From Basidiobolus meristosporus CBS 931.73 (Eukaryota > Fungi > Basidiobolomycota), in NCBI GenBank assembly GCA_002104905.1, contig MCFE01000487.1, positions 1-64,000 of the forward strand: 64,000 bases of DNA, written 5' to 3'. Below the pieces are notes generated by a model. It was not told where the DNA came from. It saw only the letters and a program-made list of their open reading frames with translations, and searched no databases. Positions 1 to 64,000 of this stretch are shown here, one piece after another; within the stretch, counting starts at the first letter, position 1, and each line of letters starts with the position of its first letter. A program made the translations under genes and the position numbers.

Positions 1-845
1 CTCCATATGTGAATGATCTTATTAGAGCTGCTAATAACCTAGAAACATTGGAAGAGACTAAATCAAGCCTATCCAAGGAGTTCAAGATGTCCAATCCAGG
101 AGAACTAAGTTACTACTTGGGGATAAAGTTCTCCATAGACAGAAGTGCCCAGACTATCACCCTAAGCCAATCCAAGTATATTCAAGATATACTAAAGAAG
201 TACCAAATGGAAGAATGTAAACTGGCAGCCACCCCAATGGAGACAAACCTTAACTTGGTCAAAACTCAACCAAATCAAGAGAGCTTGGTGCCATCTGAAA
301 GCCCTGACTTTCCTTATCAATATATGGTTGGCAGTCTGATGTATTTCATACTTGGGACATGTCCAGATATCTCATATTCAGTGGGAGTTGTCAGCCGACA
401 TAATCAGAACTATAGATCTGATCATATTGCAGCAGTTAAGTGGATTTTTAGATACCTAAAAGGTACTGCTGATATCTGCTTAAGATACACATATAAGGAT
501 TCAGAACAGGATCTTGTGGGATACTTTGATGCTGATTGAGGACAAAACTTGGAAGATAGAAGATCCACCACAAGATACACCCTTCTTTACTGCAAAGGAG
601 TAATTTCATGGAACTCAAGAAAGCAACCAACCGTAGCACTTTCCACCACAGAGGCAGAGTATATGGCAGCCTGTGAAGCTACAAAAGAAGCAATGTGGTC
701 AAGAAAGCTTTTTACAGATTTAGGACTATGTCAAAAAACGCCTATTACTTTACTTCAAGATAATCAAGGATGTATACAATTAGGTAGAAATCCAACTTTT
801 CATGCTAGAACTAAGCACATAGATATTAGACATCATTTCATACGT
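1..845 (+). mobile_element. Degenerate Ty1/copia RT-RNase H fragment
   Basis: ORFs 9-539 and 549-860 are near-copies of the RT/RNase H of the element at 2808-7492 (LGTCPDISYSVG, WNSRKQPTVALSTTEAEY, TKHIDIRHHF); interrupted at 845. Confidence 0.95.
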
Positions 846-1924
846 TGTGGTGGTGTATAAGTCCAAAGGGCAAAATACGGCCAACACTTCTCAAGTGTGA
901 ATGTCTGTGGGGTGTTCACTGGGTACAATAACCTCTGGCAAAAGCTTGCTAGGAATACTGGGTCTTTTGTCTAATCTAATGTGATGGGGAATAAAGCCTC
1001 AAGCTTGTCAAGGCAAAACTATTGAACTACAATCCCCAACTTGGTTGGCGTCTTAACAAAAGTTTATAATGGCTTCAACATCCTTTGAGATGACATTGTA
1101 CTAAAGCTTCCAAAGTCAAAACAACTGTAAACTCCACCAACAGGGACTTGATAAGAATGCAGCTTTGACCAATAGTTACAAAGACTGAAAAGCATCTTTG
1201 CCTGTACAAGAACAAACTTGGGAAAACAAACAAATATAATAAGATATACCTACTCTGAGTATTCCTCACAAGTAGTGCCTCCAAGGTCAGTTGGCTGTCA
1301 GCATGGTTTCCTGGGAGTATTGTCAGGTCTGAGTCAGAAAATAGTGGTAATAGGCAGCAGTGATCTCACTAATCAATAAGTTGGAATATTGGAAGAGGGA
1401 TGATTTATTTTAAGGGATAGCCTCCCTTATATACTTTTTTGCTGCTCAAATTCTTGCTAGAAAATACTTTCCGGAAGTTTCCAGAAGGTAGTAGACAGCC
1501 AATCATGTCATTGTGTACTAAAAATAGTGCAAATTCTTGGCAGATTGTTCTATGAGACATAGTATCACCTAGCCAATCAGGTAGTGGTAATATGAAACCC
1601 CTGTGTCATGTGGTTGCCTCTTATGGTAGTAGGAAAGGAGGGTTATGAAACCAAGATGGTCACATGACATGGGCACTGTTGGGGTACTTGCCTTATATGG
1701 TAACTATCTTATCTTGGCATCTTGGCAAGGGATAAGAATAGCTTGTGCAATGGGTTAATAGTGACAAATAGTTTGTCAGGTCACATAGTAATAATTACAT
1801 AAACAAAATAGGAAATATTGCAAATTTGGGATAATACTAATATAGGGGGGGTAATCCTTTTTAGGGAAGTGAGCATATGAGAATGAGCACATCTGCCTGT
1901 GGGTGTCACTGTGACCCCACTACA
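846..1924. mobile_element. 1079-bp solo LTR of an unrelated family inserted in copia RNase H
   Basis: Starts TGTGGTGG and ends CCACTACA (TG..CA, imperfect terminal inverted repeats); 4-bp TSD ACGT(842-845)/ATGT(1925-1928); removing it restores CATCATTTCAT-ATGT-GAAGCT of the copia RNase H. Confidence 0.85.
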
Positions 1925-2430
1925 ATGTGAAGCTACAGAGAGTAACTTAGTTAGCTTAGTTTACTGTCCTTCAGATGAAATGATTGCAGACATATTTACC
2001 AAATCATTAGCTAGAGACAAGTTTGAATATCTTAGGTCAGAATTAGGACTAGTCAGTATGAACATTTAGCTGAGTGGGAGTGTTGTAAAAAATTCAAGTT
2101 TCCACTTAAATATTCACCTAACTTATTCACTTAGATCATTACCTTCATATCCTAGAGAATACTGACCAAGTTCCTTATTGGGATTTACTTAGAATATTCT
2201 CACCAAAATACCAGGTACCCAGAACATGAAAATTCTCAAAGTTGTCCAAATAGCCCCAAACTCAGCACACATGTTCTTGGGACCTTCCTTAACCTATTCT
2301 ACATGTTTGCTATGCCAAGACCAGGTAAAATTACAAATACTACTTTTACATTCAATAAATCATTAAGTGAAAACCACATAATCTACTTGTCCTCCCAATC
2401 ACTTCCAATATCTCCAAGACTCTTACAACG
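1925..2430 (+). mobile_element. 3' end of the copia copy: RNase H tail, PPT and 3' LTR (2081-2430)
   Basis: ...ATGAACATTTAG, PPT CTGAGTGGGAG, then TGTTGTAAAA...TCTTACAAC(G). Confidence 0.9.
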
Positions 2431-2807
2431 CCTTTACTGTTAAGGAGTAATATCATGGAATTTGAGAAAGCAACCAACTGTAGCACTTTCCACCACAGAG
2501 GCAGAGTATATGACAGCCTGTGAAGCTACAAAAGTAGCAATGTGGTTAAGAAAGCTTTTTACTGATCTAGGCCTATGTCAAGAAATTCCTATTACTTTAT
2601 TTCAAGATAATCAAGGATATATACAGTTAGGTGGAAATCCAACTTTTCATACTAGAACTAAGCACATAGAAATTGGACATCATTTAATATGTGAAGCTCT
2701 AGAGAATAACTCAGTTAGCTTAGTTTACTGTTCTTCAGATGAAATGATTGCAGACCCAGTTATCAAACCATTAGCTATAGACAAGTTTGAATATCTTAGG
2801 TCTAAAT
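2431..2807 (+). mobile_element. Copia RNase H fragment (host of the 2808-7492 insertion; continues at 7493)
   Basis: ORF 2462-2815 RKQPTVALSTTEAEY...DKFEYLRSK; resumes at 7493 as TAAATTAGGACTAG. Confidence 0.9.
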
Positions 2808-5800
2808 TGTTGTAAAAATTTGTAATTCCACCTAAATATTCACCTAACTTAGTCACTTAGATCGTCACCTTCAAATCCTAGAGAATACTGACCAAATTCC
2901 TTGTTGGGATTTACTTAGAATATTTTCACCAAAATACCAGGTACCCAGAACATGAAAATTCTCAAAGTTGTCCAAACAGCCCCAAACTTTGCACACATGC
3001 TCTTGGGACCTTCTGTAACTTATTCTACGTATTTGTAATGCCAAGACCATGTAAAAATATAAATATTACTTTTACATTCATTAAATCATTGAGTGAAAAC
3101 CACATAATCTACTTGTTCTCCAAATCACTTCCAATATCTCCAAGACTCGTACAACAGGTTATGAGCCCCAAGCTGTCACTCTCTGCAATGTCTACTACTG
3201 CTATTACTGGAAATTTTCCCTCTGCTGAAAAGTTGGATGGCTCTGACTACCAAGTGTGGAAGGTGAAGATGAAGATGCTGCTACAAGAAAGAGGCCTTTG
3301 GGATATTGTCATGGGAGAAGAATGCCCTCCTAAAAATGTGGGAGAGGAAGCCTTAAAGTACCAGAAGAAAGAACAAAGTGCCTTTAACTGCATTTGCCTT
3401 AATGTCAAGGACAAATTGCTAATTCAATGCTCAAGAGCAAAAACGGCAAAGAATGCCTGGAAGGCATTAGAAGACACCTACCAGTTATGTTCAGCTGCCA
3501 AGAAAATGTATCTGAGAAGAAAATTCTTTACTACAAAGATGCTGCCAGGAGAAGAAATGAAAATTCTAATTAACAGAATTACCCTGCTGGTAGATGAGAT
3601 GGAATCTGTGGGCGTACCAACTACTGATGAGGATGTGATAGTTACCATCCTGAATAGCCTGACAGACAAGCTTCAGGGCCTTGTATCAGCCCTAGAGTCC
3701 AGAACTGAAGATTTGACCTTAAATTACGTATATGGAAGGCTCCTGGATGAAGAATTAAGAAAATCAAGCGCCAATAAGAAGGAAGAAGAAAATGCTTTAA
3801 TAAGCAATGATAACCAACAAAGGAGGTACCCAAGACTCTACAAAGGCAACAGCAACCTATTTTGCAACTACTGCAAAAGGAAAGGACACACATCAGACCG
3901 GTGTTTCAAAAAGAGAGATTATCAGCAAAAGAAGCCTGAATATGGAAATGCTGCAACAACTGAAGATAGGCTATTCATATCTGCACTAAATATGACCACA
4001 AACAAGGATTCTCAGACGTGGTATATTGACTCTGGAGCCTCTCAACACTTTACACACCAAAAAGAACTTTTTACCCAATATCAAGAAATTCCAATTAAGA
4101 AGGTTTTCATGGGTGACGATAGAACACTTGATGCAGTGAGAGAAGGAACTATCCAAGTAAGCCTAAGAAACAGTGAAGGAAGCCATACACTGACCTTTAA
4201 AGAAGTACTCTATGTACCAGAAATAGCCAAGAACCTACTCTCTGTAAGCAAGGCCACAGCAGAAGGACTCAGTTTCAGTTTTGACAATTCTGGATGCAGG
4301 ATCACTGATCAAAATGGTGCTCATATTGCTTCAGGCATCAGAGATCAGAATCTATACAAGTTGACTTATATTCCATCATATCTGGGAGCCAATAAAAGTA
4401 ACTTAAATGAAGAAACACCAATGCTTTGGCACAGGAGATTTGGACACATCAATTTTGATCATTTGCGTAAAATGATCAAAGATCAGCTAATTTCTGGAGT
4501 GAAAATTGATCCCCCAGCTAATTTGGAGCACTGTGAAGCCTGCATATATGGGAAACAAGCCAGACAACTGTTCACGAGCTCTGGGTTAATCAAAACTAAG
4601 AAAAAATTAGATCTAATTCACTCAGATCTGTGTGGACCTATGCAAAATTTATCCTTAGGCGGGATGAAGTATTTAATCACTATTATTGATTATTATGCAA
4701 GATACACATGGGTCTACTTCATGGAGAGAAAGAAAGAAGCTCTGTCTAAGCTCAGGGAGTTTAAAGCCATGGTGGAGAGAGAAACTGGTGAAAAAATCAA
4801 GAAAATACGCTCTGACAATGGTGGAGAATAAACCTCAAAACTCTTCATCCACTTCTGCAAAATTCATGGGATAAAGCAAGAGACTACTGTACCATACTCC
4901 CCACAGCAAAATGGAGTAGCAGAACAAGCTAACAGATCAATAATTGATATGGCAAGATCTATGATCCATGATCAAAAATTATCCTATGATTTTTGGGCGG
5001 AATCAGTTGCCACTGCTGTATATCTTAAAAATAGGAGTTATAACAGAATACTTTGTGATTCTACTCCATTTGAAGCCTGGTATGGATACAGACCAAGTGC
5101 AGAACATCTAAGAATATTTGGGTGTATAGCATATGCCAAAAAACTGGCCGGAAATCAGTCAAAATTTGAGCCAAAAAGTGTAAAATGCATATTTTTGGGC
5201 TACTGCAATGAGAGTAAGGCATACAGACTCTACAATACCGAAGCAAAGAAGCTGATCAAGTCCAGGGATGTGTTGTTTGATGAAAATTCAAAATTTTTAC
5301 AAAAAATGACATCAGATGATGACAAAAATTTGATCTCAAGTCCACCAATTGTCAGGATTGAATCAGAGCAAAACAATGAAAATTTTTTCACTCCAGAGGA
5401 CTCTACAACCGTGGTTCAGCCAGAATCAGTGCCCAGGAATATCCCAGAAGTGATCATTCCAGTATCAAATGCCTGGAGATCCAATCGGACAAGAAATAGC
5501 CCAAATTACTATATCAATGAGGGTACAAACTTAGCCTATGCCTATTCAGTCCATATTGATGAACCCCAGACTGTAAAAGAGGCCCTAAATAGCCCTCAGA
5601 CAAAGTTTTGGAGATCTACAATGACTGAGGAATATCAGGCCCTGATGGAAAATCAAACTTGGGACTTAGTCAAATTACCAATCAACCAAAAATCAATTGG
5701 ATGCAGACGGGTCTTCAAGACAAAATACTAGGCTGATGGCACAATTGAAAGATACAAAGCAAGACTTGTAGCCAAAGGATACTCTCAAACAAAAGGACTT

Positions 5801-7492
5801 GACTATACTGAGACCTTTGCACCGGTAGCCAAGTTTAATTCCATCAGATTAATATTGGCCATTGCAGCCAAATATAAGTTTTTTATTCATCAAATGGATG
5901 TAAAAACTGCATTTTTGAATGGAGAACTTGATGAGGACGTGTATATGAACCAGCCTGATGGGTTTGTTGACCAAGACAACCCCCATTTGGTCTGCAAGCT
6001 TAAAAAGTCACTATATGGTCTCAAACAATCACCAAGAGCCTGGAATTGCAAGATAGATTCTTATTTGGAATCCTTGAGTTTCAAAAGGAGTAATGCTGAC
6101 TATAGTATATATTATAAGCCAAATAGAGCAAATCCAGTTCTATTAGCTCTATATGCGGATGATCTTATTATAGCCACTAATAACCTAGAAACATTGGAAG
6201 AGACTAAATCCAGCCTATCTAAGGAGTTCAAGATGTCCAATCTAGGAGAACTTAGTTACTACTTAGGGATTAAGTTCTCCATAGACAGAAGTACCCAGAC
6301 TATTACCCTAAGCCAATCCAAGTATATTCAAGATATACTAAAGAAGTACAAAATGGAAGACTGTAAACTGGCAGCTACCCCAATGGAGACAAACCTTAAC
6401 TTGGTCAAAACTCAACCAAATCAAGAGAGCTTGGTGCCATCTGAAAGCCCTGACTTTCCTTATCAGTCTATGGTCGGCAGTCTGATGTATATCATGCTTG
6501 GAACACGTCCAGATATCTCATATTCAGTGGGAGTTGTCAGCCAACATAATCAGAACTATGGATCTGATCATATTGCAGCAGTTAAGCAAATTTTTAGATA
6601 CCTAAAAGGAACTGCTGATATCTGCTTAAGATACACTTATAAGGATTCAGAACAGGATCTTGTGGGATACTCTGATGCTGATTGGGGACAAAATTTGGAA
6701 GACAGAAGATCCACCACAGGATATACCTTTCTTTACTGTAAAGGAGCAATTTCATGGAATTCAAGAAAGCAGCCAATTGTTGCACTTTCTACTACAGAGG
6801 CAGAGTATATGGCAGCCTGTGAAGCTACAAAAGAAGCAATGTGGTTAAGAAAACTCTTTACAGATTTAGGCCTATGTCAAAAAACGCCTATTACTTTATT
6901 TCAAGATAATCAAGGATGTATGCAATTAGGTAGAAATCCACCTTTTCATGCTAGAACCAAGCACATAGATATTAGACATCATTTCATATGTGAAGCTATA
7001 GAGAATAAGTTAGTTAGCTTAGTTTACTGTCCTACAGATGAAATGATTGCAGACATATTTACCAAACCATTAGCTAGAGACAAGTTTGAATATCTTAGGT
7101 CAAAATTAGGACTAGTCAGTATGAACATTTAGCTGAGTGGGAGTGTTATAAAAATTCGTAATTCCACCTAAATATTCACCTAACTTAGTCACTTAGATCA
7201 TCACCTTCAAATCCTAGAGAATACTGACCAAATTCCGTGTCGGGATTTACTTAGAATATTTTCACCAAAATACCAGGTACCCAGAACATGAAAATTCTCA
7301 AAGTTGTCCAAACAGCCCCAAACTTTGCACACATGTTCTTGGGACCTTCCTTAATCTATTCTATGTGTTTGTAATGCCAAGACCATGTAAAAACATAAAT
7401 ACTACTTTTACATTCATTAAATCATTAAGTGAAAACCACATAATCTACTTGTTCTCCAAATCACTTCCAATATCTCCAAGACTCTTACAACA
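2808..7492 (+). mobile_element. Full-length Ty1/copia LTR retrotransposon (4685 bp)
   Basis: 5' LTR 2808-3156 and 3' LTR 7144-7492 (349 bp each, about 16 differences by manual comparison); copia-type PBS GGTTATGAGCCC right after the 5' LTR; PPT before the 3' LTR; 5-bp TSD TAAAT on both sides. Confidence 0.97.
3161..7132 (+). pseudogene. Copia gag-pol (GAG, CCHC knuckle, protease, integrase, RT, RNase H) with two in-frame stops
   Basis: ORFs 3038-4831, 4949-5731 and 5855-7132 share one frame; motifs CNYCKRKGHTSDRC, WYIDSGAS, LWHRRFGH..CEAC, IHSDLCGP, IRSDNGGE, QNGVAE, MDVKTAFLNG, LYADD; stops at 4829-4831 (TAT in the copy at ~60958) and 5729-5731 (AAG in the minus copy at ~48360). Confidence 0.95.
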
Positions 7493-7881
7493 TAAATTAG
7501 GACTAGTTAGTATGAACATTTAGCTGAGTGGGAGTGTTGTAAAAATTATAAATCCACCTCAATATTCACCCAACTTAGTCACTTATACTATTACCTTCAA
7601 ATCATAGGGAATACTGACTAAAATCCTTGTTGGGATTTACTTAAAATATTGTCACCAAAATACCAGGTACCTAGAACATAAAAATTCTTGAAGTTGTCCA
7701 AACAGCCCCAAACTATGCACATATTTTCTTGGGAGCTTCTGTCGCCTATTTTATGTGTTTGTAACCTCAGGACAACATAAAAGTCTTAATACTAGTTTAC
7801 ATTCAATAATTCATTAGGTGAAAGCCACTTAATCTACTTGTCCTCCCAATAACTTCCTATATCTCCAAGACTCTTACAACT
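7493..7881 (+). mobile_element. Remainder of the host copia: RNase H end, PPT and 3' LTR (7535-7881)
   Basis: TAAATTAGGACTAG...CTGAGTGGGAG TGTTGTAAAA...CTCTTACAAC. Confidence 0.9.
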
Positions 7882-10028
7882 GATAGAGCACTTGATGCAG
7901 TGGGAGAAGGAACTATCCCAGTAAACCTTAGAAGCAGTGAAGGAAGCCATACACTGACCTTTAAAGAAGTACACTATGTACCTGAAATAGCCAAGAACCT
8001 ACTATCTGTAAGTAAGGCCACAGCAGAAGGACTCAGCTTCAGCTTTGACAATTCTGGATGCAGGATCACTGATCAATATGGTGCTCATATTGCTTTGGGT
8101 ATGAGAGAGCAGAATCTGTGTAAGTGACTTATATTCCATCATATCTGGGGGCCAATATAAGTAACTTGAATGAAGAAACTGTTGTAAAAATTCGTATTTT
8201 CCACCTAAATATTCACCTAACTTAGTCACTTAGATCATTACCTTCAAATCCTAGAGAATACTGACCAAATTCCTTGTCGGGATTTACTTAGAATATTTTC
8301 ACCAAAATACCAGGTACCCAGAACATGAAAATTCTCAAAGTTGTCCAAACAGCCCCAAACTTTGCACACATGTTCTTGGGACCTTCCTTAGCCTATTCTA
8401 CGTGTTTGTAATGCCAAGACCATGTAAAAGTATAAATACTACTTTTACATTCAATAAATCATTAAGTGAAAACCACATAATCTACTTGTTCTCCAAATCA
8501 CTTCCAATATCTCCAAGACTCTTACAACAGAAACACCATTGCTTTGACACAGGAGATTTGGACACATCAATTTTGATTATTTGCACAAAATGATCAAAGA
8601 TTAGCTAATTTCTGGAGTAAAAATTGATCCCCCAGCTAGTTTGGAGCACTGTGAGCCTGCAAAGATGGGAAAGGAGCCAGACAGCTGTATATGTGGATGA
8701 TCTTATTATAGCCGCTAATAACCTAGAAACATTGGAACAGACTAAATCCAGCCAATCTGAAGAGTTCAAGATGTCCAATCTAGGAGAACTAAGTTACTAC
8801 TTGGGGATAAAGTTCTCCATAGACAGAAGTGCCCAGACTATCACCCTAAGCCAATACAAGTATATTCAAGACATACTAAGGAAGTAACAATTGGAAGACT
8901 GTGAACAGGCAGCTACCCCAATGGCAATAAGCCTCAACTTGGTCAAACACCTCCAAATCAAGAGCACTTGGTGCCATCTGAAAGCCCTGACTTTCCTTAT
9001 CAATATATAATCAGCAGTCTGGTGTCTATCATGCTTAGAATATGTTCAGATATCTCATATTCAGTGGGAGCTGTCAGCCAGCATGATCAGAACTATGGAT
9101 CTGATCACATTGGAGCAGTTGAGCAGATTTTTAGATATCCAAAGGAAACTGCTGATATCTGCTTAAGATACACCTATAAGGATTCAAAACAACATCTTGT
9201 GGGATACTCAGATGTCAATTGGCAATAAAATTGAGAGGACAGAAGATTAACCACAGAATACACCTTTCTTTACTGTTAAGGAGTAATTTCATGGAACTCA
9301 AGAAAGCAACCCACTGTAGCACTTTCCACCACAGAGGCAGAGTATATGGCAGCCTGTGAAGCTACAAAAGAAACAATGTAGCTAAGAAAGCTTTTTACTG
9401 ATCTAGGCCTATGTCAAAAAATGCAGATTACTTTATTTCAAGATAGTCAGGGATGTATAAAACTAAGTAGAAATCCAACCTCTCATACTGAAACTAAGCA
9501 CATAGTTGTTAAACATTATTTCATGTGTGAAGCTATAGAGAACAGCTTAGTTAGCTTAGCTTACTGTCCTTCTGATGAAATGATTGCAGACCCAGTTATC
9601 AAACAATTAGCTAAAGAAAAGTTTGAATATCTTAGGTCAAAATTACAACTAGTAAATATGAGCATTTAGTTGAGCGGGAGTGTTGTAAAATTTGAAATTC
9701 CACCTCAATATTCACCTGACTTATTCACTTGGATCATTGCCTTCAGATCCTAGGGAACACTGAATAAACTTGTTGTTGAGATTTACTTAGAATATTTTCA
9801 CCAATACAGCAGGTACCCTGACCATGAAAATTCTCCAAGTTGTCCAAGCAGCCCCAAACTTTGCACACATGTTCTTGGGACCTTCTTTAGCCTATTCTAC
9901 ATGTTTTTAATGCCAGGATTATGTAAAAGTAATGTTACTACTTTTACACTAAAAAGTCACTAAGTGAGAACCACATAATCTACTTGTCCTCCCAAGTCAC
10001 TTCCAATATCTCCAAAACTCTTAAAATA
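7882..10028 (+). mobile_element. Internally deleted degenerate copia with 3' LTR 9681-10028
   Basis: Protease/pre-integrase pieces (7900-8127), then a jump from integrase directly into RT near 8690, frameshifted RT/RNase H, PPT TTGAGCGGGAG and LTR. Confidence 0.9.
8180..8529 (+). mobile_element. Copia solo LTR with perfect 5-bp TSD GAAAC
   Basis: GAAAC|TGTTGTAAAA...CTTACAACA|GAAAC; inserted in another copy of the same family. Confidence 0.95.
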
Positions 10029-10294
10029 ATTATAGCATCTATGGTCAGATGCACAGAATATACCACAGTCTTCAGCATGATATCCAGCTTTTCCAGGCAC
10101 AATGGTTAGTATTGCTGTCAAATGTGTTAAATCCTGGAGATTTACTCCATAACTCACACATATTGTTATTATCCAAGCACCAGCACCAAGAACATCCTCT
10201 TTCCATGATGAGAATGGAAAGTGCTTGACACATAATTGCAGCAGAGCTGGCAAGCTATAAGACATTGGCCAAAATACAGAATTAATCAAAAACA

Positions 10295-10404
10295 AGCAAT
10301 GCTTAAGAAAGAGGGAATCTGTTGGAGCAAAAGCTTTCCACTAGGAGCAATGCTTAAGAAAGAGGGAATCTGTTGGAGCAAAAGCTTTCCACTAGGAGCA
10401 ATGC
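10295..10404. repeat. 51-bp perfect tandem duplication (2 copies plus partial)
   Basis: AGCAATGCTTAAGAAAGAGGGAATCTGTTGGAGCAAAAGCTTTCCACTAGG x2, then AGCAATGC. Confidence 0.9.
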
Positions 10405-12687
10405 ACCTGCTCTTCAACAAAATCCCTATACTAATGGCCAAGTTGCTCATGGGGCATTTCTAGCTAAATGAGCCCTGTGAGATACCAGAGAAGCTTGAAA
10501 GAATTGGCAAGATATTTCAGAGTATCTGCTACCCAAAGTACTTCTCATAAGCTCCATTCAATATTCATATCCATATGTGACAATACAAATGTAAGGACTG
10601 GATGAACTGGATATGTATTTATTCAAGTAGCCTTCTGAAGCAATTATGCTTTATAAAAAAAGCAATTTCTGATGTTAGTATTGCTCAATATAAAGATGCT
10701 ACCAAGGGACTAACTTTGTAGGTTGTGCACTGCAGGTTGGGCTTTGAATCAAGTTTGCATATCTAATAGAGTTCAGGGATCCAGAAGGAATCTTCACACA
10801 AAATGCAAGAGGAAAGTTGCTCACCTATGTATAAGATTTGGAATGAAATACTGGAGATCGCAGGCAATCAATACTTCAAGCTCATCATCAGGCTCAACCA
10901 ATAGGTTAGACAACACTTACTCTGCCTCCAGATATACAGATTCCCTTGGATATTACCATCGGCCCATTGGCCATGCTCAGACCAATGGGTGGTGAGAGTA
11001 GTGGGGTCATGGCCAACCAGGATCGATGTAACATCCATATAGGAATTGGCTCAGGTCGGAGGTCGCAAAAAACAGATTGCTTGATCCGTTGTGGGATTTG
11101 GTCGGATTAGTAACGAGTTTGAGTCAGCCAGTTGGCCTGCCCCAATTCTCCAAGCCCAAACATGCCTTACCATATATGCATCGACACAAGGAAAGCACCG
11201 TGTCTTCAATCCTGGTAAGGCTCTGCACACAAACGCACTTGATCTACATCTGACATATAGCACCTCACTACTGCAAGGTACCAACCGAATACGATCGCAA
11301 TAAGTTGATCTATAGTATGTACTATTCACATCGTTGAGCATCTACGGAAATTACTAAACGAGATCATGCAGAGTCTCTGGGCGAACGCAGAACCATCCCG
11401 ACCCCTGGCTAGCTTCGAATCCCCTCACGCTGCCCACACCACAATGAGTAGGATTTTTATAGGAATCTGCGCCTGTATCCCGGCCAAGGTTCAAGGTTGG
11501 GTGGATTTAGCTATATATGGGGATGCTTTGGAGGCACGGCAGGTTTGCAGCCCCGCCAGCAACACATTTGTTGAAAGCCCTAGTGAGAATGGAACCAGCA
11601 CTATTGCTATCTTCATCCATTTCTCAGCCGGAGTATGCTGCAGTACACGGTGGTGTTTGCGTATCTAGGTGGCGGCTACACATCCATGTAATCCTCAGCT
11701 GTATCCAGCTGCAACCATAATATCCACCCATCCATCCTATTGGAGCAGATGGTTTTGTGCGTTTACGTGCTCCCCTTCATCCTCCAGCGGCTGAAACAGC
11801 ACCAACACCATTTCATGGGTGACACGGCCAAGAGCAGAATGACCATGTGGAACCTGAGACGGAATTCCCCATCACAATGACGCCTGGGTGACGAGCCTTC
11901 GATGGGCGATTGACGGAGACATGCATGATCATAATTTGGAAGTCCAACCCTAAAGCCTAGTTCCACCGGCCGCATCATGGCCTATGATTGGCGGCACTAA
12001 GTTGGATGAGACGCATTAGCACGGGTGTATATTGCTGGACCTCCTCTGCCATCTGACTGAGGAGAGTGGGGTGGGGTGGGGCGGAGCTGCTACTGTGCAA
12101 TTCGGGAAACGCCTCAAACCAGGTAGCTGTGTAGGTGTGAATGGGTATGCGAGCAGTGATGAGGGGCCAGATAATCTGGTAGATCAGGGCGATCCCTGGA
12201 AGCAGCTCGATCCAAGTCTGTTCATGTTAACTGAGTTGTACCACCATGCGGTTGGAGTGGCAGCCGTATTCCTTGGTAATGCTGGCTGATGGCAAGCTCG
12301 AAGGCTATAGCGCAGTCATGAGCACTGCACAGGACTTCATATCACTCGATGGATGGATAAACCTTGTGAATATTCCTCATGGTACACGATCTCGGCCAAT
12401 GAGGTGCCTCCGTTCTGGGACCTATCCCATTAACAAGATGCGGATGGAGTGGATGGCCTAGGAAACATCAGAGCCCATGAGATCCTGACCAGCTCCCCAG
12501 CATTTCCTCATTATCTGACGCAAGCTCCTCCCTTGAGAAATTGAATATAACAGCTGGATGAAATAAGAAATCCGCTTACCACATCGATCATAAAGGCATC
12601 TGGTGTTCCTGATTCGAATCCTACCTTCTCTTCGCCGACTCACTTGCGTCAAGAACTTACCCCGCTTTATCCGAAGTTAAGTTAGCA

Positions 12688-12834
12688 ATGACCAAAGCAG
12701 TGATAGCCAAGCCGGCTCAAAAGCTGGTGCGCTTCAGTCGCTTCGAGAAGGTTTACATTACTCACTCCCCCAGTGAATACGATCGCACTTCGTTCAGGCC
12801 GTCAGAGAATCGATCGTTGTGTTATCTAAGTTAG
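12688..12834 (+). CDS. 48-aa micro-ORF (or first exon) with a PP1-docking RVxF + [ST]xxxEYDR motif
   Basis: Manual translation MTKAVIAKPAQKLVRFSRFEKVYITHSPSEYDRTSFRPSENRSLCYLS*; resembles the PP1-binding segment of neurabin/spinophilin and yeast Bni4; below the ORF-track cut-off. Confidence 0.55.
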   Translation: MTKAVIAKPAQKLVRFSRFEKVYITHSPSEYDRTSFRPSENRSLCYLS

Positions 12835-13822
12835 GTAACGAATCATGTTCTCAAAGGTAATAAACGCTCCCTTTTCCTAGTCTGACAATGCTTAAGCAAT
12901 ACACCACCCACTAAACTTCAGGACGCTTGCTCTCCTTTCCGCGTTGCGCTATCCGTACGTCTGCCCATCAGAGGGCATTTAGTGGCCTGCTCCTAGGCGA
13001 CGCGAGACCATCGTAAAGGGTCTTGATCTCCACTGAAAGCAATCATATGGAGCCTAGCCCCAATAAAGGCGCAATCCTGCACACCACATACATCCTACTA
13101 CCTCCACCACCATCCTCATCCAGCCTGCCTGGCTTCCAACCTCTCCATTACATATGGCTTGTCGAATAAATGCGGGTTATCGGTTTCTTGGGCGTCCACT
13201 GCTTCCACACACTTCTGGGAAGGGATTATTCCTCCGAAACAATCTGCGCTGGGGTTCATGCGGAATCGGCCCGATGTGTCTGTCCCGGAAACTTATATTG
13301 CGTAGAGCATAGACTTGAATCGGCAGTTGGTTGCATTGTTGATCATCTACGTATCAACCTGATGCGGCGGTGTGCTTAGATACTATGACGGCATTGGAAC
13401 CCCACCAAGAAATACGCCTGGCTTTCTGGGGTCATATTGAGCAACCTGGCTCGCTCGGGTGGGAAGCCATCACATCGCAATTGCTGGCATTTGCAGGCAC
13501 GCAACCTGTATAGGCCCGGCGTCTTCGGGCCACAAGGGAGTCGGATTCTTTGGTATTTATTTTAAATCAGGGGGTGTTTCAAAGGGGTGGGTATGAGGCT
13601 ATCCAATAGTAGCATAATTTCCTATCAGCAGGTTGCTGGATATAGCCAATAAGCAGCTGTGAGTCATATTTAAAGACTCGAAACCTGGCTCGCCGAGCGA
13701 GGATTGATATGGCTATAAACGTATATGCCCTTCTATATGGGTCAAGGATGGCTGCTTCAGAGCCCGGATACAATAATCCCTATAAACATGTCGGGCGCTT
13801 CCGCAAATGGATCGCACTCCGG

Positions 13823-14818
13823 TCAGCGGCGCGACCGTTTCTCGTGTGTTTTCAGGTGCTGCCGCAAATTATCCCGTCTTGAAAAGGTCTTCCCACACCC
13901 CTGATATGGACACTCAAACGGTTTCTCCAGGGTGTGTGTGCGCAAATGCCGCTTGAGATGCTCCAGTCGCTTGAATCTCATTTGGCAGTTTGGAAACTGA
14001 CAATAATGGTATTTCACCGGCGTTGGCGATCTGATTGACCATCGATGCTGGACATATGGCTTCGCTTGCCTAGAACGTCTTCGAGAACATCTTTGGCACT
14101 CAGAGGGTCCAGAATCCTGCCGTGGTGTGCGAGGCGCCTTCATACCACCATTTGATTCATTTGGAAATAAACCTTCCACATTAAAAGTGGCAATTGTGGG
14201 GGACGAGTGCGGACTGGCACAATTTTCGCAGCTGGCGCTTGAGGAGTGTGACATGTGTGGGTGAGTGTTTGCTCCCTCGTCTTCCTCTTCATCCTCCTCT
14301 TCGTTATCAAAGAACTGAAATGGGCAGCAATGGTGATTGATGCAGCTTTCGTCACAATCCTCGTTAAGGAGATGATAAATGTTTGAGGTTTTTCTTTCCT
14401 CGCAACATTCATCGTCACATATAGGATAGTTGGTTGGTGTGGGCATATGGTAGGAGTTTGCATTGTGAGTAGAATTATCGGTCTGGCTATCACCGTAGGT
14501 ATCCTCGCAAAGGAAACAACTTTGGTGGCTGTTGTGCGTTTCAGGTTGGAATTGAAACTTGCGTTTGAGAGAGTTGTCGTAGCTATCGGAATTGATATTG
14601 TACGATCGGCGTGAATGTATCCCTCCCAAGGAGTTTGAGTGAAGTGGACCATAGTTTGTAGGCTCGGATAAAGAACACTCGGCCAACAATGTCAACGAGC
14701 TACTGGAAGTAGGATGTCGATAACAGTGGTGATGATGATGGTGATGATAATGAACATGAGTGGGGGGATTTGTGGGAGGGTGACCTGTAGGGTACTCCTC
14801 TATGTTGCTTATATACAT
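13823..14818 (-). CDS. C2H2 zinc-finger transcription factor (two C-terminal fingers), 331 aa
   Basis: [53 protein letters not shown]; poly-His and Cys/acidic middle region. Confidence 0.9.
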
Positions 14819-16565
14819 TTTGAATTGGGAGAGGGGCGTTGGAATATATCTATAATGAATTGAGCAGTGAAGGATACCAAGAAATTAGAATGAGAAGAGG
14901 GTAGTCGACCCAGAGTTGATTTTCGGCTTCTTATATTCTATACGAACACTTGAAAAATCTAGAAATTGGTTGGATGTTGATGAGCAATATGATCCCTCGA
15001 ATTGGAACCCAAAACCCCTATTCAGCGATCATCCATACGTATATATTTATTGTAACGATGGATATAATCCCTGAAAGAAGATTGTATTGATCCCATACCA
15101 TACCATACATTGGATTTCTACTTGTTATGAAGGAGATTGTGACCATAGATTGGCGAATGGAATGACAAGAATGGCATCGAAGCCGGTATTGTCATTGGAC
15201 ACAGTGCAACCCCAGTAGAGAGGACCTTACAGTTGATTCCTCTCAACCACATGACGTATGAGCTAACGACGACCTTACAGTTGGCGGTTGAGGAAGATAC
15301 ATGTGCAGCTGATAAGCATTTCTAGACCAATGGTAGGTCAAAACACTAGGACCAGACTTGATAGGTCACCTTCGCGGTGTCGAAAGAGGTGCTTCCTAAA
15401 AGCGCAATTCGACGCACTTGCCCTTTTTACTGTAATTTTGGCCTTGGGTACTAAAACCCTCCCACTCAATAAATCTACGAACGGGTGGGTATTGCTTTTT
15501 TTTCATTCAGCTCTGAGGGGTTTGTTGTCATCCATGCTGTTTCACATCTTAATCGGTGCAATCAGATTTATTCACATTGACCTTGGCTTAGGAATAGTAC
15601 CCTAATGGTTATCCTTCTGTAAAAATATATTGCAAGCCTCTGATAAGAAGCTCCACTGATTTGTCACATCACCTGCCAAATATGTCCCACTTAGGGACAC
15701 GACTGGAATTGGGTATTTTCCATCTGCCTTATCAAAATTGAATCTGCATTGTTTGGTTGACAGAATTTTCAAATTGCATCTTTTGAGTCAGTTTCCTGAA
15801 TGTCTAAAAATACGCTGTCCCGTGTCAATCTGACACTTGTATGAATCAGACATGATACAACTTGTAGACCTATGTAGAACAGTACGTTGAGGGTTAATAA
15901 GCCATATTCAAAGTCAGCCTTTCCCAGGCAAATCGGAAGTATATATCGTATAAGTTGCTACGAGCAGTATCCCCCCAAAAGCCTCGAGTGTCTCCAAGCT
16001 GAACGTAATCCTAGGCTTCTATTGAAGCCTGGTTTGTTGCTCCAGGAAAAGGTATGAATTAGGAGTTACCTTCGAGCGATGCCCCTGTAAGAATATTGGT
16101 GGTCGATGAGATTTCACAACGTTTATGATGTGATTAATTCCATCCAACCTACTTAAGCCAATTAATTTAATGTTACTCAGTGAGTGCACTGTAGATAATC
16201 ATGATATTCCTGTCCAAGTGTTAAACTGAATATCCCAGATTGTAGATCAATTGTATTATATACTCTTTTAGGAGATGTTGCATTGATTAAATGCTTTTAT
16301 TTACCTAATGCATATACTCAATATTTTAATTGAATACAAAGCAACGTGACTCTTTGCGTTTTACCAATTTCGGATTCAAAATCGGCTTTTCACTTGTCCA
16401 TGTTGTTCATATATTACTTCGATATGGAAATACAACTTGTAATCTTCAAATAATAACTATCATACCTATCATTATTAAGTCTAAGAGTATCCTAGTAAAC
16501 CTATACTACAGAATAGTATTTCTCACGTTTTTACGTGTATTCCTCCTCTTTATTTCCTTACTTTG

Positions 16566-18620
16566 ATGGAGCGTTATGAAATAATTTGTGAACTGGATAA
16601 AGGAACTTATGGAACTGTTTTGCAAGCAAAGGATAAGCAAACCGGAGAGATTGTAAGTGATAAGATTCACTTGTTGAAGCCCGGAACAGGGTAATAATCT
16701 CTACGACTTTCTATTCCCATCTAGGTTGCTATTAAAAAGATCAAAAACAACTTCGCCAACTGGAAGGAATGTTTAACTTTACGTGAATTGAAGGTTTGTT
16801 ATATTTTTGGATTGTGCTCTTGTGCCGTATTTTAACCTCGTGCATAGGTCCTGAAAAAGCTATCTCACCCGAATATTGTTCGCCTTGATAATGCTTTTGT
16901 GAGACGTAATACACTTTTCCTCGTTTTTGAGTTTATGGACAAGAACCTCTATACCTTCATTCAAGAGCAAGATGGGATTCTCATCGAGGAAAGTCGTATA
17001 CAGTCCATCATGTGAGGCAATCTATACTCTTCACTCATATAACTGCAAGATACTAAACATGTGAATCTTGAAGGTTCCAGATATTGAATGGATTGGAGTA
17101 TATACACAGAAAAGGATACTTTCACAGGGATATAAAACCTGAAAATATTCTCGTTAGAGATAATATCGTCAAAACGGCAGATTTTGGACTAGTGCGAGAG
17201 ATCAAAAGTAGTCCACCATATACTGACTACGTGAGTACTCGGTGGTAATATCGTCTTTCGCAGTAATGAATTGCCATTCAGTATTTTAATTGCCAGTTGA
17301 TAATAGGTATCGTGCTCCAGAAGTTCTATTAGGCGCATCATTTTACTCCACACCGATTGATATTTGGGCTGCAGGCGCTATTATGGCTGAACTTTATACC
17401 CTACGACCACTCTTTCCTGGCCAGAGTGAAATAGATCAAATCCTTAAAATATGTCATATACTTGGGACACCGGATACCATTGATCCAAAATCTTCGTGGG
17501 CGGAAGGTGTGAAATTGGCATCTAGGTTGGGCTTTCAGTTTCCGAACGTAAGAATGCGTTGAATTTCTATATGTTAATGCGTTATCATGATATACTTAGA
17601 AGTATACTATAGATGAACCCCGTTAGCCTTAGCCATATTATCCCGAATGCTTCAAGTGAAGCCATTCACTTAATGTCTAGCATGCTGAAGTTCGACCCCA
17701 AAGCTCGGATCAGTGCTCGCCAAGCCCTTCGCCACCCATACTTTTGCAAGACCAGAAAAGCAATATTGCCTCGGATTTCTTTGTTCGACCGCTATTCGCA
17801 AGCATCATATCAAAAGCTCTTAACTAGTAATCCATTCAAACGATTTTCAAAAGAGGCTGAGGATATCATCCCTGCTCTTGGAAATCTAGAACAAAACGTC
17901 CCCTTACTAAACCATACACAAAGTAATAGCCAAGAGAGGCTCTTCCAAGATGTGGACATGAAATATACACCGGAACTAACCCTGACTGATATACCTATCC
18001 TACCGCAACTAGAGGACTATAGCATTGATCCGATGATGGATGGTCTGTCGTTTGACGTGAGTAAATTCTTGAATTGCTGGAAACGGGATGTAGGCTATCC
18101 TGATTCCACTAGCAATTCGACTGATATGGAAATATGCAAAGCAAAGCAAATCTACACTGGAAAAAGCTCTAGACATTCAGCGTCAAGCAATCCCTTGGAT
18201 GTAGCAAACAGCATTTCTGAAGATACTGATGGAGTAAACTCTACTAGCAACCGCCTCGATATGTATCAGTCTATGATGAATACTCAAGTGGCTGAACCGT
18301 CCTCAGATACATTTCTTCTGACCCATTTTGAGCAGAACAAAGCTAAGCAAGATTCAAATCTTTGTTACGATATGCTAAACCCGCCATTTAATGTCGGGCA
18401 ACCTCACCGTGAAGTTACTCGCGAAGAAAGCCAGCATTACGCAGCTGAACTCAGTATTGAAACGTTACTTCACGAAGTTAATGACATGACGCAGGAAGTC
18501 AATGCACAGCCATCAACATCAGCTTCGCAGAACTACTCTCAACACAATACTGACGTGTTAGTCACCAGACCAAGAAAGGCGTCTGTATCATTCACTCGAT
18601 TTTTTAATTGGAATCGATAA
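16566..18620 (+). CDS. MAK/ICK/Ime2-family (RCK) Ser/Thr protein kinase, 6 exons
   Basis: Exons 16566-16652, 16725-16793, 16848-17011, 17074-17244, 17307-17547, 17613-18620 with GT-AG introns; motifs [39 protein letters not shown] (TDY activation loop). Confidence 0.92.
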
Positions 18621-19349
18621 TTCCATCCCAAAATGTGGTTAAAGCTGCTACGAACTGTAAGTATTTCATAGTTATATTCCCCACCAGAATCAAGCCTTAA
18701 TTATCGTAGAATTTTTACTTGTATTTGTTTCGAATGTATATATTGCTTGAAAGTTGCATAATCTAAAGGAATAGAGCATAGTATTGAACGTGTTTATGCC
18801 AGAAAGTTGTCCGGAAACAACACTTACAATAATAACAGTGTAAGGGTTATTCTGACTAGTTACACTGTAACGGTCATAATTGGATCAATGGGGTGGAATC
18901 TCCCTGTTTTTAGTGCAAGACATGCTGGTGGTGGCTTAAAATGTACATATGATATAGTATCAGGAGGTTAGCTCGTAGCAACATCGCAAGAAGCACGTCA
19001 GGTGCTGTAGTTTCTGGCATTATCTTTCGCCAAAGCAGTGATCGGCTGGAAAATGAAAAGTACTCGAGGAGTAACCTCCACTGTTGAAACGGTATCCAGG
19101 GCTTCAACAATGTGAATAGTGCATTCAGATCATTGTAGAGTTGCACATTCATAACTTCCTTTCGGCCATCGCTGTCATTGCGGTGCCAATGGGTATTGCA
19201 AGCGGCAAATTGGCGGATCACATTGCATCACATAGCCTAGTCCACACGAGAGCATATGCGAAGCTTCCTAATTAAGATGCCGATGAATGACTGGCTGTAT
19301 ATACAAATCAGCACCCGCAAGCACCAGCTACGCGCTAAGGGACCTTGGG

Positions 19350-19388
19350 GATATAGATACAGATATAGATATAGATATAGATGTAGAT
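19350..19388. repeat. (GATATA)n microsatellite
   Basis: GATATAGATACAGATATAGATATAGATATAGATGTAGAT. Confidence 0.8.
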
Positions 19389-19802
19389 TCAACATGACTT
19401 CAGCAGATCATTCAGTTTTGTGTAAGTGGTTAGCAGCTGGAGTTGAGGGATGCACATTGGTGTTCGTTTATATCAGCTATAGTACGCTTCCACAAATCTC
19501 ATTCAGGTGATGGTGTGTTCATCAATTCCTGCTGGCAACGGTGATTGGGTGAAATCAGGTCTATAGGAGATGTGAGCAACACGCCGTACTTATAGGATTC
19601 AATACAAATATATTCAGCAATATGCCTACAGGATCCATGCACGCATAGCTACATCTAATCCAATAGGTAGAGCACCATGCCAAGCTTAGTCATACCTGCC
19701 AGGATCAGTCATATGTGATATCTACCTCGGGCTGGCACTCTAACTAGCTTCACAACGTTGTTTCTTTGAAGCGCCCCTACACTTTATCAACACACCTTCG
19801 TA

Positions 19803-21062
19803 ATGGATAGCCGACCTCTGCCTCCTGGATGGTATTTACCTTGTTGCTCCCAGTCGTAGTTGTATCGCAGCAGTAGTGCTTATTCGGCTGGGTTTTTGTA
19901 GGATTTCCCAAATAGATTCTGGAAACCAGCGTACATACTACACAAGTCGGCATCATTCTGTAACCTGTTTATTTGGACTTTCGTTAACATAGATGTTGCT
20001 TTCCTAGATACTAATACTGGTCAGTCTACCTGGGATGATCCTCGACCGGAGTATTATGCAAGAGAAGGAGGTGGCCAGCACCATGGATCTTCTATGCCCT
20101 CTCCATACTCTGGTGACAGCTATTCAGGCAATCAGTCCCAGGGCAATCCACCCCACTCCGGCTCCGCTCCGCTTGGTTTTGCTTTCCCCGATAATTCTGC
20201 ATCTAACCAAAGCCACCAGACTATGGCCATGCCTGGTTCCACCGACAACTATTCCTCTGGCGGGTCTGGCTCAAACATGCCTGGTATGCCCAGTACTAAC
20301 CAAGGATCGTATCAGCAGCATGGTGGACAAAACGAATATTCCGGCACCCAGAATGCGAACTATTCACAGTCGCAAACTGGGTCGCACAAGTCGGAATCCG
20401 CTGGAACTGCATCCACTTACGTCTCTGGAAGTGGGAACCAACCTGGTGAAAGCTTCCCCACATCCAGTAGCAGCAACTCAGGGTCCAACCAACCACTTGA
20501 TCCCAACGCTGGGGATCAGGAGCGTTTTTTGGGCATCAATAAGCAATCTGTGATTGGCGCCGTGGTAGGTGGGATCGCTGGGAAGATCATCTCTTCACAG
20601 TTCCCATCCAACTCTTCGTCGAAACCACCCTCGTCCGGTTCGCATCAAAACCAAGGGTACGGTGGACAAAACTATGGTGGGCAGCACCAGCAAGGGCAGC
20701 AATACGGAGGTAATCAACCCCAGCAGGGGCAAAGCTATGGCGGGCAATCGCAAGGGCATCAGTATGGTGGTCAGCAATACGGTCAGCCCCAAGGACAGCA
20801 ATACGGCCAGCCACAAGGACAGCAATACGGCCAGCCCCAAGGACAGCAATACGGTCAACCACAAGGGCAATATTATGGCGGCCAGTCTCAAGGATACCAG
20901 GGTGGTGGGTCGTCACAAAATCAGTACAACAATCAGCCAGCACATGGCAAGCCAACCAGTGAATCGAGCCATGGAGGCATGAGCTCACTGCTTTCGGGCG
21001 GCCTTGGTAGCATGGCACTAAACATGGTCCAAGACAAGATACTGGGAGGTAAGAAGCACTGA
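19803..21062 (+). CDS. WW-domain protein with a Gly/Gln/Ser/Tyr-rich low-complexity tail, 3 exons
   Basis: Exons 19803-19831, 19902-19945, 20008-21062 splice to LPPGWISQIDSGNQRTYYTNTNTGQSTWDDP (WW consensus), in frame with ORF 20094-21062, which carries GQQYGQPQ tandem repeats. Confidence 0.85.
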
Positions 21063-21410
21063 TTGTGTGGAAGATTCACTCGAGCCAGTTCTGAGGGGAG
21101 GGGTTTCATTCTATTACCTTACTTCACTATACGTACAATGATTTTAATCGACCACTGGATTTCGAATGTGTTTAATTGCTCATATGAATATATAAAATTT
21201 ACCGTTAACCATTGGTATCTCTGGCCAACTAAGGTTAGCGCCACCAGCATACCAAAGAAATGGAGTTCATGGTGCCATATGGCGGGGTTATCTAAGTGCA
21301 CGGGTGGTTCTACCCGCCTATGAATGGTTCATAACACTGGCGCGTTGAGAAGCAATCCAGGATGAGTACAGCTAAAGACAAACCCACCGAGGCCAGAGCA
21401 GTATGGGCCT

Positions 21411-22172
21411 TCAAATGTACATCGTTAGGGATGAGGGGAAATATTCCCATGAGAATGGGCATTCGATGCGATGGCGGGGAATCGGAGGAACTTTACACCA
21501 GGTCAGGCCGCCAAACCCGGGATTTCCCAGCAGGAGGAGGGCGCGGGATGCGGGAGAATGGTCGGAATTGAGCACCACTTTCATGGGTCGAAGATACCCC
21601 AGGGGCAACCATCTCGATTCAATCGATGGGATCTCCAGCAGCACCAGGACTTTCTGGAGATGGAACTTCCCACCTCCTTCGTGAACCTGGACCTTCAGTA
21701 GATTCTCCTTGGTGAGGATGGATCGACTCCTAGGGGGCAATTTGAAGCGAGTATCCAGATCGGTCTGGTCAACTTCGGAACCAGAGAACATGGTAATCAA
21801 TTGGTGATCGGGATTCAAATCCATCATGATGGCCTTGGGCGTGACTGCCATTCATCAGCAACAGTCCTCCCGCTTCAAGGTAGTCTTATCAGTGCATGCA
21901 GTGTATTGGGTGATGAGCAGATCGTGCTGGCCGTCCCCAAGATCACTACAGCAATCCACCGTGTAGAACTCCAACATGGGCGCTTCATCATCCAACTCAT
22001 TCTCCCCCACGAATGCCTCCTCCAGGGTTGGCTCTTCGGAGAAAAGGGTTGCAAGAGGGGGGCTTTCCACATAGTTGTTCATAGGGTAGACGAAGGAAGG
22101 GGTGATATGGACGCAGCTATCTGAATATACAGCAGAGGGAACCTGGGACTTCCTTCTCGGCTCCTGGGACAA
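21411..22172 (-). CDS. Hypothetical protein (two in-frame ORFs separated by TGA-TGA; probably spliced, or a pseudogene)
   Basis: ORFs 21855-22172 and 21411-21851 are in one frame with protein-like composition; a possible branch point and CAG acceptor lie near the stops; no family recognised. Confidence 0.3.
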
Positions 22173-23989
22173 TGGGATGTTGATACAATCTCCGTGTCGA
22201 TGTGTGTATTATATGAGAGTCGGCGAAACATCAACCGGCAAGCATATCGTACGAATTGGCCAGTCAATAGGAAGACCTCATTCTCAACCAAACCAGGATG
22301 GTAGTCCGTGACGAATATGATTCAGTATTTTCTACACTCGAAGGAAGATCACCCCCACAAACCGCATGATGAATGTCAATCATGACTTTGGGTAGATATT
22401 ATGAGATGTCGGGAATGGCGAGTCCATAACCGTGACTCCGCGATCCCATCCACCATACTTTATCGTGTTTATGTTACGCCAGCCAGATTTACTGTTCGTG
22501 CGAACAGATAAGTCTATCTTGGATGGTGCAGTAGTGTTGCTGGCCACAAGCAGTTAAGGTTGGGTATATGAAGCTGCCAGCTTTGGTTATTGGATCCCAT
22601 CGTGCACTGGTAGAAAATCACGCACCTTGGAGCCGTGGTACAGTTCTGCTCAGTATCAATGGATTCGAAGCAACGGTAACACAGGTAATCGCAAATGTCG
22701 AATTCTTCCCGGGAAATTCAGCTCCGTAGCCCATCCCAACATCATCGGAGTTCAGGAGGTTTTTAGAACGGCATATTGACCCTGGTGTCCCATAGTATAG
22801 GCTTCCACATGGGACATGCTTAGTTAGTATCTGCCACTTCGACCAGCGCTAAGCACGAAACATCTCTGGGGCACATCCGTATACGAAGATCTGATAGAGA
22901 GAAGAATAATGTGTACCCATGCTAACTCCTGACATGGAAGGTACAGCGACCCACAGTGCGGGTTCAATCTGATTCCAATTTGGCACCCGGTAGCTTCCTG
23001 TCATATCATGGATGGTGAAGGGTGCTTAGTGCTAGTGGTTGGGGTAAAGATACGTGGATTCCTTCATTCCAAGTCGGTGAACACGAAGGAGTTGTACCCG
23101 CAGAGCAGAGATTCCCTGTTGCGGCATTCCTTACAAAACACTCCAAGAAAGCCGTGGAGAATGAACAAACAGAATAGCCCTTCCCCGTTATCTCCAGAGG
23201 TCCCAGAATCGGCACCCATCTAACGGCTCTTGTGTGGTTTGGGTGTTCCTTGCCATGCTCAGCCAACAGCGAGCTGCGAGGGTTTGCTTGGGAGCAATTT
23301 GGTGTCTAGCCAGCTATCAGCAGAGCAACATGCGTAGAGACTAGCAATGTCTCCGTTACATCGTCTGCAGGCGAATCGTTGGATGGTGGCCCATCGCACT
23401 ATTCATAGTACAGAAGCAGGATGTATGCTGGCAGCTATCAAATCATCCCCATGAAGATCCGGACCTTGTAGGTCTGTTTCATTCGACGCTGGGTGATCCT
23501 GCTGGATGATAGGTGATGTGGCCTCGGATGGCACCACCAGTTCCATAACAAGGTCACCCGTAACCTCATGATGGGTTTAGCCAACGTGGGAATGCCCGTG
23601 GTGGCTGGTATACTTCGCCAAGGCTCAACTGTACCGCTGCTTCGGTCGCAAATCTCGAACCGTTTGACGCAGAGGTTGTTGGGGAATTTCGCACCAACCG
23701 GATCCCACAGCATACGTGCATGGAGTACTAATCAGGTTGGCCAGTCCATGGATTTAAGCCCCGTTGCCAATCAATGTCACCAGGTGATGGTGATGTGGGG
23801 CATATGTAGCCAACGCCAACTACACATGCATCCAAGCCGGCGTCCGCATCGGGTATGCCTGTCGATGGAGACAAGTCCGAACCAGGTGCATGCGCCTCGG
23901 AGGATATCCAATCTGAGCCTCGGTGGTGTCCATCGTACAAATAGCCCACCGGACAAGTCAAGACACTCAATCCCACCATTCCTAGCCCG

Positions 23990-24442
23990 ATGTTTCACCC
24001 ATTCTCCATATTACTTATCATTCTACCGTGGGTGGCTGGTGCACCACTGGGGATGAGTGACCAGTGTGCGGCATTAACCGTATTCCCACTTGAGCCTTCG
24101 AAGAACCCAGGCCGCAGAGCAGAGTTTGCGCCCGGCCAGGAAGTCACGCTGAAATGGAGCTCTCGAGGACTGGATCTGAAGCACATCCGAGAGATAGGCC
24201 TGTTCGACGCAAGGAGCAACGAGTTCTTGCATAGCCAGTTCAGAAGCCATCCAGGGAAAGCCATTCAAGAGGGGAAGATGACGTTCTCGCTGGAGATCCC
24301 CCTGTGCCTCCAGCGGTACGACACCTACTACCTCCGTATCTACGCGAGCACCGGGGGCCACCATATATGCAGCCTGAAATCAGCCACCTTTCGGATCGCC
24401 ACACCCAATCAAAACTACTCCAAGTGCAAAGCTAATGTTTAG
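23990..24442 (+). CDS. Small secreted protein, 150 aa, 4 Cys, predicted beta-sandwich
   Basis: Hydrophobic signal MFHPFSILLIILPWVAGA; alternating beta-strand pattern (GQEVTLKWS, MTFSLEIP, YYLRIYAS, SATFRI); intronless. Confidence 0.7.
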   Translation: MFHPFSILLIILPWVAGAPLGMSDQCAALTVFPLEPSKNPGRRAEFAPGQEVTLKWSSRGLDLKHIREIGLFDARSNEFLHSQFRSHPGKAIQEGKMTFSLEIPLCLQRYDTYYLRIYASTGGHHICSLKSATFRIATPNQNYSKCKANV

Positions 24443-25774
24443 ACGTGCGAAATGTATATTCACTCGGGTTGATCAGGGTTTCGGGGATTTGTATAGATGC
24501 GGATGAATAAAAGATAACTGCCTCCTCGGGCCCATTAGAGTAAAAGATGGCGCATGTGACACATACCTAGAATTCCATCCCCGTTGGCCAGAGCAGAGTC
24601 CACTGTCGGCCACCGGTTGCCCTCGACGATCAGGTGATCGTACTGAAAAGAAGCAAACGTCGAGACTGGGTGTCGTTGAGATCACCAGCTAGGAGGTGGC
24701 AGCAAGCATTTGCTAGCGTCACGAGCAGAATATTGCCAGGGTCGACTGGACACCGCCTCCCAACCTGTAGATGCCGAAAATCCCACCGGCGAACCCCCTT
24801 CACCGCACCAGTCGACCATTCTGGTAGGCCGGATAGGTCCATCCCATCCTGTGTGGGAACTGAGTACGGATGGTCACTCAACGGCCGCAAACCCATGTGT
24901 CGCTTCCATGCAGTTAAGATGTCAGCAAGGAACTGAATCTACTTCGGCAAGGCCCCGATGGAAATAGATCCGGCCACGGTGGAGCCTGCTTAACCACACA
25001 AATGGATCCATCTGATCAGTGAATTCGCATCCAATGAATGGCTCGTCCGCGGCAGCGCCTCCTCCTCCTCAGCCAATACCAGGATCCGGATGTGGTTGCC
25101 AGCAGCAGCATCTGTACACAAGGTGCACTCGGGGTTGGCTTCGTTCTCCGCCCAGCTAATGGATGGCGACACCTGTCTGTGGGAAAACACAGGCGTCCCC
25201 CCGTCTATGGGGAAAATGAGGAGTTTCAGGCAGGGCCGGATCGTAGTTGGGGCGCAAGAAATGCATCCATCCTGAAGGCAAGCTTCTCGAGTGGCAATGC
25301 GTAGGAATGCCAGAGGCGTGCCGGGAATGGATGCCGGGTATTCAGTGGGACACCTGGACCACCTTGAGCCGCTCCGAAGATCCACTCTCGATTCGGGCGA
25401 AATTCCCACCCCTTGATTTGCACGAGTCCATGGCGGAAATATTGGGATTCCAAGGGCTACGGATCTGGAACCAGCCATCTACGCCATCCACTCCATCATG
25501 CAAAGCTTGGCCATTGAATTCGATTTATTACTGGGGGCAGTTGGCAAGGTGGATTATGTACATGAATGAGGCACTCGTTGCCGGGTATTCGGGGCGTTCC
25601 TATGAATAAGCATGTGCGGAATCTATGATGTTCTGCCGAGCGTCGGGGAAATCAATGAATGGGGGAGAAGGGGGACCGAAGGTAGACGTGGACGAGGGAA
25701 CTGTCGCCTCGTGCCCCATGCGCCCTCGAATGGGCCGTGCATCTTTGGATCCAGCGAGATGCGAGAAGCTTCTC

Positions 25775-26443
25775 TCACTCACCAGTCAGGCCGACTTTGA
25801 ATTTGCCATCCTTTCTATCATGAGTCTTCATGTGTTGCCCTAGGTTGTCTCTTCTCGAGAACGATTTGCCACACCCTTCCACTTCACAGGAGTATGGCCG
25901 CTCAAGGGTGTGTACGCGAAAGTGCCGCTTCAGGTGTTCGAACCGCTTGAATCGCATCTGACACCCAGGGAACTGGCATGGATGGCACTTGTCGACCGTA
26001 TTGTCCGGAGCTTCGTCCAATTGCTTGCGCGTGCGATACTGCATGGGCTGGTACGGGTAAAGCCGATGCACTGCCTTCATGTCGGCGAGTGATCTTGTAT
26101 GCCACGTTTCAACGGCCACTGGGTAGGGTCGAGCGGCAGTTGGAGAGAGGGTCCCGGGCTTGGTCTGCGGGATTGTTGTGTGGGTTGTGTTGGGTTTCAG
26201 CGCTAGGCTGGTGGGCGGGAAAGGACAGACGCTGAACGGGCCCTCGTCTGGATCGAAATTGAGCAATTTGTAGATGTTGCTTACTCGGGGCGGGTTGCTT
26301 GGATACCCCATAGGTGGGTGAGTGGCAAGGCTAGGGTCGCTTAGAACACCGCGCATGGAGGTTGAGTAAGAATAGTCGGTAGGAAGGTCGAGTTGTGGCA
26401 GGACGTCCTGCCTTTCAACGTCAAAGTAGTTTTGTGTCAACAT
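25775..26443 (-). CDS. C2H2 zinc-finger transcription factor, 222 aa, paralog of 13823-14818
   Basis: [53 protein letters not shown]. Confidence 0.9.
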
Positions 26444-28424
26444 GATCGTCGAATAGTCGAAAAGTAGCCGCTGTCGAGAAACGAAGAGTTCGTAGGCCCA
26501 AAGAAAACCCCAGGGACTTGGCGTCTGGTGAGGGCAATGCTGTCCTTCCGAGTGGTGGACACCGGGCTTATATACGAATAGGCGTGTGACTCTCGTGATT
26601 CATGACGGAGAGCTGAAAAATCCATGGAAATAGGGGACTCAGTCAGGGAAATTTGGGGATTTCCCAGCCATTCTGGACCATTTCATCACCAGAGACTGGC
26701 ATCCCGTGATGTTGTTGACAGGTAGCAAATGCCCGATTTTGGGGGCGGGATCAACGATTGGCTCGATACAAGGGAAACTGAGCACACTCGCAACGTGCTG
26801 GTCAATATGAACATTACGGTGGTCACCCACCACAACCGCCAATTTATCCATTCCGGGTTTCTCTCTGATTTGGATTCTGGTAACCCCCATCGTCGAGCAT
26901 AGGTATCCCGGCCCCAGCAATCGTACGGTCGGACTTGGTCCCTTTTGGCAGCAAGATGTAACAATCTCGCTCTCTCGTTGAGGTCACAGAAGCAAATCCG
27001 TAATAAAGCCTACTTGTCCAACAGCTTGAAGTACTACTAGGGATTGGATGCAAAAAGGGGAATCCCGGAAAGCGGGGTTGCTGGCTCGTTGATTTATCGA
27101 GTGAATCGACATATGCGGTGGGTGGATATGCGAGGTGGTTGCGGGTGGCCTAAGCATCCTCTCGGCATTCAATGGTCGCTGCTGACCTCTAATCCCATTG
27201 TGAACGCCAATCGCCCACACGCCGGAAGCTTTCCATATCTGTTGGTTGACCATAATGATTCTCCATGAATTCGAGGTGCTGAACAGCTTAATTTGAGTAA
27301 CCATGCTTGTCCAGTAAATCGTTGCGCGTCTGGTAAGCCTGAAGATGGTTCTCCGTGAATCACTGGTGCTCATCAGTCATCGTAACTCACCCAAATGAGG
27401 TGCACCCATGGAAGTAAATGTGACATGGAAAATCGATATCGAAATATTGAGATTACTGGTTGATCTACTGGTTAAGAATTGAGGGTGAATTCCTGTGACA
27501 GTTTTGTGCAATCCTCAATGGGAATCTATGTTAGTGGGGCGTCGAGTCTTTCGCACACTCGGCGGGCCCATGGGTGACTTCCAGATCTTCTCTCCTCTGC
27601 TACAGTGAGGAATGTTCACTCGAGGCTGCGATTCAATACCCAGAGTAATCGCTAGCCGCTTATTGTATATGAATTCATTGGACATGGGTAATTAGGCGCG
27701 GTATTAATAATCTGCAGCAAATTCATGAAGTTGAGATTTGTAGCACATCCAAGCACTTCAATCACTGCGTCCATAAGTGGGACCTGAAGTAGTGCATTCG
27801 GGTAGCCTCCATTGATTTGAAATACTTAAAATATACTCAACCGAGCCCATTTTGTACCTCTGATAGATCTTTTATGCTATCAATGGTTTCCTAATTCTAA
27901 CCCACTCTTAGAAACCTCATGGATATATGTCTCACGTGGGGAGCGTTTGCCACCATTTGTGGTCTTGGTCATGTACTATTTCATAAACAGAGTCTCAACT
28001 CTGTTGGGAATGAATTTTGCAGGTGTATCTTGTTGTTTACTCAGAAACATGAATATCTTGTAAAAATGTGACACCTTATAAGAACTACAAACACTGTACC
28101 TGACATTGCATGGCCTCTGACAGTATGTTCTAATGGTATGCAATGTTTGGCCTGGTTTGCAAAAGCAACACATGAATCAATAGGTGCTGGACTAGCAAAA
28201 GTATGGGATACAAGTCAGGGTGCATAATTGTTGTGCACTATGAATGCACATCTGATTGCAAAAAATTCTCACCTGTGGATATGAAAAGCTGCCTATAAGC
28301 ATTTGATGAACACTACGTAATTTTAACTTTCTTGTTACAAATTTCTGGTTTCTAAGTCACTGTGCATTGAGCTAGTAAATTCTTCTAGGTGATGTAGTAA
28401 TGGATGTTACTAAAGCTGAGGCAC

Positions 28425-29295
28425 TGTTGTAAGAGTTTTGGAGATACTGGAAGTGAATGGGTGTTATGAATAGACACAAGGCAGGAGGAAAAGCTAGGCA
28501 TGGCAGGAAAGGACTTAGGTGTGGACCATCAAGGCAAGGCAGGATTCAAGGCAAGGCTGTTTATTCAAGACCTGTGTTTATCAGACTGAGGAATACTTAA
28601 GGGGGGATAGGACTATATATACTTTTTGGCTATACTGATGCCAAGAGATATTAGCTAATACTAATGGGGTTGTGGGGTGAGGCACAGCAATGGTGCTGGG
28701 GATAATGACATAGATGACACGGCACTGAGACAGGATGGGGAAATGGATTGGGTCACCTGATCATGTGACTAAGTCATGTGACCTGGTATTTCCATATATG
28801 GTACTGGACTATGAAAAAAACGATGGAAAGCTTCCATGGAATGTTCCATTGTGTAACAATGGTTTGGAATGGTCAGGAACTTTCTGGAAGGTGGTAGAAG
28901 GTTCCAGAAGGAATCTCTTAGAAATTGAGCTAGGAAGCTGAAACTTGGGATGGGTGTTCATGGTTGTCATGTGATCATGACAATGGGAGCACAAGTAGAT
29001 TATGTGGTATTCACTTTATGATTTATTCAATGTGAAAGTAGTACTTATACTTTTACATAGTCTTGGCAAGATAAACATGTAGAATATGTTTAGAAGGCTT
29101 CCAAAAACATGTGTGCAAAGTTTGGGGCTGCTTGGACAACTTTGCAAAATCTCATGTTCTGGGTGCCCCATATTTAGTGAAAACATCAAGTAAATCCCAA
29201 AAAGATATTTGGTTAGAATTTTCTAAGACTTGTAGGTAATGATCTAAGTGACCAAGTTAGGTGAATGCTTAGGTGTAATTATAAAATTTACAACA
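28425..29295 (-). mobile_element. Copia solo LTR (reverse orientation) interrupted by a second LTR
   Basis: TGTTGTAAGAG...TTTACAACA; TSD GGCAC/GACAC (1 mismatch). Confidence 0.88.
28462..28982 (-). mobile_element. Chromovirus solo LTR (521 bp) with TSD ATGGG
   Basis: ATGGG|TGTTATGAAT...GATCATGACA|ATGGG; reverse complement closely matches the LTR at 61962-62490. Confidence 0.92.
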
Positions 29296-30095
29296 GACAC
29301 TTGAACTCATGATATAACAAAAGGATGCTTAGAAGTCATTTTCACTAAAGAGTCCTGCCAGAATTCACATATGTTGAGTAACTATTTAGCAGCACAATGA
29401 GAGCAAACTAAACTCAGCAGTGCACACTTTACAACTCTCTACTTGCAAGTTGGCATTTATTGGTTTTCTCTGGTAAGTCTTTGCTTCATCAGTCAACAGA
29501 ATCACCAACACCAATACTCAGTATTTTAATTGTCAGAATCAAATTCTGGCTGTTTCAAGCAAAGCTTGAAGTAAATGCAATGCAATAAAGGTTCCAATTA
29601 TGAGTAAGACTGGTTGCCTTATGAAAGATACCCTGAGAAAAAAACTAAGAAATGGCCAGTAGTATAACATCATCATATCAGCTGAATTCCAAGTTCCTCT
29701 GTGCTTACTACTTTCATTATCTCAGGTACTAGCTGTTTGGCAGACAAGCAGATATATCTTCCAGGAGGAGACCAAGCCAACTAGCATTTATACCTAATTT
29801 GGTAATCAGCTGCTCACTACTATCACCAAAGATTACAACTAAAAATTTGAAGGAAAAACCAGCTGAATACCAGGAAATTACCATAGGATTATTAGATGAA
29901 TTCCAATTTTGAGATTTTTTATAGGCATATATCAATCTTGATTTCATATGGTGTTTATTGGTATTCTCCAGGTGCTCTACTGGTACTGCTCAGGCAATTC
30001 TCAAGTGCAAATGTATCAGAAGTCAACAGTCTGACTATTATCATACTTGGTATGAAACAGCATAGGCATTACATTTTTGAGGGCATAGCTCAATC

Positions 30096-30437
30096 TGTTG
30101 TAAAATTTGTAATTACACCTAAATATTTACCTGACCTAGTCACTTAAGTCATTACCTACAAATCTTAGAGAATTCAGACCAATACCCTTGTCAGGATTTA
30201 CTTGGAACATTCTCACCAAAACATCAGGTGCCCAGAACATGAAATTTTGTTAAGTTGTCCAAACAGCCCCAAAATCTGCACACATGTTCTTTGGACCCTC
30301 TATATTCACATGTCTTTTTTGCCAAGACCATGTAAGAGTATAAATACTACTTTAATATTCAGTCAATCATTAAGTGAAAATCACATTATCGACTTGTTCT
30401 CCCAATCACTTCCAATGTCTCCAACACTTTTGCAACA
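30096..30437 (+). mobile_element. Degenerate copia solo LTR
   Basis: TGTTGTAAAATTTG...TTTGCAACA; no intact TSD seen. Confidence 0.85.
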
Positions 30438-33236
30438 CAGAATACCAGTAGATTATCAGATGAATTCCGACAGTATTTTAAGTTCGAGATTTTCCATGGG
30501 GATATATAACTCTCACAATCTGGAAATCCGATTTTATGGCAAAACTTGAGGTAAATATCAACAAATAGCTAAGCTCATACGCTGAGGCCCAACTGACATA
30601 GCCAGCACTGAATACTAGTGTAAGTACATGCTTCACAACAAATCAAACCCAGATAAGTTGTTTTTGCCTTTGGGTGAGCATTGTCTATGCCTGCAATTAA
30701 GAGTACTACCGACGATTTACAAACTTTGATGCACTAACTACTGAGCACAGCCCAACTATATCAGACTGAATGTGCTCTGGATGCTTTCAAGTGGAGATAC
30801 AAGCAAAATACCAAGGAAAAGTCCAAGTTTAGAACTCCTGCCAGGGTTCATAATCTCTGTTTTGCCACCTGTATTGCCAAGCCCAGATTACAGCAGGGGG
30901 CGCTTGATTGTGTCCACCGTTTTGGCACATCTACAGGTTAACCTGCAGATTTATTAAACCAAAGTTGAAGTTTATACAAATGCCTAAAGTAGCAATCACG
31001 ATCTGGGGCCACGTTTTCAGCGATGGTGGTGCTGAGTCAACTGATGGAGAGCAACTGTGTACATTCCTTTGAGCAGAGCCTATCACGTATACGAATTCCA
31101 GAAATACACAAAAGATAATTGCGTTCAAAATTGCTCGAGAGCCCTCCTACTTTGCATAACTCATTCCAAAGTCTGCAGTCGCAACGCTGGTGCTTCCTGG
31201 CCGCTTTAGGAGAAAGGATGCAGTTTTCACTCGGGCTGCCAGAATCATGCATGGTTTCCCATTCCACTTACTGTGCGTATGCTCAGTCACAAATGTAAAC
31301 ACTTGATTACGCCCTCACCGCCTGGTCATCTGGAAGGTTTTGACAGCTTGGTAGGTCAGAGTGCACTGGAACTGGTATAAAAGGCCATAAGGAAATAGTA
31401 TGTGTTGTCGAAGCTGAGGCGTTTACGAGTAGAGGGGTAGGAACGTACCGAGGTCGGTTGGCGCCTCATCATCATCCTCTGATGTGATTTTCAATGAATT
31501 CGATAAGGTGGACCGATCTGACACAAGTGCTGGGACCTGAACTGAACCTGCTGCGGGGTGCGAGGGGGGGGGGGGAGAAATTAATTGTTCGTCATAGCCG
31601 GATTCATACGGTGTAAATGACTAATGCATATTCCCAGGAGTAGTATCACGTGACTATGACTTACAGCCAATGACAACCAACTGCTGAGTAGCTGAAACCA
31701 AATTAATCATCAAAGAATAGATTTGGCCAATATTGACATCAGCATAACCAGCAATATCCGGTCTGCTACAATCATACGACCACCTGGTTCTTCACAGTTG
31801 GTAAGTCATAAGCATGGTGTCTACACAACCATATCGGAAGATGATCCACTAGATTGGGCATTGGTCAGTAAGGGAGGAATCGCAACGGTCAACACTAGCA
31901 ATGGGAGAGGGAGACGGCAGTGGCTCGTGAGCAGGTTTTAAAAGCTTTGGAGATTTATTGAATCAAGCTGAGATCTCATCAATATTTTAAGTATTTACCC
32001 ATCATCACAGTCACTGAGAATTGATGGAACGAGCAGGATTTTCTGTAATGGTTACCAACTCCGGCAAAGAGTCCTTCGGAGCACACCGCAGAGCAACCGC
32101 GCCGCCAAATTTAGAAAGTTGGGAGGTTGAGGGCATCTCTATCATGCTGCATATCTTCACCTATTTAGTATGCACTTACAAGGCAATTAGGCCTGAGCAT
32201 TCCGCCAAACAAGATGGCCAATACGTATTGATCAGAGATATGAGGCAATTTCAGAAATTAGGAATCGCCGGTCGTGTGCTGATTTTGCTGATTTTGTAAA
32301 TACAGGGTGAACTGCTATGCGATCTTTTTGGAAAGATGTCCATATGTGTGGATGAGGCCGAACCCAATCCAAGATCGTTGCGATGTCAAATAAGCTTAGT
32401 CAACCACACGTCACATTCAGCGCCATACTGAGTGTTGGTAGCAGCTGACGGCTAGAACCCTTGCGACATTAAGATTACTTTAAAGTTTGTTGCAACCTAA
32501 CCAACCCAAGATTAGCCTGAGGCCGATTACTAATGCGCATACCCCTACAAACCTGCTTCCCATTTACCCCTTTTGTCCAACCCTCTAGCACATTGTAAGC
32601 GGTCTACATATGTGTGCCACGACAATCCTTCTCAAGGTGTCACTAGATATGATGCTCAAATGGGTTAATGCCCGGCAATTATCCCCAATACATCGGCGAT
32701 TTGGTGGCCGCGCTGAAACTGAGGAATTCACGTTGTTGTGAAGATTATGCACCCACTCATTGCAATCTAGTGAGTTCAGATCTGTTAGACTCGGACAAGG
32801 AAGCTGGATCCCTTGAGCGGATGCCACTCGGCTTTACGCCTCTGGCCTACTTGGGTCAACTCCCACAAGCGTAAGACTTCGCGCCTCCGGCGCTTTTTGC
32901 TCCTTGCATTGGCCTGGTCACCTGTGTTTGTCTGTGTGACTGTGGACGATTAATAATAGCTGGCTTCGTATGGAGGAAATACCAGATTCTCAGCCATCAC
33001 GGCGCAAATAGATACTTGATTTAAATGGGTCTTTATCCGACTCGCTACCACTCTATTGGTCAACACGCGCCATTTTGGGTTGCACCCCGAATGCGGAAAA
33101 ATCGGTCAGCATTTAGACTCCCGTTATTGGTGGATTGCATCATCAACTAGGTTTGTGGTTGTGGTGTGGATTACATTCATCCACAAGAAGATCCAACCGG
33201 TTTTGGGGTATGTCTTAAGGTTTAGAATTGGTGGCA

Positions 33237-33360
33237 CCGAGCCTCGGTCAACAAGTTCACAACCTCCGAGGTTCGGACCGAACTGCTAGGTAGGGGTTTT
33301 CGGTTCCCTTGGGTGCCATTAGAATTATGCCAGCCAAAGTGATGTCTGGAGCGTATATAA
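33237..33360 (+). promoter_or_regulatory. MFS promoter: two CCGAnnnTCGG palindromes and a TATATAA box
   Basis: CCGAGCCTCGG 33237-33247, CCGAGGTTCGG 33266-33276, TATATAA 33354-33360, ATG 33423. Confidence 0.45.
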
Positions 33361-33422
33361 GCGGCCAGCCCTGTGTGCTCCTACAACGTTTAATCCGCTG
33401 GTCAACTATAAGCAGCGAAAGC

Positions 33423-35296
33423 ATGCAAAACGCCACTGAGAAGCTGGATAATTCGTCTTCCTACGAAGACACCCTCTCTAACACCAATGATCTTGAGAAA
33501 TACGCTTCCAAGCAAGTTGACAACGAGCAAAGCTCCCCGCCAACCCCCAACACCCAGTTCACTGAGCTGCCTCTGACCAGGCTGCTATTGATCTTCCTAG
33601 GTCTTTCACTAGCCATTCTTCTAGCGGGGCTCGATCAAACTATCGTCGCTACCGCCCTGCCCAAGATCGCCTCCGATTTCGGCGCCTTGAACCAACTCTC
33701 CTGGGTTGGAACCTCCTATATGCTGACCGCCACCGCTTGTCAGCCCCTTTATGGAAAGGTAGCCCTTCGAGTCTCTCTCACTTTGTAATCGTACTAACCG
33801 TCGCCTCACCTAGTTCTCGGACATTTTTGGTAGAAAGATTGCGTTTTTGTTCGCCATCATCATCTTCGAGATCGGCAGTATCCTGTGCGGAGCCGCCCAA
33901 AACATGGTGATGCTCATTGTCGCGCGTGCGATCGCCGGGGTGGGTGGTGGAGGAAGTAAGTGGCGTCATAGGCCCTTGTGGTTTCGGTTTGTCCTAATTG
34001 AACTTTTCCTTCAGTTCAAGGGATGGTCTTCATCATCATTGCCGAGATCGTTCCAATCAGGGAGCGCGGCAAGTATCAGGGTTTCATCGGGGCTACGGTA
34101 AGTGGGAATGGTGGTTTGTACCGGTTCGTGGCATTCGGCCTGACTGCTTCCTCTCTACTCTCCATTAGTACGGTATCGCGTCGGTTGTTGGTCCTTTGCT
34201 TGGTGGTGCTCTAACCGATCATGCCAGCTGGAGGTCAGTAACGTGTTGGTATCCGTGTCTGTTGCTCAATCTGATTACTGACTCCTCGCACAACAGATGG
34301 GCTTTTTACATCAACCTTCCGATAGGCGCCATCACAATCATCATTGTCTGCATATTTCTCCATCTTCCAACCGCCGAGTGCTCTTTGGTCGAGAAGATCA
34401 AGCGGATCGACTTTCTCGGTACCTTCCTGTTGTTGGGTAGCATCATCACACTTCTTCTTCCCACCCAATGGGGTGGAAACGATTATCCCTGGAACTCGGG
34501 GGTTGTCATTGGCCTGTACTGTGTTTCGGCCGTTCTCATCATTGCCTTTGTGGTTGTCGAGTATCGGTTTGCCACTGAGCCCATAGTCCCTTGTCGACTG
34601 TTTGGCATGCGCACTCCGTTGTTTTCCTTTATCACCATGCTGTTCTTCGGAATGACGTTCTTCGGACTGATTTACTACATTCCTTTGTACTTCCAAATCG
34701 TCCGCGGGGACTCGGCAACTACCTCCGGGCTAGAAATGCTCCCCATGATGCTGGCGACTTCCATCCTCAGTATCATCTCGGGGATCGTCGTCTCCAAAAC
34801 CGGGATCGTCGTGGTTTGGTGTTGGATTGGCTCGGCCTTGATGACCGTAGGCACCGGGCTCCTGATCCTCTGGGACGCTACGACTGGCCGTGGGGAACAG
34901 ATCGGCTTCTTGATCCTGGTGGGAGTTGGGGCGGGTTGCTGCATACAGACATTGCTCTTCTCCGGGCAGTCTGCCGTCACTCCTCGGGATATGGGGGTGG
35001 TCACCGCGTTGTCCACCTTCTTCCGATCAACTGGAGGCGTCCTGGGCATTGCTATTTTTGGTGCGCTGTTCAATAACAAAGTGACTGCTGGGCTGGAGAA
35101 GTTGGATCTGCATATATCGATTGAGGAGGCAAAGAACGACTTCCGCTTTATAAGAACCTTACCACCAGCCATGCAGCAAACTGTTACCGGAGTGTATGTG
35201 CATGCGCTCCAGACCATCTTCACCGTAGCAGTTGCCACAGCCGCAGTGACCTTCCTCTTCTCCTGGGGCATCAAGTATATCAAGATGAGAAGATAA
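33423..35296 (+). CDS. MFS drug:H+ antiporter (DHA2, 14-TM type), 5 exons
   Basis: Exons 33423-33758, 33814-33955, 34015-34097, 34169-34233, 34297-35296; motifs LDQTIVATALPKI, LYGKFSDIFGRK, ARAIAGVGGGG, WRWAFYINLPIG. Confidence 0.93.
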
Positions 35297-35634
35297 TAGA
35301 ACGCGATTCACATAATATATCTATAATAATCTGTATGCTTAACCTCGCAGCGCTATACCCCCATTCCATTGCCAATCCCTTCACCATCTCCAACTCATAC
35401 ATCAATAAATTGCACATAATCATGATTCATATCTTCCATTCGATTGTTGCACTGATAAACAGAGATTCAGTTGCTGCAGTCTTAGATTAATCGAGATTGA
35501 TCTCTACCTTCAAAATGCGATCAGTGAGGAATCGGCTGAATATGGCCATCAAATGTCTAGAAATGCCATGTGCATTCGGAAAAATCAGTGTTTCTCGCGG
35601 TCCTTCATGTACAATTTTTTCATTCTTGCTCTCC

Positions 35635-37869
35635 ATGTCAGACACAGCTACAGCCACGCAAGAGCCGGCGCCCAGGAAAAAACTTCAACCAGCTTGTAAC
35701 GACTGCCATAGAAGGAAGGTCAAGTGCACTTTTGAGCGACCGCAATGTTCCAATTGTAAGCGACGCGGTAACAAGTGTTGGTATCCGGAGAAAAAGCAGA
35801 AGAAGCAAGCCACTAAAGCCGACTCCGATTCCTTGGTGGAAGAAAGGCTTAAGAGATTGGAGAGCTTATTACTAAACGCAAACATACAGCCCGGTGCCAA
35901 TAGTAGCGAGCCTACTAGCCCTGCTGACCTCACCGCCCCGAATGACACTGATTTGAAACACAAAAACGCATCTTTCTTCACGCTTCCTGAAAAGTCCACG
36001 AGGGGCCTCGAAACCAATGTGATCCACCACTTGGATCGTCGTCGGTTTGTCATCAAAGACGGCCAGATGCCTCAACAAGAGATCCGCGAGCGCCTGATTG
36101 ATCTCTATTTCAAAAAACTTCACCATCTGCAGCCGCTAATTCACCCCAAGACCTTTATGGAACGCGAGAAGCAAGGAAAAAATTCCGACCTTTTGATATT
36201 GGCTATTTGCGCCACCAGTTCGATTTTCCTGGAGGAGGTGGAGGGAGTATCGGACACGTCCTGTTGCTCAGGAGAGCCCTTCGCCTCGAGAGCGCAGCAC
36301 ATTATCCAAGAAAACCTGATGAAGCCGTCTCTAGAGACCATCCAGGCACTAGGCACGCTTTTCGTGTACGAATTCACCGCCGGAAACTTTGGCATCAGCC
36401 AGATGTACCTAGAATTGGCGTTCCATTACTTGAAGCTGTTCAGGATCTATCGTCTGGACGAGGACTACCAGGACGATACGCTGCTTACCCCAAGCGACTG
36501 GGTAGAGAAAGAAACCAAAAGGCGAATTTTCTGGTTGACCGTGATTAAGGATCGCATATTTAGTTGTGAGATGGGTATACCACAGCTGGTCGACCTATTT
36601 GATTGCGAAGTGCAGCTGCCGTGCGAAGAATATTACTGGGAAAACAGCTTGCCAATCTTCAACGCCGAGAAGATGGACTCGGATGAGGAAGAAATGGCCC
36701 TTGGCATGTCGCTGAAGCCCACAAACGCCACCTCTTCGCAGTCCAACCAATTCAGTATCAAGCTGAAGATTATTCTGATACTCGGCCAGATCAGTCGCTA
36801 TGCAAATCGACCGAAGACCAAACGAATTCTCTCCAAACGCTCGCTAACTGCTCGCTTCACCTTACTCGAGTATGCACTTTCCGCGTGGTGGCAGCATTTG
36901 CCGGCCGATGTGAAGTCCGAGAGCGGTCTGAATGCTGACACCGCTGCATTCGAGTTGATCCAACACTACAAAGTTCTTTATTACGGGGCGACAATCTTAT
37001 TGCATCGGACGTATCTCGCACATATGGCCCATCTATTCAACAGCGCCTCCCCTCCCCTCCCCTCCTCCTCCTCACAAGACACTAATGTATCTGTTCCGGA
37101 ATCATGCCTAACTTCAATGAACAAATGCACATCCACTGCATTTGCTATTACACAGATCATCACCCACTTCAATTCGTTCAACCATTCGTATTTCAACTTA
37201 TTCTCGTCACACGCTGTATTCCTTTCATCCACCATTCATCTAAACAACATGTTCTCCTCCACCGGCGAGCTTGCACAACGATCCAAGGAGGCGTTCGACC
37301 TCAATTTCAAGTTTCTCCAAGATATCCGGGGATTCCGACCACTAACAGAGTTTCAGCTGGAGGTGCTCAACAAACTAAAGTTGGTCTGCTCGAATATCAA
37401 TCGCCGTACGGACTTGAGGCAACATCCAGGCACTATATCGATGCAGTGGATTGCTCCGACATCAACCGGGGCCATCACATGGCAAGATACTTTGGAGGAG
37501 GCATTCAAGCGGTATTGTAGCACCTCCTTCCGGGATTTCGCTGCAACCTCCTCTGACCCGGTAGATAGCTTCCCCTCCTCTCCCGACAATCCGTTTAGAG
37601 TTGGGTTTTCGCAAGACGTTATTCCTCTTCCCGAACCCAACCCTGACTTGAATGGGCATCAACAATGCTTTACCTACAACCCCGGTGATTACAACTCCAG
37701 CCAAGCCACTGCATTTTCTTTGGACAACAATTGGAACACGAATCCTGATCCACTCAATTATGACCAACTACTGATTGAGAAAATCTACCAGGAATCTGGC
37801 CTTTCATCGGACTCGTTCGACTTTTTCCCACTGTTCAATAATATGAACTCAACAAACACCCAACTCTAG
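35635..37869 (+). CDS. Zn(II)2Cys6 transcription factor with a fungal-specific TF middle domain
   Basis: ACNDCHRRKVKCTFERPQCSNCKRRGNKC; YFKKLHHLQPLIH..F and KETKRRIFW..DR motifs; intronless; first ATG at 35635. Confidence 0.93.
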   Translation: MSDTATATQEPAPRKKLQPACNDCHRRKVKCTFERPQCSNCKRRGNKCWYPEKKQKKQATKADSDSLVEERLKRLESLLLNANIQPGANSSEPTSPADLTAPNDTDLKHKNASFFTLPEKSTRGLETNVIHHLDRRRFVIKDGQMPQQEIRERLIDLYFKKLHHLQPLIHPKTFMEREKQGKNSDLLILAICATSSIFLEEVEGVSDTSCCSGEPFASRAQHIIQENLMKPSLETIQALGTLFVYEFTAGNFGISQMYLELAFHYLKLFRIYRLDEDYQDDTLLTPSDWVEKETKRRIFWLTVIKDRIFSCEMGIPQLVDLFDCEVQLPCEEYYWENSLPIFNAEKMDSDEEEMALGMSLKPTNATSSQSNQFSIKLKIILILGQISRYANRPKTKRILSKRSLTARFTLLEYALSAWWQHLPADVKSESGLNADTAAFELIQHYKVLYYGATILLHRTYLAHMAHLFNSASPPLPSSSSQDTNVSVPESCLTSMNKCTSTAFAITQIITHFNSFNHSYFNLFSSHAVFLSSTIHLNNMFSSTGELAQRSKEAFDLNFKFLQDIRGFRPLTEFQLEVLNKLKLVCSNINRRTDLRQHPGTISMQWIAPTSTGAITWQDTLEEAFKRYCSTSFRDFAATSSDPVDSFPSSPDNPFRVGFSQDVIPLPEPNPDLNGHQQCFTYNPGDYNSSQATAFSLDNNWNTNPDPLNYDQLLIEKIYQESGLSSDSFDFFPLFNNMNSTNTQL

Positions 37870-39827
37870 ATAATTGCAATAAAGATCTTTGCGGTCAAGG
37901 AATGTCAGCTTGTATACAGTTGGGTGAGCGTACGGCATGCCAAGTCCTGGAGGCAGTTGCATCCGTTTGTAGACCCTGAAAACCAAAAAATATGGACTTT
38001 GCGTAAGACATGCTTTGATATGTCTCAGAATTCCTATGAAGCTCTTGTTTCTGAAGTCACTTGCTTTTCACAGAGCATACACATATCTTTCCAAGCGCTT
38101 CTATGAAGCAGCCACAAATTTATCCTTGGTGAAATTTAATAGGTGAACTGGGGGAAGGGGTGGGTGTTTTAGCCATTGGTTTCCACATACAGTAACTCGG
38201 CAGAAAAATACAGAAGCCTAGAAATAACCTGGAGTATGTAGGGAGGAAATACCAAGCATTCTCCAACGAAGAAGCGCATACATTCCTATCTCCACTTAAT
38301 CCAGTGTATGCAGGGCCTATAATATATTGTCTCGTTGAACGACAAGACTAGAATAATAATAACTAGCTATAAAGTATAAAGTAGCTCGGACTGGCTCTCC
38401 GAAGAGCATACCTCCTGATCTACCGGAACAGGTTCAACTGCATTTTCCGGCAGGCCAGCTGGTTCAACAACACACTTTCTTCGAATCTCCTTCGCTCAGT
38501 TTTGGCGCTAATGGCGCTTGTCCGGTCGCCCTCGGTCAAATGGAAATGCTCTAACCTTCTCCTCATAAGTCGAAGTCAACCCCACCTACAAGGGAACCCC
38601 TGACTACAACATGGTTTCTCATCGGGCCCAAGTCGCTGCCCTTATCCTTGCCGTGGGTACGGAAGAGGAGGAACAGTGCAAACTGTCAAGGCCGGTGGAA
38701 GCCTCTCAGTTGAAATCGGTAGAAGGACTACTCACAATCATTAATCGTGATAAAGGTTAAAATGACACATTTTATGGGATTTCAAGCCAGGTTTATCTGT
38801 GCACACAAGAATGGCACGGTTCTTGTTTAAACCAGGATTTCATAGTAGCTAGTTCCTCAGCTGCTCAGTTCATATAATAGCCGCCTTATACCCTCGTAAA
38901 TTTATGGGATTTACATGAAGTGTTTACTCACATGCATGCACAGGCTATTAGTGGAGGTTTAGCTGAGTCATGATATATTACACCAACCATCTGCACTATG
39001 ACTCAGAGCCAGGTATGCCTGACTTCAATATAACTGACGTACGTCAAGGCGTTAGATACACGGCCTATTTGTTTTCATTTTAATACATACATCATCCTTG
39101 ATTCACAACTACTAATATACTTCAGTCGTTTTGAATCAAAGGATTGGAATCATTCCGGATGGGGGATATCCCAAGAATCAAGATTCCTGTGCCATATCAC
39201 AATTGGGTGATCAATGGTGACACGAGAGCTAGGATTGAACCTGACAGAATCCTTGAGCAGTAACCACGATCAACATTCGAAGCATATTATGTAGCCTACC
39301 ATATTATATATTTCCTTGTGTATGCAGCCGTGGCTTAAGATGCGCTTTATTACTGCTACCAAGGCCTTTTCATCTGTTCATACCCCTTTACTGCTTCAAT
39401 CGCTTGTTCTCCACAAGTATCTGTGAATATAGAAGAATCCGTTATCGCAGCTCGTCATGCTCATATTAAGTGAACAACCGCTGCCACGATATCCAGGTTC
39501 AACCCACTGCTGAAACGTTATCCAAGTCTCATTGTTTTGACTGGTGTTCATTATTATTGCCCTCCAAAGGTTGAGGCGGACAAACGATATGCAGCAGGAT
39601 CGGTTGAAACCGAATCTAGGTTAGGATAAGGTGACGTATCTTACTTTTGCTATTCATACATCTAGCATCAACCTAACAATCCGATGATAATTTAAGGGTG
39701 ATAAATATGTTATTAAATGCTGCCACACTCGACTTGCTAGCAAAAATCGATCCGGTATGGATGTTTTACAGTGATTCAAGTACTGAATCACCAAGATTAT
39801 TTTGGACACAATATTAAATAATGATAG

Positions 39828-40127
39828 ATGGTGCTTACGTTGCTGAACCTGTCTGGTGACTCCTGCTATGGAATTACGGTGGCTGTTGATCAGTATATAA
39901 ATGGAGGGGTAAAGAAAGATGCTGCAGAAAACGAGTGCAGTAATTCCTCATTAAAAATGACTACTGAAGGCGGCGGCATCTTGACAGGAACTGGCTGGGC
40001 CGATACTGAGACTATCTGGTATTGCATATCATGTGATACGGCGAACTCGTACGACGACCCTGCATGCTTAGGGTGCAAAAAGCATACAAGACCACCAAGG
40101 CCTAGCCAACGAAAAGCTAAGAAATAA
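39828..40127 (+). CDS. ORF or terminal exon with a RanBP2/NZF-type zinc finger
   Basis: 40017-40076 encodes WYCISCDTANSYDDPACLGC = W-x-C-x2-C-x3-N-x6-C-x2-C; basic C-terminus; true 5' end uncertain. Confidence 0.6.
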   Translation: MVLTLLNLSGDSCYGITVAVDQYINGGVKKDAAENECSNSSLKMTTEGGGILTGTGWADTETIWYCISCDTANSYDDPACLGCKKHTRPPRPSQRKAKK

Positions 40128-40532
40128 AATGACCACCAATTGTATATCAAGAGTGGGATATAACTGCAACGTCTTGTCAAGAATCGTGTGCATGAATAGG
40201 TTATTCACCTTGATTGTTGACACGCTTCCTCATCTATGAAGTATCCGTGCCTAATGCAATAGCAAGCAGAGTAACAATAAAAGATTTGAAGTTTAGTCAA
40301 ATGCCCTAAATGAACCAAACAGATGGTAACCAGCATATGGGTTTAATTATTTTGTCACAAGCAGATCCACTCCATCTAGGTTATAGATTCCTACGATAGC
40401 TGTTAACTACTTGAATTAGTCACACTGATCGGGGGTGTAGCAAATGTCACAAATCTTTGGATCAAATAAGCAACTGGCAAGATTATCAAGTTCCCATGCC
40501 ACAAGCGTATTTAAATTAAGAACCATATAAAG

Positions 40533-40690
40533 TGTTGTGAGAGTTTTGGAGATATTGGGAGTGATTAGGAGAACAAGTAGATTATGTGGTTTTCACTCAA
40601 TGATCTATTGAATATTAAAGTGGTATTTACGCTTTTACATGCTCTTGGGACCTTTCTGAACATATTCCATACGTTTGTTTGTATAATAAT
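40533..40690 (-). mobile_element. Truncated copia LTR fragment with an inverted internal segment
   Basis: TGTTGTGAGAGTTTTGG... in minus orientation to ~40648, then the LTR internal loop in plus orientation (GACCTTTCTGAACATATTC...). Confidence 0.7.
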
Positions 40691-40995
40691 AAGATGATCA
40701 TTTGAAGGAGAGGCCGACCGGATGTATTTATAGGATAATGAGAGTAGACGCATGTAGTAGCACACTTTATCAGTGTTGCCGATTTGTATTGGTGAATTAA
40801 GCTGCACAGCACTAACATCCATGTATGATCCCATTTTATGGAGTTGATTTATGCCAGCATTTGCGTTCAACATGTGCTCGGATTCGATTGATATGTTACC
40901 TATGGTTACCGCTATTTCCATATTTAATGGCTCAATCACGTAGAATCATTCAAAGGGGATAGTGTTCTGCCCTGAGCTGGTCTTTGCAGAGTGAA

Positions 40996-41068
40996 GGGGC
41001 GTTGGCCTAATGGATAAGGCATCAGACTTCGGATCTGGGGATTGTGGGTTCGAGTCCCATGCGCCTCG
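40996..41068 (+). tRNA. tRNA-Arg (anticodon TCG), copy 1
   Basis: 73-nt cloverleaf GGGGCGT-TG-GCCT-AATGGATA-AGGC-A-TCAGA-CTTCGGA-TCTGG-GGATT-GTGGG-TTCGAGT-CCCAT-GCGCCTC-G, followed by a T-run. Confidence 0.95.
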
Positions 41069-41401
41069 TATTTTGTGCTTCATCGTTAGATGTCTCGAAC
41101 TAGAGCCATAATAGCATTTAGCTCTGCAAATGCAGTTGTATTATATATGAAACTAGCAGTAATCATCATCAGTGTCCTTGAAATGCTCGTATCTCATGTC
41201 CTTTCATTTACTTCGTATTAGCGTGACTATTAAAAACAAGTGAATTACCTAGTGAACAAGAAAAAATATAGCAGAGCACCTGCATTTGTAGGAAATATAA
41301 TATATTCTCTGTTTAGGAAGTAATAATTCTTTGTGAAAGTACTGTTTATTAAGTTGTATAACGAGGTTAAGTCTTTGGTATCTAGAGGGTATCTTAAGTC
41401 T

Positions 41402-41782
41402 CTAATAGTCGTCGTAGTCATCACCATGGCCACGGCCACCACTATACTTCCTTCTTCCATGGCCATTGCCATCGCCATCATAGTCATCATCGTAATCATT
41501 GCCATACTTCTTTCTTTTTCCGTGACCGTGGCCATCGTAGTCATCTCCATCATATCTCCTTCTTCCACGGCCATTACCATCGTAATCATCGTCGTAGTTG
41601 CCACCTCCACCGCCGCCATATCTCCTTCCGTGACCATTGCCGTCATAATCATCGTCATAGTCACCGCCACCACCATGACCTACCCCCTTGTAGTCAGGAT
41701 CGTAAGAGCGCTCAAGGATTGAAGCATTGATAGCCAACGCAGCGGAGATGACAAGGAGAAGCTTTGCAATGGAGTATTTCAT
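41402..41782 (-). CDS. Secreted Gly/Asp/Tyr-rich repeat protein (126 aa), candidate Kex2-processed precursor
   Basis: Signal MKYSIAKLLLVISAALAINA; YDDDYDGNG(H/R)G units separated by RR/RRR/KRKK/RRK; TATAAATA at 41820-41827 (minus) supports the ATG at 41782. Confidence 0.85.
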   Translation of the reverse strand: MKYSIAKLLLVISAALAINASILERSYDPDYKGVGHGGGGDYDDDYDGNGHGRRYGGGGGGNYDDDYDGNGRGRRRYDGDDYDGHGHGKRKKYGNDYDDDYDGDGNGHGRRKYSGGRGHGDDYDDY

Positions 41783-42082
41783 CTTGAGATGGTGATTTGA
41801 AGGAGTGAACGACTGGATGTATTTATAGGATAATGAGAGTAGACGCATGCAGTAGCACACTTTATGAGTGTTGTTGATTTGTATCGGTGGACTGCATAGC
41901 GCTAACAGTGATGTGTGATCTCATCTTATGAAGGAGTTGATTTATGCCAAAACTTGCGCTCAACATGTGCTCGGATTTGATTGATATGTCAACTATGGTT
42001 ACCGCTATTTCCATGTTTAATGGCTCAATCACGTAGAATCATTCAAAGGAGATAGTGTTCTGCCCTGAGCTGGACTTTGGAG

Positions 42083-42309
42083 TGTTATGAAATCCAGGCC
42101 AGTTCCTGTCCTTCTGTTTGGTGTAACAAGGTCTGTCCTTTATTTTAGCGTAGGATCTACTTTTTTATACATTTCTCGATCATTTGCATACAACTTGTCT
42201 TACTTTAGCCCATCAGTCTTTGATCATCTTTGATGATTTTTGGTGTTGACGCATCTCTATATGCGACAACTTGCTGCCTGTTCTGGTCGGGATTCAGACT
42301 TTCATAACA
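42083..42309. mobile_element. 227-bp solo LTR immediately upstream of tRNA-Arg copy 2
   Basis: TGTTATGAAA...TTTCATAACA (10-bp perfect terminal inverted repeat); 4-bp TSD GGAG; absent from the duplicated locus at ~40985. Confidence 0.9.
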
Positions 42310-42319
42310 GGAGAGTGAA

Positions 42320-42392
42320 GGGGCGTTGGCCTAATGGATAAGGCATCAGACTTCGGATCTGGGGATTGTGGGTTCGAGTCCCATGCGCCTCG
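42320..42392 (+). tRNA. tRNA-Arg (anticodon TCG), copy 2
   Basis: Identical to 40996-41068; followed by a TTTTT Pol III terminator. Confidence 0.95.
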
Positions 42393-42626
42393 TTTTTGTA
42401 ATTTCAACACCATAATCGAAATAGAGTCAATAACACTGTTTGAATTATTCGCCAAGGTCACCATTTCGAAGTAAATCAAATTATTTGGATATTTCAATTT
42501 CCAACTTGAAAGTTTTAGCGTTACATTTTGATACCCTTATAAATAGCCACAATTCTGAACATGTCATGTGTAAATGTTGGTTTATTGTGTATTTGGTATT
42601 TTGTACCAAGAAGGTATCTCAAGTCT

Positions 42627-42995
42627 CTAATAATCGTCGTAATCATCACCTCGGCCGCCACCACCATACTTCTTTCTTCCATGGCCATTACCATCATAAT
42701 CGTCGTCGTAATCATTGTCATACTTTTTTCTTCTTCCGTGACCATGACCATCGTAGTCATCCCCGTCATATCTCCTTCTTCTTCCACGGCCATTACCATC
42801 ATAATCATCATCGTAGTCGTTACCATACTTCTTTCTTCCTCCATGGCCATTACCGTCATAATCATCGTCATAGTCACCGCCACCACCGTGACCTACCCCC
42901 TTATAGTCAGGATCGTAAGAGCGCTCAAGGACTGAAGCATTGATAGCTAGCGCAGCGGAGATGACAAGGAAAAGCTTTGCAACGGAGTATTTCAT
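42627..42995 (-). CDS. Secreted Gly/Asp/Tyr-rich repeat protein (122 aa), paralog of 41402-41782
   Basis: MKYSVAKLFLVISAALAINASVLERSYDPDY...; same repeat units with RKK/RRRR/RRKK/RKK spacers. Confidence 0.85.
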   Translation of the reverse strand: MKYSVAKLFLVISAALAINASVLERSYDPDYKGVGHGGGGDYDDDYDGNGHGGRKKYGNDYDDDYDGNGRGRRRRYDGDDYDGHGHGRRKKYDNDYDDDYDGNGHGRKKYGGGGRGDDYDDY

Positions 42996-43982
42996 GTTGA
43001 TATAATGGTTGGAAATAATCAGAAGATCAAGGCATTTATACATTTTACAATGCAAGAATATGCAGAAGCACGCCCATCAGTGTTTGCTGATCACACGTAC
43101 AGTGTTGAGGAGAGATGTCCGTAGCATTCATGGCTTTAATCTAGTGCGCATTTAGCAGTTTTATAATGCGATATGTGTTGTTAGTTAAGCACACTCAGTA
43201 CCAAACTACCTGTGCTGACAACTCAGCCTGTAAGCTGTACATCAATTAGATGCTTCCCAACTTGTGCTATACTTGCAGTCATGGCTCTTTCTGCAGGTGA
43301 CTTGAGTTTGATATGTCCAGATGCATCTTATGTTTTGAAATCAGATTTTCTTGAGTGCCAATGGCATGCCTGTGGTAATGTAGGTTTTCTGGCCAACGAG
43401 AAGCAGTAGTCAATCATATAGTATTGTGGCATATTTCTAAATGGAATTCTGAGTCAGTTTACTTCAGGCCATTACACTGTGCAATATTCCTAGTAATGGC
43501 CAGACATTTCTTTGTAGCATATTAACCAGCAATAGTAGTAGCAGTAGTAATTAAAATCATCGTTGGTGAAGCGTTTCAGCAGATTGAAATAATAGGAAGC
43601 AAAGTATAACGTGCTTTATGTTTGCTTGCATAGACTCACGGTGAAATGCCACTCTCAATTTGCGAGATAAATATATTCAAGAACCTGAATACGGGGTAAC
43701 CCAAGGAGGAGGATTTTAGTGGCGAAATTTGTCAGGTATTTAGTTCGGATATATTCGGATATATTGTATTAGGTAACCACTCCAAATAGATAATCCACAA
43801 TTTCCTTTTATGACCCACTGTTCTTCGCGGAGGTTACTAATGGGGGAATGTTTTATTGATATGACGAACGTTCTCTAGTTGGAATGACAAGAAATATTTT
43901 ATATGTTCTAGATGTATGGCAAGCATTTCTATTTAAATAGGCCTGTTAGCATTTTCTATCACTGGAAACGAATCTAAGCAAA

Positions 43983-45914
43983 ATGAGACATGTAATTATT
44001 GGAGGTGTAGCCGGAGGAGCAACAGCAGCCGCCCGATTGAGAAGAGTGGATGAGACGGCTGAGATCATTTTATTGGAGAAGGGTCCCTATATCTCTTACG
44101 CCAACTGTGGTTTGCCGTACTATATCGGCGGAGTCATTGCCAAACGCGAAAAACTGCTGCTGCAGACGCCAAAGTCGTTTGGTACGCGTTTCCGTATTGA
44201 CGTCAGAATAGAGAGCGAAGTAATTGCCATTCATCCAGAGGATAAAAGCCTGACCATTCGTAGGGCAAATGGAGAAGAATACAAAGAAACTTACGACAAG
44301 CTGCTACTATCACCAGGTGCCAATCCCGTGAAGCCGCCATTGGAGGGTATCAATTCGGAAGGCATCTTCACCCTGCGCAACGTAGAAGATACCGACCATA
44401 TCAAAGCGTACATTGCTGAGAAACAGGTAAAGCGTGCCGTAGTAGTAGGTGCCGGCTTTATCGGGCTGGAGATGGCGGAGAACCTGCACCATGCCGGGGT
44501 GGCTGTTTCCGTAGTCGAAATGGGCAACCAGGTTATGGCTCCTATCGACTTCTCTATGGCAGCGTATATCCATCAACACTTGACACAAAAGGGCACATCT
44601 TTATATCTTGAAGAAGGTGTTACCCACTTCCAGCGTACAGACAGCGGCATCACTGTTTTCCTGAAAAGTGGCAGGACCATTCCTGCCGATATGGTGTTAC
44701 TCTCTATCGGCGTGCGTCCAGCAACAGCATTGGCGCAACAGGCCGGCTTGAAGTTGGGAGAGACGGGTGGCATCTGGGTAGATAAACACTTGGAAACCTC
44801 CCAAAAGGATATCTATGCAGTGGGTGATGCTATTGAATATCCTCATCCGTTGACCGGGAAACCGTGGCTCAACTATCTTGCCAATCCGGCTAATCGCCAA
44901 GGTCGTATCGTAGCCGATAACATGGTATTTGGCAACACGGTTTCTTATGAAGGGGCTATCGGCACTTCTATCGCCAAAGTATTCGATATGACTGTGGCTT
45001 CTACAGGACTGGCAGCCAAGCGTTTGAAGCAGTTGGGAATGGAGTATCAGAGTTCAGTTACCCACTCCTCTTCCCATGCAGGCTATTATCCGGACGCTTT
45101 GCCCTTGACGCTGAAGCTAACCTTTCACCCTAAGACTGGTAAGCTTTACGGTGCGCAATGTGTGGGCTACGAAGGAGTGGACAAGCGTATCGACCAAATA
45201 GCTGGAGTCATCAAGCATGGCGGGACGGTATATGACCTGACGGAAACTGAGCACACCTATGCACCCCCTTTCTCATCTGCCAAAGATCCTATAGCCATTG
45301 GTGGATATGTTGCCTCCAATATAATCAGCGGGGCTATGCCGGCTATTTCCTGGCGCGAACTCGTTGATGAGAAAGACCAAGTGATGATGTTTGATACCCG
45401 TACTGCCGAAGAACATTCATTTGGCTCCATTCCGGGGGCTGTCAATGTCCCCTTGAATGAATTGCGTGAGCACATTGCTGAAATCCCGATGGATAAACCA
45501 GTTGTTCTATTCTGTGCCATAGGACTGCGCGGCTATCTAGCTCAGCGCATCTTGATGGGACGCGGTTATCGCAATGTTCGCAACCTAATCGGCGGCTATA
45601 AAACTTATTCCACCAGCGTAGCTCCTATTGCAAAGCCTTCTACCGATGTTCCTTCACCACAAGAGGCTGGTGAGGCGACAAAGATAAACGTATGCGGGTT
45701 ACAGTGTCCCGGGCCTATCATGCAGGTAACAAAAGCGATGAACAGCATTGCGGTTGGCAAACGTGTTACAGTCACGGCAACTGATGCAGGTTTGGTTCGT
45801 GACGCCTCTGCCTGGTGCGACACTACAGGCAACAAATTGATATCAAAGCATGAAGAAAAAGGTCGCTACACAGTTGTTCTAGAAAAAGGTGAACCCGCCA
45901 CTAAACAGAATTGA
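43983..45914 (+). CDS. Bacterial-type CoA-disulfide reductase fused to rhodanese and TusA/SirA domains, 643 aa
   Basis: GGVAGG (FAD), SYANCGLPY (single redox Cys), GAGFIGLE (NAD(P)H), YAPPFS, rhodanese FCAIGLRGY, TusA-like CGLQCPGP; intronless. Confidence 0.93.
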   Translation: MRHVIIGGVAGGATAAARLRRVDETAEIILLEKGPYISYANCGLPYYIGGVIAKREKLLLQTPKSFGTRFRIDVRIESEVIAIHPEDKSLTIRRANGEEYKETYDKLLLSPGANPVKPPLEGINSEGIFTLRNVEDTDHIKAYIAEKQVKRAVVVGAGFIGLEMAENLHHAGVAVSVVEMGNQVMAPIDFSMAAYIHQHLTQKGTSLYLEEGVTHFQRTDSGITVFLKSGRTIPADMVLLSIGVRPATALAQQAGLKLGETGGIWVDKHLETSQKDIYAVGDAIEYPHPLTGKPWLNYLANPANRQGRIVADNMVFGNTVSYEGAIGTSIAKVFDMTVASTGLAAKRLKQLGMEYQSSVTHSSSHAGYYPDALPLTLKLTFHPKTGKLYGAQCVGYEGVDKRIDQIAGVIKHGGTVYDLTETEHTYAPPFSSAKDPIAIGGYVASNIISGAMPAISWRELVDEKDQVMMFDTRTAEEHSFGSIPGAVNVPLNELREHIAEIPMDKPVVLFCAIGLRGYLAQRILMGRGYRNVRNLIGGYKTYSTSVAPIAKPSTDVPSPQEAGEATKINVCGLQCPGPIMQVTKAMNSIAVGKRVTVTATDAGLVRDASAWCDTTGNKLISKHEEKGRYTVVLEKGEPATKQN

Positions 45915-46329
45915 AGCATTTTGCGTGGCTACAAAAATGCTCCACCTTCCTATAACGTTAGTTTAGTTAGTTTCCCAATTTGGGATTATATAAAGTCATT
46001 TGCAATCATGCCATTCCATTCCATAAATGTATGAGGCTCTTGTGCTCACTAAATCCAGATCAATTATGCTCCCGATATTCTCAAAATAGTACATAATTGA
46101 CCAATTCGTCCCTTGCTTCAAGATCTTGATATGGATTGAAAATGAAAATGAATGCTAGCCAAAGAAGGCAATTGAAGGCTATACTTCACCTAATGTAATT
46201 CTCAAATGTTACAAATACTTTCCTCGTACACAAATAGAACAGCTAATAGTACTAATTGGTTGGATATTTGTCAGCCACTAGAAAATATCATATGATAAAC
46301 TGGCTCTTTTTGTTATGAAAGTCTTGCAG

Positions 46330-49300
46330 ATTGTAAGGTACGTGAAGTAAATGTAGGTTTTTTGATTTTCACATCATTAATATTGCATGTAAAGGGGGTC
46401 TGGAAACTTTAGTAAGCTCTGGCAAGACAACATGTAAAAATGTTTATGAAGATCCCACAAATACATGTTGTAAGAGTTTTTGCATTATTGGAAGTGATGG
46501 GAAGTACATCTATATCATGTGGTTCTTGCTAAATGACTGATTGAATGTAAAAGTTGTATCTGTTGTAAGAGTCTTGGAGATATTGGAAGTGATTGGGAAG
46601 AAAAGTAGATTATGTGGTTTTCACTTAATGATATATTGAATGCATAAGTAGTATATATACTTTACATGGTCTTGGGATAGCAAACACATAGAATAGATTT
46701 TACATGGTCTTGGCATTACAAACACGTAGAATAGGTTAAGAAAGGTCCCAAGAACATGTGTGCAAAGTTAGGGGCTGTTTGGACAACTTATTCAATTTTC
46801 ATATTCTGGAACCTGATATGTGGGTGAAAATAATCCAAGTAGATCCCAACCAGAAATTTGGTCATTATTCTCTGAGATTTGTAGGTAATGATCAAAGTGA
46901 CTAAGTTAGGTGGATATTTAGTTGGAATTCCAAATTTCTACAACACTCCCTCTCTACTAAATGCTCATATTGACTAGTCCTAATTTTGACCTAAGATATT
47001 CAAGTTTGTCTCTAGCTTATGGTTTGGTAAATAGGTTGGCAATCATTTCATCTGTAGGACAGTAAACCAAGTTAGCTAAGTTAATCTCTATAGCTTCACA
47101 TATGAAATGATGTCTAATATCTGTGTGCTTAGCTCTAGCATGAAAAGTTGGATTTCTAGCTAATTGTATACTTCCTTGATTATCTTGAAATAAAGTAATA
47201 GGCATTTTTTGACATAAGCCTAAATCTTTAAAAAGCTTTCTTAACCACATTGCTTCTTTTGTAGCTTCACATGCTGCCATGTACTCTGCCACTGTGGTAG
47301 CAAGTGCTATGGTTATTTGCTTTCTTGAATTCCTTGAAATTGCACCTTTACTATAAAGAAAGGTGTATACTCAGGTGGATCTTGTGACTTCTAAATTTTG
47401 TCCCCAATCAGCATCAGAGTATCCCACTCAATGTTATGCCAAATCCTTATAGGTGTACCTTAAGCAGATATCAGCAGTTCCTTTTAGGTATATAAAAATC
47501 TGCTTAACTGCTGCAATATGATCAGATCTGTAGTTCTGATTATGCTGGCTGACAACTCCCACTGAATATAAAATATCTGGACATGTTCCAAGCATGATAT
47601 ACATTAGACTGCTGACCATAGATTGATAGGGAAAGTCAGGGCTTTCAGATGGCACCAGGTGCTCTTGATTTGGCTGAATTTTGATCAAGTTAAGGTTTGT
47701 CTCCATTAGGGTAGCTGCTGGTTTACAGTCTTCCATTTGGTACTGCTTTAGTATATATGGAATATGCTTGGATTGGCTTGGGGTAATAGTCTGTAAGCTT
47801 CTGTCTATGGAGAACTTGATCCCTAATCAGTAAAGGAGTTCTCCCAGATTGGACATCTTGAACTCCTCAGATAGGCTGGATTTAGTCTCTTCTAATGTTT
47901 CTAGGTTATTGGTGGCAATAGTAAAGTCATCCATGTATAGAGCTAGTAGAGCCAGATTTGCTCTATCTGGCTTATAGAAGAGAGCATAGTCAGCAGTACT
48001 CCTTTGCAAACTCAAAGATTCCAAATAAGAATATATCTTGCAAATCCCAGCTCTTGATAATTGTTTGAGACCATGTAGTAACTTTTTAAGCCCAAAGAAC
48101 AAATGGGGGTAATCCTGGCCAGCAAAGCCATCAGGCTGGTCTATACACATGTTATTATCATATTTTCCATTCAAAAATGCAGTTTCTTCATCCATTTGAA
48201 GTATAAAAACAAATATTTGGCAGTAATAGTTAATACACATCTGATGGAATTAAACTTGGCTACTGGTGCAGAGGTCTCATTATAGTCATACCCATTTGTT
48301 TGAGAGTATCCTTTGGCCACAAGTCCTGCATTTTATCTTTCAATCTTACTATTAGACTTGTATTTTGTCCTGAAGACCCAACTGCATACAATCAAATTTT
48401 GATTGATTGGTAATTTGACAAAGTCTCAAGTTTGATGTTCCATCAGTGCCGGATAATCCTTGGTCATTGCAGATCTCCAAAACCTTGTCTAAGGGCTATT
48501 TAAGGCCTCATTTACAGTCTGGGGTGCATCAATATGGACTGAATAGGCATAGGCTGAGTGTGTACCCTCATTGATATAGTAATTTGGGCCATTTCTGGTC
48601 CAGTTGAATCTCCTAGTTTGCAATACTGGAATGATCACACCAAGGATACTCATAGGTGCTGATACAGGCTGAACCACAGTTGCAGAGTCCTCTGGAGAAA
48701 AAAAATCTTCATTCTCTTGCTCTGATTCAATCCTGACTGTTGGTGTACTTGAAATCAGATTTTTGTCATCATTTGATGTCAATTTTTGGGAATATCTTGA
48801 TTTTTCATCAAAGAACACATCTCTGGCATTGATCAGCTTCTTTGCTTTGGCAGTGTAGGGTCTGTATGCTTTACTCTCATTGCAGTAGCCTAAAAATATG
48901 CCTTTTACACACTTTGGCTCAAATTTTGACTGATTACCAGGCAGTTCCTTGGCAAATACTTAGCACCTAAACATTATTAGATGTTCTGCACTTTATCAGT
49001 AAGCGTACCATGCCTCAAGTGGAGTAGAATCATGTAGTATTCTGTTATTACTCCAACTTTCAAGAAATACAGCTGTGGCAACTAATCTAACTTAATACTA
49101 AAAGATAATTTTGATGATGGACCATATATCTTGCCATATCCATTTTCTTGCTGATTTGCACCTTCTGCTATCCCATTTTGCTATGGGGAGTATAGTACAG
49201 TAGTCTCTTGCTTTATCCCATGAATCTTGCAGAAGTGAATGAAGAGCTTTGAGGAATGTTTTCCACCATTGTCAGAACATATTTTCTTGATTTTTTCACC

Positions 49301-49780
49301 AGTTTCTCTCTCCACCAAGGCTGTAAGCTCCTTGAGCTTAGAGAGAGCTTCTTTCTTTCTCTCCATGAAGTAGACCCATGTGTAACTTTTATAATCATCA
49401 ATAAAAGTGGTTTAACAACACATTCTGCCTAAAGACAAGTTTTGCATTGGTCTGCACCAATCTGAGTGAATTAGATCTAATTTCTTTGTAGTTTTGATTC
49501 ACCCAGAGCTCCTGAACAGTTGTATGGCTTTTTCCTCATTTATGCAGGCATCAGAGTGCTTCAAATCAGCTCACAGAGCAATTTTTACCCTGGGAACTAG
49601 CTGATCTCTGATCAATTTGTGCAAATATTCAAAATTGATTTGTCCAAATTGCCCGTGCCAAAACATTGATGCTTCCTCATTTAAGTAACTTATAATTGAT
49701 TCCTGAAAGGATAGAATATAGTCAACTTTTATAGATTCTGATCTTTGATACTCAAAACAATATGGGCATTAATTTGATCT
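46330..49780 (-). mobile_element. Degenerate copia (integrase-RT-RNase H) with 3' LTR 46561-46945 and older LTR scraps at 46330-46560
   Basis: Minus ORFs 47017-47292, 47434-47736, 47827-48240, 48489-48818, 49181-49366 match the family pol; the LTR carries an internal ~38-bp duplication. Confidence 0.9.
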
Positions 49781-49819
49781 GTTAGTGTTGGGGGGGGGGA
49801 GGAAAGTCACCAAGTGGTG

Positions 49820-51620
49820 GAGTCTTTATTTATTTATGACAAGTATCAAAGAAGCCAAGTTAATCTGAGGTAAGTTGTACTGGTTTGTGGTTTCTGAACT
49901 GTAGCCAGAATGGCCAGTTGAGTGGGGGAACTGAGGGGAACTTCTAAGCAATCACCAGTCAAATTTACTAGGCAAATCTGTCCAATTAGGGTAAGGGGGG
50001 AAACAGTCTCCAACAGGTAAAATCTTTATTTCAGCTGAAACAAAGAAGACAGCACTACTGTTATAGCTATAATGCAAGAGTGTCTTGCTGAGTGGAACTT
50101 GTAGGTAAGTTAACAAGGAGAGATGATAGTTCTCAGTGCTCAAGACACTGTTTAGTGGGAAGGGGGGTAGCAAGAGGGGCAAGAATGATTTGTGAACAAT
50201 ATTGATAAGGGTTAAGGGGGATGATAATCACTAAATAGTGAAATCTTAGGGTTAGGGGCCCTATGAAAAATAATTTGGGTTAGGGGAGACAGTCAACAAC
50301 AGGTGAAATCTTTATTTCAGTCAAAACAAAGAAGCCAGCACTACTGTTGTAGCTTTGATACAAGAGTGTGTAGCTGAGGGGAATTTGTAGGTAAGTTTAC
50401 AAGAAGTGATGATAGTTGTTCAGTGCTCAAGACACTGTTTAGTGGGAAGGGGGGTAGCAAGAGGGGTAAGAGTGATTTGTGAACAATATTAATGAGGGGA
50501 ATATGATAAGGATTGATATTCATTATAAAGGGAGTATGCTGCTTCCAATAATGCTGTCAAAGGTCTGTCAAGTACTTTAGGTAGGCCAGTTTGGGTTTTT
50601 CTCACTGTAGAATATAATGAGCAAGCCTCTTGTCATCAGGATCTCCAAGTATTGTTTTCCAGCAGGAGCCAGGTGTAGTGTGGTGTATCCTCTTCCAGGC
50701 CTTCATGAGTGGGCTGTTCCAGTGGTGAATTCTGAGATATAATCAGGCACTAAGGTAGAGAAGTCTGATCTTATAGGGCATAAAACCTGAAACACCAAGA
50801 ATAGCATGTCTGTAGGGGCATTCAGGCAGATGAGGCACCAAGGAGGTAATACACCAGACTGCAAACTTGTCAAGTTTAGTGCAGTTGCTAGAAGTAAGAG
50901 AGAGAAGTGGTAGGCCAAATTTCAGAACAGGAAAGACAAACTGCTTGAGAAGGAGGCAATGGGAGCTGAATTGTAGGAGGAGTAACAGCCAGTAGATTGT
51001 GGAGTGTCTGTCATGCCAGGATAATTCTCTTCTTCAGGTGTGCTCCAGAGTCTAGTTCAGTAGAGAGGAATGGAAAGCCAAGATATGTAGCAGAAACCTG
51101 AGCAGGTAGAGTGCAGTTCTCTAAGTTGATAGGACAACCCAAAGGTACTGTCTTTGCAATGGAAAGCTGGAGATTATTCTTCTGCAGATACTGGTGGATG
51201 GTCTGGGAATCTTGTTGCATATTGGAGGAGGATATTCTAATGTCATCAGCAAAGAAAGTAACCAGGCAGTCAGCTGAGAGTCTTGGGAAATCATTCAGGA
51301 AGATGGCAAACAGTATAGGACTAGGCACTGAGCCTTGAACCACTCCATTAGGAACTGTGAACACAGCTGATTGCTCACTTAGGTGCAGAATTCTTGCTTG
51401 TGGATCCAGAAACAGAGACCTGACAAGGAGGGTGAGAGAGGTACTGGAGAAGCATTGTATCTTGGACCAAAGCAGGTTTCTGTCAGCTGAATTAAAGGCC
51501 TTAGTAATATCAAACAGAACAGAGGGATACTTGCACTGGAGAGAGTGATCTTGGCTAAGTACAACTGCATATTCCAAGGAGAGGCTAGGAACAAAGCCAA
51601 ACTGTGCGGGGTGAAACTTA
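49820..51620 (-). mobile_element. Non-LTR (LINE) retrotransposon 3' half: RT domains plus 3' region and (TAAA)n tail
   Basis: HPAQFGF...FDITKAFNS...GVVQGSVPSPILF...FFADD...YLG (ORF 51011-51577); TAAATAAATAAA on the minus strand near 49825. Confidence 0.88.
49985..50510. repeat. Diverged tandem duplication (~290-bp period) in the LINE 3' region
   Basis: Two copies of ...AAATCTTTATTTCAG...CAGTGCTCAAGACACTGTTTAGTGGGAAGGGGGGTAGCAAGAGGGG... Confidence 0.85.
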
Positions 51621-51743
51621 CATCACTCAATAGTCATGTCTGCAGTCAAAAGAACTCACAAAAATTCCCTTGGTGGTGACCAGGCTACTTGTGGCAACGT
51701 CTCCGGTAACCCAACAAAAGTAGCAGCCTCCAACAACATCAAG

Positions 51744-52043
51744 ATGAGCCATGTGGACCGGGCGCACCTTCATACAGATCCGGTGTATTGCTACAACTAT
51801 GTGGCTAAGTTTGTGGATTTCTCCAACAAAGATGTCCAGGCCATCAAATCGGTGTCGGAGAGACTGGCCCCTCTTGGTGGTGTCATAGTGGACACCGTGT
51901 ATGACAAGCTCAGAGCATTCGACATCACTTGGGAATCCATGGCCAAACGCCACGGGGGGTACGCTGGCGAGGTGGTTGAGAAAGTGCAGGATCTCAAGGT
52001 CGACAGCTCCCAGATCAAGTACAGAAAAGATATGCTGACCCAA
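51744..52043 (+). pseudogene. Protoglobin-type globin, apparently 3'-truncated
   Basis: MSHVDRAHLHTD...FVDFSNKDVQAI...IVDTVYDKLRAFDIT...QIKYRKDML resembles the N-terminal two-thirds of fungal protoglobin-domain proteins; no downstream exon with the proximal-His region found. Confidence 0.6.
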
Positions 52044-52959
52044 GTGGGAAGACATCGCATATTCATTTTTGAACGTAAATTGGCGTTGGAAATTGAAAAT
52101 GGGTAGATTTTATGGTTCTCTGGTTTCCACGAATTTAGGGTAGTGTCTAGTAAGGAAGAAAAGACCAATACCCGAGGTATGGTAAGAGGTATGGCCAACA
52201 TATTGAAGAAAAAAACTAGAATGCACGCAACAAGCGAAACAATCCGAATAGGTCATGCTCTTTGGATTACATTTAAGAGGTGTCGCTGCAAAGTTGACAA
52301 TGAGGATTTATAAATACGCTAGTGAGTGTCACGCGGGCGTGGCACACTCACACAAGTGCAGGTATTCTTACAAGCGCAAATCATCTTGACCTTCTGGCAC
52401 TCACATTACTTCGGCAGTAACCACCACAACAGCAGATTTTGGCAGCTTTTGTGATTTCAAGATACCTGTCAATAATAAAGTATGCAGATAGCAAGAGCGA
52501 TTGCCCTATTTGAAACCTTGTTTCAAAGTGCCATGACGCCAAAGCCTAGTCATGTTAACTTTGAATTTTGTACTGATTATGCGAAGTTGTAAATTTGAAT
52601 ATTGTTCTCAGATCAGCAATTGACTCAATCCGGGTTGCAATCCGGATGAGCCTGGGTGGTTATAATCACGATTAAGTAATGAACCCCATTTACATCACAA
52701 AGAAAACTATATGTTATTTAAAAATAACAGGTAAAAGTTTCCTACTGAGAATTGATGTTTCCCCAGCTAGGCTGAGCCTAATTAAATCCACCGACTCTAT
52801 CGTCAGTATTGTGGGATGTTATGATGGGGTGAATTGTGAATTCTTCTACGAATCAGCTTACTGGCCATGTGAATGAGAGTTGGTCCACTCATCAGAATAT
52901 TTATGGTATGGTTGGATCATCTATTTGTTTTGGTCTGAAGTTTTTTTGTTTCGCCAGTA

Positions 52960-53270
52960 TGTTACGATTTAAATCCTACCTAGTCACTACCGATCACTTG
53001 AACACTACTGATCGAACACCTTTAATTACACACTGACGATCAATCACACTCAGTGATACACACATTATTCAATACATCTTGGACCCTTCTTTTGGAAGCT
53101 TGCTCTACGTTATCGGAAGCTCTCCTCCCGAGACTATCTCTATACAAACCCCTCTAAACACTATCAATAAAGCATCAACCTTTCACCAGCTCATCAATCA
53201 TTCAGATAACCCTCTCCGATTCTTATTGACTATCCCCCGATCCTTCTGCACTTACCCTTGATTCATAACC
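52960..53270 (+). mobile_element. 311-bp probable solo LTR immediately upstream of tRNA-Thr
   Basis: TGTTACGA...TTCATAACC, internal AATAAA, 4-bp flanks AGTA/AATA (3 of 4 match). Confidence 0.7.
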
Positions 53271-53280
53271 AATAAAATTG

Positions 53281-53352
53281 GCCTGCGTAGCGCAGTGGTT
53301 GCGCGTCAGTCTCGTAAACTGAAGGTCGCCAGTTCAATCCTGGCAGTAGGCA
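53281..53352 (+). tRNA. tRNA-Thr (anticodon CGT)
   Basis: GCCTGCG-TA-GCGC-AGTGGTT-GCGC-G-TCAGT-CTCGTAA-ACTGA-AGGTC-GCCAG-TTCAATC-CTGGC-AGTAGGC-A; one acceptor-stem mismatch (G7.A66). Confidence 0.88.
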
Positions 53353-56300
53353 TATCCTTTTATTCCACTCCATCTAGGTTGAATGATACGGCATTATTTC
53401 GCTTATAAGGGAGTAACAGTGATGGATACTGGAGTCATTTACCTGAAACAATTGGTCAGTGATGGACTTTCCAAAATAGATAATCCAAGAATGAGCACTC
53501 TGTTCTGGAATTTCACCCCTTTGATAGCTTGATCACTTGATGAGCTATCACGTATAATGGTGGATTTTGGGTGAAATACTGCTGCTGGGAAATATTTGTT
53601 TCCGCAGATCCAGTGACAGCCTTCATAATTTGACTAGCTTGATCATGTTGTTGGTCAGGTATGTACAGTAAATGCCGTTCTAATCTACTGCTGCCGCATA
53701 AAGCTTTCTGGAGTCATTGATTGGACAGCAACAAAGTCTTATTTGTATTTTTAAGGCATTGCTGTTCCACTGGTAAATGGAAGTCCCGACTAAACAACAC
53801 TCTCTTGGAGATCCGATAAGAGTTGACCCATATCATGAGGGAGAAGACACTTTATTCGTGTGCGAGTCTATCCCGCTAGTGCTAGTTCTGAAGTCATGAA
53901 TAATGTACGCTCGAGCAAGTGTTGGTGATAAATTAGCCATAGATTGGTTTCTGAGTAATGGTCAAATATCTCGACAATTGTTTATGATGTTGTTTGATTC
54001 TCTTCTCCTAAACCCTTCATCCTGTAGCCCTATTTAAATCGGAATATTTGTTAGAGATAAACACGGATCAAAGCCGAGAAGTGAAACATGCACGGATCAT
54101 ATGAAGACTGATCTGAAACAACACTACATGAGCATCTAGGTAAGGGTCCAGTACCACACAAATATAGCACTACCACAGCTCGAGGAGCATAGCAGAGTCG
54201 CAACACTTTAGGATAATATGATATGTCTATCCAACATGTCAAAAGTATACATGAATGAAGAAGTGACCTGGAAGAAACAAGCCCCTTTGGATATTTGACG
54301 GATCAGAATACGCCATATTTCGGTTATGTACTTGAAGAATCATAGAATATTTCCCAAGCTGCTAATCCGTTTGCTCCTTGATCCACTGCGCAAGCTAATT
54401 CTGTCGGCGTTCTAGTATTGGAGGGGCATGTGAGAGCTGTTTGCTACGGGAGCTGAAGTCAATTTACTATGTTAGGGGGATGTTGACACTACAAAGATCC
54501 GTATTGTTATCAGCACAGTCAATCCAACAGGTTGCCTTTTCTTGTGTACGTTTCACTGATGAATACTCCTAAAGTGATGGCTTTGGAATAGGATGTAGTG
54601 GGCCCATGATAATAGCAACAGCTAGTGGTAACCGGTCTTTAATGCCGATAAATCATGCGGGCGCTTGCTTTTTGAATCCTGGTAGATTTGTTAGACACAG
54701 GAACCCAAAGTCATAACCACCTATCCAGCCTTGCCTAGTGCAAAGGTTACACATATACCATTTGAAGTTGCTCTTCTGGTCATCAGGATACGTTGTGGGC
54801 TCCGTGGAGATATGGTCTTTATCGTCAGCTTCATATCCAACTGCTCCTTCTTTTCTCATATTGGATTTAATACCGTCAAGCAATGAAACGAATGAGTAAT
54901 GGACAAGGGTATGGCTGGCCTACTTGATCACTTTTATATGGAACTGTTTAGTGCGCACACCCACAGAAGGTAATCACTTTCAAACCGGCTCATTCCAGTC
55001 CAAAAGGTCATTCTATTGTAGGTTTCAAACGATAGAGTGTACTAGTTTCTCCACATTGCAAGTCGATCACATATAACATGAAGCCAACAAAATTCATATG
55101 CAGAATAATCATGATATTAAATACGGAGCACCACCTTGCCACAACACCTCTTCCAACAACCGCTTCTCACACACTAGTACAAATCGGGGTTAAGGCTATT
55201 CAGTAGTAGCTACAACTAAGGGTTTATGGAGTGCTTGCTGTGCTAGACATATCCAATTCATTGACATTACTAGTAATGAGTAAAGAATTGAATAAATCTT
55301 CAAACATACTCTTGTAAAGTGATCACTTTGCAACATGGTTCTGTCACCCTATATGGGTGTATACACTAGGTTGGGTCATGATTGTGCTATAAGAGTGCCC
55401 AAGTCACTAAGTCTGAATAGAGTGTTGACCTGAGTTGTATCGTAACACATGCACAAACATCATTGGAACTGACTTTGTTCTGTTGTGGCTCAGTATAGTA
55501 GCTGCCTCGGGCTGAACTGTTTACTTCATTCAAGATGCTATTGTACGGCGCATCCATAACAAAGCATTAGAAGCTACACAGGAAGATGACGAGTCTAACT
55601 TATAAGCATTTTGTACTGACGGTAAACAAGCACTTGTTAGATTTCCCATGTGTCACCACGAGTTTTCTTCCTAGTTCAATTCACTCCTACTCTTTGCCAG
55701 CTACTAATAGTGATGGGACTTTTCAGAGCATGACGTGGGATGTTGGGCGGTACAAAGTGAGAATGAAACTAGCTCAATACATAATACAGCGCCCGCCAAT
55801 GCGTAGGCGTTTGTAGGTGGATAAGGTACTCACTAAAGCAAGAGATTTCTTTCCCAGAATTTCAACTTGCAGGAGTAACGTCTGTTAATGGGTATACAAG
55901 ATGAGCTGTTGCTTGTTGTAGAGTGTGGTACGTTGATAAAAAAAGATGCTGTCATTGGAATGCCTGCTTTCCTTGAATCAAGCTTTTCTAGGTAGCAGCA
56001 ATCAATTTCATTGATTTTGCCGAAGTTGCAAATGAGCTAATGAACATAGATGTCGATGATGTTTTGCTGAGTAGCGCATTTCAAATCAGTTCATTGAGGT
56101 ATACTACAGTATATATACATACATATATATAATAGGCATAGCAGACTTATTCTACATGACACAATCGTTATTTGATTGAAGCTGGTTGAAAGTAATAACA
56201 AGTCTGTACTATGGATTCCACGTTCAGCTTCCATACTGGTATTGACATTCGGTCAAATAGAGTTATTGCATAAGATTAGCAAGGTTGGGATTTATTTCCA

Positions 56301-56353
56301 GTTGTCTATAGATATCTAAAAAACTGCTTGGATATAAGTTTTGATGGCTGAGC

Positions 56354-57748
56354 TTAATACTTGTAGAAGTCGCCACTCCCATGCCCTTCATATTCTCCAC
56401 CACCTCCACCGTTGCCGCCATATCCACCGCCGCTGCCGCCACCGTTTCCACCATATCCTCCGCTGCCACCACCGCCATTTCCACCATATCCTCCACCACT
56501 ACCGCTGCCGCCACCGTTTCCACCGTATCCTCCGCTGCCACCACCGCCATTTCCACCATGTCCTCCGCTGCCACCACCGCCATTTCCATCATATCCTCCA
56601 CCGCTGCCGCCACCGTTTCCATCGTATCCTCCGCTACCACCACCACCGTTGCCACCATATCCTCCGCTACCGCCACCGCCACTCCCACCATATCCTCCGC
56701 CGCTGCCGCCACCGTTTCCACCGTTTCCTCCGCTGCTACCACCGCCATTTCCACCATGTCCTCCGCTACCACCACCACCGTTGCCACCATATCCTCCACC
56801 GCCGCCGCCACCGTTTCCACCATATCCTCCACTACCGCCACCGCCGCTCCCACCATATCCTCCGCTGCTGCCGCCACCGTTTCCACCGTATCCTCCGCTG
56901 CTACCACCGCCATTTCCACCGTGTCCTCCGCTACCGCTACCGCCACCGCTACCGCCACCGCTACCGCCACCGCCGCTCCCACCATATCCTCCGCCGCTGC
57001 CGCCACCGCTTCCACCGTATCCTCCGCTGCTACCACCGCCATTTCCACCATGTCCTCCGCTACCACCACCACCGTTGCCACCATATCCTCCACTGCCGCC
57101 GCCACCGTTTCCACCATATTCTCCGCCGCTGCCGCCACCGTTTCCACCATATCCTCCGCTATCACCACCACCGTTTCCACCATATCCTCCGCTGCCACCA
57201 CCGCCATTTCCACCATATCCTCCACCGCTGCCGCCACCGTTTCCACCGTATCCTCCGCTACCGCCACCACCGTTGCCACCATATCCTCCGCCGCTGCCGC
57301 CACCGTTTCCACCGTATCCTCCGCTGCCACCACCGCCATTTCCACCATATCCTGCACCGCTGCCGCCACCGTTTCCACCGTATTCTCCGCTACCACCACC
57401 ACCGTTTCCACCATAACCTCCGCTACTGCCACCGCCGTTTCCACCATGTCCTCCGCCGCTGCCGCCACCGTTTCCACCGTATTCTCCGCTACCACCACCA
57501 CCGTTTCCACCATAACCTCCGCTACTGCCACCGCCGTTTCCACCATGTCCTCCGCCGCTGCCGCCACCGTTTCCACCATATCCTCCACCGCTACCGCCAC
57601 CACCGTTTCCTTCATAGCTATCACCGTGAGCTACACCACCACCTTCACCAGCGTAATCTTTGGTGTTGTATCCGCGCTCGAGAACAGCAGCACTCGCCAT
57701 GGACAAGACTGAAGCTGCAAGAAGGAGTTTGATCGAAGAGATTTTCAT
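56354..57748 (-). CDS. Secreted glycine-rich repeat protein (464 aa; GGYGGNGGG(G)S repeats)
   Basis: Signal MKISSIKLLLAASVLSMASA, pro-segment AVLERGY, dozens of 9-10 aa repeats; CTATAAAT about 40 nt upstream on the minus strand. Confidence 0.88.
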   Translation of the reverse strand: MKISSIKLLLAASVLSMASAAVLERGYNTKDYAGEGGGVAHGDSYEGNGGGGSGGGYGGNGGGSGGGHGGNGGGSSGGYGGNGGGGSGEYGGNGGGSGGGHGGNGGGSSGGYGGNGGGGSGEYGGNGGGSGAGYGGNGGGGSGGYGGNGGGSGGGYGGNGGGGSGGYGGNGGGSGGGYGGNGGGGSGGYGGNGGGDSGGYGGNGGGSGGEYGGNGGGGSGGYGGNGGGGSGGHGGNGGGSSGGYGGSGGGSGGGYGGSGGGGSGGGSGGGSGSGGHGGNGGGSSGGYGGNGGGSSGGYGGSGGGGSGGYGGNGGGGGGGYGGNGGGGSGGHGGNGGGSSGGNGGNGGGSGGGYGGSGGGGSGGYGGNGGGGSGGYDGNGGGSGGGYDGNGGGGSGGHGGNGGGGSGGYGGNGGGSGSGGGYGGNGGGGSGGYGGNGGGSGGGYGGNGGGGGEYEGHGSGDFYKY

Positions 57749-58807
57749 ATTGAGTGATTGATTTGTTGGATGGAATTAAGCTCCCCATTTATAGCCGTCC
57801 AATGTCTTACATGAGTATGGTGTCTGTTGATCTCAGCAGCAGTATCAGGGATTGTGGCACTACATTGATTGTTTCATTTGCATCTGGTGGATAAGCTGCT
57901 CCTGAAAATGCATCATGAATTGCTGAACACGCAAATGTTCCACGTCCGACAAAGTTGATTGGCTTACAAATGCATTTGGAGTTTGCGATGGTAGATCATG
58001 AATGTGATAAACAAATGAAGGCTTCCAGTATGCTGTCCTGTTAGCATCCATTTATAATAGATAGTGAGCAATTGCTCCAAGTCTTTTTTTGATCTCGCTA
58101 ATCATCTGAATAAAGGGGATTATGACTTGCAAAAAACCCTCAATTAACGTGCTTGTGTGAATCCATTTTGGACTAGCGCGTGTTTCATATGCTCTCCTGT
58201 TTGTTTTACCATTTTGGTATAAAGTTGTATTTTGAAGTGCTGTTTATTAACAAGTCGAGAGTTGGCCGGACCATTTGGTCCAATTGAATACTATTGTTAT
58301 TTCTGGTTTATGTCATATCATATTCCAGTAAACAAGAATCTGAATATTTTTTTTGGAGTTGTTTTGATAGTTCATCAAATTTGTTGTATCTTTTCTTAAG
58401 ACTTAAACCATGCCTCCTGCCAGTCAACATCTTGATGTTAATGTGTATGTATCAATATCCAAGCAATTTTCACTTGTTTAACTGGGGAAGTTTATATTGA
58501 TTCCTGCACAAGTGGGTCAGCTGATGGTTTTACCTCCTTGAAAGCTTGGTCAAATTTGAAAAATGCCAAAAATACCTTACCACTGATTTACTTCTTGTTC
58601 TTCCTTCCTTTAGATCACTTTTGCAATATCATTCAGAGGACAAATGCTTATGCAACTAGCTTTGGCCCCTGGACTGAAATTACATTTGCAAAGTACATGA
58701 TGTGGATTGTATTAATCAATCATTCCAACAAGAAAGCTCACTGGAAGCAAGGCTATTCTCACTTAATGAACATTGACTTTATGGAATGTATATTGTAAAG
58801 AAGATTT

Positions 58808-61787
58808 TGTTGTAACAATTTGTAACTCCACCTGAATATTCACCTCACTTAGTCACTTAGATTATTACCTTCAAATCTCAGAGAATACTGACCAAAATTC
58901 TTGTTGGGATTTACTTAGAATGTTTTCACCAAAATACTGTTGTAAGAGTCTTGGAGATATTGGAAGTGATTGGGAGAACAAGTAGATTATGTGGTTTTCA
59001 CTTAATGATTTAATGAATGTAAAAGTAGTATTTATACTTTTACCTGGTCTTGGCATTACAAACACGTAGAATAGGTTAAGGAAGGTCCCAAGAACATGTG
59101 TGCAAAGTTTGGGGCTGTTTGGACAACTTTGAGAATTTTCATGTTCTGGGTACCAGGCATTTTGGTGAAAATATTCTAAGTAAATCCCGACAAGGAATTT
59201 GGTCAGTATTCTCTAGGATTTAAGGGTAATGATCTAAGTGACTAAGTTAGGTGAATATTTAGGTGGAATTACAAATTTTTACAACAAATACCAGGTACCC
59301 AGAACATGGGAATTCTCAAAGTTGTCCAAACAGCTGTCATTCTCTGCAATGTCTACTATTGCTATTACTGAAATTTATCTCTCTGCTGAAAAGTTGGATG
59401 GATCTAACTACCAAGTGTGTAAGGTGAAGATGAAGATGCTACTACAAGAAAGAGGCCTTTGAGATATTGTCATGGGAGAATAATTCCCTCCTATAAATGT
59501 GGGAGAGGAGCCCTTTATGTACCAGAAGAAAGAACAAAGTGCCTTTAACTGCATTTGCCTTAATGTAAAAGACAAATTGCTAATTCAATGCTCAAGTGCA
59601 AAAATGGCAAAGAATGCCTGGAAGGCATTAGAAGATACCTACCAGTCATGTTCAAAATTCTTTATCACAAAGATGCTGCCAGGAGAAGAAATAAAAAATA
59701 TAATCAACAGAATTACCCTGCTGGTGGATAAGATGAAATCTGTGGGCATACCAACTACTGATGAAAATGTGATAGTAGCTATCCTGAATAGCCTGACAGA
59801 CAGGTTTCAGGGCTTTGTATCAGCCCTAGAGTCCAGAGCTAATGATTTAAAATTAAATCATATATATGAAAGGCTCCTGGATGAAGAATTAATAAATCAA
59901 GCTCCAGTCAGAAGGAAGAAGAAAGTGCCTCAATAAGCATTAATAACCAGCAAAGGAGATACCAAAGACCTTTCAAAGGTAATAGCAACCTGCTTAGTGA
60001 CTACTGCAAAACAAAAGGACACACACCAGTCAGGTGCTTCAAAAAGAGAGACAGTTAGCAGAAACAGCCTGAATATGGAAATGCTGCAACAACTGAAGAA
60101 AGACTATTCATATCTGCACCAAATATGACCACAAACAAGAGCTTTGAGACGTGGTATATTGACTCTGGAGCATCTCAACCCTTTACACGCTAAAAAGAGC
60201 TTTTCCTAATATCAAGAAATTCTAGTTAACAAGGTCTTTGTGGGTGACAATAGAACACTTGATGTAGTGTGGAAAGGAAATACCTAAGTAGGCCCTAAAG
60301 GTAATGAAGAAAGCCATATACTGACCTTTAAAGAAGTACTCTATGCATTATAAATGGCCAAGAGCCTACTATCTGTAAGCAAGGCCTCAGCAGGAGGACT
60401 CAGTTCCAGCTTTGACAATTGCAGATGCAGGATCACTGATCAAAACAGTGCTCATACTGCTATAGGTATCAGAGATCAGAATCTGTATAAGTTTACTTAT
60501 ATTCCATCATATCTGGAATCCAATATAAGCAACTTGAACAGCAAGGCACCAATACTTTGGGACAGAAGATTTGGACACATCAATTTTGATTATTTGTACA
60601 AAGTGATTAAAGATCAGCTATTTTCTAGAGTAAGGATTGATCCTCAGCTAATTTAGAGCACTGTGAAGCCTGCATATATGGGAAACAAGCCAGACAGCCA
60701 TTCAAGAGCTCAAGGCTAATCAAAACTAAGAAAAATTTAGATCCAATTCACTCAGATCTGTGTGGACCTATTCAAATTTATCCTTAGGTGTCATAATGTA
60801 ATTAATCACTTTCATTGATGATCATACAAGATATATGTTGGTCTACACTATGGAGAGAAAGGAAGATGCTCTGTCTAAGCTTAGGGAGTTTAAAGCCATG
60901 GTGGGGAGAGAAACTGGTGAAAAAATCAAGAAAGTATGCTCAGACAATGGTGGAGAATATACCTCAAAACTCCTCATACACTTCTGCAAAACTCACAGAA
61001 TAAAGCAAGAGACTACTTTACCATACTCCCCACAGCATGATCAAGTAGCAGATTGTGCAAACAAGTTACTATTTGATATGGCAAGATCTACAATCCATTA
61101 TCAAAAATTATCCTATGATTTTTTGGCAAAATCAGTTGCCACTGCTGTATACCTTAAAAGCAGGAGTTACAACAGAATTTGTTGTGATTCAACTCCATTT
61201 GAAGCATGGCATGGATACAGCCCAAGTGCAGAACATCTAAGAGTATTTGGGTGAATAGCATATGCCAAGAATCACACTGGAAATCAGTCAAAATTTGAGC
61301 CAAAAAAGTGCAAAATGTATACTTGTGGGCTACTGCAATAAGAGTAAAGCATACAGACTCTACAATACCAAAGCAAAGAAGCCAATCAAGTTCATGGATG
61401 TGCTGTTTGATGAAAATTCAAAAATTTCACAATAAATTGTTGTAAAAACTTGAAATTTCCACCTAAATATTCACCTTACTTAGTCACTTTGATCATTACC
61501 TTCAAATCCTAAAGAATACTGACCAAATTCCTTGTTGGGATTTACTTGGAATGTTTTCACCAAAATATCAGGTACCCAGAATAGGAAGATTCTTAAAGTT
61601 ACCCAAACAGCCCCAAATTCTGCACACATGTTCTTGAGACCCTCCTTAATCCATTCTACATGTTTGTAATGCCAAGACCATATAAAAGTATAAATACTAC
61701 TTTTACATTTAATAAATCATTAAGTGAAAACCACAAAATCTACTTGTTCTCCCAATCACTTCCAATATCTCCAAGACTCTTACAAAA
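58808..61787 (+). mobile_element. Degenerate copia: deleted 5' LTR/PBS, gag-protease-integrase, ending in LTR 61438-61787
   Basis: ORFs 59499-59936, 60354-60656, 60835-61254 match the family gag/pol; the 5' LTR is fused to the gag leader at ~59332 through AGC microhomology. Confidence 0.9.
58938..59286 (-). mobile_element. Copia solo LTR inserted in reverse into a same-family LTR, TSD AATAC
   Basis: AATAC|TGTTGTAAGAG...TTTTACAACA|AATAC. Confidence 0.95.
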
Positions 61788-62490
61788 TGGTCAAAGCTGT
61801 ACTACTTAGTAGACTGGATTGGTTATGGTCCAAGTGACCAAACATGGGAACCAGCTACCCATCTCACTAATTGTGAAGAACTAGTTGCCCAGTTCCACCA
61901 GCAATATCCTGCAAAACCTGCCCCAAAGGGAAACAGAGCTTTGCCTGGAAGCAGAGAATAGTGTCATGATCACATGACAACCATGAGCACCCATGTCAAG
62001 TTTCAGCTTCCTAGCTCAATTTCTAAGAGATTCCTTCTGGAACCTTCTACCACCTTCCAGAAAGTTCCTGTCCATTCCAAACCATTGTTACACAATGGAA
62101 CATTCCATGGAAGCTTCCCATTGTATTTTTCATAGTTCAATACCATATATGGAGATACCAGGTCACATGACTTAGTCATATGATCAGGTGACCCAACCCA
62201 TTTCCCCATCTGGTTTCAGTGCTGTGTCATCTATGTCATTATTCCCAGCACCATTACTGTGCCTCACCCCACAATCCCATTTGTATTAGCTAATATCTCT
62301 TGGCATCAGTATAGCCAAAAAGTATATAAAGTCCTATCCCCCCTTAAGTATTCCTCAGTCTGATCAACACAGGTCTTGAATAAACAGCCTTGCCTTGGAA
62401 ATCCACCTTGCCTTGTTGATCCACACCTAAGTCCTTTCCTGGTCCTGCATTACCTAGCCCTACTCTCCTGCCTTGTGTCTATTCATAACA
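61788..62490 (+). mobile_element. 3' end of a chromovirus (Ty3/gypsy): chromodomain, PPT and LTR 61962-62490
   Basis: Manual translation SKLYYLVDWIGYGPSDQTWEPATHLTNCEELVAQFHQQYPAKP (integrase chromodomain), purine tract, TGTCATGA...TTCATAACA. Confidence 0.9.
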
Positions 62491-62955
62491 GTGCAACTTT
62501 AAGGAATCAGAGTACAACACCTGAGAAATCAGAAGCTCAAGTACCTTTCTGCAGGTGGGCAGCAGAGATATTGACCTGTAGGAGCTAGGATCCAGGTGCT
62601 CTCCTTTACCCTTGCACAGTGGCAGAACATTGGTAAAGGACCATTCTTCAGGAGTTAAAAGCTGGGCTGAGCATCACTGAAACAGTGGAAGAATAAGAGT
62701 GGACATGGCCTTGGTACTAGTCTTCTGAAGCTCATAGGAGGTAGTGTCCACACCTGGGGCAGAAGAGGTAGGAAGCCTCTTGAGCTCATTATAGATTCTC
62801 TCTTGATCAAGTACAAGTGGGATTGGCAGAGTCCTGAAGTCAGGATGAATGCCAGGAGTTGAGTACTGCTTTGCAGAGAAGAAGATGTTAGCCAGCTGTT
62901 CTGTTGAAGGTAACTTCCTGAAAGAGGGCCTCATTGCCCTGTAGAGTCCTGACAC
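62491..62955 (-). mobile_element. LINE RT N-terminal fragment
   Basis: SAPGVDTTSYEL...PEEWSFTNVLPLCKGKG...PSSYRSISLLPTCRKVLE...DSLKLH (non-LTR RT domains 0-2). Confidence 0.85.
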
Positions 62956-63580
62956 TGTTCATGTTATATAGTTGGATGATTACCAAGGCAAAGTGCTCAT
63001 AATATGGTTAGGGTGTGTAGGTCCTATAGTAAGGGCTAGGAAAAGGCTAGAAGAGCAGGGGGTTTGGGGGATGCAATACCCCATACTGCTCCCTTACTCT
63101 TTGAATTCCCTATGGATCACTTTTCTCTCATTCTTGGTTTTGGTTCCTTGGGTTACAATTCCTCCACCTAACTCTTATCACCCTAACCATAAATATTTTT
63201 ACCCTACAATTGGCACATTGTCTGGTCATATAGTGGGCATGTCTGGGCCAATATTGGTCTTGCTACACTTTCTGTAAGCTCTGTATAAGTCTTGGTGTAT
63301 ATATGATTAATAAACTCTTTCTTTTAATGCTATATCTAATAATTAATAGGAGTCATCCCAATCTGGTCACAATCCCATATTTCAATAAGCTTCTGGCACC
63401 ATAAATTGCACAGCCCTAATATAATAAGAAAACTCATGATTGATGCAAATTTTCTGTAACCCAATTGCTTTAACCACATATAAAGTGCATCCCAAAGTTC
63501 AAAATATATTATAGCTATAATAGGAACTTGATTTGACACCATTGAAACAACAACTTGGGTTCCATGTGCACATGTATCCT

Positions 63581-63845
63581 GCAGGAGTCATCAATCATTA
63601 ACCGTGTGGTAATAAAGTGCTTTTATTTTTCATCATGCTAATTTTACATGAGCCCTGACGCACTTTTATAGTGCATGGTGACCATACCCTAACAGGTTTT
63701 AAGGATACCTACTTGCTACATTTGCTTGGGTCTAGCAGGAGTCATCAATCTTCAGCCACATGGTAATAGAGTGCTTTTATTTATCATCATGCTAGTTTTG
63801 CATGAATCCCTAATGCACTTTTATAGTGCACAGTAGCCATAACCT
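63581..63845. repeat. Diverged direct repeat, ~154-bp period
   Basis: GCAGGAGTCATCAATC...TGGTAATA(A/G)AGTGCTTTTATT...CATCATGCTA...GCACTTTTATAGTGCA at 63581 and 63735. Confidence 0.8.
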
Positions 63846-64000
63846 GTTGTATCCAAGAGAAAAGTGTAATAAACCCATGAATGAGTTACCTGAATCTAAG
63901 TGACAACTAAGTGCAGAATCTTAGGATTGTCAAGGGTGACAGAAATATTAGCAGAGAAGTTCTGGTCTAATATTGGTTTTGTATATAGCTGAGTTGGGCT

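What the first reader, a model, noticed from the sequence alone, without database searches (positions are those of the whole stretch)
42083..53352. Two unrelated solo LTRs both end 10 nt upstream of a tRNA gene: candidate tRNA/Pol III-targeted retrotransposons
Seen: a 227-bp TG..CA element with a GGAG TSD ends at 42309 and tRNA-Arg starts at 42320. A different 311-bp LTR-like element (TGTTACGA..TTCATAACC, flanks AGTA/AATA) ends at 53270 and tRNA-Thr starts at 53281. Both gaps are 10 nt, both elements have 4-bp flank duplications and TCATAAC termini, and their interiors are unrelated. The duplicated tRNA-Arg locus at 40996 lacks the insertion and shows the empty site. Established: yeast Ty3 integrates at the Pol III transcription start via TFIIIB, and Dictyostelium DGLT-A also targets tRNA upstream regions. 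Inference: this fungus has one or more position-specific Ty3/gypsy families with a 4-bp TSD. I do not know of this being described for such a lineage.
Basis: partly seen in the sequence, partly recalled or inferred. Interest (0 to 1): 0.85.

Follow-up and report, generated by a model that had tools for sequence, protein, structure and literature searches.

The report
Retrotransposon LTRs aimed at tRNA gene starts
In the early-diverging fungus Basidiobolus meristosporus, leftover ends (solo LTRs) of two unrelated retrotransposon families sit exactly 10 bases in front of tRNA genes, the mark of elements that home in on the tRNA transcription start as yeast Ty3 does. I found no report of this habit outside ascomycete yeasts and slime moulds.

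Summary

- **Element A (42083-42309)** is a clean 227-bp TG..CA insertion with a 4-bp GGAG duplication. It ends 10 nt before tRNA-Arg(TCG), and a matching empty site lies at 40986-40989.
- **A second, independent A insertion** (99% identical LTR) lies in a paralogous tRNA-Arg array of the same genome. It has the same position and orientation but a different duplication (GAAG), different flanks and its own empty site.
- **Element B (52960-53270)** is not unique DNA. Contig depth in a DNA run of this organism jumps about 15- to 150-fold exactly at 52960.
- **A duplicated copy of the B locus** keeps a perfect AATA/AATA duplication and the canonical ...TTCATAACA end. It also lies 10 nt before tRNA-Thr.
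- **A and B** share termini and a 4-bp duplication, but their interiors are unrelated. The resident copia family and a third LTR family make 5-bp duplications and are not at tRNAs.

The best reading is solo LTRs of retrotransposons that integrate at the Pol III start site, as Ty3 and Tj1 do. The Ty3/gypsy assignment could not be tested here because no full-length parent was reachable.

This scan has already reported the same habit many times on other DNA of this genome, including intact gypsy elements. In the literature I could search, it is not described for early-diverging fungi. I class it as a new member of a known kind.

The parts
40986..40989 (+). Empty target site (GCAG) at -10..-7 of the uninterrupted tRNA-Arg paralogue
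   Evidence: Alignment of the two tandem units; sequence
40996..41068 (+). tRNA-Arg(TCG), with no insertion upstream
   Evidence: ARAGORN; Rfam 57 bits
42079..42082 (+). Left copy of the 4-bp target-site duplication GGAG of element A
42083..42309 (+). Solo LTR, family A. It is 227 bp and reads TGTTATGAAA...TTTCATAACA. Copies 99% identical lie at L004:5647-5872 and L006:5646-5871.
42310..42313 (+). Right copy of the duplication GGAG, at -10..-7 of the tRNA
42320..42392 (+). tRNA-Arg(TCG). It is intact and identical to the 40996 copy.
52956..52959 (+). Left copy of the target duplication of element B. It reads AGTA here and AATA in the paralogue L007.
52960..53270 (+). Solo LTR, family B. It is 311 bp and reads TGTTACGA...TTCATAACC; the paralogue L007:19465-19775 ends ...TTCATAACA. 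The family is highly repeated in this genome.
53271..53274 (+). Right copy of the target duplication AATA, at -10..-7 of the tRNA
53281..53352 (+). tRNA-Thr(CGT), intact here. The L007 paralogue carries an 11-nt deletion.

Best explanation
Elements A and B are solo LTRs. They are what recombination between the two LTRs leaves behind, and they come from two different LTR-retrotransposon families of Basidiobolus meristosporus. The integrases of these families are directed to the RNA polymerase III start zone of tRNA genes.

Shown:
- Integration makes a 4-bp staggered cut at -10 to -7 relative to the mature tRNA 5' end, so the LTR ends at -11.
- The tRNA gene stays intact.
- The same position is hit again and again, whatever the local sequence and whichever the tRNA.

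Inferred:
- The integrase is tethered to the Pol III pre-initiation complex (TFIIIB or Pol III), as in yeast Ty3.
- The parents are Ty3/gypsy elements.
- The termini shared by A and B (TGTTAYGA...TTCATAACA) reflect related integrases.
For: Family A:
- It has an exact empty/filled pair in tandem paralogues, TG..CA ends, a 10-bp terminal inverted repeat and a perfect 4-bp duplication.
- A second A copy, 99% identical, lies 10 nt before another tRNA-Arg in L004 and L006. Its duplication is GAAG/GAAG, and its empty counterpart is L005:5891.
- Flanks of the two filled units are only 59% (upstream) and 55% (downstream) alike. Each is 92-98% like empty units upstream and 85-95% downstream. So the two insertions are independent events at the same nucleotide position and in the same orientation.

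Family B:
- It is a highly repeated family with a sharp 5' boundary at 52960 and loose ends into other flanks.
- The paralogue L007:19465-19775 shows a perfect AATA/AATA duplication and the canonical CA end, 10 nt before tRNA-Thr.

Across families:
- The A target (GRAGAGTGAR) and the B target (AATAAAATTG) share no sequence, yet the distance is the same. This argues for recognition of position, not of sequence.
- The 4-bp duplication sets A and B apart from the resident copia family (5 bp, GAAAC) and from LTR family C (5 bp, ATGGG). Neither of those sits at a tRNA.

Known systems:
Against: - No full-length element with these LTRs, no primer-binding site or polypurine tract, and no gag-pol was found in the window or in about 155 kb of further loci. 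The LTR nature and the superfamily therefore rest on end structure only.
- B is a single insertion event, shared by the window and L007 through segmental duplication, and no empty site was found for it.
- The last ~50 nt of B are at single-copy depth.
- Both A events lie in paralogous tRNA-Arg upstream regions with similar sequence. For A alone, sequence-specific targeting is therefore not excluded.
- No RNA data or Pol III start mapping exist, and no protein interaction was tested.
Confidence: 0.8

Rival explanations
1. The link between LTR and tRNA is an artefact of segmental duplication. One chance insertion next to a tRNA was copied along with the tRNA, so nothing is targeted.
For: This genome region is heavily duplicated. 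L004 and L006 carry the same A insertion with 100% identical flanks. The window and L007 carry the same B insertion with 98% identical flanks.
Against: - The window's A insertion and the L004/L006 insertion have different duplications (GGAG against GAAG, concordant on both sides).
- Their flanks are only 55-59% alike, and each has a separate empty counterpart.
- A third event, from an unrelated family, sits at the same distance from a different tRNA.
Confidence: 0.04
2. The elements recognise a short DNA sequence, or insertions land at random and survive only at harmless sites. The Pol III machinery plays no part.
For: Both A events use near-identical target sequences (G[G/A]AG AGTGA[A/G]) in paralogous tRNA-Arg leaders. 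No biochemical evidence exists.
Against: - B's target AATAAAATTG is unrelated in sequence but lies at the same -10..-7 position.
- Selection alone cannot place three events at one nucleotide position.
- Eight other sampled tRNA-Arg units (L006 left out as a duplicate of L004), five of them with the same GGAGAGTGAA leader, are empty. That is what an occasionally hit target looks like, not what selection produces.
Confidence: 0.08
3. A and B are not LTRs. They are small non-autonomous elements (MITE-like DNA transposons or TRIM/SINE-like units) that happen to have TG..CA ends.
For: - Only isolated 227-311-bp units were seen, and A has a 10-bp perfect terminal inverted repeat.
- No internal region, primer-binding site or polypurine tract was seen.
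Against: - TG..CA ends with TGTTA..TAACA termini and 4-bp duplications are typical of LTRs.
- They resemble the termini of the resident copia LTR (TGTTGTAA..TTACAACA).
- A 6,261-nt contig of run X1 starts with a B-like unit (82% identity), as a full-length element would.
- Unchecked notes of this scan report intact Ty3/gypsy elements at the same position elsewhere in this genome.
- From my own knowledge, known DNA transposons that target small-RNA genes (Dada) insert inside the genes and make 6-7-bp duplications.
Confidence: 0.08

Closest known systems
Ty3 (sigma LTR) of Saccharomyces cerevisiae, Ty3/gypsy (Metaviridae)
   Same: - It inserts position-specifically at the Pol III start of tRNA genes and leaves the gene intact.
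- It leaves solo LTRs at a fixed distance upstream of tRNAs.
- It has TG..CA ends.
Source: PMC5911963.
   Different: - Ty3 makes a 5-bp duplication (my own knowledge); here the duplication is 4 bp.
- The host is a budding yeast, not an early-diverging fungus.
- No sequence relationship could be tested, because no pol is available here.
Tj1 of Schizosaccharomyces japonicus, Ty3/gypsy
   Same: [quoted passage not shown]
- Its LTR is short (244 bp), against 227 and 311 bp here.
[quoted passage not shown]
Source: PMC4600332.
   Different: - Tj1 has a 5-bp duplication, against 4 bp here.
- Tj1's targeting was shown by de novo integration. Here it is inferred from genomic copies only.
DGLT-A and the other tRNA-gene-targeting retrotransposons of dictyostelid amoebae
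   Same: They use the same 'safe haven' strategy upstream of tRNA genes. It is thought to have arisen by convergence (PMC5006619, PMC6101501).
   Different: DGLT-A inserts 13-33 bp upstream, a looser window. The host lineage is Amoebozoa.
Ylt1, Tyl3 and Tyl6 of Yarrowia lipolytica, and beta/Tca8 of Candida albicans
   Same: They are Ty3/gypsy elements found a few bp upstream of the tRNA start (Table 1 of PMC5911963). From memory, and unchecked, Ylt1 also makes a 4-bp duplication.
   Different: All are in Ascomycota yeasts.

Membership tests
LTR retrotransposon (solo LTR) | TG...CA termini with short terminal inverted repeats | tested here: met
   A reads TGTTATGAAA...TTTCATAACA. B reads TGTTACGA...TTCATAACA in L007, and the last base has mutated to C in the window.
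LTR retrotransposon (solo LTR) | Target-site duplication of fixed short length, with an empty site that holds one copy | tested here: met
   The duplications are GGAG/GGAG (empty paralogue GCAG), GAAG/GAAG (empty site L005:5891 GAAG) and AATA/AATA (L007).
LTR retrotransposon (solo LTR) | Dispersed repeated family | tested here: met
   A has two independent insertions among 10 sampled tRNA-Arg units. For B, contig depth rises about 15- to 150-fold exactly at the 5' boundary, with loose ends into other flanks.
LTR retrotransposon (solo LTR) | Full-length copies: two LTRs flanking gag-pol, with a primer-binding site and a polypurine tract | tested here: inconclusive
   None was found in the window or in loci L002-L010. 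The only hint is a 6,261-nt X1 contig that begins with a B-like unit, and that contig could not be fetched.
Ty3/gypsy (Metaviridae) | Pol domain order PR-RT-RNase H-IN, and an RT/IN phylogeny within Metaviridae | not testable with these tools
   No coding part of the parent elements was reachable. A protein search with an LTR ORF found nothing. The only LTR-element proteins in the window are copia type (RVT_2).
Pol III start-site-targeting retrotransposons (Ty3/Tj1 type) | Insertions pile up within a few bp of one position just upstream of tRNA genes, whatever the tRNA and the local sequence | tested here: met
   Three events from two families hit tRNA-Arg twice and tRNA-Thr once. In all three the LTR ends 10 nt before tRNA +1. 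The sample is small.
Pol III start-site-targeting retrotransposons (Ty3/Tj1 type) | Dependence on the Pol III transcription complex (integrase-TFIIIB contact, active promoter) | not testable with these tools
   This needs integration assays or interaction tests. No parent integrase sequence is available.

The most novel reading that the evidence does not exclude
Several LTR families in Basidiobolus have unrelated interiors but share integrase-recognition termini and an unusual 4-bp duplication. They may form a lineage of Pol III start-site-targeting elements separate from the Ty3 and Tj1 lineages. If so, either this targeting is far older in fungi than thought (predating the split between Dikarya and the zygomycete-grade fungi), or it has been invented yet again with a different tethering solution.
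Probability: 0.3. Interest if true: 0.65.

Novelty: new member of a known kind. Interest (0 to 1): 0.5.

Why it matters
Integration aimed at tRNA genes is the textbook example of a transposon finding a safe landing place. It is known in mechanistic detail only from budding yeast, with parallels in a few ascomycete yeasts and in dictyostelid amoebae, all of which have compact genomes.

Basidiobolus is an early-diverging fungus, from my own knowledge with a large genome, and this region is repeat-rich and much duplicated. The same nucleotide-precise habit there extends the taxonomic range. It also questions the idea that the habit is an adaptation to compact genomes. With several families and natural empty/filled site pairs, it would let one ask whether the tethering to TFIIIB/Pol III is ancestral or convergent.

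In practice, these LTRs also mark tRNA gene starts, and they explain part of the structural variation among the tandem tRNA arrays of this genome.

Tried and rejected
Searches that came up empty:
- blastn of A and B against the window found no second copy.
- The scan's findings searched by sequence gave blanks.
- I searched the 60-aa ORF inside LTR B as a handle to other copies and found no homologue.
- I searched the window's copia RT to sample TE-rich contigs of this genome. The best hit was 74% identical and on a 1.9-kb contig, so this was useless for sampling.
- The Zn-cluster factor gave only Basidiobolus ranarum orthologues. Their loci (L002, L003) hold no tRNA and no copy of A or B.
- Protoglobin paralogue loci L007-L009 hold no intact tRNA.

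No empty site for B:
- L004 lacks 52426-54446 and L010 lacks 52635-53778. These are larger deletions with no TE ends and at most 1-3 nt of microhomology. They are not empty sites.

Considered and rejected:
- B is not the LTR of the neighbouring RVT_1 fragment at 51011-51577. That fragment is a 5'-truncated LINE-like element, with an FADD motif and repeats related to 50260-50300.
- I looked for an older LTR stacked just upstream of B. The sequence before B (…gtttcgcc) does not end like an LTR.

Not done:
- I did not determine the sense orientation (U3-R-U5) of A or B. TATA-like and AATAAA motifs in B on the + strand are only suggestive.
Full report
**Source of the window.** The window is contig MCFE01000487.1 of assembly GCA_002104905.1. 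Cluster-mates at 90% identity or more of two window proteins are named Basidiobolus meristosporus CBS 931.73. The closest foreign homologues of the Zn-cluster factor are from Basidiobolus ranarum, at 67-68% identity. The host is therefore an early-diverging fungus of the phylum Basidiobolomycota.

**The observation.** ARAGORN and Rfam both place tRNA-Arg(TCG) at 40996-41068 and 42320-42392, and tRNA-Thr(CGT) at 53281-53352, all on the + strand.

Element A (42083-42309, 227 bp) begins TGTTATGAAA and ends TTTCATAACA, a perfect 10-bp inverted repeat. It is flanked by GGAG on both sides, and 10 nt (GGAGAGTGAA) separate it from the tRNA. Aligning the two tandem tRNA-Arg units shows a clean 231-nt insertion, the element plus one copy of the 4-nt target. 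The empty paralogue reads cttt-GCAG-agtgaa at that site, and the flanks are about 90% identical.

Element B (52960-53270, 311 bp) begins TGTTACGA and ends TTCATAACC. Its flanks are AGTA and AATA, with 10 nt to tRNA-Thr. Neither element recurs in the window. Their interiors are unrelated to each other and to a third LTR family, with local alignment scores at the level of shuffled sequence.

I laid Logan contigs of two DNA runs that hold this locus (X1 and X2) on 52700-53450 at 80% likeness.
- Summed contig depth is about 560 in the flank 52830-52959.
- It jumps to 38,000-87,000 exactly at 52960 and stays between 9,000 and 55,000 to about 53219.
- Loose ends just before 52959 and 52966 lead into other flanks, so other copies sit elsewhere.
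- The last 50 nt or so (53220-53271) are at single-copy depth, so this copy's 3' end has diverged or is poorly assembled in other copies. One X2 contig covers 53146-53269.
- A 6,261-nt X1 contig carries a B-like unit (82% identity) at its positions 37-252, as a full-length element would. I could not fetch that contig.
- Runs X6 and X7, filed under the same species label but with flanks only about 82% alike, show no family B.

**More of the genome.** The gene for a CoA-disulfide-reductase-like protein with rhodanese and TusA domains, and the protoglobin gene, both have paralogues at 90% identity or more in the same genome. Their contigs gave loci L004-L010.

L004, L005 and L006 each carry four tRNA-Arg(TCG) genes in arrays like the window's. 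Family A recurs at L004:5647-5872 and L006:5646-5871, 99% identical to the window's copy. It again ends 10 nt before a tRNA-Arg and has the same orientation. There the duplication is GAAG/GAAG, and the corresponding unit in L005 (tRNA at 5891) is empty and reads cttt-GAAG-agtgag.

A matrix of flank identities settles independence.
- The window's filled unit has an upstream flank 92-96% like one class of empty units, and a downstream flank 95% like the last, empty unit of L004 and L005.
- The L004/L006 filled unit is 98% (upstream) and 85% (downstream) like the empty L005:5891 unit.
- The two filled units are only 59% and 55% like each other.
- L004 and L006 are identical and count once.

So family A has inserted at least twice, independently, into the same four nucleotides (-10 to -7) in front of two different tRNA-Arg genes. 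Both insertions came from nearly identical source copies.

**The B locus in paralogues.** L007 holds a segmental duplicate of the B/tRNA-Thr locus, with flanks 98% and the LTR 97.1% identical. In that copy the LTR ends with the canonical ...TTCATAACA and the duplication is a perfect AATA/AATA. The window's AGTA and terminal C are therefore later point changes. The tRNA-Thr of L007 has lost 11 nt.

This is the same insertion event as the window's, not an independent one. No empty site for B was found. L004 and L010 lack the whole neighbourhood through larger deletions (52426-54446 and 52635-53778) with no transposon ends.

**What sets A and B apart.** The abundant copia family of this window has termini TGTTGTAA...TTACAACA and makes 5-bp duplications, for example GAAAC around 8180-8529. 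A third LTR family, C (28462-28982, TGTTATGAAT...GATCATGACA), has a second copy at 61962-62490 on the other strand. It sits inside a copia LTR with a 5-bp duplication ATGGG and is not near a tRNA. Only A and B combine the ...TTCATAACA end, a 4-bp duplication and the -10 position.

**Mechanism.**

Shown:
- A 4-bp staggered integration at -10..-7 relative to the mature tRNA end.
- Repeated use of that position by two families at two tRNA species with unrelated leader sequences (GRAGAGTGAR and AATAAAATTG).
- Intact tRNA genes downstream.

Inferred:
- Ty3 integrates at that start through contact of its integrase with TFIIIB.
- Tj1 of S. japonicus lands 5-11 bp upstream of the mature end (PMC4600332).

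The most likely mechanism is therefore tethering of the pre-integration complex to the Pol III initiation complex. The Ty3/gypsy nature of the parents is not shown here. The only LTR-element proteins in the window are copia type, and the searches that might have reached a parent failed.

**Rivals.**
- Co-duplication of a chance insertion is excluded for A.
- Sequence-specific targeting could explain the two A events alone, but not B at the same distance.
- A non-LTR identity (MITE or TRIM type) cannot be formally excluded without a full-length copy. The end structure fits it poorly.

**Known or new.** The 2018 review of Pol III-targeted retrotransposons lists LTR examples only from Saccharomyces, S. 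japonicus, C. albicans, Y. lipolytica and Dictyostelium. The dictyostelid survey covers amoebae only. Full-text searches that combined Basidiobolus or early-diverging fungi with tRNA-adjacent retrotransposons found nothing relevant.

This scan, however, has already reported the same habit on many other pieces of this genome. Those reports include stacked solo LTRs before tRNA-Leu and tRNA-Gly, and intact Ty3/gypsy elements 10 bp before tRNAs. They are unchecked by me and I used them only as leads; one of them first named the organism, which I then verified.

What this window adds:
- Two further LTR families.
- The 4-bp duplication as a family mark.
- A natural experiment: two independent hits on paralogous tRNA-Arg genes, each with its own empty site.

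**Verdict.** This is a new member of a known kind, of moderate interest.

Noticed in passing
window 43983-45914 (+): An intact 643-aa protein combines a pyridine-nucleotide-disulfide oxidoreductase (CoA-disulfide-reductase-like) with rhodanese and TusA domains, a bacterial-looking architecture. It has three paralogues at 90% identity or more on other contigs of this genome and one in B. ranarum.
   Followed up: partly
window 40780-43100; L004:4600-8400; L005:4800-8400: Tandem arrays of units of about 1.0-1.4 kb. Each unit holds a tRNA-Arg(TCG) and a small gene on the other strand for a repeat-rich protein with no Pfam match (for example 41402-41860). There are two units in the window and four in each paralogous locus, with at least three flank types.
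   Followed up: partly
window 28462-28982 (+) and 61962-62490 (-): A third LTR-like family, C, is 521 bp and reads TGTTATGAAT...GATCATMACA-type ends (…GATCATGACA here); the two copies are 92-95% alike. The first copy sits inside a copia LTR with a 5-bp duplication ATGGG. The second has no recognisable duplication. Neither is near a tRNA.
   Followed up: partly
window 46311-46465 (+): A fragment starts TGTTATGAAAGTC, 14 nt identical to the reverse complement of A's 3' end. It is cut off by a copia insertion at 46466. It may be the end of a related LTR that is not at a tRNA.
   Followed up: no
window 49780-51630 (-) and 62600-64000 (-): These are 5'-truncated LINE-like fragments. One holds an RVT_1 stretch with an FADD motif at 51011-51577. 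The 3' part contains a tandemly duplicated G-rich unit of about 290 nt (49980-50500). A loose end suggests that the same LINE tail has inserted into another copy of LTR B.
   Followed up: no
L007:19786-19850: The duplicated tRNA-Thr(CGT) behind the L007 copy of LTR B has an 11-nt deletion in the D-arm region, and ARAGORN no longer detects it.
   Followed up: partly
window 52426-54446 against L004; 52635-53778 against L010: Two paralogous loci have lost the B/tRNA-Thr neighbourhood through different deletions, with no transposon ends and at most 1-3 nt of microhomology. Two further segments (54553-55090 and 55835-56006) are present only in the window when compared with L004.
   Followed up: partly
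window 56370-57650: A long array of 33-bp tandem repeats (32 or more copies, GC skew -0.41) has open frames on both strands. The paralogue on L010 is annotated as a gene (6394-7231, minus strand).
   Followed up: no
window 52700-52777: Contig depth is raised here (up to about 9,800 against about 560 in neighbouring flank) in runs X1 and X2, which points to a short unidentified repeat about 200 nt upstream of LTR B. A TGTTATGA motif lies nearby at 52817.
   Followed up: no
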